A DNA stretch of 64,000 nt from contig OZ024742.1 of the NCBI GenBank assembly GCA_964016885.1, forward strand, positions 161,696,001-161,760,000, in the 5' to 3' direction. Below the pieces are notes generated by a model. The model worked only from the letters and a program-made list of their open reading frames with translations. It was not told where the DNA came from and ran no database searches. This DNA comes from Eledone cirrhosa (lineage: Eukaryota). This document shows positions 1-64,000 of the stretch, in pieces (positions within the stretch are counted from its first letter, which is position 1; each line of letters begins with the position of its first letter). Position numbers and translations under genes: made by a program.

Positions 1-435
1 TATCCATGCCCAGGGAAGCAAGGCATTCAGAGTATGGTAGATGCCTGATGGAGGGTATTTGCTTGGTTGCACATCTCTGAACAGTTTCCAGGCGGTCAAT
101 GTTCTGAGCAAGATAGGAGTTCCAGACTGATGATGCAAATTCTAAGTGTGGCCGCACCATAGCTATGTACAGCTTTAAATAGATAGCTGGAGAGCGGCTG
201 ACAAAGGTCTTGCTGAGTGATGCTAAGACACCTTCGGCCTTCTTGACAATTTTAGAGACATGCTTCGTCCAATGCAAATCGCTGCTGACCGTAATGCCCA
301 GGTCACATTCACAAGAAGACTTCTTGATATTAGTGTTGTGGAGGGAGTATGTGGACTCTGGGTTTTTACTCCCAAAATACATGGTGGTGCACTTGTCCAC
401 AGCTAGCTTGAGTTGCCAGTCTGTGATCCATTGTA
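1..435 (-). mobile_element. CR1-clade LINE fragment (C-terminal part of RT ORF2), runs off the window start
   Basis: Reverse complement matches the ORF2 segment WQLKLAVDKCTT...RPHLEFASSVW...LASLGMD of the + strand copy at ~1725-2160. Confidence 0.9.
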
Positions 436-816
436 TATATGGAGAATGATTCTATTTGGAATTATCTGTTTTACAAAGTAATTATTTCAAGCAAATGAGG
501 GAGCTACTCTTTAGTTGCTAGACCTGCTAAAAATAGCAAGTGGATCTTCCTGAATACAGACACTACCATCTTAATTCTTAACGTCCTGTACCACATGAAC
601 CCACGTTAGCAAGAAATTCTTGAAAAGCATAAAAGAATCACTATACTACATCCCTTTAAAAAATGAAGTCTTTATTCTAATACTGTAAATTTTCACAACA
701 ATCTGTCCACACTTAGAAATACTATAAATATTTGAATTAACAAACCTTTTTTAGACATTTTATGCTAAATTATTACAAGGTCTTAAGAGTTAAAATGACA
801 AAATGTAAAAACACGA

Positions 817-2597
817 TCCCAAAGAATGCGCAGAACTCATTGCTGAGTGCTATGCAAGTATTTTTACTGTTGAAAACCAGAATGTACCATCTCCACCATC
901 TCTAACATCAAATTCCATAACAACTATGGAATTTACACCTGCAATGTTGCGACATTACCTTAAGAATAAGCGCAACTATGCCTCCCCTGGTCTTGATGGT
1001 GTTACATACCTGCTTCTCAAACGTGGCGGGTATTTCCTTTTGTGCCAGCTTTCTTTCTTCTTTCAATACTGTCTCAACAATGGTGCTACTCCGGAGCAGT
1101 GGAAAACTGCCAGTGTCATTCCCCTGTTCAAAAAGGGCAACCGCATGTCACCTGTCAACTATCGTCCAGTCAGTCTTACTAGCTGTATGGCCAAACTGAT
1201 GGAATCCTGTGTCAGAGAAACACTTTGGAACTTCTGGAGCTCTCACAGCCTCATCCGGCCCTCACAATTTGGATTTATCCCTAACTCCAGCTGCTGTGAT
1301 CAGCTTATCGAGTTCCTTGAAGACATCACCCGGATCACTGACAGCGGCTCATGGGTGGATGTTGTTTACCTTGACTTTGCTAAGGCTTTTAATTCTGTGC
1401 CACACAAAAGACTTATGGCAAAACTCTCTGCAATGGATGTGAGGGATGATCTTTTCAACTGGTTGAAATCCTTCATTCTCGGCTGAAAAGAAGTAGTCAC
1501 GGTTCTAGGACAGCATTCTTCACCATATGAGATGTCATCTGGTGTACCACAGGGATCTGTTCTTGGTCCCCTTTTGTTTGTGGCATATATTAATGACATA
1601 GATGCCAACTTACAGAATGCCACGGTACTGAAATATGCAGATGACATCAAGCTGTACCTTGAAATCAAGGGGACTGATCCTGAAATCTACAACTCTTTCC
1701 TACAATCAGACCTGGACACAATGCAGCAATGGGTCACAGACTGGCAACTGAAGCTGGCTGTCGACAAGTGTACCACCATGCATTTTGGGAGGAAAAATCC
1801 AGCGTCCACATACTCCCTCCACAACACTGATATCAAGAAGTCCTCTTGTGAACGTGACCTGGGCATTACTGTCAGCAGCGATTTGCGTTGGACAAAGCAT
1901 GTCTCTAAGATTGTCAAGAAGGCCGAAGGTGTCTTGGCATCACTCAGCAAGACCTTTGTTAGCCACTCTCCAGCCATCTATTTAAAACTGTATACAGCTA
2001 TGGTACGACCACACTTGGAATTCGCATCATCAGTCTGGAACCCCTATCTTTCTCAGAACATTGACCTCCTGGAAACTGTTCAGAGACGTGCAACCAAGCG
2101 CATACCCTCCATCAGACACCTACTATACTCTGAACGCCTTGCTTCCCTGGGCATGGATTCATTGAAGCTCCGACGTCTGGCAATGGACTTGGTAAATACC
2201 CACAAAGTTATTAACCATCTTGCCAATTGCAACCCTGAGCACCTTTTTGATCTCCATGTGTCTAACACACGTGGACATGCCTACAAAATCAGAAAACAGC
2301 ACACCTCCCATGACTTTCGTAAACATTTTTTCACACTCAGAGTTGCTGAAGCATGGAACAAACTGCCTGCGTCAGTTGTTAGCTGCCGAGACACTGCATC
2401 CTTTAAGACACTCATGCTTGCCGAAATACGCCAAAACTACACCTGATGTACCCCTTCCATACACATGCACACATGTGTGTATCATGACTCATGCACTGTT
2501 CATGTTCATTTTCCTGATGCTTGTACATTACCCTATGTACTATACATACACTTTTTGATGAGTTGTAGTGCACCTGAGCACTGTACACAATATTTCA
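817..2597 (+). mobile_element. 5'-truncated CR1-clade LINE (RT domain and 3' UTR), one in-frame stop
   Basis: ORFs 926..1486 and 1532..2446 are in the same frame, split by TGA at 1484-1486 (CGA in sister copies). Motifs: NYRPVSLTS, QFGF, YLDFAKAF, GVPQGSVLGP, KYADD, TRGH, FFTLRV. The 3' end gttgtagtgcacctgagcac...acaat is shared with other copies. Confidence 0.95.
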
Positions 2598-2790
2598 TTG
2601 GCAGTATCGGTAGAGGGTTGGACGCCATGCTTTCCAGCATAGTTACGTCCCTTTACGATCTGATTTCAAATTCCGCCGAGGTTGACTTTGCCTTTCATCC
2701 TTACGGGGTCGATAAAATAAAGTACCAGTAATGCACTGGGTAATTGCTGGCCTTGTGCCTAAAGTAGAAACAATTATTATTATTATTATA
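2598..2790 (+). mobile_element. tRNA-derived SINE (Meta/MESC-like central domain, (ATT)n tail)
   Basis: A-box-like TGGCAGTATCGG, B-box-like TTCAAATTCC, core GAGGTTGACTTTGCCTTTCATCCTTACGGGGTCGATAAAATAAAGTACCAG, (ATT)n tail. More than ten related copies in the window. Confidence 0.9.
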
Positions 2791-3076
2791 ATATAATCAT
2801 GGATATATTCTTTGAAAATAAAAATAAAAGAAACATGATATAATGGCCACAACAGGAATACCTTTGATTTGAGGTTTACTGTTCAAGTCTGACCTGGAGC
2901 GAAACAACATAGGCCTAAATTTCTGTTGTTGGCACAAACATACATGAGAAAAAAAATCTTTTTAGTAAAGATCAATCCTAAAGACAGGGGAGACAACACT
3001 GGAATAATTTAAATTTAACTAGAATGGTGTGAGGCGTCCACACACACACGCGCGTGTATATATGTATATATATATG

Positions 3077-3119
<43 letters not shown>

Positions 3120-3162
3120 ATAAAACATTATACATATATGTGTGTGTGTATACAGTATATAT

Positions 3163-3595
3163 CATCATCATTATTTTTATGTCTGTTTTTCCACACTTGC
3201 ATGGGTTGGACAGGTCCTTTTCGGCACAAATCTCTCCACGTGTCGCATTCGTTCATTATCTCCAATCCTCTGTGAGTCTCAACGACTTGAGCTCAGCTCT
3301 CACTACCTCTGCCCAGGTCTTGCTTGGTCTGCTTTTACTGCAGTCTCCGTTCACTGAGATTTCCTGGCATTTCTTCACCCAGCGATCATCGTCCAAGCAT
3401 ATCACATATCCATACCAATGCAGTCTTCTCTCCTGTACACCACTTTGAATTCCTCTTAAACTCAGCTTCTCTCTCAGCTCACCCAACCTCTGCCTTTCTC
3501 TCACATTTACATTGAACATCCAGTGAAACAGGGTTGCTTCATTTCCCTCCAGTCTATGAATGTCCTCTGCAGTCACAGCCCATGTTTCACTACCA
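3163..3595 (-). mobile_element. RTE-clade LINE 3' fragment
   Basis: ORF 3256..3576 plus upstream GSETWAV codons: EDIHRLE..E...WM...RE...ELR...IQSGVQERRLHWYG...RPSKTW, a typical RTE C-terminus. Ends in (GAT)n on the minus strand. Confidence 0.85.
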
Positions 3596-4257
3596 TATAT
3601 ATATATATGTGTGTGTGTGGATTCCCAAAGTATATAAAGAGGTGACCACAGTGAAAAAAGTACTCAATACATTATGTATAGGAATATAGTTTTTATTATA
3701 GAAATTACTTCTACAGGACTAGAACTGTTTCATGAATAAAACTGTTCTAGTCCTATAGAAGTCATTTTTTAATAATAACAATAATAGTAATAATAATAAT
3801 AATAAACGGCCAAATCTCAGCCGTCGGGGTCCTGAATTTTATTAATATAATAAACATGCGCGGCCCAATATTCATAACAAGGGAAGTATGGGTTCTTTTT
3901 TATTAAATGTTTACATTTCATCTTCCCAGATAACAGAAAAGTTTAATAAACTAATTATTTCTTATCTGGGATGTATGCACAATAAAGATGCCACTATCTT
4001 CCTCTTCCTCCTCCTTCTCCTCATCATCATCATCACTCCTTCTTCTCCTCCTCCATATCATCATCATCATCATCCTCGCCAATACTGTTTAATGTCTTGT
4101 TTCCATGTTTGCTCATATGCTCCATTTTGGGCCTGGTTTTCTACAGCTAGATGCTTTTGCTATCATCAGGCATTTTTCAAGGTGATCTGGATGCATGTTG
4201 TGTGACCAGCATGGCAACATTCCTTAACACAGTGCTGTAGACAATCTTGTATACATA

Positions 4258-4455
4258 TGAAGTTCGGCTGAAAAGTTCATATGCTGACCAAGATACTCTC
4301 ATGGAATGACCAAACGAGATTTGTTTTTCAACATAATCCCCGGAAAGAAACAATGCAGTTATTAATAAGAAGAGTTGAAATTAATGCATGTAAGATTTCA
4401 CAGCTATAGCATTACTCCTTTACAGTCAGCTTAAGAACTTTTCAGCCTACCCTCA
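4258..4455. mobile_element. Mariner-type MITE, ~198 bp
   Basis: Imperfect terminal inverted repeats tgaagttcggctgaaaagttcatatgctgac / gtcagcttaagaacttttcagcctaccctca, flanked by TA on both sides. Confidence 0.75.
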
Positions 4456-4860
4456 TATATGCTGGCAAGACCATGTTATGAATAATACAATTCCTAATCA
4501 GACGAGACAGAGTGTTATTAAGGTTGATGTACTATATCGTTAGTGGGTACAGCATGGCTGAATGGTCAAGGAGTTTGTTTCCTCATCATTAGGTTCCAGG
4601 TTCAATCTCACTGCATGGAACCTTGGGAATGTATCAATAAAGTTGGTAGAGTTTGATATGATTGACAAAATCTCTTCACTGATGGTGCTGCAGCATGGCC
4701 AGCAGTCTAATTACTGAAACCAGTACAAGAATAAAAGAATAACTCCAAGGTGTCCATCTGCTGAGGATATTCAAATCTTATTGTTTTTTCTTAAGCTCTT
4801 TATGAATCTAGTTTCATTATTTATTCTTGTGCCTAACGTAGAAACAATTATTTATTCTGA

Positions 4861-5060
4861 TGTTGGATTAGCAATATCGGTAAGGGGTTGGACACCACGC
4901 TTTGCAACGTAGAGTTACGGCCCTTTACAGTTTGAGTTCAAATCCCACCGAGGTTAACTTTGCCTTTCATCCTTACGGGGTGGATAAAATAAAGTACCAG
5001 TAATGCACTGAGATAATTGCTGGCCTTGTGCCAAAAGTAGAAACAATTATTATTATTATT
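4861..5060 (+). mobile_element. tRNA-derived SINE copy
   Basis: Same family as 2598..2790 (GAGTTCAAATCCC B-box, core, (ATT)n tail). Confidence 0.9.
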
Positions 5061-5914
5061 TTAAGACTGCCTTGCTAATGTGGTTTCAAGTGGTACAGGA
5101 TGTTAAAAGTTAATTGATAAGTTACTTGGTTCTAGTTTAGTTAAAGTGGTCAATCTAGCAGATTCATTAGAGTGTTGAATATTTGTTTCGGGTCTCTTCG
5201 TTTTGAGTTCAAATCTTGCCAATGTCCACTTTACCTTCCATCATTTTGTGATTGACAAAGAAAATACCAGCTCAGTGCTGGTACAGCCATCTCTCCTTAC
5301 ACCTCTCTGCTCACAATTGCATGGGACCTAAATCATTAAATAATTGTGATTGGTGGTTGTTGTTATTGTAATTATCTTTTTTTCAAATCCACATGCAATC
5401 TATTTTTTAATGTGTTCCTATAAAATAGCCCTAAACCTAATTGAATTGATATTTTTAAATACTCTTGGGTTCCAAATAATAAGGGAAGGTGGAATAAGCA
5501 AGTGGGGTTGGAAGATCGGTAAATTTTCTAGGTTGTCTCCCTTGATTTAAAAAACCCACGGATTTAGTTGTTTAGTTTATATATTGAGACCCCAACACAT
5601 CCTATTTATTTTATAATGTATGGGATTTCTTGTTTTTTTTAATGCATAAAGAAAATTAATTGTCGCAGGAATGCTACCACTTAAAATAAAATTTCGCTGG
5701 AGATAGATTAGCAAAATTTAATATGTGGTGGGATGGAAATAAGAGCGGTGGTTTGGAAAAAATGTAAAACATAATAAGTGGGTGGTGGAGGTGGAGGAAC
5801 GATTATTCGAGACCCATGAGTATGCATTGTTGGGAATACTAAAGTAGATATTGGTTGAGTGTCAAGTCAGTAGAGTATCATACTAAATAGTTTGCAAGTT
5901 TTTAATGACATCAC

Positions 5915-6480
5915 CAGCAGTCTGGAACCCTATCTTGCTCAGAATATTGATCGCCTGGAAACTGTCCAGAGATAGGCAACCAAACGAATACTCTCCATCA
6001 GGCATCTACGATACTCCAAATGCCTTGCTTCCCTGGGCATGGATACATTAAAGCTCCAACGTCTGGCAACTGATTTGGTAGACACCCATCTTTCCAACAA
6101 CAACCCGGAGCACCTTTTTGAATTCCAAATGTCTAACACCCATGGACATGCTGACAAAATCAGATAACAGTACAGCTCCCATGACTTTTGGAAACATTTT
6201 TTCACACTCAGAGTTGCTGAAGCATGGAACAAACTACCTGCATCAGTTGTTAGCTATCAAGACACTCCCTTCTTCAATACTTCCATGCTTCCCAAAATTC
6301 ACCAACACTACACCTGATATTCCTCCTCCATACACACACGTACGTGTGTGTGTGTATATCATGACTCATACACTGTTCACTTTCCTGACATTTGTACATT
6401 ATTCTATGTACTATACGTGCACCTTTGATGAGTTGTAGTGCACCTGAGCACTATACACAATAATTTTCTTATTATTATTT
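5915..6480 (+). mobile_element. CR1-clade LINE 3' fragment, degenerate
   Basis: Homologous to ~2030-2597 (VWNPYLAQNIDRLE..., FFTLRVAEAWNKLP, 3' UTR and (ATT)n tail). Confidence 0.9.
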
Positions 6481-6664
6481 TCGTTCCATTATGTTCTAAG
6501 CTCAAATCCTGTCAGGTTTACCCTTCATCCTTTAGAAGTTAATAAAATAATACTTATAATAATAATAATGAAATTATTGTGTAAAGTGCTCAGGTGCACT
6601 ACAACTCGTCAATATAGTACATAGAATAATATACAAATGTCAGGGAAGTACATGTGTGTATGTG

Positions 6665-9385
6665 TTAGCTGTAGTGTTGTCGGATCTCAGGAAGCATGGA
6701 GGCCTTAAAGGATGCAGTGTCTCGACAGCTAACAACTGATGCAGGTAGTTTGTTCCATGCTTCAGCAACTCTGAGCGTGAAAAAATGTTTCTGAAAGTCA
6801 TGGGAACTGTGCTGTTTTCTTACTTTGTAGGCATGTCCACATGTGTTAGACACATGGAAATCGAAAAGGTACTCAGGGTTGTTGTTGGCAACATGGTTAA
6901 CAATTTTGTGGGTGTTTACCAAGTCAGTTGCCAGGGAAGCAAGGTGCTCAGAGTATGGTAGATGCCTGATGGAGGGTATTCGCTTGGTTGCACAGTTTCC
7001 AGGTGGTCAATGTCCTGAGCAAGATAGGGGTTCCAGACTGGTGATGCAAATTCTAAGTGTGGTCGCACCATAGCTGTATACAGCCTTAAATAGATATCTG
7101 GAGAGCGGCTGACAAAGGTCTTGCTGAGTGATGCTAAGACACCCTCGGCCCTCTTGACAATTTTAGAGACGTGCCTCGTCCAACGCAAATCGCTGCTGAC
7201 CGTAATGCCCAGGTCACGTTCACAGGAAGACTTCTTGATATTAGTGCTGTGGAGGGAGTATGTGGACGCTGGGTTTTTACTCCCAAAATGCATGGGCAGT
7301 CTGAGATCCATTGTTGCATTGTGTCCAGGTCAGACTGCAAGCAAGATCTATAGTGTTCAGGATCTGTCCTTTTTATCTCAAGGTACAGCTTGATGTCGTC
7401 TGCATACTTTAGTACTGTGGCATTCCTTAAGTTGGCATCTATGTCATTAATATATGCCACAAACAAAAGGGGGCCAAGAACAAATCCCTGTGGTACACCA
7501 GATGACATCTCATATGGTGAGGAATGCTGTCCCAGAACCGTGACTACCTCTCTTCGACTGAGAATGAAGGACTTCAACCAGTTAAAAAGATCATCCTTCA
7601 CACCCATTGCAGAGAGTTTTGCCATAAGCCTTTTGTGTGGCACAGAATTGAAGGCCTTCGCAAAGTCAAGGTAAACAACATCCACCCATGAGCCGCCATC
7701 AGTGATCCGGGTGATGTCCTCAAGAAACTCTATAAGTTGATCACAGCAGCTGGAGTTGGGGATAAATCCAAATTGTGAGGGCCGGATAAGACTGTGAGAG
7801 CTCCAGAAGTTCCAAAGTGTTTCTCTGACACAGGATTCCATCAGTTTGGCGATGCAACTAGTAAGACTGACTGGACGATAGTTCACAGGTGATGTGCGGT
7901 CACCCTTTTTGAACAGAGGAATGACACTGGCAGTTTTCCACTGTTCTGGAGTAGCACTGTTGTTCAGACAGAATTGGAAGAAGCGTGATAACTGGTGTAG
8001 AAGGAAGTACCCACCACGTTTAAGAAGCAGGTACGTAACATCATCAAGACCAGGAGAGGCATGGTTGCGTTTATTTTTTAGGTGACGTCGCAGCATTGCA
8101 GGTGTAAATTCCATGGTTGTAATAGAGTCCGGTGTGATAGGTGGTGGAGATGGTACACTCTGGTCTTCAATAGTGAAAATGCCTGCATAGCATTCAGCAA
8201 TGAGCTCTGCGCATTCCTTGGGGTCGTCAGTAACCTGGCTTGTGTGGGGATTGCAAAGAGGACTAACTGGAGAGTGAGGCCTCTGCTTTGAGTGAACATA
8301 CATGGTTCCATGCGCTGCTCAAATTGAAACACTGCCTTTTTTGTCACCTGTTTGAGGTGGTTGGACGATCTATTTCGCTTCTTCCTATTAATGTCTGATT
8401 TGTGAAGTTTGTACTCACGTTCAGCATTGCACCGTTCTTTTCTCGCAAGACGGACTTCTGCAGTCTTCCAAATTGTGCTTTTGGGATGTTTTTTCCGCTT
8501 ACGTGGCACCGATGCTGCACATGCTGTCCATATTGAGCTCAGGATGTTCTGGAGTACAGTGTTGACATCTCCAGAGTCGTAGAACTCAAGCCAGTTTGGC
8601 CGTTGCAACTCGGTGCAGTAACAGTTCCAGTCTGCTTTATTCCAGTCAAAGTGAGCAGTTTGGAGATGGTTGTGGTTCTTGTTACTGCCCATGAGGGATA
8701 GATTGGCAATGATCATAGCATGATCAGAGTCACCTAAAGGTTCCTCAGCAGTAACACTAATGACCGTTTCAGGAGTAGTGGTGAAGAGTAGGTCCAAAGT
8801 GTTGTCACCTCTCGTTGGGGAGGTGACTACCTGGGACCAACTCGAGTCCAGCACCAGCTCAAGGAAGTCATTTGCACTTGGCGGCCAACGAAAGGTCTCC
8901 CAGTCAATCTCAGGGTGATTGAAGTCACCTGCAATGAAAACATAAGTGGCTGTCTTCCTGGCAGCAGCTCTGAGGATATCACAAAGTTGAGTGTCCTGAT
9001 GGTAATTTGGGGGACGGTAAACGACTCCAAGTAGCAGTGTTGACATGGTCATACGTATATCGCAGAAAAAAACTTCCTGCTGTGATTGGTTCAAATCAGC
9101 ACAAGGAATTGCCGACAGATTTGACCGAACGTAGACCATTACACCACCACAACCACGATTAATACGGTCTTTACGAAACAGGTTGTAGTCAGTCATGCTG
9201 AAAACCCCATCACAGAGTAAGGGATATGCCCAAGTTTCCGTGACTGTAATGAAGTCCGGGTTGATACTTTTGACGTAGGAGTCAAAAAGATGAATCTTAT
9301 TGCATAGACTACGTGCATTCAAGGACAACAATTTGTACTTTGATTCCAGTCTATGATTATGTGCAGGGGATGGCAGGTTGTTCTG
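6665..9385 (-). pseudogene. LINE ORF2 (apurinic-type endonuclease + reverse transcriptase), broken by frameshifting deletions
   Basis: EN motifs LSLNARSL, VTETW, GVVYRPP, GDFN, PTRGDNTLDL, SDH (ORF 8078..9331). RT motifs YRPVSLTS, LDFAKAF, GVPQG, YADD (ORF 7134..8303). Frameshifting deletions near 8305, 7296, 6990 and 6925. Confidence 0.93.
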
Positions 9386-10142
9386 ATTTAGTTTCCCAGA
9401 GTTTTTTCAGTTTCTTTATTGTCAGTTGTTGTGGGTACAGTGTTTTCAGACTAGCTGGTGTCTCTTTTCCATGATTCGCCAGCCTTAACAAACTTCCATA
9501 TCTGCCCATCATCTCGTAGGCTGAAGCTTTCATGTTCTGCCGAGCTGCGGTTTAGGGAAGCTGCAGCACGCAACTTTGGGCGGACATCAGGTGGAAGACC
9601 AGGACGTGTTCGGAAAGCAATCCGACTTTCACGCCTAGCTTTATCAGAGGCTACAAGGTATGAACGTGCCTCAGTTGAGTTTGAAAACGACAGTCTAATT
9701 AACCTGGGTTTTGGGCCTGGTCGGCCAAGGCGTAGAGCACCCTTTGCGGGAGCACAGCCCAGGTCTTTGGATGAACTGGCAGCAAATGCCTGAAGATCAA
9801 CTATGTCTTCCGGCACACCAATGGCAATCACTTTGTGGTTTGCAGATTCAGTGGCATTCTCAATGCGTCTATGTTCAACATGAGGTACGCGGAGATTTTT
9901 TAACAAGGCACTCCGGTAAGATCCCTCATTGTGGGGTTCTACACGAACGCTTGATTTTATTTCCGCTATTTCTTGACTTAAAGCGGAAATCATTTGCCGT
10001 ATTTCCTCAAACTCCGTATTGACGGTCAGTTTTTGTTGTTGTTCTTCTCCTTCAACAGGCATGGTAGAAGACACAGTCGTCGGTTGTTGTTGTTGAAAAG
10101 TAAGGGGTGAGGAAGACATGGGTTGCTGTTGTTGATGAAGTC

Positions 10143-10406
10143 TGTAGTGGCTGAGATGGTCGCTTGGTAGCTAGCAGTTGCCTCCCCTTAACAACCCTTC
10201 AGGGAAGGGAGGCAAAAATACACCCGGACACAGCCACAGGTTCACACACTCTTTTTGGACCACGGACATGAACAGACGTGGAAAGACCAGCTCCTCAAAA
10301 TATTGACGTTGTAGGAAATTTACTAAATTATTGCATTAAATAAAATGATTGTTAGACTTGATTGTGCATTTATTTATTCGACAAAGAGAAACATCACTTT
10401 TCTTTA
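10143..10406 (+). repeat. 5' LTR of the Gypsy element
   Basis: Starts TGTAGT, ends CTTTA, contains AATAAA; matches 14942-15205. Confidence 0.95.
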
Positions 10407-10407
10407 T

Positions 10408-10421
10408 TGGCGACCCTGACG
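10408..10421 (+). promoter_or_regulatory. Primer-binding site resembling the complement of the tRNA-Trp 3' end
   Basis: TGGCGACCCTGACG 1 nt after the LTR; the canonical Trp PBS is TGGTGACCCCGACG (two transitions). Confidence 0.75.
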
Positions 10422-10588
10422 ATAAAGAATGAAAACGCAGCCTATTGGAGTCCGAAATTCTTTTTAACGGCAATGTGGAATGGCTTAACATTTGGAATGT
10501 CCGAATCACTTAGCGTAAGTCCATAAAATTCATTATATTCCATTTGTTATAGCACGCATACAGACAAACACAAAAATACAACACACAA

Positions 10589-10623
<35 letters not shown>

Positions 10624-10946
10624 TTCTCTGGAAATAGAATTTTGCTTCCAACATTCTGTGGAAATTACAAATGGAGATATTTCGTTTTCCCGCGTTCAGC
10701 CTGTCTTCTCCAATCCCAGCCATCTGATTGGCTGCATCGTGCCTCATGACGGCTTCATCACGGACACATTTTTAAATCAGCCATCTTGGATTATCTGACC
10801 ATCAATTTTCATGGAAAATGATTTTTTTTTATTATTAAAATTTTCTTTGGAATAATTTTTCTTTAAAGAAAAAAATTACCAGCAATCAGCAGCAACACCT
10901 GGCTAACTATTGACCAACACCAAAAAGTCATCAAATACGTGGCACC

Positions 10947-13900
10947 ATGAGTCAACATCATTTGCCGTCCTTCGCAGGCGACATCAAGTTGTGGTTTGCG
11001 CAGCTGGAATGTTTCTTCGAATTGACGAGGACAAAGGAACAGCATAGGCTGAAGGTCCTGATCAATGGCCTACCTGTTTCCTTGGCATTCTCGGTGAGGG
11101 ACGTTGTGACGGATTTAGACGCCGACGTTACCTACGGCTCATTAAAAAAAGAAATCCTTCGCCGAAATACCAAGTCGGTAGAGAGCCGTTTTCGGGAGTT
11201 GTTGGACGATGCTCAAATGGGTGACAGGAAGCCGAGCTCCTATTTGCGACATTTGCGGGAGTTGAGCGACTCTCAGGGGATTGACACCCCCTTCATAAAG
11301 AAACTTTTTTTCTCACGCCTACCACCAAGTGCGCAAAGAATATTGGTCAATAGTTTAGAGAAGGATTCATTAGAGCAACTTGCCGCGTCCGCGGATAGGA
11401 TACTTGAGGTGGACTCGAACAGCAATCAGCATAATGCTTATGTGGCTTCAGCTTGCGTCCCTCCACGCAGTTCTTCTGTGGCCGACGGCGCGTCGCTGAG
11501 TATTTGGCCTGTCAGTTATCTCAAAAAAAGCCCAGCCGAAGCAGATATAAATCTACGAGCAGTCAACCACACGGCCATTCGAACGTATGGGCAAATTTCG
11601 CTTCCGCTTCGGTTAAAAAATTTGCGGCGTGATTTGAGGTGGAAGTTTACTGTCGCCGACTTGCCATACGCCATTTTGGGAGCGGATTTTCTCCACCATT
11701 TTTCCTTGTTGGTGGACATTCGCAGACAACGCCTTGTTGATTCTGAAGCAGGCCTTTCTTTCGAGGGTTCAGAGCCGGACGTCGCCACCGTCAGCTCTTC
11801 CTTTTTCTTGGCTGAAGTGGGCAACCAGTATCAAAGCCTGCTACATTCATTCCCTCAGTTGACGCAGGGAAAGTTAAGAATAACTAGCCCGGATCATGCG
11901 ATTGAACACTTCATATCCACTACAGGTCCACCTGTTTTCTCACGTCCTCGAAGATTGTCTACAGAGAAGTTGAAAGCTGCACGCCTTGAATTCGACCACA
12001 TGCTGGAATTGGGAATAATTCGGCGCTCCACAAGTCCTTGGGCATCGCCTCTGCATATGGTACCTAGATCTTCTGGGGATTGGAGACCGACGGGTGACTA
12101 CCGACGCTTAAACGCGATTACTGTGCCTGACCGTTATCCAATCCCGCATTTGCAGGATTTTGCGTTGTCATTGCAGGGTTGCAGAATCTTTTCTAAGCTT
12201 GATTTGATCCGAGCTTATAACCAAATTCCGGTTAACGAGGAGGATATCCCAAAGACTGCTATTGCCACTCCTTTCGGATCGTTCGAGTTCCTCACTATGC
12301 CTTTCGGCCTTAGAAACGCTGCAAGTACCTTCCAACGATTTATGGATGATATTACTCGGGGCCTGGATTTTGTGTACACGTATATCGACGACGTGTTGAT
12401 TGCTAGTTCTTCCCCTCAGCAGCATTCGAAGCATCTGGATCTCGTATTTCGACGTTTACAGAGATATAATGTTCGAATTAATGCTTCCAAGTGTGTTTTC
12501 GGCTCGACTTCACTAACATTTTTAGGCCATCTGATTGACGCCGACGGTATTCGACCTCTTCCTGAGAAGGTTAAGGCAGTATCGGATTTGCCTCCGCCAA
12601 GTTCACTGCGTCAATTGCGTCAATTCCCGGGCCTTGTAAATTTTTATAGGCGATTCGTACCTGGTTGTTCCAAATTGCTGTTCTCGTTGACAGAGATTTT
12701 TAAGGGTTGCCGGCGTAAGAATATGGACATTTCCTTAAATGAAACGCAGCTTGATGATTTTAAAAAAGTGAAAAAGGCGTTAGCGAACGCGTCTTTGCTC
12801 GTCCACCCAGTACCCAACGCCGAGCTATCGCTCTGTGTTGATGCTTCGGATAGCGCCGTGGGCGCAGTCTTACAGCAGAAGGGTGATGGGGTACAGCAAC
12901 CACTCGAGTTCTTTTCGAGGAAGTTAAAGCCTGCAGAAACTCGCTATAGCACCTTTGGAAGGGAGCTATTAGCAATTTATTTATCAGTGAAACATTTTGC
13001 TCATGTACTTGAAGGTAGAACATTCACCATTTTCACTGATCATAAACCCTTGACGTTTGCTCTTCGAACTAAGGCAGACAAATACTCGCCCAGAGAAACG
13101 AGACATCTGGACTTCATCTCACAGTTCACGAACGACATTCAACATATTCCGGGTTCTTTGAATACAGCGGCCGATGCGCTGTCTCGCCTGCCGATCGCAT
13201 CGATTTCGTCTTCCGAGGAGATAGATTTACATCGAATGGCAGCTGCCCAACCCACTCTCGAATCGTTGGATGTTACATCGCCAGAGTTTGTGCATTGCAA
13301 ACTGAAATACATTTCGATCTCAACTGCTGACGGACAGATACTGTGTGATGTTTCGTTGGACTCACCACGACCTCTAGTCCCAGTGGAACATCGACGAACT
13401 GCGTTTCTCGCTTTACATGGCATTTCTCACCCAGGAGTATCAGCCTCAGTAAAACTCATAACAGCCAGATTTTTCTGGCCTGGTATGAGACGTGACATTG
13501 CTGCTTGGTGTCGTTCCTGTGTCGCTTGCCAACAAGCGAAAGTTCATAGACATGTTAAGGCTCCTCTCGGAACCTTCACCTGCCCCGATGCAAGATTTCG
13601 TCACATTCATGTGGACATCGTCGGCCCGTGGCCGGTTAGTCGTGGTTTTTCGTATCTTTTGACGATAGTTGACCGTTTTTCGCGTTGGCCTGAAGCCGTC
13701 CCTATAACAGATATCACCGCCGAAACCACAGCCCGTACCCTCGTATCTTCGTGGATCGCTCGTTTCGGTGTACCAACCACCATAACAACGGATCGTGGTC
13801 GTCAATTCGAGTCTAACCTCTTCCGAGAGCTAACTCAAATCCTGGGGGCTACTCGAATAAGAACCACGGCTTACCACCCAGCCTCAAACGGAATGGTGGA

Positions 13901-14528
13901 AAGATTCCACAGGCAGCTCAAAGCCTCCTTAAGGGCTTCCATGGACTCTTCACGTTGGAGCGAGTACCTACCCATTGTATTGTTGGGTATTCGGTCGACG
14001 GTAAAGGTGGACCTTGAGTTCTCCTCTGCCGAATTAGTTTATGGTACGCCTCTGGCGTTACCGGGGCAAATGCTGGCCCCTTTTGACCTGACTTCGCAGG
14101 ACCCCGCTTCCTACGTGTCCCGGCTTCACTCTTATTTCAAGGATCTACCACCGATGGGCACTAGGAAGCAGACTGTAAAAACTGCCGTCCCAAGGGATAT
14201 TGCCTTGTGGACCCATGTGTTCGTTAGAGACGACGCCGTGAGACCCCCTCTTCAACGGCCGTACTCTGGACCCTATCGTGTGCTTGCTCGCACAGACAAA
14301 CATTTCACACTGGACATTCGGGGTTCCAGGGAAACGGTTTCCGTTGATCGTCTCAAACGAGCAAACCTGGACAATGACACAATGACACTTGAAACTCAAA
14401 TGCCCCCCTCTTTTTCTTCGCCACACAGGCCTATTTCTTCCCCTCCCCCACCATCAACACACAGAACTACGACCCGTTCTGGGCGAAGGGTGCATTGGCC
14501 CCGTAAGCTATGCAGTAATATAAACTGA
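10947..14528 (+). CDS. Gypsy gag-pol polyprotein (gag fragment, protease remnant, RT, RNase H, integrase), 1193 aa
   Basis: Gag [21 protein letters not shown]; protease C-half ILGADFL; [28 protein letters not shown]; RNase [26 protein letters not shown]; integrase [30 protein letters not shown]; C-terminal GPY motif. Confidence 0.95.
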
Positions 14529-14941
14529 ATTATATATATATATTTTTTTTGTTTTGTTTTGTTATTTTTTTCCTTCCAATTGTTTTTGTTGTACATTGTA
14601 TTTTGTTACTTATGGATTCTTGACTGCCTACGGCAGTGTCAATATATTATATTTTGCGTAACATTACGACTGTTGTCAATTCTGACACAGTCCCTTTTTT
14701 TTTTGGTGCATTTTTATAACTATGCTACATATGGCATTTTCATTGCCTAGCAAAACATTTTTTTTCTTGTTTATCGCATCTGGGGCCCCTTTATTGCGAA
14801 GAGTGTTATCTTTTCATGCATTTTGCATCGTTTACTGTACGTTTTTTTTTTTTTTTTTGTTGATACATTCTTCTACATTTTGTAAACTACCTTCGCTTCA
14901 TTGTTAACGATTTTGCGACAAAAAATCTGCTCCGAGGTGAA

Positions 14942-15205
14942 TGTAGTGGCTGAGATGGTCGCTTGGTAGCTAGCAGTTGCCTCCCCTTAACAACCCTTCA
15001 GGGAAGGGAGGCAAAAATACACCCGGACACAGCCACAGGTTCACACACTCTTTTTGGACCACGGACATGAACAGACGTGGAAAGACCAGCTCCTCAAAAT
15101 ATTGACGTTGTAGGAAATTTACTAAATTATTGCATTAAATAAAATGATTGTTAGACTTGATTGTGCATTTATTTATTCGACAAAGAGAAACATCACTTTT
15201 CTTTA
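14942..15205 (+). repeat. 3' LTR of the Gypsy element
   Basis: Direct repeat of 10143-10406, followed by TSD AGTC. Confidence 0.95.
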
Positions 15206-16487
15206 AGTCCTTCAACGGGGGTAGTAGCAGAAGCTACGGTCGTTGGTTTTTGCTGTTGTTCAGGAACAATGGTAGAGGAAGACACGATCCTCGGTTTTTG
15301 TTGTTGTTCAGGAACAATGGTAGAAGACACGATCTTCGGTCTTTGTTGTTGTTGTTGTTGTTCCGCAGCAATGGGAGAAGCAGGCATACAGTCCAAGCAC
15401 TGAAAGGATCAGTTTGTTAGCTGGACCATCTCCCAGAGTCTATCCATCGTAACAATATAATGTTTCTTATTTTGGCCTGGGATCCTCCGGAAGCCTGTGG
15501 CGCATTGAAGGCAGACAGAGATGCGACAGGTTCCACATTCGACCCAGCGATTACGGAACGAGTTTTCGGGTTCCGTACAGATATGGCAGATGTGGTTTTC
15601 TGGGCAATGTTCTATTTTGGAACATTGACCAGTTTTGTCGCATACTTCATCGATAGATATCACCATGGCAATTTTGTTATTTCTACCCATCCGTAGAAAA
15701 ACACAGAATGTAAACAATATAGGTTTAGCGCACTTGATTACGAGAGAAATAAAATGTCTGTTTTTTTGTGTATTTTGTTTCCGTTTTCCTAAATGTTGTG
15801 TGTGTACAGAAGAGTCTGTGCATGTAAACAAATAAATATGCTGCGTAAGTTAAATGAAACGTACTGTAGAAGGCAGTTGTTTATTAACAGCGAAATAACG
15901 TTTTTTTCTTTTCCCTGATACTGCTTCTTTATAATAAACTTTCAATAATATTTTTTTTTCAAATTATTAACTTTCAGCTGCTAGTATATATATATAATTA
16001 AAAGGTGTATGTGGGTTAGAAGCGAAGTCAATGTTAAGAAATATTTTACCAATGTAAATTGGTAAAATTGGCCGGTATAGTGTCTCACACGAAATAGTGT
16101 GGTTTCTTTTCACGTGTGTGTATATGCATGTGGTATGTATCTGTATATAAATCTGTGTGTATATTGTTGTTTATATGTTTTGTGGGGTACTTACTGCGAT
16201 CCTTAAGGGATGTAGTGATTTGTTTTGTTTTTTTTTCCTTTTTTCCCCGTCCACACGTGGTTTGTTGGCGAAAATCAAGTCAAATTATATATACTTCGTT
16301 AAGATAATTCTATCTTGAAACTGGTACTAGTTGTCAGGAAACAGTCAAAGTAATTGTAATAATGAATATTGTAATCCATCTGACATGTGTTTAAAGGGCA
16401 GTTTTTGGTGAAAATATTATATTTTGTTTGGTCAAGACGTGGTCAAGCGGCCTTCCTTGTCGCCATTTTGGCCGGATCCTTGTAATA

Positions 16488-17110
16488 TCATCATCATTTA
16501 ATATCTGTTTACTCTACTAGCAAGGGCTGGGTGGATCGTCACAGACTGTCAGCATTTAATCAGAGCTATTGATCTCTCAGGCTAGCTAGGAGCCTGCATC
16601 TAACTTACATTTCTGCAATATACAGAGTGCACTGGGTGCATTTTGTCATGGCAGCAGCAGCATTAGGGAGGTTATCATGTTTTTGACACAGCTAGAGTCC
16701 TGCCAACTCTTTATTTGGCAGGTTTTCTACAGCTGGATACCCTTCCCATCACCAACCATTTTACAGAGTGTGTTTATCATGTAGCTCACCAATGCTAGAG
16801 AGGCTGTTGTGACTGTGACACAATTGAAGAGATCTTCCAATGCTTTGTTAGGTAGGTTTTCTAAAGTTGGATGCTCTTTCTATAGCTAATCACTTTATAG
16901 AGTGTACTGAGTGGGTTTATTGTGTAGATCACCAACACTAGAGAGGTAGTCATGTCCTTGACACAGCAGAAGAGCCCTCATGACTCTTTGATAGACTATG
17001 TTTGAATACCCTTCCTATCATCATCTTCTTTACAGATTGTATTGGGTGAGTTTATCATGTAGATCACCAACACTAGAGCGGGCGTTGAGCTCTTCACACA
17101 ACTGAAGAGT
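16488..17110 (-). repeat. Degenerate tandem array (~120-bp units) derived from an RTE-type 3' UTR motif
   Basis: About four diverged copies of ggttttctacagctggata/gcccttcc...ttacagagtgt...tttatcatgtagatcaccaacactagag. The same motif occurs in the RTE 3' UTR at 30130-30180. Confidence 0.55.
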
Positions 17111-17547
17111 TCTCTTGAGTATTAATTCAGTAATCGATACACAATACTTTTATAATAAGCCTGCTTTGGTGGGTTGAGAAAATACTCAAAATTTAAATAT
17201 TGATATTTGAACAACTTTCTCTTTCAATTTTCAATGAACATCATCAGTTTTATGTCCATTTTTCCATGCTGTCATGGGTCAGAATTTTATGGCCAGATTC
17301 TCTGCTCAACATCAACTTTCATTTCCACATCTGAGCAGTTGGATCTCTTTTTATATAGACTGTCACTGACTGTGATGTAAAAAATGAAGAGAATTTGGAT
17401 GCATGAATATACATAAATATGTACACACATGACAGGGTTCCTAACAGTTTCCATTTACCAAATTTCACACACAAGGTATTGGTTGACCCACAGCTATAAA
17501 CACTTATTCAAAATGTCACACACCTGAGACCATAACATATCATTATG

Positions 17548-17730
17548 GTGGTGGATTGGCAGAGGGTCAGACGCCATGCTTTGAGGCATGGAGTTACGGC
17601 TCTTTACGACCTGGGCTCAAATCCTACCGAGGTTAACTTTGCCTTTCATCCTTACAGGGTCGATAAAATAGAAGCACCAATAATGCACTGGGGTAATTGC
17701 TGGCCTTGTGCCAAAAGTAGAAACAATTTT
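17548..17730 (+). mobile_element. tRNA-derived SINE copy
   Basis: Same family core and tail as 2598..2790. Confidence 0.9.
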
Positions 17731-20700
17731 TTGGAAAGAAAGCTATGAACTATGAGCTTTTACAAAAATTTGAGCATAAAACAAGTTGATTATACTCATT
17801 GTACATCAGAAGTGTGGGGTCTTGTGGTTAGGGTACTGAACTTACATTCGTAATGTCATGGGTGTGTTTTTTAGTAAAACCCTTCATTTCATGTTCCAGT
17901 ACACTCAGCTGAAAATTAACTTTGCAATAGACTGGCATCCTGTCCATAGGGAAAGTCTTTTATTCTCAGTCGCTTAAGACTGAGGAAACTGGGATAGGCA
18001 CCGGCTTGATGAGCCTGAGACAGACTTTAACATCGGAGATACTAGTATTCTTAAACAATCCTTAACCCTTTCATTACTGTATTTCCAATGAAATACATAT
18101 TATTTCAATTAATTTATGAAGAAATTTGAGGGATTTACTTAATTATGACATTTCATTATTAATATGATTCTCATATAAAATTATGTTAGAAGATTTTTAT
18201 TTAAAATAGATGGTTTTTACATTATAGTTTTCGCTAGATTTGTATCAAAAGAGTTAAACTGATTTACAAGTTAGTCTTTTGCTTTCATTTAAAAATCTTA
18301 TTAAGATTTTCTTGGAATCTATATTAAAGAAAGTTTTCTGAATCCTTAAACTAATAAAAAAGATGTTTTCTAGCAAACCATTAAATTTTAAAATGTCAGA
18401 AATTATCTTTTTTTTATAATAATACTAAAAATCAATTAATATTTTTTGTACATTTTTTACAATATTTTAGCAACTTGAAAATATCTAGTAATGCAGAATA
18501 AAAAATAATTTATCTTCTAGCATAAACATCTGAAATAATATTTATATTTGTCTAATACTAAAAATTAAATATTTTTGTAAATGTTTTAAGCTACTTGAAA
18601 ACATAATTTTAAGTATTATAATCACCATGAAAATCATTATTTAAAAAGAAAGACTAGAATACCATAACTATTAACATATAAGGCTTAATTTAATGAAAAG
18701 TAACAATAAATATATATGCAACATTTACAATGTACATGGAACAAATTTTCTTATTGCCCCAGAAAAATATCAAACATTTATAAACAGCAACAAAAATATA
18801 TGTATATATAAATATATATATATTTATCCTTAATGATACAAAAGGAAGATTACATAGTCTATAAATTAATTTGTTTATAATCGTTTAGGCTTGTGATTGA
18901 ATTTGGTGTGGTGGGTTGAGGGGAGTCTTTTTGTTGTTATTTCTTTCTTAGAGATACACTAACATTTAACATGTATATATTATTTCATTACAAATGTCTA
19001 GACAAGCATTGGCAATATACTGTAACATTAAAAGAAAAGACAAAAACGAATAAATAACCCATTTTTAAGTAATCAATATCTAATTTGATTGTATAGTGAC
19101 CCAAACGGTTTCATGGTAAATGACTTCCACACTAGCATTTTAACTCCACCTGGGTTGAATTCAAATTATCAGATAAGAAACTTAATGGATTTGATACTGA
19201 AGCTCAAGACAAGTGTTTTTTTTAATATATATATATATGTGTAGGTATATATTTCATTCAAGTTGATCCAGTGACCCGTTGCTCTGCAGGATGTCACTGG
19301 TGCCTTAGACATTTCAAGTTTGTATATATATATTGAGTAAGAGCTATGAAATCATCAAGCATAAATATTCTGGAACTATTTGTTAGAGAAGTCAACCAAA
19401 TACATGATCAAGTGTTTAGTGTGGGAGCTATTCTTATTTAACTTTCAGCTACAATAAAGGGAAGGAGTGATCTTTTGATTTCTGTTAATTTCAAACATGA
19501 AATATTAAAAAGATCTATAATCAATGCTATCCATATCAATAAGATCTGCTGAAACAAGTCATCTGATTCAGAAAGTTCTTTCTATGGAATCATGAAGAAA
19601 TACACAGACAGAAAGGAATTGGTGAAGTCATAGTCTCAAACAAAAGTCAAACAAGTTTTGAAATTTTGTTTTTTGTTCTGCAATTTTAATGCTTGCTTAT
19701 ATCAGCTCAGATCTTTCTAGGAAAAACTGAGTTAATTTAATTTTTAACATCCTATAATAATTTAGCAAAAAAGAGGAAAAAAAAATGATTTATTAATTCA
19801 AATGTTTGTAGTATCTTTAGACTATTGTGAAAAAATGCAGTATTAGAGTAAAGGCTTTAATTTCTAATGTGATGTATACTTTTCCCAAGAATGTCTTTGC
19901 TAATGAAGTTTCATGAAGTACAGGACATTAACAGTTAAAGACATCAACATTAGATAAGATTACTGTGGGTATCCAATTTAGAATAGGTACAATGTAAACC
20001 TTGCTTCAAAAAGGACTACATGTCATAGGGCCAGTAAGGTTAACCTTTGATTTGATGGGGGAAATAGCCTTAAAACATTTGTTGTAACATTGGGTAAAGA
20101 CGATTCAGATTTAAAGATTGTTTGAATGCCATCTGATTTAATTTTGATTTGTTGATTATTATAGCTTTTAATTTGTCTGTTGCTCCAGTTTATCATTTTT
20201 TTAGTCATCTATTATTTTTTTCTAAATTATTTTCCCATAGAATTATCAAAGCTTGTTTATAAATACTTGAAGTAGACAAAGAAGATATGTCTGTATCTAG
20301 TTTAAAATAGGCACCCCTTATCCTTACTTTTGAAGTAGCTTAACAAGATATATCTATGTGAACCTGGTTTAAAATAGATATGCCATATCCCTGCATGTCA
20401 TGGGGTAACTAAAAGTATTGGCACCAAGAAGGACATCCAGCTGTAAAGCATTACCTCAAAAAGGGGAAACATGATAAGTATGAAGCCTGCCATGAGGCTT
20501 GCAAGGCAAACTCCTGTTTTAGCAAGGAAAAATTGTCTTAATACGTCTGTTATTGTTGTAGAAATTATACATCATATCTCTGCATGTTGTAAGAAGTGAG
20601 TGGCGCCAAGAAAAGCATGTTAATGTTGTAGAAATTAATAATCAAAGCTTGTTTTTGTTTATAAATACTATTAAAGTAGACAAACAACATATTTATCAGT

Positions 20701-22794
20701 TGTTGTTCTTTGTCTGTGGGAGAGAATAAAGATAACATTATCTATTGATTAAAGAGTGGTCCTTCAGAAAACTTATCTTTCTAATAGCAGTATATCAGAG
20801 AATGTGTCTACATATATGATAGAGAGGAAAGCAACTAAGGAAACATAAAATTAAGAAAGCAAATAATAATAACAAAAAGTAGATAGCATAATTTCCAGAT
20901 AAACAAGTCTTCCAAAAATGTAAACAAGTAAGAAAATGGGCCTATGTGAATATCACTAAACCATCCTCTTCCATGTTTTAATAGGGTTTTTTAAAAATTA
21001 TCTAATCATTGAACATCTGTAACTCATTAAAAAGGCACAGAAGAAAAAATCCTATAGATAAATTATAACTAATATAAAATAAAATAAACAAATAAATAGT
21101 AATGTTCATCTTTAAATAATTTACATTCTGGATTAACCATCCAGTAAATTCTATAAAGTTAAGTGATTAGAATAATGAAAAGAAAACCCAATTCTTTGCT
21201 AAATTTATTGAGCAAAAAATTTTAATCGGTTAAAAAAAAAACAAAAAAAAAAACAGCATAAACAAACATTGCTGTTTGTTTTGTGTTTTTGTTCCTCGTT
21301 TGCATTGTTGTTTTGTTTACTGGAAATACACTGTAAAGTAACATACATGAACAGATAGACAAACAAACAAAATTAAGATTAAAAGAAAAAGAAGAAAATT
21401 GAAATTTTTTTTAAAGTGTATACAAAAAGAACAAGCCTGTTTGATTCTAATTTATACAGAAATTTTAATTAAATCAGCAGTCAATAATGGCAGTTTGATA
21501 CAAAATCGGGATAACTTCTTATGTTAAATGAATTTGAGATTTCTTACTCCTCAATTATTTATTATGAATGTGTGAATGAATGATAAATAAATATATGTAT
21601 GATGAGGAGCCTATTGAGAAAATGTTGAAGTAAAAAAAAAAAAAATAGAGGAGCATTACAAATTCATTGGGTGGTGGTGATGTTGCATTTTTTCTTCAAA
21701 TTAATTCCTTATATTTTCTTTTCTTGCAAGAGAAGGCAATTCATGGGAAAATTAATTTCATATTATTTTATAATATATTTTTTATTATTTAAGTCCATAT
21801 CTTTCTAAGGTAACATAGAAGTATAAAAAGGCTCTGGGTATTTAAGTAGAATTTGTGTACATATTATATATATATAATACTTTGGTGTCAAGTCACGTGT
21901 CACCATTAGAGTAGTGTGGTGGATAGCTAATTGGAACTCTCTGTTCCAGGGAAACTAATCCCTGCTGAAGACACACCACGAGCCACTTATTCAATGTTTA
22001 CTAACATTACCTAATTTCTGTAAACAGTAGTTCCATTTGGACTGCCGCTAGCTGATGGAGTTGCAGAAACTAATGCATTAGTCGGGAGCAGAAAAATCAA
22101 ATCTCCTACCCGCACAAATCGTTTTTCTCACTAATTATAAGTGTGCACTCAAAATTTCTTGGATTGGTGTCATGACACAGACTTAAATTATTGAGCGTGT
22201 GAGAAAATAACCAAAGCTGTGTTGGTCATATTCGATAGCTTCATTTCATTATTATATAATACATATATATATATTATTGTTAATATATTACTTTTTAGAC
22301 TTAGATATGGGTTACTTTTTGCAACCAGACAAACATTAGATGGCAGCAGTATCATCTACATATGTGTTCAGTATTACATCATATTAAACCTTACAGTTAA
22401 TGCGTCCACTACTGCCGAAAAGAAAAGAAGTTATATTCTGCTATTTTTTCTTATTAAAATCACTATAAGCTAAAACTCAAGAGAATCAAGAGAAATGGTT
22501 TTTTTTCTAAGTTTGAAAAGGAAAAAATAGTAATTACAATAGGAATGTGTTTGTTTTTCAAAATTTTCTTTACTGATTTTCCAGCAGTTGAAGAGTAATT
22601 GCAGATTTTCTGGGCTTTTCTGGTCTCTCTGTTTATATATATATATAAACAGATATACATATAAACAGATATATAAATATATATATATATACACACACAC
22701 ACACATACATATGTGTGTGTATATATACTTATAGGAAAAAAAGAACATAAGGAAATAATTCCAATATATACACACTAAAAACTAGTTAAATATA

Positions 22795-22953
22795 TATATA
22801 TGAAAAAAGGGAGAAGAATGATTTCACTGGTGGTTGGTATTCTTTACAGTAAGTCGTTATTGCTATTAGTTCAGAACGACTTACTGTAAAGTTTTGAAAT
22901 ATTAAAGAACATCAACCACCAGTGAAGTCATTCTTCTCTTTTTTCAAATATAT
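22795..22953. other. Long imperfect hairpin (inverted repeat) ~1 kb downstream of the LDLRAP1-like stop codon
   Basis: Outer arms gaaaaaagggagaagaatgatttcactggtggttg / caaccaccagtgaagtcattcttctcttttttc; inner arms ctttacagtaagtcgtt / aacgacttactgtaaag. Confidence 0.85.
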
Positions 22954-23816
22954 CTTAATGTACCAAGGAATTTCTTTCATTTTCCACTAAATATATATAT
23001 AACGTTTTGCAATACATTTTAGTAAAAGAAAACCAGAAATAAAAATATTCTCTAAAGATTTTAGAGGATGATGGAAAAAATGTGTAAAATTAATGAAAAA
23101 TAAAATTACTTGAAATTAACAGTTTTTTTTTATATATTTTAGAATTCATAATAATTAATCACTATAAGATTTCCTATCTATAAATTTGTTAATTTGGTTT
23201 ACGAAATAAAAAAAAAATACCAAAATAAATGAAAAAAATTTTCTTTAGTTAGTTATGATGTTTTGGAAACTAAATTATTTTGTGAAAGAGATTATAGGAT
23301 AGATGATGAATAGACATTATTGAATATGATTATAAAGAAAAAAAAAATTACAACATTTTGCATATTTCTGATTTTCTAAAATATTTATAAAAAAAAAAAA
23401 AAAAGACCAGAATTCATTGCCAGAATATTAAATTACTCTTAAGATTTGTTTGAGCAAATTGAGCAATCAATAAATAGCAGGGTGTGCAGAATGGTGGTGG
23501 GGAAACAAAAAACAAAAAAAAAAACTTTCTATTTGAAACCATTTTTGTTTTCACTGTAATTTGGTGATTTCAATAGAAATTTTCAAGGAGGAGGAAGAGT
23601 GGAATTAGCAGATGTACATAGTACAAATGTTGCCACATTTTTTTTGAAGTCTTTTTTTTTTTCCCTTTTGTAATTGTCTGTCTTTAAGATCTTCCTTTTG
23701 GTAGATAGAGATGAATGTACAAAAATGAGCCATATTTAAAATTTTTCTTAGTCCAACATATATATAAGTCCAGTTAATATTAAAGAAGTCTTTGTTTGTG
23801 TGCGAGTGCGATGTCC

Positions 23817-23847
<31 letters not shown>

Positions 23848-23932
23848 CACACACATATATACATACATATACTCTACACACATACATATTCGCAATTATA
23901 ATTTGTTTTCAGTCTTAAAATTAGATTTAACT

Positions 23933-24092
23933 TCATAATAACAATAAATCCTCAACAGTTTGGGAGCAAACGTAAGCTTTCAAACAACGGTTGTTATTTT
24001 TTAGATAATGTCCAACATCATTTTCAATATCAGCTTTTATAAAATCTGTAGTAAATGGAGTTGGTTTTAACCTACTTCGGTATTCTGCAAGC
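23933..24092 (-). CDS. LDLRAP1: LDLRAP1-like exon 7 (terminal coding exon)
   Basis: Acceptor TTACAG, phase 2; encodes (R)LAEYRSRLKPTPF...TVEDLLLL, then TGA. Confidence 0.88.
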
Positions 24093-25179
24093 CTGTAATA
24101 AACAAAACAAAAAAATATATCAGTAATAGAAGACCCGCCTTACCTAAATACAAAGTGAAACCTACTACAGTCAGTAGGCATCTGTAACAAAATACACCCC
24201 CGTCCCACCACCCCCACCGCCCCTTTCAATGTAAAGTTATGTTGGTGCCACAACATCCAGGCCGAAACAAATGAGATCGTGTAGGTGTCACGACAAAAAA
24301 AACACAGTCCACGCTGTAATGTGGCCGTGTAGGCAACACGGTAAAAACCTCCCAGTCCCACACTATAAATGTGGTTGGTGTTAGGAAGGGCATCCAGCTA
24401 TAGAAAACCCGCCAGACAGTCCTATGCGAGCAAGACAACTACTCTTGCCTCAAGTGGGAAAACTCCCGTCCAAACCCATGCAAGCGTGGAACATGGACGT
24501 TAAACGATGATGATGAATGTAACTAAAATGCAAACTACAATGAAGTTTATATACTAATTTAGACTGGTTTGTGAAGATTCACAGGTGATATATTGGATAT
24601 CTGGTACTATAGCCTTAGGTTGACCAATGCCTTATAAGTGAAATTTGATAGGCAGAAACTGTATGGATGCCCATCACACATCTACATATATATGTGTGTA
24701 TTACATCTACAGCACTTAAAAAATAAAGATCAATGAAATGAAGTACCAGATTTAATACTAAATATTAGGGTCAAGCAAACCATTGAAGGTGGTGCCTCAG
24801 TATGGTCAGTCCAATGACTAAAACCAGTAAGATTGAAATAAAAAAAAAAGAAGAGTATAAACCACACTAGTATTTAATTAGTATTTTTTATCGATGAAAA
24901 GTAAAATTTGACCTTGGTAGGTATTTGAAGCTCAAAGCGCCAAGGGACATAACTACGTCAAATACAACTAAGTAATACAATAACTAATAGTTTACTTTTA
25001 TATTCCAAGTTTATCAAGGTGCAAGTGTTGCAAAACAGAATGTGGTTGTGACTAAAAGGGTTGGCATCAGGATGGGTATCTGACTGTAAAATATTGTCTA
25101 AAATCATCCCGTGCAGCCCATGCCAGCATGCAAATGCTAACAACACACAAATATTAGATATATATGATCAAAAACCAGA

Positions 25180-25217
<38 letters not shown>

Positions 25218-28047
25218 CACAAACACACACATCTGGTTTTTAATATTCCACTCTGGAAAGAGAGAAGAAAGTCAGAGAATGACATACCTTGAGAAACAGT
25301 CGTCTAGATTAGCTTCCTCTTCATCAAAGTCTTGCTGCAAAAATGAAAAATTATACAGTGAAAGCAACTTGAGTGATACACAATCACTAAACAAAAGTTT
25401 TACTTTTACAAAATAAAACATACTAGATCTTCTATAAATAATTATTCTTTTTTTCAGTTAACATTATTATGCTTTTATGTAATACTTTTTTACATTCTTT
25501 GCCCATCTCTAGCAGATTGGATTTTCCAATTTAGAGATTTTCAAAATTATTTATATCTTTATATACATTTTTAGGGGATTACAGAAACCATGTAGTGTAG
25601 GCAAACCCCCAAGAATGTCATAGAGCACTTATGAAAGGTTAGCTTCATAAATTACGTAAGTAATTCATTAATTTCTGTGGATATCTGGTTTGAAATAGAT
25701 ACAATATACCCCTGCATGTTTTAAGAGATGAACAAAAGGGTTGGTGCCAAGAAAGGCATCTTGCTGTAAAACACTGCTTTAAAAAGGACCCTATGATGAG
25801 TAATATGTCTATCATGGAGGCCTAACCCCTGCTCTAATGGAAAAATATCTTAAAGATGCTTGCTGTTTGTTGTATTGGGTTACCATAAAATTAAATGAAG
25901 GAGTTACATAAATAATTTGACTAAACAAATATAATTCTGTACTTACCAGGTTAATACAGGGTGAATTAGATGGTGGTGATAGATTCATAGGTGTAGAAGC
26001 ATCACTACTCGTAACAGAATCAGAGAGTTTACGTCGGTAAGAAGGCATCAAATCATCTTCAGGTATTTCTATAAGGTCACCAACGTACTGTAAAAAACAC
26101 AAAAAGAACAATGTATGAAATTTAGTATTAAAACTACAAATATTGTTAAAAGATAATTTTATACATGGATATGTTCATTGTTTAACATCTTAAAACTAAT
26201 TTAAATATTTTATAATTGGCTATTTATCTGATGGTAATGTAAATATATGACATTCTAAAATAAACAAACAAATTTGAATGTCTAAAAAATATCAATTACT
26301 AACAATTAGCTATGACGGTACATGGCCTTGTGGCTTAGATGTTGGATTCACAATCATATGTTCATGGGTTCAATTTCTGTGTTTTTAAGCAAGACATTTC
26401 ATGTTGCTTCTCGTGATAGGACTATTGTCCTTATCATTAAAACACCCAAGAAACTGCTTATGTGATGCAACCTTTTATGAGGCCACTTAAACATGCATAG
26501 GTGTGAACTGTAACAACATGATAGGATGAGGGCTCTTATTAAAACACCTAAGAGAATGATGATGATATGCAAGCTTGTAGGTGGCCAGCAAAACCTACAT
26601 AAGTATGAGTTATAAATTTTATTTTATTTTATATTCATTTGACATCTTTCTACTTCAATATGCTATAAATGTGCTAAATGATTTCAAGATATTAAAAGTT
26701 AAGTATAGTTTAATATATAAAAATGCTATTCTTAAAAATTGCTCATAGATAGAGTATCCTAAAAAACACAGCTTAGAGATAATGAATAAATGAATGTTTA
26801 GTAAGCTTACAATTCTATTATCTTCTTTTTCTACTTTTCGTCGTTCTTCTTGTTCTTCTTCCAACTCAAGATATTCAGCTATGCTAAATGACTGCGATAC
26901 TGTTAACGTTACATCATGAGCCTGAAATATTATTAAATATTGAATATTAGAAAATAGGCAAAAACAACAAAAATCATTTTTGAAGAAAAAACAGTTTTTA
27001 AGAGATAATCAAATAATTGTTTCTACTTTAGGCACAAGGCTAGCAATTACCCAGTGCATTACTGGTACTTTATTTTATCGACCCCGTAAGGATGAAAGGC
27101 AAAGTCAACCTCGGCGGGATTTGAACTCAGATCGTAAAGGGACGTAACTATGCTGGAAAGAGATAATCAAATAATTGTTTCTACTTTAGGCACAAGGCCA
27201 GCAATTACCCAGTGCATTACTGATACTTTATTTTATCGACCCCGTAAGGATGAAAGGCAAAGTCAACCTCGGCGGGAATGGTTTCTAATTTAGGCACAAG
27301 ATGAATTGGTAGTGTGTTGGATAAAATGTCATTGTGGTATTTGATTTGGCTCTTTACAGCCTTGAGTTCAATAAAGTAAAGTACCAGTCAATCACTAGAG
27401 TTGATTTAATCAAATATGTTGTTCTTGTGCTTAAATTAGAAATCAATTTAGGCACATCATCATCACCATTAACATCTATTTTCTATGCTGAGGCCAGACC
27501 AGTCAGGTGATTAGGCCCTGCTTTTACACTTTATTTTGGTTTGGTTTCTATGGCTGGAGGCCCTTACAAATGCTAACCATTTTACAGCATGTAGTAGGAG
27601 CATAGCTTCTATGGCTGGATGTCCTTTCTAACACCAACAACTTTACAGTACTGAGAGCATTTTATCATGACTCCAGCACTACCATCTTACAGAATGGACT
27701 GATTGCTTTTTGTCATGGTACCAGTACTACCACCTTACAAGGTGGAGTGGGTGCTTTTGTTGTGGCACTGGCACTATCTCATTACTGCCCATGGGTGCAC
27801 AAAGCCAAGAAATTAAAGGGAAAAGAAAAATCAATTAAATCGACCCCAGTACATAACTGGTAGTATTTTATTGATTCCAAAAGGATAAAAGAAAAAAAAA
27901 AAATCAACTTTGGTGGAATTTCTATACATAATTTACAACTTGGCATTTCATCTTCCCCACCAATTACTGACCTTGTGTCTAAATTAACATTAAGAAAATT
28001 TGAAAACTGAAATGTGTGTATCCCAATGCAAATGATGATAATAGTTG

Positions 28048-28086
<39 letters not shown>

Positions 28087-29955
28087 GGTTTTATCAGCTA
28101 TCATTCATAATTTGTTTACATTATCTATGGCAGTATCAGTAGAGGGTCGGACGCCATGCTTTGCAGCACAGTTACGTCCCTTTACGTACTGAGTTCAAAA
28201 CCCGCCGAGGTTAACTTTGCCTTTCATCCTTAAGGGGTCGATAAAATAAAGTACCAGTAATACACTGAGATAATTGCTGGCCTTGTGCCAAAAGTAGAAA
28301 CAATTATCTATCTCTCTTTCTATATATATGAAGTAAATACATTTCTAAAATATAATTTTTAATGTTGAATCTTTTCCATAAAACTGCCAGAGCATTAAAA
28401 TAGAGACCCCCCCCCCCAAAAAAAAAAACAAAAAAACAACAGCTTAAACAATCTAATCCCAAAGAAAATTAAATAGGCCATTTAAATATTCTTTTACTGA
28501 TTTCAGTCACTAGACTGCAGCCATGCTGGGACACTACCTTTACCCTCAAGGGATTTTATCAAACATATCATCATCCCCAGTACTTATTTTATCAATCTCT
28601 ATTTATTGAACTGTTGAGTTGCAAGGCAATAAACAAACAGCAACTGTAAACACAGACACTCATACACACATATATAGTGGATTTATGTACAAATTCTGTG
28701 AATTAAATATCATTCACAAAGCATTAATTGGCCAACCAGAGAAATTGAGCCTGAAATCAAGAGGGTGCAAAGGGAAATCCTTAACCCCACAGTCATGCAT
28801 TCAGATGGTTTCCCTAAGACACATATTTAACCCTATTTAGATTCTCCGCATATACATTTAACCTTGCTTGCATGAGAGGGCGAGTTTTTGTATCGCAAAT
28901 CGCCACAAACTAATTGAAATCAATAATTAACTCTTAAGTTAACTATAAAAGGCAGTTAGTATTATTTAAGATTACTTACAATTTTCCTTTTAGGGCAGAC
29001 ATAGACGTAACATTCCATAGTTTCATTGATTGTGTTGCGAGCAATAAATGCAAACACCCTTTCATGATGTCTATCAGCAGTACAGAATGATATCCTGTAT
29101 ATGCAAACATCCAACAACATTTCTTTGGTAACCATGTCGTACATTTTAATACCTTGTGAAGATACATTCAATGCTACTTTTTTCCATTTTTTGCCAGAAT
29201 TTTTTTCCTGTTAAAAAAATACAAAATTAAAAAATATTTAATTAAAAAAATAAACAGATGGAAATTTTATAATATTTTCCCCTGCTCAAAAACAAAGTTC
29301 TTAAAATAATTTTAATAACTTTTAATTCTAACTAAAGCTTAATCCAACCTTGATTAAGTTCTGCTTATCTGCTCTCATTTTAAATCAGAACAACTATTGT
29401 AATCATATACAAACTTTAACTACTGGTGCACATCTTTAGGATCTTATTTTCAATTATTTTATGATTTGACATTCCAAACTAACATGATTTTTCCATAAAT
29501 AAAATTTAAGCTCTATTGAATAGACAAAATTGAAACTTTAACCTAGCCCAAGATATATATATACAAAACACACATATATATATATACATACACACACAGT
29601 AATTTGTTGATTATATTTACTTTTTAAATAAATACAATAATCTTAAATTGATGATGAGTTCCATTAAAATTTTGTAGTATGTAGCTGAGACACAAAACTA
29701 AGCTGTTTGACTGCAAAACAGCTGTTAATTGCATTGATTCCAATACCTTAGTGGAATTTATATTAACTCCATAAGGATGAAAGGTAAAGGCAGCCCAAGA
29801 AGATTTGGCCACTATTGCTAACACACCAATGAGAGGGTGTTATGGTTAAGAATTGGAACAATCAATGAACATAAGATTCTCTGATAACATCAACTCACTC
29901 TGGCCAAGGCTACATTACTGAATGTGAAGCAACTTTTTAAAGAAGTAATTATGCT

Positions 29956-30014
<59 letters not shown>

Positions 30015-30895
30015 TCATCATCATCATCATCAACGTTTAACGTCCGTGTTCCACGCTTGCATGGGTTTGGACGGGGGTAGTCCCACTTGAGGCAAGAGTG
30101 ATTGTCTTGCTCGCATAGGACTGTCTGGCAGGTTTTCTACAGTTGGATGCCCTTCCTAACACCAACCACATTTACAGTGTGGGTCTGGGAGGTTTTTACC
30201 GTGTTGCCTACACGGCCACATTACAGCGTGGACTGTGTGTTTTTTTGTCGTGACACCTACACGATCTCATTTGTTTTGGCCTCGATGGCGCGGCACCAAC
30301 ATAACTTTACATAGAACGGGGTGGTGTGGATGGGGTGGTGGTGGTGGGACGGGGTGTATTTTGTTAGAGATGCCTACTGGCTGGAGTAGGTTTTACTATA
30401 TATTTAGGTAAGGCGGGTCTTCTCTGTTACTGAGTACTGCCAAAGGTCTCGGTCCAGTGACATTGTCTTGGAGAGGTGTAAGTGTGTGATGTCGGAGTTT
30501 ATCAGCTCGTCCCAGGTTTTTCTAGGTCTGCCTATTCCGTGACTACCGTCTATCTTTATTGCCCTGCACTTTGTTATACAGCTATCGACTTTCATGCGCA
30601 TCACGTGTCCATACCAACGTAGCCTTCTCTCGAGTAAACAACATCTGATCCCTCTTATCTCTAATTTTTTCCTTAGTTCGTTTATGCTTTGCCGTTCACG
30701 TATATTACTGTTACACATCCAGCGGAGCATGCAAGCTTCGTTCCTCTCTAGTCTGCGTATATCCTCTGCACACAATGCCCAGGTCTCACTGCCATGCAGC
30801 ATTGCTGTTCGTATGCAGGCATCGTACAACCTGCCTTTCATTTTTAGGGAGAACCCTTTAGCAGCTAATAGTGGTATAAGCTCTCTGAACTTTTT

Positions 30896-30931
<36 letters not shown>

Positions 30932-33900
30932 CACTGCTTACCATAGAAATAACTCGTTGGATTGCTTTTGTACTGATTCCATCACCATAACTTTCTCCTT
31001 CAGAAATTTCTTCTACTAAAGTGGAACCTAGATATTTCAGGTAAAATGTCAATCCATCATTGACGGTATCAAGGTTCTCACCCCATTTATCGTGTAATTC
31101 TGTAAGATAAAATAGAAAAATAATTAAATAGATAATTACATCACTTGAAAATCAATATAAATACACTTATAATTATAAATATACATATATGTATTAAACC
31201 TTTTGATACCAAACCACCTGAAACTGCTCCTGGTTTTACAATATAAAACTGTTTAGTTGAAATTCTTCATATTTATCTAAAAATCTTCCATCATAATTTT
31301 ATGTAAGAACCTTTGTTAAGTTCCAAACACCAACTAGGATATCTTGTAAATATATGTTTAAGGATTTCTTATAGATAATATGACATAGGCTTGTGGATGC
31401 ATACATTACAAATCTAAACACTTTAAAATAAGCAGCTTTGTGCCAAAGAATCAGGCGCAGTTTTAGGTTTGGTACCAAAAGGGTTAAAAATCTAGAGAAG
31501 AAAATTATGCAGAAAGAGAGGAATGCTTGATATGAAGAAGCAAAACCTATTCCCTGTTTACCCTCCAAACTTTATGAATGAGTAAGGAGCGAACAGAACT
31601 TGTTAATATTTCCCAAAAAGTGGGGACGGGGAGTTATTGTATAACTATCTATTTATATTTCCTTCAAATTGACTGCCTTCTTCCTCCATGAAGTAGGTCT
31701 ACTGTATATATTACTGTATATATAAAGTGTCACAACACCTTATGGAATGTAAAAAAACAAAAACAAACAAAAACCGATTTCATTAAAATCCTGGATTATC
31801 AAATACTTTAAAAACCCTTTATACTAATTTTAGGTAATTTTATTTCTGAAATGCACGATTTATTATTATACAAGAAGTTAATTAAAGTGACAATTTATGC
31901 ATGATAGGAGTGGGAGGGTGTGTGAGGAAACGAAAATCACATGATACAAATCGATCTTATAAACCTCTAAATCTAAAATTCCTTTAATTATCATTTTGAT
32001 TTGATACAGATTTACCTCAGCATTCTTATGAGTTCTTGAGTAAAATACTATTTTGATAAAACAGGCATCAAATTTTATAGTTATTGCTATTCCTGATTAC
32101 AAAATAAGCACTTGAACTCGATACCTCTTAAATGCTTTTACCATATTACAGAAAATGGGTGGCATATTTTTCTGTTAAAGTAAGAGACCCCTAACGAAAT
32201 GCATCACTTCCCCCATTCCACAAGCTGTTAATGCTTTTAATAACATTAAAATCGACATGGAAAATATTTGTCTTCATACTATAGAAGTCCGCCCGGTTTA
32301 CAATTGAGATCTACGTGTCAAACACAGTGTCACCCAGGTGTGAGAAAATTGATGCATTGTGAATAGGGAAAAAAAAAACCGCTAGATATAGTCCGAACTA
32401 GAACCTGTATTTTATAATCACACGGATCAAGACCTCGTAAAAGCTATTCATAGAAGGCATCTCATTGAATGTTGTACGTGGTGTCTAAACAGTCGATAGC
32501 TTAATATAAGTAGTAGTCCATTATGATGACAACACCCGTAAGGATGAAAGGCAAAGTTAACCTCAGCGGCATTTGAACTCAGACCATAAAGGGTCAAAGA
32601 GTTACGGCTCTTTATGGTCTGAGTTCAAATCCCGCCGATGTTAACTTTGCTTTTCATCCTTACGGGGTAGATAAAATAAAGTACCAGTAATACACTGGGA
32701 TAATTGCTGGCCTTGTGCCAAAAGTAGAAACAATTATGAAGATAACACCTGTTAAACCGTTGTTTAATGCCTCAATTCTTGCCTATGAAACTGCAAAATT
32801 TTGTAAAATAATGAAGAATTGTGCAAAGCCAGAACTACACTTTACAACTCAAAATTGGGTAATGAAAACCAATCATACAATATTCCCCTATCCTATCCTC
32901 GGTTGCCCAGTGGGACGCCCCTAGTAATTTCGATTCCATAAGTAGTAGAAAACCAGGCGATACTCATACAATATGGAAATGAGTATTGATAGTTTTAATA
33001 TCATGGAATCTTCCAGAATCTGGTTGGAGTACTTTAATTCCACCTTATCTTTCAACTGCTACTAACGAAATTTTTCATGGTCGTTTTTTTCCTTTATATA
33101 TATTGTTTTCCTGTAGCCGTGTCTAATCTGTTGGCTAAATTATCCCAGCCCGGTCCTTATAAAAAAACCCAAACATGTATAAGCATACAAAGTGATCCTT
33201 TAATAGTGGAAACTGAACTACTGGAATGTAATAATAAATTTGTTTGTCACAATGTCCAAACATCTTCAGGAGTTGGATTTACCAATTGCTGGCTCAATTC
33301 TAGGTCTTTGAGCATTAGATAATTTCTGATTACTGCTTACGATATCTAATTCTATCCATCAACGTACCCAGCTTTTGTACTTTTCTTACCTAATTTTAAT
33401 ACTTTTATTTACATAAAGCTGTCACATCATATTTCTATGTTTGCTTATAGTTGTCGAGTACTTTATTATAAATATATTTGTCTTTTATAAAATATAAAAA
33501 CATACTAGGCCTACCTATTAGAATTTTTGAAAAAATATTTCTCCCATTGAATTTTTTTTCCGAACTAATTTTTCTGGATTTCTATCAATTTTACAAAACG
33601 TTCACAATGAACTAAAATCTTAATTTCAGAATATTTAATGCTATTTTTTCAAAAATGCAAATATCTACAATTATTTAAAGCAACAATAGTAGTGTATACG
33701 TCATTTATATACCCTTCCAATATACAGTCCAACACAATTGAGATACATGGTAGTTTATGTAAATTGAAACTAAGGATTATCCAACACGAACACCAACTAA
33801 GCATGAAATTATCTGGAATTTCATAAGGGGTGGGGGAAGCAGTCAGTAAAAAAAACTCGTGACAATATCAATGACATATCGATTTCTTATACAGAAGCAG

Positions 33901-36900
33901 AAAGCTAAGATTGTAAGTAGAGAAATAATTAATGCTATTGTGTGGCGTTCATTCTGGCTTGCCAATTTATATCAACTTCAGAAATCACGAGCATTTGAAA
34001 GGTTTTAAACAAAAGTAAAAGGTATTTATTATACCAGTCAAATTAGGAACAATTTTAATTACAAGAAAACATTTTTTTTTAATTGATAAATATTATATAT
34101 ATATATATAGTTTTTAAAAATATATATTTACAGGATGTCCCAAAAATGTACACATATATTTATTAGAAGGCTGTTGAAGTGTGTATACATTTTTGGGGGA
34201 CACGCTGTATATAATTTCTATATATATAAAAAAAAAAAAAAAAATAAGGTAATTTTTTTACATTCTATCCACCCACGAGCATTGAGTGCTCGTCTAGTTG
34301 AATGTATTGAATTTTAAAAACCTATTCCAATATATTGATCATACTAGTTTTAAAATCTACATATTAACATACGTTGCAGAGAGACATCAATACATTGTTA
34401 AACAGAAATCCAATTTCTTCCAGATTAACAACAATCAAACGATATTTATTAAAACCTTCGCGTAGATCCTCTCACACACACACACATATATATATATATA
34501 TACACACACACACATATAAATATATACATATATAAGATCGATTAATTAAGCAGCTGTTTAATTAGTAGAATTAATTAAATTTAATAAGTTATAAATCCTA
34601 TCGTAATTATAATCTATTTGCTACTACTAATTTATCTTTTATTATTACCCAATGTAATGCCAAACGTTATTAACTCTTTAACTTTAGTATTTATTACATT
34701 GAGCGGAGAATTAGCAGGGTCGTGTTCGTTACGACCCTGCGCTCTGAGTTCAAAACTCGCCGAGGTCAACTTTTCCTTTGATCCTTCCGAGGTCGTTAAA
34801 AAAAAGTATTGCGGTTGAGTCCTCTTTATCAGACCTGGAGAGAGGGTGGGCTCCGCCAGGTTTAAAATGCAAAGACACAGCGAATGTCAAGACAGCGCCC
34901 CTACAACTCCATACATTTATTACATTATACATATTTTATGGGGTATTGCGAGGACAACTGCACTAAATTAGACAGATCTAAAATCTACAAAGCTAGCCAC
35001 TGATTCTAAGCTCCCACCCAACGTTACTATTATTCTCATCATTAATGAACCTGTTGGAGATTTTATTCATGTTATGTTTCTGTCTTTTGAACATACATAT
35101 ATGCCTGTTTACTATAAAAATTAAAACTATAAGTTTCTATATGTATAGATAAACGAGCAATTAAGAAGAGTAAAACAGGTAACTTTTTAACGTAATGTTC
35201 GTATAAATATGATAATTGTTTCTACTTTTGGCACAAGGCCAGCAATTATCTCAGTACATTACTGGTACTTTATTTTATCGACCCCATAAGGATGAAAGGC
35301 AAAGTTAACCTCGGCGGGATTTGAACTCAGAATGGCAAGGGCCGTAACTCTATGCGTCAAAGCATGGCGTCCGACCCTCTACCGATACTGCCAATGATAA
35401 TGAATAGTGGCGTGATGGCAATTCACCAATGACAGGCGTAGAAACCAACGCGCCAAGTCACCTCATCAACGTATTTAACACACCTTAGTAGCATAGTAGC
35501 GTTGCTATGAAATGGACTACTATAACAGTACGGCCGGCTTGTTTTAATTATAGAGAAGCGGTTAAATTAATTAGGTACATTTTTTTAACGAATAAATATT
35601 AATTTCATTGTCCTGAATATATTAAACAATAAAAAAAACCCCGCATATACAACTACTACGGAGTAGTAGTTACATGATTATCTAGTTGCTAGAAATAACA
35701 GCCATATCACATCCTAGCATTTTACAAAAAGAAAAAATACGTTGGATAATGTAGTTCTAGATATATTATGCCTAAATATATAGAAGAAGGGATGGTTACG
35801 GCTATAATGTCTTTTGATTACTTGTCTCTCGATTAAGACTAGCCACAATGATATTGTATCAGAAATATTAAATGGTTTGTTTTTTAAAAATTAAAATATA
35901 TAAAAAAACAAAAAACAAATACATTTGTATCAATAAGTTTCTGCTGAGGAAAGCTATCATCATTAGTATTCCAGTTATGAACATCTAATATATAGTATAC
36001 ATCGGCGACTACATTGTCAAATATATGATTTGAAGAATTTGGCTGTGTTTGAAGTAAGCTTCCTTAGCTTAAACGTCAAGTTAACTCAGTGATCAATCAG
36101 ACCTATGATCAAAGTAATTCTACATATGTCCGACTTTTTTTTAATGCATATCTAGGACCACATTTTATGTGTTATTCCCGTTTTGAAATAAGGAAGGTAT
36201 GATTTGGATGATATTTCTAGCAGATCGAGTGATCACGAAGATACTTCCTCTAAGATAGATGACATAATAACTGAAAAAAATAATTACTATGAGCATTCTT
36301 TATTCAATAACCTCGCCGAAATGTGTATATCTGTAATATAGAAGGGAAGTGAGTGTTGTGTCGTTCATACCTTGCCATGACGGTATAAATAAATTAGCTT
36401 CAACTAAGAATGGAAAGCAAATTGTAAAATTGGCACATCGAGAGTCTAATTCGTGCTCCACGAAGTCATACCCCAAATTATCACGAAGAGATTAAAATAG
36501 TTGAAAATGTTAACCGTATAAAATTATTTTTGTCAGTATCTTACAATTTGCAGTGACTTTTAATAAAAGAAAAATACCAAAAACCAAACGGTAGTGTCTG
36601 TGAATATGTATCCGTTTTCACTCATACAGGTGGGGCACCAATTAGGAATTCTTGTTAGCGTGAATACCCGAGAGCTTATGTAACCTATATTGCAGTCTCT
36701 TTCTTCTATAGTAATGTTTTTTTTTCTATTTGAAAACAAAATAATGTAATTACCAAATAATAGGTAATTACAGGTCAACAACTGTTAATTTCTTATGAAT
36801 GGAATCTACTTCAGAGGGATTTAAAGCAAAACGGTAAACACAAACGGATTTTGAACTTATAACTGAAGCATCGAACAGCCCGAGGTTTATTTCTATTTCT

Positions 36901-38349
36901 ATATTTTTGTCCCAGTCGACTATATCAGTCTTTACCGTTAAGTAGATACTTAAGATTTCTTACACAACTACAATATTTTGTCTTCACAGAAAAGAAATGA
37001 GATCTTGTGACGTTCATGCCCTTCTCAAGGGCATAATTAACAATGCCAGTGAATTACAATGGCTATAATAAAAAAAAATATTCACTTACACTTACTTTTA
37101 AAAGAATACATATTTCATATAAATCTCAAACAACTGAAACAATTTCACATATATAGTTAAACATCTATTTATTTATTTTAATAACTACATATAGCTTATG
37201 TTGTTTTCAGTATATTTAGATGTTTAACTGTTATACATATTTTAATTATAAGATATCAAACACTACTGTTATATTAACATTTCAATATCAATAAGTTAAA
37301 GAATTATGTATATATTAATAAAATAGAAATTGTATTGCAAAATTCAATTCATATATAACAACAGCATTGTATATGTATATTGCAAGATTTAATTTAATAT
37401 AAAAGTTTGAAATTAAAAAGTTACTAAGCTCCAAAATAAATAAATATATTTTAAAGTGAAATGAAAATTTTTTTTTAATAAATGACAAGTTAGAAAGCAG
37501 CGATTGTCGGCTTCCGAGTTCAATTTAAGAAAAGTAATTGATATTAGAGAGAAGATATAGAGAGAGAGTAGGAGGGGTAGAGAAAGAGAGGGTATATGCT
37601 TCAACGTTGTCAGCCGATCACGCCACTTGGGTTCTCCTGCATAAGTAGCATCGGCTGATGTTGCGGCTGAAACGTTCTTCCTCATAGCCAGTCACTCCAC
37701 CATCATCACCCTCTGTATATCAGACAACATTCCAGTTAAATAACTCAACCACACCTCGTTAAGTCGGCTATATCAAGACTAAAAAAGATTTACTATAAAA
37801 ATTATTGGGGAGGGGGAGGTCTGGATGGAATTATACATTTCTATCATAGTTTTTTTTCCTAGTAAATAAAATAACAAAGCAATAGTTGACGGGAGATAAA
37901 ATTAGCACTGGCTACAAGCCAATGTAATGTATTCACCAGATATATGCATATTTATTATAACATGTATACATGTATTATTGCATACATATTTTGCAGTAAC
38001 ACTTTTTTTTGTTTCATCAGTTTCAATATTTAAACAATCTACGTTATAGAGACCCCGAACCCCCAAATTAAGATGTTTACTGCTAGGTTAGCCCCGACCA
38101 ACTAGATATGATTCAAATATGTTCAACCGTAACCGCCGAGTCTTTTGTTCCTCCTAGATGTAATGTAATCATCTAGGTGTTAGTAAAATAGAAAACAATC
38201 GGACTAAGACGAGTATGGTGCGATTTCAGGAAGATTTGGCTGCTCTTTTTAACATGGGAGAAAACCGGCATCAGCAACAATGTCGATATATATATATATC
38301 ATCAGATAACGTTTGTTTTCCCTGATAGCAAGGGTTGTGTGATTGTATG

Positions 38350-38409
<60 letters not shown>

Positions 38410-39498
38410 TTATATATATACATATATTAAAGTGTTAAACAATATTCAATGAGTATGTCAAAGAATGAGTTTTACAGTAGATTGGAAGCACTACCTTGAT
38501 TAAATCTTAACCATTTAACATCTCAGGGTATGTCATGTATCATTATATTTTGTCGATGTCTGATGAGGACGTACGAAATATGTATAATAAAATGTAATTG
38601 ATCAAAAGAACATCTATTTTATTAATATTTATATTTTAATATATATATATACACGATATATTAACAAATGGAAACTATATTTACAAAACCATATTTATTT
38701 CATTATACATATTTCAAGGACACCAAGTTAAATTATGGTGTGCTTTCATCAGATAAAATATAATATAGAGCAGTTTTATAAATAAATATTGACATACCGT
38801 TAAAGAATACGACCATTTATATATATATAAAGCATCTACATCAACTCCTACCTATTCAGTGAGGAGAGGGAGGGGGGGGGGGTCATTTCAAGAGTTACAA
38901 GTAGTTCTATTTCCCGAAATAATCAGATAACAAGCTTATGTCACTATTGGTTTCAGATCAAATGTTTCATAATGGAACAATCAATCAAATATGAATTAGA
39001 AAGAACACACGGAAAATTGCAATGCATAGCCGTTAAGAAAACGACCGGTTCTGATTCGTAGCTGGAGTATCGTACGATATCAGGCCACCGGCTAGGCTTG
39101 GCGTAGGAGTAAAGGATAATGAAGCAAGCAGCCGGCATCTATACGTAGCTTTTTCAAATTAGCAATGTCAAAGTTATAGGTAAATAAAATAATCACCTAA
39201 AATATTAAATATGACATAGTAGCTAGCAATAAGGTTAAATTTATGTAATTCGAGATCTGTCAAATAAGTTATTTTCCTGGGTACAGCTCTTGTTTAATCA
39301 GTCGAGTTTATAGTACCAGGGTTTAGATGACAAACTGGTAAAACATACACATTTATACATCAATATCAATATAAATAGGGGAATAAATAAAATGAAATAT
39401 TAAATATATATATATACAAAAACACACTTACTGTGATGTCTTTTGAAAGAACTGAAGACAGTAGGACTTCGGCGTACGACTCTAAATAATACATCCAT
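23933..39498 (-). CDS. LDLRAP1: LDL receptor adaptor protein 1 (ARH)-like PTB-domain clathrin adaptor, 7 coding exons, 912 nt, 303 aa
   Basis: Exons 39432-39498, 30942-31099, 28980-29207, 26811-26921, 25947-26087, 25288-25334, 23933-24092; all introns GT-AG, phases 1,0,0,0,0,2. Protein MDVLFRVVRRSP..KRHHKLHDKWGE..GLTFYLKYLGSTLVE..IYRISFCTADRHHERVFAFIA..KRKIAHDVTLTVSQSF..LDDCFSRLAEYR closely parallels vertebrate LDLRAP1 as recalled (RHRKLPENW, FSLKYLG, IYRISYCTADKMH, LDEAFSRLAQSR). Confidence 0.92.
24120..24516 (+). mobile_element. RTE LINE 3' end (3' UTR and (GAT)n tail) in LDLRAP1 intron 6
   Basis: Reverse-complement homolog of ~30012-30435. Confidence 0.85.
25288..25334 (-). CDS. LDLRAP1: LDLRAP1-like exon 6 (first half of the AP-2 beta2-binding motif)
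   Basis: Acceptor TTGCAG, donor GTATGT; encodes QDFDEEEANLDDCFS(R). Confidence 0.88.
25947..26087 (-). CDS. LDLRAP1: LDLRAP1-like exon 5 (S/P-rich linker)
   Basis: Acceptor TTACAG, donor GTAAGT; 47 codons YVGDLIEIPEDD...NSPCINL, phase 0/0. Confidence 0.85.
26811..26921 (-). CDS. LDLRAP1: LDLRAP1-like exon 4 (PTB terminal helix)
   Basis: Acceptor TTTCAG, donor GTAAGC; encodes AHDVTLTVSQSFSIAEYLELEEEQEERRKVEKEDNRI. Confidence 0.92.
27012..27277 (-). mobile_element. Two tandem 5'-truncated SINE copies
   Basis: agagataatcaaataattgtttctactttagg...caacctcggcggga occurs twice (~27001 and ~27159), including shared flank. Confidence 0.85.
28128..28305 (+). mobile_element. tRNA-derived SINE copy
   Basis: Family A/B boxes, core and tail. 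Confidence 0.9.
28980..29207 (-). CDS. LDLRAP1: LDLRAP1-like exon 3 (PTB core)
   Basis: Acceptor TAACAG, donor GTAAGT; encodes EKNSGKKWKKVALNVSSQGI...IYRISFCTAD...ECYVYVCPKRKI. Confidence 0.95.
30012..30899 (-). mobile_element. RTE LINE 3' portion (ORF C-terminus, ~390-nt 3' UTR, (GAT)n tail) in LDLRAP1 intron 2, embedded in (TA)n
   Basis: ORF 30404..30934: WKKFREL..KGRLY.ACIRTAMLHGSETW...RRLRWYGHVMR...GRPRKTW. Confidence 0.92.
30942..31099 (-). CDS. LDLRAP1: LDLRAP1-like exon 2 (start of PTB domain)
   Basis: Acceptor TTACAG, donor GTAAGC; encodes LHDKWGENLDTVNDGLTFYLKYLGSTLVEE...AIQRVISM. Confidence 0.93.
31198..31483. mobile_element. piggyBac-type MITE
   Basis: TTAA on both sides; TIRs accttttgataccaaacc / ggtttggtaccaaaaggg. 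Confidence 0.7.
32535..32737. mobile_element. SINE with an inverted 5' segment (head-to-head), forming a palindrome
   Basis: acccgtaaggatgaaagg...gaactcagaccataaag (32535-32591) is the reverse complement of ctttatggtctgagttc...catccttacggggt (32610-32668). Confidence 0.85.
34131..34207. mobile_element. Miniature Tc1/mariner MITE, 77 bp
   Basis: TIRs caggatgtcccaaaaatgtacacat / gtgtatacatttttgggggacacgctg, flanked by TA. Confidence 0.75.
35212..35395 (-). mobile_element. tRNA-derived SINE copy
   Basis: Reverse complement of the family sequence. Confidence 0.9.
39432..39498 (-). CDS. LDLRAP1: LDLRAP1-like exon 1 (MDVLFRVVRRSPTVFSSFKRHH)
   Basis: AAAATGG start context, donor GTAAGT, phase 1 matches exon 2; N-terminus resembles MDALK...IRSP...RHRK. 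Confidence 0.8.
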
Positions 39499-39499
39499 T

Positions 39500-39760
39500 T
39501 TTCGTGGTTGTGTTAAGTAGTATATGTTAGGAATAAAAATAAATATTCTTTGCAATGTTTGTTATTCAGGGTAAAAACAGAGGGGAAACGTGCAATATTT
39601 GTTACCGAAGTGATGTTCACCCTCTCTAGTATGAAATGACTGCGGTCTTGACAATGTTTTACTACTTACTACAAAAGCCGCTGAATGTGTACGTCAATCA
39701 TAGCGATCGCCTGATTCAAAAGTAGGCGGGGCTTAACATCTCACGCTAAAAGATGAATGG
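39500..39760 (-). promoter_or_regulatory. Probable 5' UTR/promoter of the LDLRAP1-like gene
   Basis: Locally CpG-enriched, repeat-free sequence upstream of the ATG, with CRE-like TACGTCA (~39690) and GC-box-like AGGCGGGGC (~39724). Confidence 0.4.
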
Positions 39761-39984
39761 TCGATAGAAAACACACCATCTCTTAATTAGAGAAAAATAT
39801 TTTAATACATGTGCCCGTTTCTAACATAATCAGCAGTAATAACAACACCGCCGTCGCTATGTTGTTTTATTTGTTTATTATTTTTTATGCGTATATATAT
39901 ACATATGTGTGTATATGTGTTGTAAATACATACTTTAAACAAATCTGGTGATTGTCTCGCATTCTTTAAATATCATGTTATTCT

Positions 39985-40225
<241 letters not shown>

Positions 40226-41068
40226 TTTGTTAATTGACAATTGTTAATATTTGACAATTTGCAGAGGAAATATATTCCTCACCGTATATTATTTAATAAT
40301 TATGTTACAAGTAGAACAAGTAAGCTTGTTGGTAATAGTGGTGGGGTGGTAAAGGGTGTTGTTTATAGTTGTCGGCGGTGATGCTCTATTTGTTGTGTTG
40401 CTGTAGCTGATGCTGCTTATGTTGTTGTTTAGTCCCAAGTTATACCCCTGATCCAATCCAAGCGTGACCACCCCGTCATTTATTTTTGTGTACCCATGAC
40501 TACAATGTTCAACATGTCTTTCCTCATTTAAGATGGTAGGATATATTTATGAGGGAGATTTGGCTATTATTTCTAGCAAGTCGAGTGACCACGTCGGGTG
40601 TCTCCTGTTGACTTAATGTTGCTTGGTACTAGATATGTAGGTGGTATTGATAATATTTTTAGGGTTTTGGTAAAAAAAGGAGGTGATTAATCGGGTAATA
40701 ATCAATATTGTTTTCTATTATAATTTTATTGATTATCCTTAGTTTTAAGATCATAGTCAACTTCCAGTAATTTCCGTGTTTGAAAGTGATAATTAAAAAA
40801 AAAACAATCATTATATTCACCTTCGAAATTGTATCTCTGCAAAATATGCATCTATATATATATAAAGTTATTAATAAAGTTATGAGGAAACCAAGCCATG
40901 GGGCTCACTCTACTGTAGTTATGTATGTGTGTACATACACACATACACGCTTGTATGTATGTATGTATGTATGTATGTATGTATGTATGTATGTATGTAT
41001 GTATGTATGTATGAATGTATGTATGTATGTATGTATGTATGTATGTATGTATGTATGTATGTATGTAT

Positions 41069-41476
41069 GAGAGATGACCCCTTAGCCTTTGTCAAGGCAG
41101 AATTCTAGGAGAAGGAAAGCTCTGATATAACACCTGCAACCCTGATGGTATCCAATGATGTTGACTTGTTCTTCTTTTTGGTAAATATCATCTTGGTTAA
41201 GAGAGTGGGACTGGCTTTGTGCAGTGCCTTTGCTCACTATAAAAGCTTCACGGCACAGGCATTGCTTTATATCTGGAGATCTCTCTGCACTTGTCGTCAC
41301 ATGGTACCATCGGCCCAGCACTATGTGTCAATAATTGTCACAGGTGTACTGTTTGAACCAGAGTTTTCAAGTCGCTGGCTGGACTAAAAAGTCACACTCG
41401 TTCAGCGCATCGGTAGGGGTTCTCCTACATAGATATAAAGTAGTGGCCCTACTCGAAAACGAGTTGGCAGCCACCA
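41069..41476 (+). mobile_element. 5'-truncated copy of the ~604-bp non-autonomous RTE-like element
   Basis: Near-identical to the 3' two-thirds of 41560..42163; followed by (TGTA)n. Confidence 0.8.
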
Positions 41477-41559
41477 TGTATGTATGTATGTATGTATGTA
41501 TGTATGTATGTATGTATGTATGTATGTATGTATGTATGTATGTATGTATGTATGTATGT

Positions 41560-42163
41560 CAGGTCACCAGTTGGTGCTACTGGTAACATGTATCCCAGTA
41601 CAACCTGTCTCATGGTCGGGTCGTTGGCGACTAAACTGGCAACACCACCAAGGTTTCTTGGTGAGGAGGGTGACTTTGGACATCCTGCAGGACTAAAAAC
41701 AAAACCTGTCAAAGAGCAAAGGAGCTCTTAAGAGTCAATGGCCATCCAAAATCACCGGGAGAGATGACCCCTTAGCCTTTGTCAAGGCAGAATTCTAGGA
41801 GAAGGAAAACTCTGATATAACACCTGCAACCCTGATGGTATCCAATGATGTTGACTTGTTTTTCTTTTTGGTAAATATCATCTTGGTTAAGAGAGTGGGA
41901 CTGGCTTTGTGCAGTGCCTTTGCTCACTATAAAAGCTTCACGGCACAGGCATTGCTTTATATCTGGAGATCTCTCTGCACTTGTCACATGGTACCATGGG
42001 CCCAGCACTATGTGTCAATAATTGTCACAAGTGTAGTGTTTGTACCAGAGTTTTCAAGTCGCTGGCTGGACTAAAAAGTCACACTCGTTCAGCGCATCGG
42101 TAGGAGTTCTCCTACATGGATATAAAGTAGTGGCCGTACTCGAAAACGAGTTGGCAGCCACCA
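41560..42163 (+). mobile_element. ~604-bp non-coding, non-autonomous RTE-like retroelement
   Basis: Contains CTAGGAGAAGGAAAACTCTGA, recalled as typical of RTE 5' UTRs. 3' stem-loop GTGGC..ACTCG-AAAA-CGAGT..GCCAC, then (TGTA)n. No credible ORF. Confidence 0.7.
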
Positions 42164-42193
42164 TGTATGTATGTATGTATGTATGTATGTATG

Positions 42194-43711
42194 TTCTTCT
42201 GGTTTTATAATTTCACAAAGTTTTACCAATAGAGAGAGAGTCGGTTTCTAACATGGACACAAGACTCTCTCATTGGAATTTACACAACATCAACTAGGTA
42301 GATATGTATGTATGCATGCATGCATGTGTAGATATGGATGTATATGCTTTGTATCTGTACATGTGTATATGCAGTTATTAGATGCAACATTTTTGGAATA
42401 TTTTACATATTTTTACTGTTCTATTAATGGATTGTACTTGTAGTTTCCTAACTAGTTGTGTTCTTTCTGTTCCTGTGAAGCCTAGCTTCTCAAGATTTGT
42501 ATTGAGGCAGTTACTAACATACCCCAGTGCCCCAATAATCACAGGCATAAATCTGAAGGTGTAATCAGGGTGGAGTATCTGCAGATTTCTCATCAGTTCT
42601 GCATAAATATTCTCCTTTTCACTAATCTTTGATATCATATTGGCATCTGCTGGGCAGCTAATTTCCACTACTGTGCATGTTTTCTTCTCCCTGTCCCATA
42701 TCATAATATCTGGTCTGTGCCTGCATTTTATTGGGGTTTTTACTGGAACATTCCACCAGTACTCTTTCATATTATGTACATGGATGTCTTCCACATTGTT
42801 GTAGCTTTTAATGTGTTTATTATCGGGGCTATCTTTTTTACGAACTGCATTGTACAGTGTTTTGGCCACTACATCATGCCTCATAGGTAGATAGTACCGC
42901 GATGACATCTTTGGACAGTTGCTGATGACATGGGTGATATCCTCGATGTTAGTTCTGCAGAGTCTGCACTTGTTATCACATCTAGGTATTTTCCTGCATC
43001 CCTATCTCTTTTGTGAATCAGGTATTTCGTGCTAATCTCCTGTTCTTGGATTGCAAAAGCGTATCCTTCAAAGTGGGAGCTAATATAGCGGTTGTTGGTC
43101 CAAGATAGACTACTTTCCTTATCTATATTACTCTCACTCTGGAGCTTCCTGGCAACATATCCATGTATGATTTTTTGCTGATATGCAGGCAATTTTTCAT
43201 CCATGGATTCACTGCGATACTGCTGAACGACATCCCTGGGTGTGAGTTTTTGATTATCACACAGGGAATATCTCTCAAGGAGTTCCTTCCAAACTCTCAT
43301 GATCTTATCTGTTTCATGCAGATAGACTTGCTCGAGAAGTGGGCTTCTACGCTTTGAGGTTCGTAGATGTTGTCGGAGAGATATGATGCGACATTCAAAT
43401 GTTGTCTGGACTGATGTTAGGCCTCTGCCTCCCTGCTTACGTTTCAAGTAAAGGCGGTCTATGTCACTGTTGATGTGGAAGTTTCCGGTGTTGTTCAGTA
43501 TTTTTCGAGTTCCAACATCAACTGCTCGGATTTCGTCTATCGTCCAATTGAGTATTCCAAACGTTGGTGTTAGGACAGGCACAGCAAACACATTGTGAGC
43601 CACTGTTTTGTTTTGCGCAGAGAGTTCCGATGACCAGATCTTTCTTAATCGGGTGTAGTATTCCCTGGTTACGCGTTCTTTATTACAGATACCATTATAG
43701 GATATGTTCTC

Positions 43712-43713
<2 letters not shown>
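42194..43713 (-). mobile_element. R4-clade (Dong/R4/Rex6-like) non-LTR retrotransposon, 5'-truncated, with restriction-like endonuclease
   Basis: EYYTRLRKIWSSEL..NK..AHNVFAVPVL...RLYLKRKQGGRGL, FAIQEQ, CCHC finger CRLC-x8-H-x4-C, RHD, RPDIMIWD, VVEISCP, K..KE.IY, PVIIGALG. One frameshift near 42985. 3' UTR extends to 42194. Confidence 0.9.
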
Positions 43714-43742
<29 letters not shown>

Positions 43743-43821
43743 TGTATGTATGTATGTATGTATGTATGTATGTATGTATGTATGTATGTATGTATGTATG
43801 TATGTATGTATGTATGTATGT

Positions 43822-44423
43822 CAGGTCACCAGTTGGTGCTACTGGTAACATGTATCCCAGTACAACCTGTCTCATGGTCGGGTCGTTGGCGACTAAACTG
43901 GCAACCCCACCAAGGTTTCTTGGTGAGGAGGGTGACTTTGGACATCCTGCAGGACTAAAAACAAAACCTGTCAAAGAGCAAAGGAGCTCTTAAGAGTCAA
44001 TGGCCATCCAAAATCACAGGGAGAGATGACTCCTTAGCCTTTGTCAAGGCAGAATTCTAGGAGAAGGAAAACTCTGATATAACACCTGCAACCGGTATCC
44101 AATGATGTTGACTTGTTCTTCTTTTTGGTAAATATCATATTGGTTAAGAGAGTGGGACTGGCTTTGTGCAGTGCCTTTGCTCACTATAAAAGCTTCACGG
44201 CACAGGCATTGCTTTATATCTGGAGATTTCTCTGCACTTGTCGTCACATGGTACCATGGGTCTAGCACTATGTGTCAATAATTGTCACAAGTGTAGTGTT
44301 TGTACCAGAGTTTTCAAGTCGCTGGCTGGACTAAAGAGTCACACTCGTTTAGCGCATCAGTAGGGGTTCTCCTACATGGATATAAAGTAGTGGCCGTACT
44401 CGAAAACGAGTTGGCAGCCACCA
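43822..44423 (+). mobile_element. Second full copy of the ~604-bp non-autonomous RTE-like element
   Basis: Near-identical to 41560..42163; flanked by (TATG)n on both sides. Confidence 0.8.
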
Positions 44424-44480
44424 TGTATGTATGTATGTATGTATGTATGTATGTATGTATGTATGTATGTATGTATGTAT

Positions 44481-44781
44481 TTCGAGTATATTTTTTTGAC
44501 CGGCCACCTTCCTGGTGGCAAGGCTGTAAAAGAACAGAAATTGTCATCCCTTGAATCGCAAGAATGTTTTGCAAATTTTGAAGGTGCCAGCTATCGCAGC
44601 CATTTGTAGACTATGAATTAGGGAGCTGCGCTTTTTGTCCGCAAATCCAAGTTCAGTCATACTTTGGTCCAAGCCGGTTGGTATATAACCCGTAGCTCCA
44701 ATAATGATGGGTATGAAGCTCAAGGTGTATCTTGGATACAGGATTTGTAAACTCCTCATCAATGGTCCGTAGATGTCCCCC
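44481..44781 (-). mobile_element. 3' tip of a second, distinct R4-clade retrotransposon
   Basis: DIYGPLMRSLQILYP.Y....IPIIIGATGYIP...ELGF...LQMAAIAGTFKICKTFLRF aligns with the C-terminus of 42378..42908 but is diverged; the 3' UTR is different. Confidence 0.85.
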
Positions 44782-46615
44782 TGTATGTATGTATGTATGT
44801 ATGTATGTATGTTTGTATGTATGTATGTATGTATGTATGTATGTATGTATGTATGTATGTATGTATTAAAACGAAGGATTACCTTTTTATTTAATATTTC
44901 AACACGATTAGAAAACATTAAATCATTAATATAGCTCTAATTAAGTTAAGACCCATTGCTAAGAATTCAAAAATAAAAAAAATAAAAAATCAACTTAAAC
45001 TGAAAGTTAACATTATTTTGTTAGTAGTTTATTTATTATTTTGCAGTTTGGCTTTTCCGGTTATTTTGACATTTCCATTAAGACTAACTTCCTGAAACAG
45101 TATTCTGTTTGTAGTAGCAGCGTTAACAAAATCAAAAGGCCCCTTCTTCGCTATCACTAGCGGAATTTTTATTTTATCTTACAACACGTGGGACGTGTTA
45201 ACGTATTTACAAGCAAGAGAGAAAAAAAAAAAGCGCAGGAGAAACAAAAAAATGATCACCTTGTTTCTTTTAAAACTTTTATTGGTCGAGGTTCGGAACA
45301 ATAAAGCTCTTTAGTTTCTTCACAATGAAATTCTTTTAATTTAATCTTACAAGATGTTTTAGCTGCATTTGATCATACAAACTAAGTAGTTTTAATATTA
45401 TTATTATCATCATAGTTCTGTTGTTGTTGTTGCTGTCAGATAGCCAAATCACGTACGTCAGGCAACATTGAAACAAGAACAGAATGATAAATATAGCGGT
45501 TCCTCAGTGTACGTCATACGTTGTTAGAAGAAAAATGAAAACTATTCTCATACAATGAATTCCCTTTGAGAGAGAGAGAGAGATTGTCATCTGTTAAATT
45601 CTCTTCAGTGCACAAATAGTTTTTTTTATTAGATAAATAGAAGTTCACACAAAGAGTCGCAGAATCCACAAGGCGGGCTTACAATATGCAGCAACTTTCC
45701 CATTGACTTGGCTCTTAGTACTTGCACTGCTAATGCACCCCATGCTGGCTCAGTCATCAAATCTGGGCGTTCTTAGTTAGGCTGTCTTGGCTGGAATTTA
45801 GCTAGGGTTTTTATTACTCTTTTATAAATTCCATTCACGTTTAGCATGATTTATAGGAATATTAAATCGTCCTCCATTACTTGACTTCCCGGGAAGGTTG
45901 AAAAGCAAAGTTGACCTCGGCAGGATTTTGACTTAGAATGTGAATCGGCTAAAATTAAACGCTACTCTTAAAACTATGCCAATCTACCCAATCTACTGTA
46001 TAATAAGTAAAGAGCTAAAAATGTAGTAATGACGAAAGGTTTAATCAAAGCTTTACTGCATTAAGAAAAGGTGATTCTCAAGACCAATGCTTACATTTGG
46101 TATGACTGGTAGGGGCGACAACTCTTAATTTCAAGCAAAGTTAGTTGACAACACCGGAATGTCAATTGCTCTTAGATCTCTTCATCAAAATAGTGTCTTT
46201 ATTCTATTTGCTAGATCCATAATAATTCTTTCTATCATTAGCAGAAGGGCAGCAATTTTGGGGAAAGGAAAATCGATTATGTCGACACCTGTACTTAACT
46301 GGTACTTTATTTTATCGACCTCAGCAGGAGGAAACGCAGGGATTTGAACTCAGAAAGTAAAGAGTCGGAACAAACAATCTTTTTAGGATTTATCCTATGC
46401 TCTAACGCTCTTCAGATCCGTAGCAATAAAATTACTATATATAAGCACTTTAGTCATGGAAAACAATTAGTAAAGAAAGCACTCATGCTCAATGTGACGA
46501 GCGAGAAAACTTAAAATAACCAAAACTCTGCCTTCATTGAAGCTATGTGCTTCAGAATGCTAATGACTGTTCTAGTGTAGGCCATATGAATATTTATTGT
46601 ACATATATGCATATA

Positions 46616-46743
<128 letters not shown>

Positions 46744-47029
46744 GCTTCAAAAACATCATCTTTGTCCGTTCCCTTTGTATTTTAGTTTTGATTGCCTCGA
46801 GAATGTAACCTTATTATGTAATGAAGCTGTGTGATGAGATCATGGCATTGGTTGTGTGGAATTGCGTGGCCACTGTCATCATTGAAATATGTATCACAGC
46901 CTTATCAATAAAGACTTTAACATCTGAAACTACTTCGCATTTTCTTATTCTAAATATACTCCGTCATTCCTACGTGGAAAAAGTACATAGAGTGCTTGAA
47001 TTGAATTGCATTAATATTTGCCGTGTATA

Positions 47030-47320
47030 AGAGGGATAAGTTGTAGTGTGCAGGAGAGAAGACTGCGATGGTATGGACATGTGATGCGCATGGAGGATGA
47101 CCAATGGGTAAAGAAGTGCCAAGAAATGCCAGTAGAAGGAAGACCCAGTAGAAGAAGACCACGATAAACATATGCGGAGGTGGTGAGAGCAGACCTCAGA
47201 TCGCTGAAGCTCACGGAGGAGATGATGAAGGACCGTGACAAGTGGAGAGATGCTGTGCTGAATAGGACCCGTCCCACCCTTGCAAGCAGGGAAAAGTAGA
47301 CGTAAAATGATGATGATGAT
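47030..47320 (+). mobile_element. RTE LINE 3' fragment
   Basis: RGISCSVQERRLRWYGHVMRMEDD..VKKC...GRP..., ending in (GAT)n. Confidence 0.85.
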
Positions 47321-47797
47321 GATATATATATATTCTGTGAATTACTAGTGGTGGTACCAAAATGAGCACTCGATGTACAGGCAGATTGTATATATATAGA
47401 AAAATGATAGAAAAATGATGAAGTTTTGTTAATATATATAGAAAAATTATGAAGTTTTTAGTTTTTTATTGTGTATCGACCTGTTATGTGTGTTTAACAG
47501 AAGATTGGCTCAAGATCACCCATAGAAGGTATGGACCCACCTCCATTATTGATCTGCTCGAATTAAGAAGACAGACAGAAATTCTTTACAATTGTTTCAA
47601 CACAAATTTCATTAAATATGTATTTATATAGGTATATATCTCATTGGAAGATTAAAGAATCAGTGTTAGGAAAAGATCCGTAGATGTGAGACAGGGAGCA
47701 GAACATGATGCTATTTAAATGACATGTCTTCTCTAACTATTCTGCTATCTTTATAGTACTTGAATAAAGAAAGATATCTTTATAGTACTTAAATAAT

Positions 47798-47983
47798 TGT
47801 TTCTACTTTAGGCACAAGGCCAGCAATTACCCAGTGCATTACTGGTACTTTATTTTATCGACCCCGTAAGGATGAAAGGCAAAGTCAACCTCGGCGGGAT
47901 TTGAACTCAGATCGTAAAGGGACGTAACTATGCTGGAAAGCATGGCGTCCGACCCTCTACCGATACTGCCAATTCACCACCCG
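47798..47983 (-). mobile_element. Full-length tRNA-derived SINE with 18-bp TSD
   Basis: TSD TTATAGTACTTAAATAAT at 47780-47797 and 47984-48001. Confidence 0.93.
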
Positions 47984-48169
47984 TTATAGTACTTAAATAA
48001 TGACATTAACATTGTGGAATAATATAATAAATTAATAATGGTATAAACGTTTTTCAAATCTGTTAGGTTTTCTTTTTGAAAGTGATGTTATCACTGTGAG
48101 GAACTCTCTCTCTCGCATATACACAACATTCCATTTGCTTACCCTACCATTTTTTCACCACATGCCACT

Positions 48170-48253
48170 GGTACACTCACATACACACACATATATCTAT
48201 AGATATGTGTGTGTATATGTGTATGTATATATGTGTGTGTGTGTGCATATATT

Positions 48254-48289
<36 letters not shown>

Positions 48290-48950
48290 AACACATACAC
48301 ATACATACACACACAAACATGCATGCATACACATACATACATACAAACAAACATACATACACATACATAAATACAAACACACATATAAATACATACACAC
48401 ATATACATACATACACACACATACATACCATGCATAGATATACACACACAAAGATAGACGTTGAAGATAGACGTTAAACGATGATGAAGATGATGAAACA
48501 TGCATACATACATGATGAAGATGATGAAACATGTATACACACACACACACATACATTCACACATACATAAATACATACATACATAAATACAAACATACAC
48601 AAACAAACATGCATACATACATACGTAAATACATACATATACATACATGCATACATAAATACATACATGCACACACAAACATGCATGCATACATATACAT
48701 AGATTAATACACATACATACGTAAACTCATACATAAATACATACATACACACATACATACATAAATACATACATAAATACACATGCATACATACACATGC
48801 ATACATACACATACATTCATACACACATACATAAATACACACACATACAAACACACACACATACATAAATACATGCATACATACACATATATACATACAT
48901 ACACATATTCACATAATACATATATAAATATATATATACACACATATACA
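48170..48950. repeat. Low-complexity (CA/TA/CATA) compound microsatellite
   Basis: Direct reading. Confidence 0.9.
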
Positions 48951-49518
48951 TATTGGTAAGATTCATAACTTATTGGATTGTAGGGTCCCTCAGTAGGAAT
49001 GAAGAGTGGCTTCAACTACACAAGAATGTGTCTGTGTGTGGTTGGAAGAGGCAGCAAGTAGGTCAATACCATTCAGAAGAAAATATGTGGGAGGCTTAGT
49101 TGAACCTTGGGGGCATGGCATACTAGTTGTTGATGGAATGTGGGTCAGACAGATTTCCATCAGTTCAGGCTCAATGGAGCAGTCAGACAGGAAACTTACA
49201 ATCCAAGAAAATGTGGGAAATTGTGGAGCTCATAAGCAAGAACTATAGAAGCTAGGAGGAAGTTTTTATACTAAGAAAGAAGGTGTAGGCTTTACTGTCT
49301 TCAAGAGCTCAACTTTTCTGTCACCCTGAAACCCATTCTTCTAAGAGCAAGTTACCACAGGTGTATGAATGAGACCAGAGGGCAATACATCGTTAGATAG
49401 ATTGATGATGATGAGATGATTATATATCCATATGCATACACATAGACAAATACATTTATAAATACATATATATATAGATATATATATATATATGAAGCAG
49501 TGCCCTCCAAATATATAT

Positions 49519-49550
<32 letters not shown>

Positions 49551-49689
49551 TTCGTTTCTGAATTTGTTCAGCAAGATTCTTTATCTGAAATCGTGTGTTG
49601 AAACCGATATTGGGAGGGTCATTTTGCCAATAAGAAACCCACGCACCATGCGTGTGTTTCTTATTGGCAACATGACCCTCCCAAAGTAT

Positions 49690-49764
<75 letters not shown>

Positions 49765-49776
49765 AAGCAGTGCCCT

Positions 49777-49810
<34 letters not shown>

Positions 49811-50336
49811 GGTGTTAGATGCTTAAAGCGTCCGTATGCGGTAGGCCGTATGAGCACTCAATGCTCTCATAGAGCAGAGTATATCACAAAAAAAAATCTG
49901 CTTCGTAAAATTAAGACGTATCTGAGGACCTCTCGATTTTCAGAGTCAGGTTCGATCATCAAATCGATCGTGCCTCGAGCTGGTCGCCAGAGAAATGATT
50001 GTAATATGTCCAATAAATTCCATTCGTCGCAACACTGATTCTCTTTTTTTCTTCTGTGATATATATATATTTACGTACATATGTATATGTACATATACAA
50101 ACACCACATACAACACACATGTATAAATAGATAAACACATACATACATGTATATACAAACACACCACATACAATACACACATATACATACATAAACACAT
50201 ACACATATATATAAATAAACAAACCACATACAAAACACACATAAATATACATAAACAGATACATATATATATATATATATGTATATATATTTATAAAAAC
50301 ACACCACGTAGAACACACACACACACACACACATAT

Positions 50337-52290
50337 ATGTTCTGGAAGTATGTTCACTCAAAGCAGAGACCTCACTCTCCAGTTGGTCCTCTTCACAATC
50401 CCCACACAAGCCAGGTTACTGACGACCCCAAGGAATGCGCAGAGCTCATTGCTGAATGCTATGCAGGAATTTTCACTATTGAAGACCAGAGTGTACCGTC
50501 TCCACCACCTATGACACTGGATTCTATTATAACCATGGAATTTACACCTACAATGCTGCGACGTCACCTAAAACATAAACGCAACCATGCCTCTCCTGGT
50601 TTTGATGGTGTTACGTACCTGCTTCTTAAACGTGGTGGGTACTTACTTCTGCACCAGCTATCACGCTTCTTCCAATTCTGTCTGGACAACGGTGCTACTC
50701 CAGAACAGTGGAAAACTGCTAGTGTCATTCCTATGTTCAAAAAGGGTGACCGCACATCACCTGTGACCTATCGTTCAGTCAGTCTTACTAACTGCATTGC
50801 CAAACTGATGGAATCCTGTGTCAGAGAAACTCTTTGGAACTTCTGGAACTCTCACAGTCTTATCCAGCCCTCGCAATTTGGATTTATCCCCAACTCCAGC
50901 TGCTGTGATCAACTTATCGAGTTTCTTTAAGACATCACCCGGATCAATGATGGCGGCTCATGGGTGGATGTTGTTTACCTTGACTTTGCGAAAGCTTTCA
51001 ATTCTGTGCCACACAAAATGCTTATGCCAAAACTCTCTGCAATGGGTGTGAAGGATGATCTTTTTAACTGGTTGAAGTCCTTCATTCTCAGTCGAAGAGA
51101 GGTAGTCACGGTTCTGGGACAGCATTCCTCACCATATGAGATGTCATCTGGTGTACCACAGGGATCTGTTCTTGTCCCCCTTTTGTTTGTGGCATATATT
51201 AATGACATAGATGCCAACTTAAAGAATGCCACAATACTAAAGTACGAAAACGACATCAAGCTGTACCTTAAGATAAAAAGGTCAGATCCTGAACATTATA
51301 GATCTTGCTTGCAGTCTGACCTGGACACAATGTAACAATGGATCTCAGACTGGCAACTCAAGCTAGCTGTGGACAAGTGCACCACCATGCATTTTGGGAG
51401 TAAAAACCCAGCGTCCACATACTCCCTCCACAGCACTAATATCAAGAATCAAGCTAGCTGTGGACAAGTGCACCACCATGCATTTTGGGAGTAAAAACCC
51501 AGCGTCCACATACTCCCTCCACAGCACTAATATCAAGAGTCTTCTTGTGAACGTGACCTGGGCATTACGGTCAGCAGCGATTTGCGTTGGACGAAGCACG
51601 TCTCTAAAATTGTCAAGAGGGCCGAGGGTGTCTTAGCATCACTCAGCAAGACCTTTGTTAGCTGCTCTCCAGCTATCTATTTAAGGCTGTACATGGCTAT
51701 GGTGCGGCCACACTTAGAATTTGTATCACCAGTCTGGAACCCCTATCTTGCTCAGAACATTGACCGCCTGGAAACTGTTCAGAGATGTGCAACCAAGCAA
51801 ATACCCTCCATCAGGCATCTACCATACTCTGAATGCCTTGCTTCCCTGGGCATGGATACATTGAAGCTCCGACGCCTGGCAACTGACTTGGTAAACACCC
51901 AGAAAATTATTAATCATCTTGGCAACAATAACCCTGAGTACCTTTTTGATTTCCATGTGTCTAACACACGTGGGCATGCTCACAAAGTCAGAAAACAGCA
52001 CAGCTCCCATGACTTTCGGAAACATTTTTTCACGCTCAGAGTTGCTGAAGCATGGAACAAACTACCTGCATCAGTTGTTAGCTGTCGAGACACTGCATCC
52101 TTTAAAACCTCCATGGTTCCTGAGATTCGCCAACACTACACCTAATGTTCCCCCTCCATACACACATGTATATCATGACTCATACACTATTCACTTCCCT
52201 GACATTTGTATATTATTCTATGTACTATACATGCACCTTTGACGAGTTGTAGTGCACCTGAGCACTTTACACAATAATTTCATTATTATT
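50337..52290 (+). mobile_element. 5'-truncated CR1-clade LINE with stops and an internal ~91-bp tandem duplication
   Basis: ORFs 50337..50930, 50964..51335 and 51582..52145 carry RT motifs (YADD mutated to YEND). Duplication 51358-51448 / 51449-51538. Family 3' tail present. Confidence 0.95.
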
Positions 52291-52292
52291 TA

Positions 52293-52490
52293 AAGGGCGG
52301 TGAATTGGCAGTATCTGTAGAGAGTCGGACGCCATACTTTGCAGCACAGTTACGTCCCTTTACGGGCTGAGTTCAAATCCCGCCAAGGTTAACTTTGCCT
52401 TTCATCCTTACAGGGTCGATAAAATAAAGTACCAGTAATACACTGGGATAATTGCTGGCCTTGTGCCAAAAAGTAGAAACAATTATTATT
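52293..52490 (+). mobile_element. Full-length tRNA-derived SINE abutting the CR1 3' tail
   Basis: GGGCGGTGAATTGGCAG start, B-box GAGTTCAAATCCC, core, (ATT)n. Confidence 0.92.
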
Positions 52491-52785
52491 ATATATATAT
52501 ATATACTTAAACGCATACATACATAGATATACAAATACACCACATACAACAACACACACACGTATATATACATAAACACACATATATATATATATATACA
52601 AACACACCACATATAACACACACACATATGTGTGTATGTATATATATATATGAATAAATTTAGTCCTTCGTCAGTGATCTTCCAGCCTTCATTGGTATTT
52701 CATCGCTTTAAAGACCATATACCTCTGGTTGGTGCGAGCAACGGCTAAAGAAAGTCGCTGGGACACGTAAATAGGGGGAACGAGC

Positions 52786-52877
<92 letters not shown>

Positions 52878-53167
52878 TTCGTTTCTGAATTTGTTTTGCA
52901 AGATTCTTTATCTGAAAATGTGTGTTGAAACCGATATTGTTGTGCTTTGGGAGGGTCATGTTGCCAATAAGAAACACACGCACCAGTTTCTTTGACTCCA
53001 ATTTATTATAAATTAAATTTATAAATTTAAGAATTTATAAATTTCCAGTTGGTTGGTTGGTTGGTTCCACAAGCGGACGGTTGTTCATATATTGTCAAAG
53101 TTCTTTCGTCACACATTCTGTGACCTCTTCAGTGACTGGGGATTCTTTTCTTTGTTTTTGTGCCTCT

Positions 53168-53233
<66 letters not shown>

Positions 53234-53236
<3 letters not shown>

Positions 53237-53930
53237 TGAAAAGGTAACACACTAGAGAGAGATACAGTGCGCTATCAATAAAACAGGCCCAAACCACCAG
53301 TGTATGGAATCTATAACCTATGAAAGGCAGACTATAGACACGATAATTAAAAGTATAAATTAAAGTGTAAATAAATACCTCTATAACTATATAACACACG
53401 TACAAATCCAAAGTGATCTGTTTCGCCAGTAAGCTGTTGACAGAAATGGAATAACCCAGGTTCATCAGCGTGTGTAAGGCTATACATTTCAGACAACACT
53501 AAGAGAATTTTAAAATGACTGTCCAGCTACACATGGGAGAGAGAAGTCACAGCGTGTTTAAAGGCAGTAAACCAGTGGCCTCTGAGGGACGAGCTGCTAG
53601 AAAGGGGAGCCCAAACCCACTCAGATAGGTGTGCTCAACCAAACAGAGAGAGGGGAAAGACTGTTATAAGGAGCGAAATATCACGATAAATTAACGGAGC
53701 CATAGACTCTCGCCATTCCCTGTAAATAATATGTTCAAAGGAGAGGAAATCCTGAGCTCTTTAAAATACAATATGTTGAAAAGGTAACACACTAGAGAGA
53801 GATACAGTGCGCTATCAATAAAACGGAAAAACCACCAGTGTATGGAATCTATAACCTATGAAAGGCAGACTATAGACATGTTAATTAAAAATATAAATTA
53901 AAGCGTATATAAATACCTCTATAACTATAT
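53234..53930. repeat. Unclassified element with ~160-bp direct repeats 540 bp apart, embedded in (TA)n
   Basis: tgttgaaaaggtaacacactagagag...aaatacctctataactatat at 53234 and 53774. Confidence 0.7.
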
Positions 53931-53954
53931 ATATATATATATATATATATGCAA

Positions 53955-54300
53955 TCGAAAGGTTGTGAGTTCAATTCTCAGACGGGGTGATGTGTTGTTT
54001 CCTTGAACAAGACACTTTATTTCACATTGCTCCAGTTTACTCAGCTGTAGAAATGAGATGATAGGACTGGGGTCCCTATCATTCCACTGCAAAGTGGTCG
54101 TGGAGGTGCCACAGCAAAAAAGCACCCAGCCCACACTGTAAAATGGTCGTGGAGGGGCCACTGCAAAAAAGCACCCAGCACTCACTGTAAATGAGGTTAG
54201 GAAGGGCATCCAGCTGTAGAAATCAAGCCAGAATCAGTTCCCGTCCCACCCTTGCAAGCAGGGAAAAGTGGACGTAAAATGATGATGATGATGATGATGA
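53955..54300 (+). mobile_element. CORE-like SINE with an RTE-type 3' tail
   Basis: B-box GAGTTCAATTC, CORE-like TCCTTGAACAAGACACTT, and 3' end cccacccttgcaagcagggaaaagtggacgtaaaa(tga)n shared with the RTE tail at 47270-47320. Degenerate relatives near 17815-18030, 26320-26410 and 55020-55240. Confidence 0.65.
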
Positions 54301-54545
54301 TAGAAGCACACCACATACAACACACACACATGTATATATACATAAACACATGCATACATACATATACAAACACACCACATACAACATACACCTGTATATA
54401 ACGTTGGCTATCACTCAACATTAAACATGCTTCCACATATTTTGTATTGTCATATGAAGGAACTGGTTCATTGACAGACAGTAAACCATGCTGGTCTTGA
54501 CAGAAATGCATCACCCAATGACATGGCTATCACAAACGTTAACAG

Positions 54546-54741
54546 AATTACATCTCAGTACTGCATAGGTAAAAATTTACAAAATTTACAGCTTGTCTAT
54601 GTAGGTTTAGCTGGACTTCTAAGAGGTCACATTTCATAGGAGGTTTCTTTTGAAAGAGTTACATCTCAGTACTGCATAGGTAAAAATATTCAAAATTTAC
54701 AGCTCATGCTTATGCAAGTTTAGCTGAACTTCTAAGAGGTT
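54546..54741. repeat. Tandem duplication, period ~110 bp
   Basis: ttacatctcagtactgcataggtaaaaat...caaaatttacagct...ttctaagaggt occurs twice. Confidence 0.85.
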
Positions 54742-55438
54742 TCTTGTGTGATTTAATGATAAGGCCCCGAGTTCTTTCATGTTGTTGTTACAGCTCACAC
54801 ATATACATATTTAACTGGCCTCCTCCCATGTTGTTGCATCTCATAGCAGGTTGTGTGTTTTATTTAAAAACAACACGAAATGAAGCATCTTGCTCAAGAA
54901 CACAATGCACTGCTCAGTTCAGAAGTTGAACCAATGATATTGTGATCATGAGTTAAGCACCCAACCCACTAGGCCAAATTATGTGCCTTCAATTGTAAAT
55001 GTATTGAGCTCATAATTGTAAGGTTGTGAGTTCAATTCTCAAATCATGCGATATTTTGAGTTCTTGAGCAAGACATTTCATTTCACATTGATTCAGTACC
55101 AGCAGAAACAGCAGCAGAAGCAGAAGCTGCTTGAGTACTGTTGGTGTTAATATAGACTGGCAGCTCTTCCGAGGTGGGATGGAATCTTGTATTCTCAGTC
55201 ACTTAATACCAATATAACCAGAATAAGCTTTGGCCTGATGATTTGAGAAAAACAAAACAAAAGCAAACAAAAGAAACCTTTTACTGTTGAATTGGCAAAG
55301 TTGTTCTAGAATTGACTTATATATATCTTGTTTCTACTTATTTTGGCTCACTGTGCTCTGAGTTCAAATGCTGCTCAGGTCAACTTTCCTCTTAGGGTTG
55401 ATAAAATAAAATACCAGTTAATTGTGGTGGATTGAATT

Positions 55439-57430
55439 TATAACAAAATACTAGTGTGTATGAATATAACAAGAGACGTGGTTTGTGTGTATAATATTTA
55501 ATCAACAATTTGTGGATATATAGAACAGTATAGTTGACATGTTAATGAATAGATGAGAGAATGAAACAAAGTTATTAGTTACCGTTTGGTTGCCAGGCGA
55601 ACGCACCTGGGCGAAGACGCCTGGCGAAGGCCAGGAGCCGAAAAGGCAAATGAGAGATAGGGAGCTTAAAGTTGTTCGTTTTATAGGGTCTGACCGGAAG
55701 TTACAGAAAGGGTTCTACTTCCTGTCTAGAGAGCGTTAATCTATTGGTGATGTGAGTGTCACAACAAGGGAGGCAACTCATGCTACATTACTCCCCGCCA
55801 GATTTTTTAAATATAAAAATCGAATGAAATATGTATGTAGTAAGTTGGCGAGAACGTTGTAACGCATGAAAATAACGAAAAAAAAAAAATGTTTGCAAAT
55901 ATCAATGATAGATATCAAGGTAGCCAACCGCTCTTGGCCAGAGAACGACTGGACATCTATCTATCTATCCATCACCCAAAGATACAATGTAATCAAAGTT
56001 CAAATGTACAAAATATAGTTCACAGGTGTGCAATCACATGACAGCAGGAAAGAAAGTGTGTTCCAGAGAATGAATGCAGATGGTTTCTGTTTTGTGGTAT
56101 AACGTGAAATTTCCAACCTCCGAATGGATTTTCTCACAGGAAGAGTGCTGCAAAAATAAATTCTCTGGCTTGTTCTGCTGGTTTTGGTTGTTGATGAAGC
56201 TGTGTTGCTGTTGATGTTGTTGTCTCGCGGAGTGAGCGTATTCGATGTTTAAATTCACAGTAAACATTTTTTTTTAGAAAAAATGAGTTGCGCGAAGTGC
56301 TAGAAATAACAGCCGAAGTTGATGGTCGATGTTGAGAATGCGTTGACCTGGAAGGGTCAAGAGGCCAGCGACCAAAGAAATAAGCATTCTGAATAAATGC
56401 GCAGTTTTCAACGGCAAATTTACGTGGTAAATTTTTAAACCGGAAAATAGGAGAACATAGCTTAAGGCTGGAGAATCCTTGGCGAGAAACGTTATCTCAT
56501 GGCGTGTGGCTATCTCAGTGAATCGAGAATTCTGCTGCCTACACGTGCCAATACAAGGTTAAGTTGAAAAAAAAAATATTTCTATTGCGCGAAAATGATA
56601 GTGCAACAGGTCGTTGGGAGCCATTTTGAAAAAATGGGTGTGTGAAAGTGACAATGATGAAAAAGAAAGAAAGGCGTCACTTAGTATAACAAATATGGCG
56701 AGTTCAATTTTTTTTTTCGTGAACTTTGAAAAATCTTGAACGATGAAAAAAAGCAATAGTTGAGATTCATCGAAAATAAATGTTCATGTTGAAATGTTTA
56801 AAAAAAAAAAATCAAATTTCTTTTTTTGTTTTTTTTTGTTTTAAAAATGTTCGTTGTTAGAAAGCAACGAAAAACACATATATATATATATATATATATA
56901 AAGTGAAATGCGACAGTTAGTTGATGCGTGAGAGAAAAAGAGTCTGTCTGAACGAGAATTTCAGATGTGTGTGTGTTCGTTTCTTTGACTGCGTATTTTC
57001 ATAGTTTGACAATAAAATTTGCTGCGTATTCGTAATGTTACTCACACAGCACCAGATTCTGCTATTTTTTCTTTTTTCGGGGTCACCACTTATAGCATTT
57101 TACTGGGTTGTATAAGTATAACAAGAGACGTGGTTTGTGTGTATAATATTTAATTAACAATTTGTGGATATATAGAACAGTATAGTTGACATGTCAATGA
57201 ATAGATAAGAGAATGAAACAAAGTTATTAGTTACCGTTTGGTTGCCAGGCGAACGCACCTGGGCGAAGACGCCTGGCGAAGGCCAGGAGCCGAAAAGGCA
57301 AATGAGAGATAGGGAGCTTCGTTTTATATGGTCTGACCGGAAGTTACAGAAAGGGTTCTACTTCCTGTCTAGAGAGCGTTAATCTATTGGTGATCTAAGT
57401 GTCACAACAAGGAAGGCAACTCCTGCTACA
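55439..57430 (-). mobile_element. Non-autonomous, non-coding LTR retroelement (TRIM/LARD-like), Gypsy-type
   Basis: LTRs 55439-55787 (349 bp) and 57091-57430 (340 bp; 9-bp indel plus substitutions). 4-bp TSD AATT at 55435-55438 and 57431-57434. Minus-strand PBS TGGTGACCCCGA (57077-57088); PPT-like GGCGGGGAGTAA next to the 3' LTR. Confidence 0.9.
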
Positions 57431-57844
57431 AATTGTTACATGTTGGATGAGATACTTTGTAGTCTTTTCTGGCACTTTGGCTGGTAGAAAGTTTTATACT
57501 CTCAGTTGCTGAATGCCAAGGAAATCAAGATAAGATTTGGCCTGATAAGTGTTTGGAACAGACTGTAACTTTTCACTTGGAGGGAAGGGCAGTACCCATG
57601 ACCTTTTTCAAGGCTGGAAAGAAGAAAGTATCTTCAAAAGCAGAGACCCTGCCCAAATGCTTGCAATAGAGTGGACTTTTCTAAAGGTATCTAATGGCAA
57701 TGTGGGGCTTTGAAACCATGCAATGGATTAAGTATTTCCACTGAAGTAATCTACAAGGAGATTTGAACTCAGAATGCAAAGAGCCAGAACAAATACTGGA
57801 AGGCATCTCATCTAATGCTCTAAGTTCCCCTACACTGGTACAAT

Positions 57845-60175
57845 ATAGGTTGAACGGGTCCTTTTCAACACAGCATCTCTCCATTCGTCATGTTTCTTCG
57901 TCATCTCCCCTGTGAGTCTCAGCGATTTGAGATCAACTCTCATCACCTCCACCCAGGTCTTCCTCAGCCAACCTCTATTGCAGCTTCCTTCCACTGGGAT
58001 TTCCTAGCACTTCTTCACCCAGTGATGATCATCCATGCGCATCACATGTTCGTACCAACACAGTCTTCTCTCTTGCACACCACTTCGGATTTCTCTTAAA
58101 CCCAGTTTCTCCTTCAGTTCACCCAAGCTCTGCCTTTCTCTCATATTTACATTGCACATACAATGAAGCATAGTTGCTTCATTTCTCTCTAGTCTACAAA
58201 TGTCCTCTGCAGTCACTGCCCATGTTTCACTACCATGCAGTATCACACTTTGCACACAGGTGTCATTTTGAACATAGGGAGAAACCTTTAGTTGTCAACA
58301 GTATGAGTAGTTCTCGAAACCTCTTCCATCCTATCCTTATTCTAGTTATTATGCTCTCAGAGTATCCTCCTTCACAGCTAATTAGGTCACATAGGTAGTA
58401 GAAGCTATCAACCACTTCATGCGATTGGAAAAGGTTTATATCACTGATGCTTTTCTTGTCAATTACTCCTGTGCATCTAGTACATACAAAGACTTCCTTT
58501 CTTGTCAGTCTACCAGGTATCCCACTACTCTTGTGTACCTAAGATTTGCATTGTGTACATCATATAGAGTTTTTGCTACTTTTCTGCATATCAAGCAGGG
58601 TCATTTCCCTGATGGGATCAGGGTCCCGTTCTCTTTCCTGCTTACCCACACGTTTTTAACTCTCAGTCCTTTTAATTGTAAATTCTGTTTCCATAGTCGG
58701 AATTTATTCTCTAGTTCTTTTATGGATTAAGCTATAAGAAACAGAAATTCTCATGAGCAGCCAGTCTTAAACTCCTTTGTTATGGCTTGGAGAACTATGA
58801 TTAACAGCAGTGGGCTGAGAATTGAAACCTGATGAATTCCTACTTGTACCTTGAATTCCTCACAAAACTCACTTCCTACTCTCACTCTACTGACAGCTCC
58901 TCTGTACATGGCTTGCACTGCTCTTACAAGCCATTCTTCTACATCTAATTTTTTTTAAGGATCACCAGATAACATATCGAGGTACTCAGTGCATACAACA
59001 AAAGATATCAGCTTATTCTTGGCTAGGAACTTCTCTTGTAGTTGTCTCACTAAGTAGAGGGCATCTGTAGTACTTTTCCTAGGTTTAAAAACTTGACTGC
59101 ATCTTGTCTAATTTGACTTTTTCCCTAATTAGTCAGGTATGACACTGTTCTGTATTACCTGAATAACTATGAGGGTTACTAGTTCGACTCCTACTTTTCC
59201 CAACTCTTTTGGTATCTCAGCACTATCTCTCATGATCCTACGGCTTTACCATTTTTCATCTCCTTGATTGCATTTTTTACCCTATAACTGTCAATTTCAG
59301 TAGCTGGTCCCTCTGTCGGGTAAGTTGTATGTAGTCTCTCTTCATCCCATTCATTCTTTACACTCACCAGTTTCTCATAGTAACATTTTCAGGCCTCTTT
59401 CTTTTTAGCATCAGTGGTGCTTAGTGCACCAGCATCATTTCTCACATACTTTCCCCCAGCAACATTCCAATTCACACTGACATGCTGCCTTGCAATGCAG
59501 AACACTTCCTGTCTCTGATCCTCATGTCACAGTCTCTTTCCAAGCTATGTATACCTATCATCTAGGTTCGGTGTTAGCTATCTGGTACTGGTTTCAGTTA
59601 CCCCCATTTTCCAGTCTTTCCATGCCTGTCTCTTGGTTTTAATGGCTTTTTCTGCTTTGCTGTTCCATCAACATGTCACCCTCAGTTTGGCTGGTGCTTT
59701 GCTCCAGCCACAAGTATCATCATTAGTTTGTGATAGGTTGTCACGTAAGAATTTCCAATTGTCTTTTATATCATATGTATCTAACATGTCTACCCTGTCA
59801 TCAAATGCATCCAGTAGAGCCTTTCAAAACTTATATTTAGCAGAAAGGACCTTTAGCTTCTTCTTTCCATCTCCATACTTTCCTGCATATCTTGTTCTGT
59901 CTTATGTTTATTCTGATGTCACTAATAACTAACTTGTGTTAGGTGACACATTCTCCCCAGCATTCTCCTTAGCATTTATTACTGTTAGTTTAACTCGTCT
60001 TACAAATAAGAAATGAATCTGGCTTGTGTGTTTGCCTGATTGGTATGGGATCAAGTGGCTGGCCAGTTTCCTGGAATGGTTAGTTCATTTGCATCACATA
60101 ATTCCAAGAGCCTCACTCCCTCTTCATTTCTTAAGCAATAACCATAGCTGCCGTGAACTCCAGTGAAGAAAGCTT
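57845..60175 (-). mobile_element. Degenerate RTE LINE (late endonuclease through RT to C-terminus)
   Basis: Minus-strand remnants HGSYGY..RNEEG, STTDALYLVRQLQEKF, EEFKVQVGIHQ..ILSPLL, ILHGSETW, RRLCWYEHVMR; many stops and frameshifts. Confidence 0.85.
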
Positions 60176-61552
60176 TGTGATATTCATTTCAGTTCTCTAC
60201 ACTGTGAGTTCAAATCCCATCAAGGTTAACTTTGATTTTTCATCTTTTCAAGATTGATAAAAAACGTACTAGCCCAGTACTGACACTGACGGATTGGCCT
60301 ATCGAGCAACCGGGCAAATGCCAGAACGGCCGGTGTGCCAGAGGGCCGGTGCTGCTGCGAACATTTTTAACAATATTTTGGTCACTGACACTGCACCTTG
60401 CAGTGTGGCCGGCCTGCCTGCATCCCGAAGATGTTAGTACTATCTTGTGTAGCATGGTCATTGGCAGGGCCGGCGTTACTGTTAGGCGAACTAGGCGCTT
60501 GCCTAGGGCGCAGGATTTAGAGGGGCGCAAACAATACTACAACTTTAAAAAATACTACAAATGAAAAACGTGTTATGATATAATAATTATTAAAAAGTTA
60601 TTTACAATAGTTATTTTTATTAAAAATTACAATAACTTATTTTGTTTTAATGTGTAGCGTATATAAATTCTCCCTCGAATTCGTAGAAACTGACTAGTTG
60701 CGAATTCTCGGAATATTGGTTGCTGCTGATTTTCACACTGATTGACCATACTGACAAACTGACCAATCGCGACCAGGTGCGGATCTTCAGTGCAACAGAA
60801 AGTCTTAACACTGGAAGACACGCATATTAGTCGTTCCCAACATGTATTTCATTCAACAGATAGTTCTCAAACGAGAACACGGGATAATCTGTTGTCCTCA
60901 CCGAACGACTTGGTTTCGACTATAACCCAACAAATCTCTATGTAACATTCATATAGAAAATACGACGTCTACAAACTGTCAACAACTAACCAAGGTAATC
61001 TTGTATCCTACGCATACACCTTATAAACTTTGCCACACAAATATGTATTTCTTTGATGACATCTGTAAACACACTTGGAGAATATACGTTCATACAATAA
61101 ATATATGTTCAAAAATACTTTGACTAGATTTTGTTGTTCCAATACAATTAACGTTTAACGCAGCCTAAAACCTTCTGATACTATTTCTAATTTGGAGTCA
61201 AACAAGATAGTAAAATAACCAAAACCACGCATTTTCTATACTGGCTAATATACTATATTGGATGTTATGGCTCATTTACTACAATGGCAATTTTCTATAA
61301 ATGTATTGATATGTGAAATGAACTTTTAAAAGTTCATGTACTTTATTTTTTAAATTATAATTTACCATATTAAAATTTGTATTTAATATATATAAAATAA
61401 TATAATTTAAATTAATATGGCTTAATAATAATTTGTTAAAAAATAATTCTTTTTTTTCAGATGATATAAATAATTCATTTAGGGATGAGGATAGGAATAA
61501 GACAAGTTAATTTTTAGTATATCATATTGCACTAAACTATTATTTCTTTAGC

Positions 61553-61735
61553 GGTGGATTGGCAGTATTGGTAGAGTGTCGGATGCCATGCTTTGACGCA
61601 TAGAGTTACGGCCCTTGCCATTCTGAGTTCAAATCCCGCCGAGGTTAACTTTGCCTTTCATCCTTACGGGGTCGATAAAATAAAGTACCAGTAATACATT
61701 GGGTCATTGCTGGCCTTGTGCCTAACGTAGAAACA
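61553..61735 (+). mobile_element. tRNA-derived SINE with 14-bp TSD, just upstream of the hAT ATG
   Basis: TSD ATTATTTCTTTAGC at 61539-61552 and 61736-61749. Confidence 0.92.
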
Positions 61736-61749
61736 ATTATTTCTTTAGC

Positions 61750-63833
61750 ATGGCAGACAGTAAACGACCATCTGGTGCTCAGTATCGCAAACGCAAACTT
61801 GAAAAAGAAAGGGAACTTGCAAAGCAAAAAGGATCATTTCTAAAATAACTTTGCAAAGGGAGAGAGACTGAAGGTGATGATGATGATGATGAAAATAACT
61901 CTATTTCTGTTTCTATTGATGAATTCTATGATGTAGGTATCATACAGCCAGGAAATGAAGATATTCAGAAACAGAGTGTAAGGATGATGGATCAATCGAA
62001 AAATGAAGTTTTAAATCTAAGTTACAGAGATTCTGCCAGCTGGCAAAAAAAGTGTAATGATAATATTAGAAGGCTACTAGTTCAACATGGACTGGAACAA
62101 GTTAAAAATATAAAGTTTCCTAAAGATAAGAATCGGAGAAAATTTTCAAACATTCATTATACTAGAAAGTTAATTAATAGTGAAGAAATTAACCGTAACT
62201 GGTTACGATATTCAGTATTACAAGACTGTGTTCTGCTTTTGCTGTAAATTGTTTAGTAAAAAAATAGCTAGTCTATCAACTCTTGCAGTACATGGATCTG
62301 CAGATTGGAAAAATATGTCAGCTATGATCTCATGAAAAATCAACTGAACATTTTGAAAACTTTAATAACTGGAAAGAATTGGATTTGCGATTAAACAGAA
62401 TGCAACAATTGATGAGGAAAATGCTCGTCTAATAAAACAAGAAGAACAATATTGGAGACATATTTTAGAACGTTTATTAGCTTTAGTTCGGACACTTGGT
62501 GGACAAAATTTAGCCTTCAGAGGATCTGTTGATAAACTGTTTATTGCTGGAAATGGAAACCTTCTTAAGTTTGTAGAATATCTTGCTCTGTTTGATCCAA
62601 TAAGTGTTTCTACTTTAGGCACACAGCCAGCAATTACCCAGTGCATTACTGGTACTTTATTTTATCGACCCCGTAAGGATGAAAGGCAAAGTCAACCTCG
62701 GCGAGATTGTTTGATCCAATAATGAAAGAACACTTGAGAAGAATTAGAGATAATGAAACCCATATACATTACCTTGGTAAAGAAATGCAAAATGAACTGA
62801 TACAGCTATTGTCAAATGTTATTATACATGAAATAGTAAAGTCCTGTCAATCAGCTAAATATTTTTCAATTATACTGGACTGTACTCCAGATGTAAGTCA
62901 CACAGAACAAATGACATTGGGAATAAGATTCATTGATATGTGAATGGATGAAGTCAAGATTCGTGAACATTTTGTGACATTTATTAAACTGGTGCATTTA
63001 TGTCTGAATGTCTTCTACAAAAATTGGAAGAACTCGGGTTACCTATGGTAAATATACGTGGACAAGGCTATGATAACGGGAGCAACATGAAAGGCAAACA
63101 TAGTGGAGTTCAAAAAAGAATTCTAGACCTTAATCCTGGTGCCTTTGTTCCTTGCAGTAGCCATTCACTAAATTTAGTTGTGAATGATGCAGCAAAATGT
63201 TGTCTAGAGGCCACTCGTTTCTTTGATATATTGCAACATATTTGTGTTTTTTTTCAAGTGCAACCTATCGTTGGGAAGTTTTGATGAAACATGTGCCAAC
63301 TCTAACAGTAAAACGTTTGAGTGATACATGATGGGAGAGTCGTATTGAAGCCTCTGCGTTACCAGCTTGGCCCTGTGTATGATGCACTAACTGAACTAGC
63401 TGATAATACTAATCTCACTGGATCATCTGGTAATACAACACAATGTGATGCTGAAGCCCTAGCAAATGTTATATCAAATTATAAATTTATTGCTTGCCTT
63501 GTTTGGTACAATATTTTATTTGAAATTAATATAACAAGTAAATTACTGCAAGAAAAAGACTTTGATATTCAGGCTGCACTTCAGCAGTTAAAACAAACAA
63601 AATCATTTCTTGAAAATAGCAGAACAGATGAAGCATTTCAAAGAAATTTGGTTGATGCTTCAGAGATAGCAAGAGAACTTGAAGTTCCATCGGAATTCGA
63701 AAATGAAAAACAAAGAATTAGAAGAAAAAAAAGACAGTTTCAATATGAAAGAATAGATGAACCAATTCAGGATCTGAAGGAAAAGTTCAAGATAGAGTTT
63801 TATTTTACTATATTGGACACAACAATTCAATAA
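61750..63833 (+). pseudogene. hAT transposase pseudogene (ZMYM1-like), lacking the C-terminal dimerization domain
   Basis: [80 protein letters not shown]; multiple stops, frameshifts and a SINE insertion. Confidence 0.9.
62604..62707 (-). mobile_element. 5'-truncated SINE with 15-bp TSD inside the hAT transposase
   Basis: TSD TGTTTGATCCAATAA at 62589-62603 and 62708-62722. Confidence 0.92.
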
Positions 63834-64000
63834 TAGCTTGCGCCAGCCCTGGTCATTGGTCAGGTCATTGATGAAGTGAAGCAAGCTTTGCCTGCCTGTC
63901 GGCTTGTTATTGTTAATCGATTTTATTCTCACTACCCTCATCTGCCTGTCTGCTTGTCGCTTGCTTTCATATAATATAAACACGGCCGCTGGCTATCGAC

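What the first reader, a model, noticed from the sequence alone, without database searches (positions are those of the whole stretch)
40920..44866. A (TATG)n microsatellite acting as a landing pad for two R4-clade retrotransposon families
Seen: one (TATG)n array is cut into six tracts by five insertions. Two of them (42194-43713 and 44481-44781) are R4-clade elements with diverged C-terminal proteins and different 3' UTRs. Both lie on the minus strand with (CATA)n at both junctions. The longer copy has the CCHC finger and PD..D restriction-like endonuclease. Known: R4-clade endonucleases can be site-specific (R4 in 26S/28S rDNA, Dong in TAA repeats), and ACAY-repeat targeting is known for R1-clade Waldo. 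Inference: these are TACA-repeat-specific R4 families, a specificity I do not know as described for this clade, so novelty is unverified. Such an endonuclease would be a candidate sequence-specific integration tool.
Basis: partly seen in the sequence, partly recalled or inferred. Interest (0 to 1): 0.75.

Follow-up and report, generated by a model that had tools for sequence, protein, structure and literature searches.

The report
Retrotransposons that target CATA microsatellites
In this probably octopus genome, two families of jumping genes sit mostly inside CATA repeats and face the same way, likely because their own enzyme cuts repeats that were already there, while a related family in the same genome sits in the classic TAA repeat, so this is probably a new target sequence for a known group.

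Summary
Observation confirmed: six (TATG)n tracts, five inserts. Two inserts belong to two restriction-like-endonuclease LINE families (A about 4.1 kb; B 4.2 kb, with near-identical young copies and 5 of 10 full-length copies intact). Among fetched copies, sense-strand CATA repeats lie at 40 of 41 full-length and 86 of 109 truncated 5' junctions and 91 of 100 3' junctions. None is antisense; the background rate is 0.9% and a CR1 control gave 0 of 19. Locus-specific repeat variants recur on both flanks (p=0.0002), so the arrays predate insertion and the tail-only explanation fails. A third R4/Dong-like family in the same genome sits in (TAA)n (30 of 30 3' ends, no CATA). A and B fall in a lineage separate from TAA-Dong and 28S-R4 (100/100). 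Corrections: the other three inserts are RTE-derived and on the opposite strand, and the short copy lacks 17 nt of its 3' end. Endonuclease-determined specificity is inferred, not shown. This scan found the same thing three times on other DNA of this genome. Verdict: new variant of a known kind.

The parts
40952..41069 (+). (TATG)n tract 1, 29.5 units
41070..41475 (+). Family C copy, 5'-truncated (positions ~198-603 of the 603-bp unit); non-autonomous RTE-derived element
41476..41559 (+). (TATG)n tract 2, 21 units
41560..42162 (+). Family C full-length copy (603 bp); its 3' part keeps a remnant of the RTE C-terminal C2H2 finger (CSVCTRVFKSLAGLKSHTRSAH)
42163..42194 (+). (TATG)n tract 3, 8 units; 3' flank of the family A copy
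42195..43712 (-). Family A RLE LINE, 5'-truncated (last ~1.55 kb of ~4.1 kb): end of the RT/thumb region, CCHC finger, PD..D-E endonuclease, 3' UTR; frameshifted
43713..43821 (+). (TATG)n tract 4, 27 units; 5' flank of the family A copy
43822..44422 (+). Family C full-length copy (601 bp)
44423..44480 (+). (TATG)n tract 5, 14.5 units; 3' flank of the family B copy
44481..44781 (-). Family B RLE LINE fragment (positions 3906-4206 of 4223), 5'-truncated and lacking the last 17 nt; 96.7% identical to the young full-length subfamily
44782..44866 (+). (TATG)n tract 6, 21 units; 5' flank of the family B copy

Best explanation
Two R4/Dong-related LINE families (A, B) sit in (CATA)n microsatellites in one fixed orientation, likely because their single protein recognises and nicks the TATG strand of an array that was probably already there and copies its RNA from that nick. 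Inferred mechanism, by analogy with R2/Dong: the protein (predicted N-terminal Myb-like helices, RT, CCHC finger, PD..D-E endonuclease) nicks the TATG strand. It primes target-primed reverse transcription on the RNA 3' end with a few bases of pairing, and joins the cDNA 5' end, full-length or truncated, to the upstream repeat by 1-3 nt of microhomology. Each insertion leaves CATA tracts on both sides, so the array stays a target and gathers further A, B and opposite-strand RTE-derived (C) copies. That produces the five-insert pad seen in the window. Shown: flank composition, orientation, a fixed 3' phase, microhomology, and coexistence with a TAA-associated relative. Inferred: that arrays predate insertion (strong support), and that the protein rather than RNA pairing chooses the site (moderate support).
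For: Junction counts in loci L001-L190, de-duplicated, with no rows dropped. Two tandem sense CATA units at the 5' junction: A full-length 30 of 30, A truncated 37 of 53, B full-length 10 of 11, B truncated 49 of 56. At the 3' junction: A 50 of 54, B 41 of 46. Antisense 0 in every class; background 0.9%. (TA)n arrays are far commoner than (CATA)n in the sample (588 vs 18 in 400 kb) yet rarely flank A or B. CR1 control: 0 of 19 truncation junctions, read by eye from 30 loci. Pre-existing array: locus-specific variant units recur on both sides of young B copies (mean cosine 0.26 vs 0.11 shuffled, p=0.0002, n=29). The perfect downstream run is 11 nt or less in 9 of those 29, and one begins ACAC, so there is no long fixed tail. 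5' microhomology averages 1.8 nt at 35 B junctions vs 0.83 simulated (p=2.5e-8). Internal control: family T (1216-aa ORF, 29-31% identical to A and B) has TAA at 30 of 30 3' ends and 17 of 24 5' ends, CATA at none. Raw reads of two other samples show (GTAT)n loose ends at B truncation points, so this is not an assembly artefact. The intact B protein models well (pLDDT 85.7) and its best structural matches are R2 TPRT complexes.
Against: There is no biochemical data and no empty allele was seen. Copies were picked as best BLAST hits, which favours young, intact ones: among 6 A/B pieces met in unselected DNA, only 2 had CATA at the 5' side, one had (TA)n and one abutted a C element. 16 of 53 truncated A and 7 of 56 truncated B junctions lack the repeat; many are internal breaks or rearranged pieces, but some are (TA)n or unique DNA. 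The first four downstream bases are nearly always ACAT, so a short RNA tail that pairs with the target is not excluded. The unrelated RTE-derived family C uses the same arrays (and (TA)n), which shows that such arrays can attract elements with a different endonuclease type. Upstream perfect runs are longer than downstream ones (median 49 vs 21 nt, p=0.004), so part of the 5' repeat may be made during insertion.
Confidence: 0.72

Rival explanations
1. Tail-guided targeting: the element RNA ends in ACAU repeats read through from its own 3' flank. A weakly specific nick becomes productive only where that tail can pair with an exposed TATG strand, so specificity comes from RNA-DNA pairing, not from the endonuclease.
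For: Fixed ACAT phase at 3' junctions (A: 37 of 54 read AGAAGA|ACATACAT). Each family's target equals its downstream flank (T: TAA). An unrelated RTE-derived family uses the same array from the other strand.
Against: Young copies show locus-specific bases from position 3-6 after the 3' end. 3'-truncated copies that lack the normal end (the window's short copy, and the B copy upstream in L268) still lie in CATA arrays, although one such copy (L054) does not.
Confidence: 0.2
2. The elements make the repeats themselves: (CATA)n is a 3' tail, and the 5' repeat is added by reiterative synthesis or by template jumps onto another RNA's tail, so pads are concatemers rather than targets.
For: Upstream perfect runs are longer than downstream ones. 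Head-to-tail A/B clusters are common.
Against: Locus-specific variants (CAGA, CATGCG, TA-rich mosaics) are shared by both flanks. The window pad mixes both strands, which template jumping cannot make. CR1, which has its own ATT tail, shows no such 5' repeat.
Confidence: 0.05
3. Passive accumulation: insertion is unspecific and copies survive in, or recombine into, repeat-rich regions.
For: The genome is microsatellite-rich. Passive accumulation has been proposed for Drosophila Waldo (PMC3812793, passage).
Against: Strict orientation (0 antisense), base-precise junctions in copies 99.4-99.9% identical, 0.9% background, CR1 0 of 19, and T and A/B splitting cleanly between TAA and CATA.
Confidence: 0.03

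Closest known systems
Dong (R4 clade; Bombyx Dong, DongAg, snail DongBg, ostracod Dong1/2)
   Same: Single ORF with RT, CCHC and RLE. N-terminal W..Y..G..RL..W..HP helical motif shared with Bombyx and Pediculus relatives. Microsatellite target in a fixed orientation. Dong-R4 is already known as an abundant, recently active LINE group in Octopus vulgaris (5 families, 1129 recent insertions; PMC13282606, first third of the text and passages read) and in O. bimaculoides (PMC9115989, passages).
   Different: [quoted passage not shown] A and B use (CATA)n and lie in a separate lineage, about 30% identical to TAA-flanked elements, including family T of the same genome.
R4 of nematodes (28S rDNA-specific)
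   Same: Same architecture. 28S-flanked relatives were recovered and group with the R4/Dong radiation.
   Different: R4 has a single rDNA site and, from recall, a 13-bp target duplication. In A/B no informative duplication was seen, and imperfect flanks limit it to 4-9 nt in 7 of the 28 young copies checked.
Waldo (R1 clade; WaldoAg1/2, WaldoFs1)
   Same: Targets ACAY microsatellites, which include ACAT (PMC3812793, passage).
   Different: Waldo has an APE-type endonuclease and belongs to a different clade. A and B have an RLE, so the shared target would be convergent.
Togen and some HERO families
   Same: RLE elements that target microsatellites ((TG)n for Togen; PMC4640811, passages).
   Different: Different clade and repeat. 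Not compared by sequence here.
Bipartite non-autonomous RTE elements (Bov-A, RTESINE; PMC5786205, passages)
   Same: Family C: non-coding, fixed ends, 5'-truncation pattern, with a 3' remnant of an RTE zinc finger and a 3' terminus like that of autonomous RTE copies in L004/L245/L042.
   Different: It sits in TATG/TA arrays on the strand opposite to A and B. Its direct autonomous parent was not identified, and the RTE nature of its 5' part is recalled, not tested.

Membership tests
R4 clade (R4/Dong) | Single long ORF with RT followed by CCHC finger and PD-(D/E)xK restriction-like endonuclease | tested here: met
   B: 1169-aa ORF, RVT_1 at 475-726, C980/C983/H992/C997, P1059-D1060...E-I-S; fold closest to R2 TPRT complexes. 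A is the same, read across two stops in L098.
R4 clade (R4/Dong) | No N-terminal zinc fingers, but a diverged Myb/SANT-like domain (PMC7998251) | tested here: inconclusive
   No zinc finger seen. A three-helix unit at residues 22-74 (pLDDT 82-89) aligns with Bombyx and Pediculus relatives. Pfam finds Myb only in the 28S-flanked relative L331 (E=0.007), not in B.
R4 clade (R4/Dong) | RT phylogeny groups with R4 and Dong to the exclusion of R2, NeSL, HERO, CRE | tested here: inconclusive
   Closest relatives are TAA-flanked Dong-like and 28S-flanked R4-like elements. Scores to R2 are far lower (about 100 bits vs about 490). Trees had only CR1-type and unclassified outgroups, with no R2, NeSL or HERO rows; the root position is weak (89.6/72).
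R4 clade (R4/Dong) | Insertion into a multicopy target in fixed orientation | tested here: met
Dong in the strict sense | (TAA)n target | tested here: not met
   A and B flanks are CATA. Family T of the same genome meets it.
Dong in the strict sense | Monophyly with TAA-targeting Dong elements | tested here: not met
   A, B, an Argonauta protein and 9 unnamed relatives are split from all TAA- and 28S-flanked rows by a 100/100 branch (29 rows; SH-aLRT 100, 73 rows, quick tree).
R4 clade (R4/Dong) | [quoted passage not shown] | tested here: inconclusive
   No Rfam ribozyme match in L174 or L184. Plain folding cannot show the pseudoknot.
R4 clade (R4/Dong) | Sequence-specific nicking by the RLE | not testable with these tools
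   needs biochemistry
Waldo (R1 clade) | APE endonuclease, two ORFs | tested here: not met
   single ORF with a C-terminal RLE; no APE domain by Pfam
Non-autonomous RTE derivative (family C) | 3' part homologous to an autonomous RTE; 5'-truncation pattern on the same strand | tested here: met
   Zinc-finger remnant and 3' terminus match RTE copies. Partial copies mostly keep position 603 and start at variable places.
Non-autonomous RTE derivative (family C) | 5' part derived from an RTE 5' UTR | not tested
   resemblance recalled only; parent element not found

The most novel reading that the evidence does not exclude
A and B represent a distinct, widespread lineage of the R4 radiation, neither Dong proper nor R4, that switched its endonuclease or Myb specificity from (TAA)n to (CATA)n. 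In one genome, TAA-specific and CATA-specific relatives with intact, probably active copies partition the microsatellites, and an unrelated RTE lineage uses the same repeat from the other strand. Insertion lengthens the upstream tract, so the elements grow their own landing pads. Families B and T would be a ready natural pair for mapping how RLE retrotransposons change target.
Probability: 0.45. Interest if true: 0.68.

Novelty: new variant of a known kind. Interest (0 to 1): 0.52.

Why it matters
How RLE retrotransposons change target site is an open question for evolution and for gene-insertion engineering. Here two related, apparently intact proteins in one genome (B: CATA; T: TAA) give a direct domain-swap test. 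It would also explain where one of the most active LINE groups of octopus genomes lands and how composite repeat clusters form. As an insertion tool it is less attractive than rDNA-specific R2, because CATA/TATG arrays are dispersed (recalled as common in vertebrate genomes too).

Tried and rejected
Empty allele: contigs and RAD reads were laid on window 43825-45600 and on a young B locus. The tool skips the repeats and no joint across an insert appeared, so this is uninformative. No RNA holder was listed, which is no evidence on expression. Target-site duplication: no convincing case in 28 young copies; the one flagged (L179, 9 nt) lies in a mosaic. Ribozyme: Rfam gave only microsatellite-driven miRNA-like matches below threshold. 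Targets of the closest foreign relatives: only one lineage member came with DNA (L281), and its contig ends 267 nt after the ORF with no array; viral contigs gave nothing; the protein atlas gave no result. The idea that C seeds the arrays by a TATG tail was considered and not adopted: 18 of 70 C 3' flanks are TA-type without two tandem TATG units, so C looks like a co-tenant. In one search the row labelled L245_ownRTE is a B copy (my mislabel). Literature: eight searches returned results on this clade, target or host, plus two on related topics; none listed a CATA/ACAT target for R4/Dong. Not readable here: Kojima and Fujiwara 2004, Xiong and Eickbush 1993, Biedler 2015, Fell 2025 and its supplements, Repbase, Dfam. 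Any of these could already record this target.
Full report
Observation. The window lies in a 3.0-Gb genome, inferred to be an octopus or close relative from its size and from the nearest named protein being from Argonauta. Six TATG-period tracts are separated by five inserts. The insert at 42195-43712 (-) is the 3' 1.5 kb of an RLE LINE with a CCHC finger and RPD..D..EI motif, broken by a 1-bp deletion near 42992. The insert at 44481-44781 (-) is the end of a second family. The other three inserts are one 603-bp family, C.

Families. In 400 kb of evenly spaced DNA there were 3 A, 3 B and 14 C-like pieces. Family A is about 4.1 kb; none of 10 fetched copies with a full 5' end had an intact ORF. 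Family B is 4.2 kb; 5 of 10 fetched full-length copies carry an intact 1174-codon frame (1169 aa from the first Met), and young copies are mostly 99.4-99.9% identical to the reference copy. A and B proteins are 44% identical. The window's B copy lacks the last 17 nt present in 28 of the 29 other copies.

Junction test. In loci L001-L190, de-duplicated and with no rows dropped, I scored two tandem sense-strand CATA units within 20 nt of the 5' junction. They were present in 30 of 30 full-length A, 37 of 53 truncated A, 10 of 11 full-length B and 49 of 56 truncated B copies. Within 24 nt of the 3' end they were present in 50 of 54 A and 41 of 46 B copies. Antisense repeats scored 0 throughout, and background is 1431 of 159,680 positions. 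Many misses are internal breaks or rearranged pieces, but some are true (TA)n or unique flanks. (TA)n arrays outnumber (CATA)n arrays 588 to 18 in the sample. A CR1 family from the same window showed CATA at 0 of 19 truncation junctions; of 30 loci, 9 ran past my reference, 1 was the window copy and 1 was unreadable. Against this, best-hit selection favours young copies: only 2 of 6 A/B pieces in unselected DNA had CATA at the 5' side.

Were the arrays there first? In 29 young B copies with both flanks, non-CATA variant units are shared between the upstream and downstream flank of the same copy more than between shuffled pairs (0.26 vs 0.11, p=0.0002). Clear cases are L267, L270, L276, L172 and L179. 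The downstream perfect run is 11 nt or less in 9 of 29, which argues against a long fixed tail. Upstream perfect runs are longer than downstream ones (median 49 vs 21 nt, p=0.004); this may mean cutting near the 3' end of arrays or expansion during 5' joining, and is unexplained. At 35 B truncation junctions (filtered to at least 95% identity and a clean upstream repeat) microhomology averages 1.8 nt against 0.83 simulated (p=2.5e-8), with no single phase. No informative target duplication was found. Raw reads of two other samples show (GTAT)n loose ends at B truncation points, so the pattern is not an assembly artefact. No empty allele could be read.

Internal control. A search with a Pediculus relative revealed a third family, T, with a 1216-aa ORF and about 99% identical copies. 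T has TAA at 30 of 30 3' ends and 17 of 24 readable 5' ends, and CATA at none. It is 29-31% identical to A and B. Related elements in one genome thus split between two repeats.

Placement. B models with pLDDT 85.7 and best matches R2 TPRT structures, but by sequence R2 is far more distant than Dong-like proteins. Of 43 foreign loci that reached the ORF end, 21 had TAA runs downstream and 4 had rRNA-like flanks; Rfam confirmed LSU for the one tested, and that three of them sit at the R4 site is recalled. None had CATA directly at the end. In a 29-row tree, A, B, an Argonauta protein and 9 unnamed relatives are separated from all TAA- and 28S-flanked rows by a 100/100 branch. A and B are not sisters, and the root (CR1 outgroups) is weakly placed within the R4/Dong radiation (same grouping in the 73-row quick tree). 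R2, NeSL and HERO rows were not available. So it works like Dong and belongs probably to the R4 clade, but it is not Dong in the strict sense.

Family C. Partial copies mostly keep the + strand 3' end and vary at the 5' end. The 3' part encodes a remnant of the C2H2 finger and ends like autonomous RTE copies in L004, L245 and L042. It lies in TATG or TA arrays: 26 of 28 truncated 5' flanks are TATG; of 70 3' flanks, 48 are TATG and 18 TA. It faces opposite to A and B and is best read as a co-tenant.

Mechanism. Shown: target composition, orientation, 3' phase, microhomology, family-specific repeats. Inferred: prior existence of the arrays (strong), and nicking of the TATG strand by the element's own protein followed by TPRT (by analogy with R2 and Dong; about 0.7). 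The main rival is guidance by a short RNA tail (about 0.2).

Literature. PMC3812793 (passages): Dong targets TAA, Waldo targets ACAY. PMC7998251 (passages, one supplement search): R4/Dong has an N-terminal Myb-like domain and TAA targets in most insects, molluscs and cnidarians. PMC4640811 (passages): RLE clades are mostly target-specific; Togen targets TG. PMC13282606 (first third and passages) and PMC9115989 (passages): Dong-R4 is known and recently active in Octopus vulgaris, and a full-length Dong exists in O. bimaculoides; a word search of the first found no mention of a target, and the passages seen in the second give none. PMC3774820, PMC5786205 and PMC13580325: passages. Three earlier notes of this scan describe the same pattern on other DNA of this genome. 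I saw them after forming my reading and do not count them as support.

Verdict. A real and well-supported target preference; a new variant of a known kind; interest 0.52.

Noticed in passing
G000 loci L388-L417: Family T: a young, apparently intact TAA-flanked Dong-type LINE (about 4.9 kb, 1216-aa ORF) with its own head-to-tail clusters in (TAA)n.
   Followed up: yes
window 30939-31076 (-): Short exon-like frame (GLTFYLKYLGSTLVEE...) ending at a GT, recalled as PTB/PID-domain-like; no Pfam hit. If real, the repeat pad may lie in an intron or upstream of this gene.
   Followed up: partly
window 10914-14528 (+): 1204-aa open frame of a Ty3/gypsy-type LTR retroelement (gag-protease-RT-integrase-like motifs by eye).
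   Followed up: no
window 809-2446 (+), 6916-10170 (-), 50127-52145 (+): Three copies of a CR1-type LINE with an ATT tail; used as the negative control.
   Followed up: yes
window 30404-30937 (-) and 3256-3663 (-): 5'-truncated RTE-type fragments whose 5' junctions abut (AT)n runs; possibly another microsatellite-associated family.
   Followed up: partly
L004:1-1430, L245:1-1530: Autonomous RTE with three C-terminal C2H2 fingers and a 3' UTR made of (GT)n, (ATT)n, (AT)n and T-rich runs before a short conserved terminus followed by (ATGT)n; it faces opposite to A and B.
   Followed up: partly
L271, L100; family A 3' UTR: Family A carries a degenerate CATA-like stretch inside its own 3' UTR, and short 190-230 bp A 3'-end copies occur in tandem; possibly a SINE-like derivative.
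   Followed up: no
L361-L387 (genome contigs): Several bacterial genome records contain eukaryote-type LINEs, some flanked by 28S-like rRNA sequence; likely host contamination of those assemblies.
   Followed up: no
L375: R4-related element followed by rRNA-like sequence different from that of the three other rRNA-flanked elements; possibly a different rDNA target site.
   Followed up: no
window 48257-48946: Long degenerate (ATAC)n region with no A or B insertion found by my BLAST of the five inserts; imperfect arrays may be poor targets.
   Followed up: no
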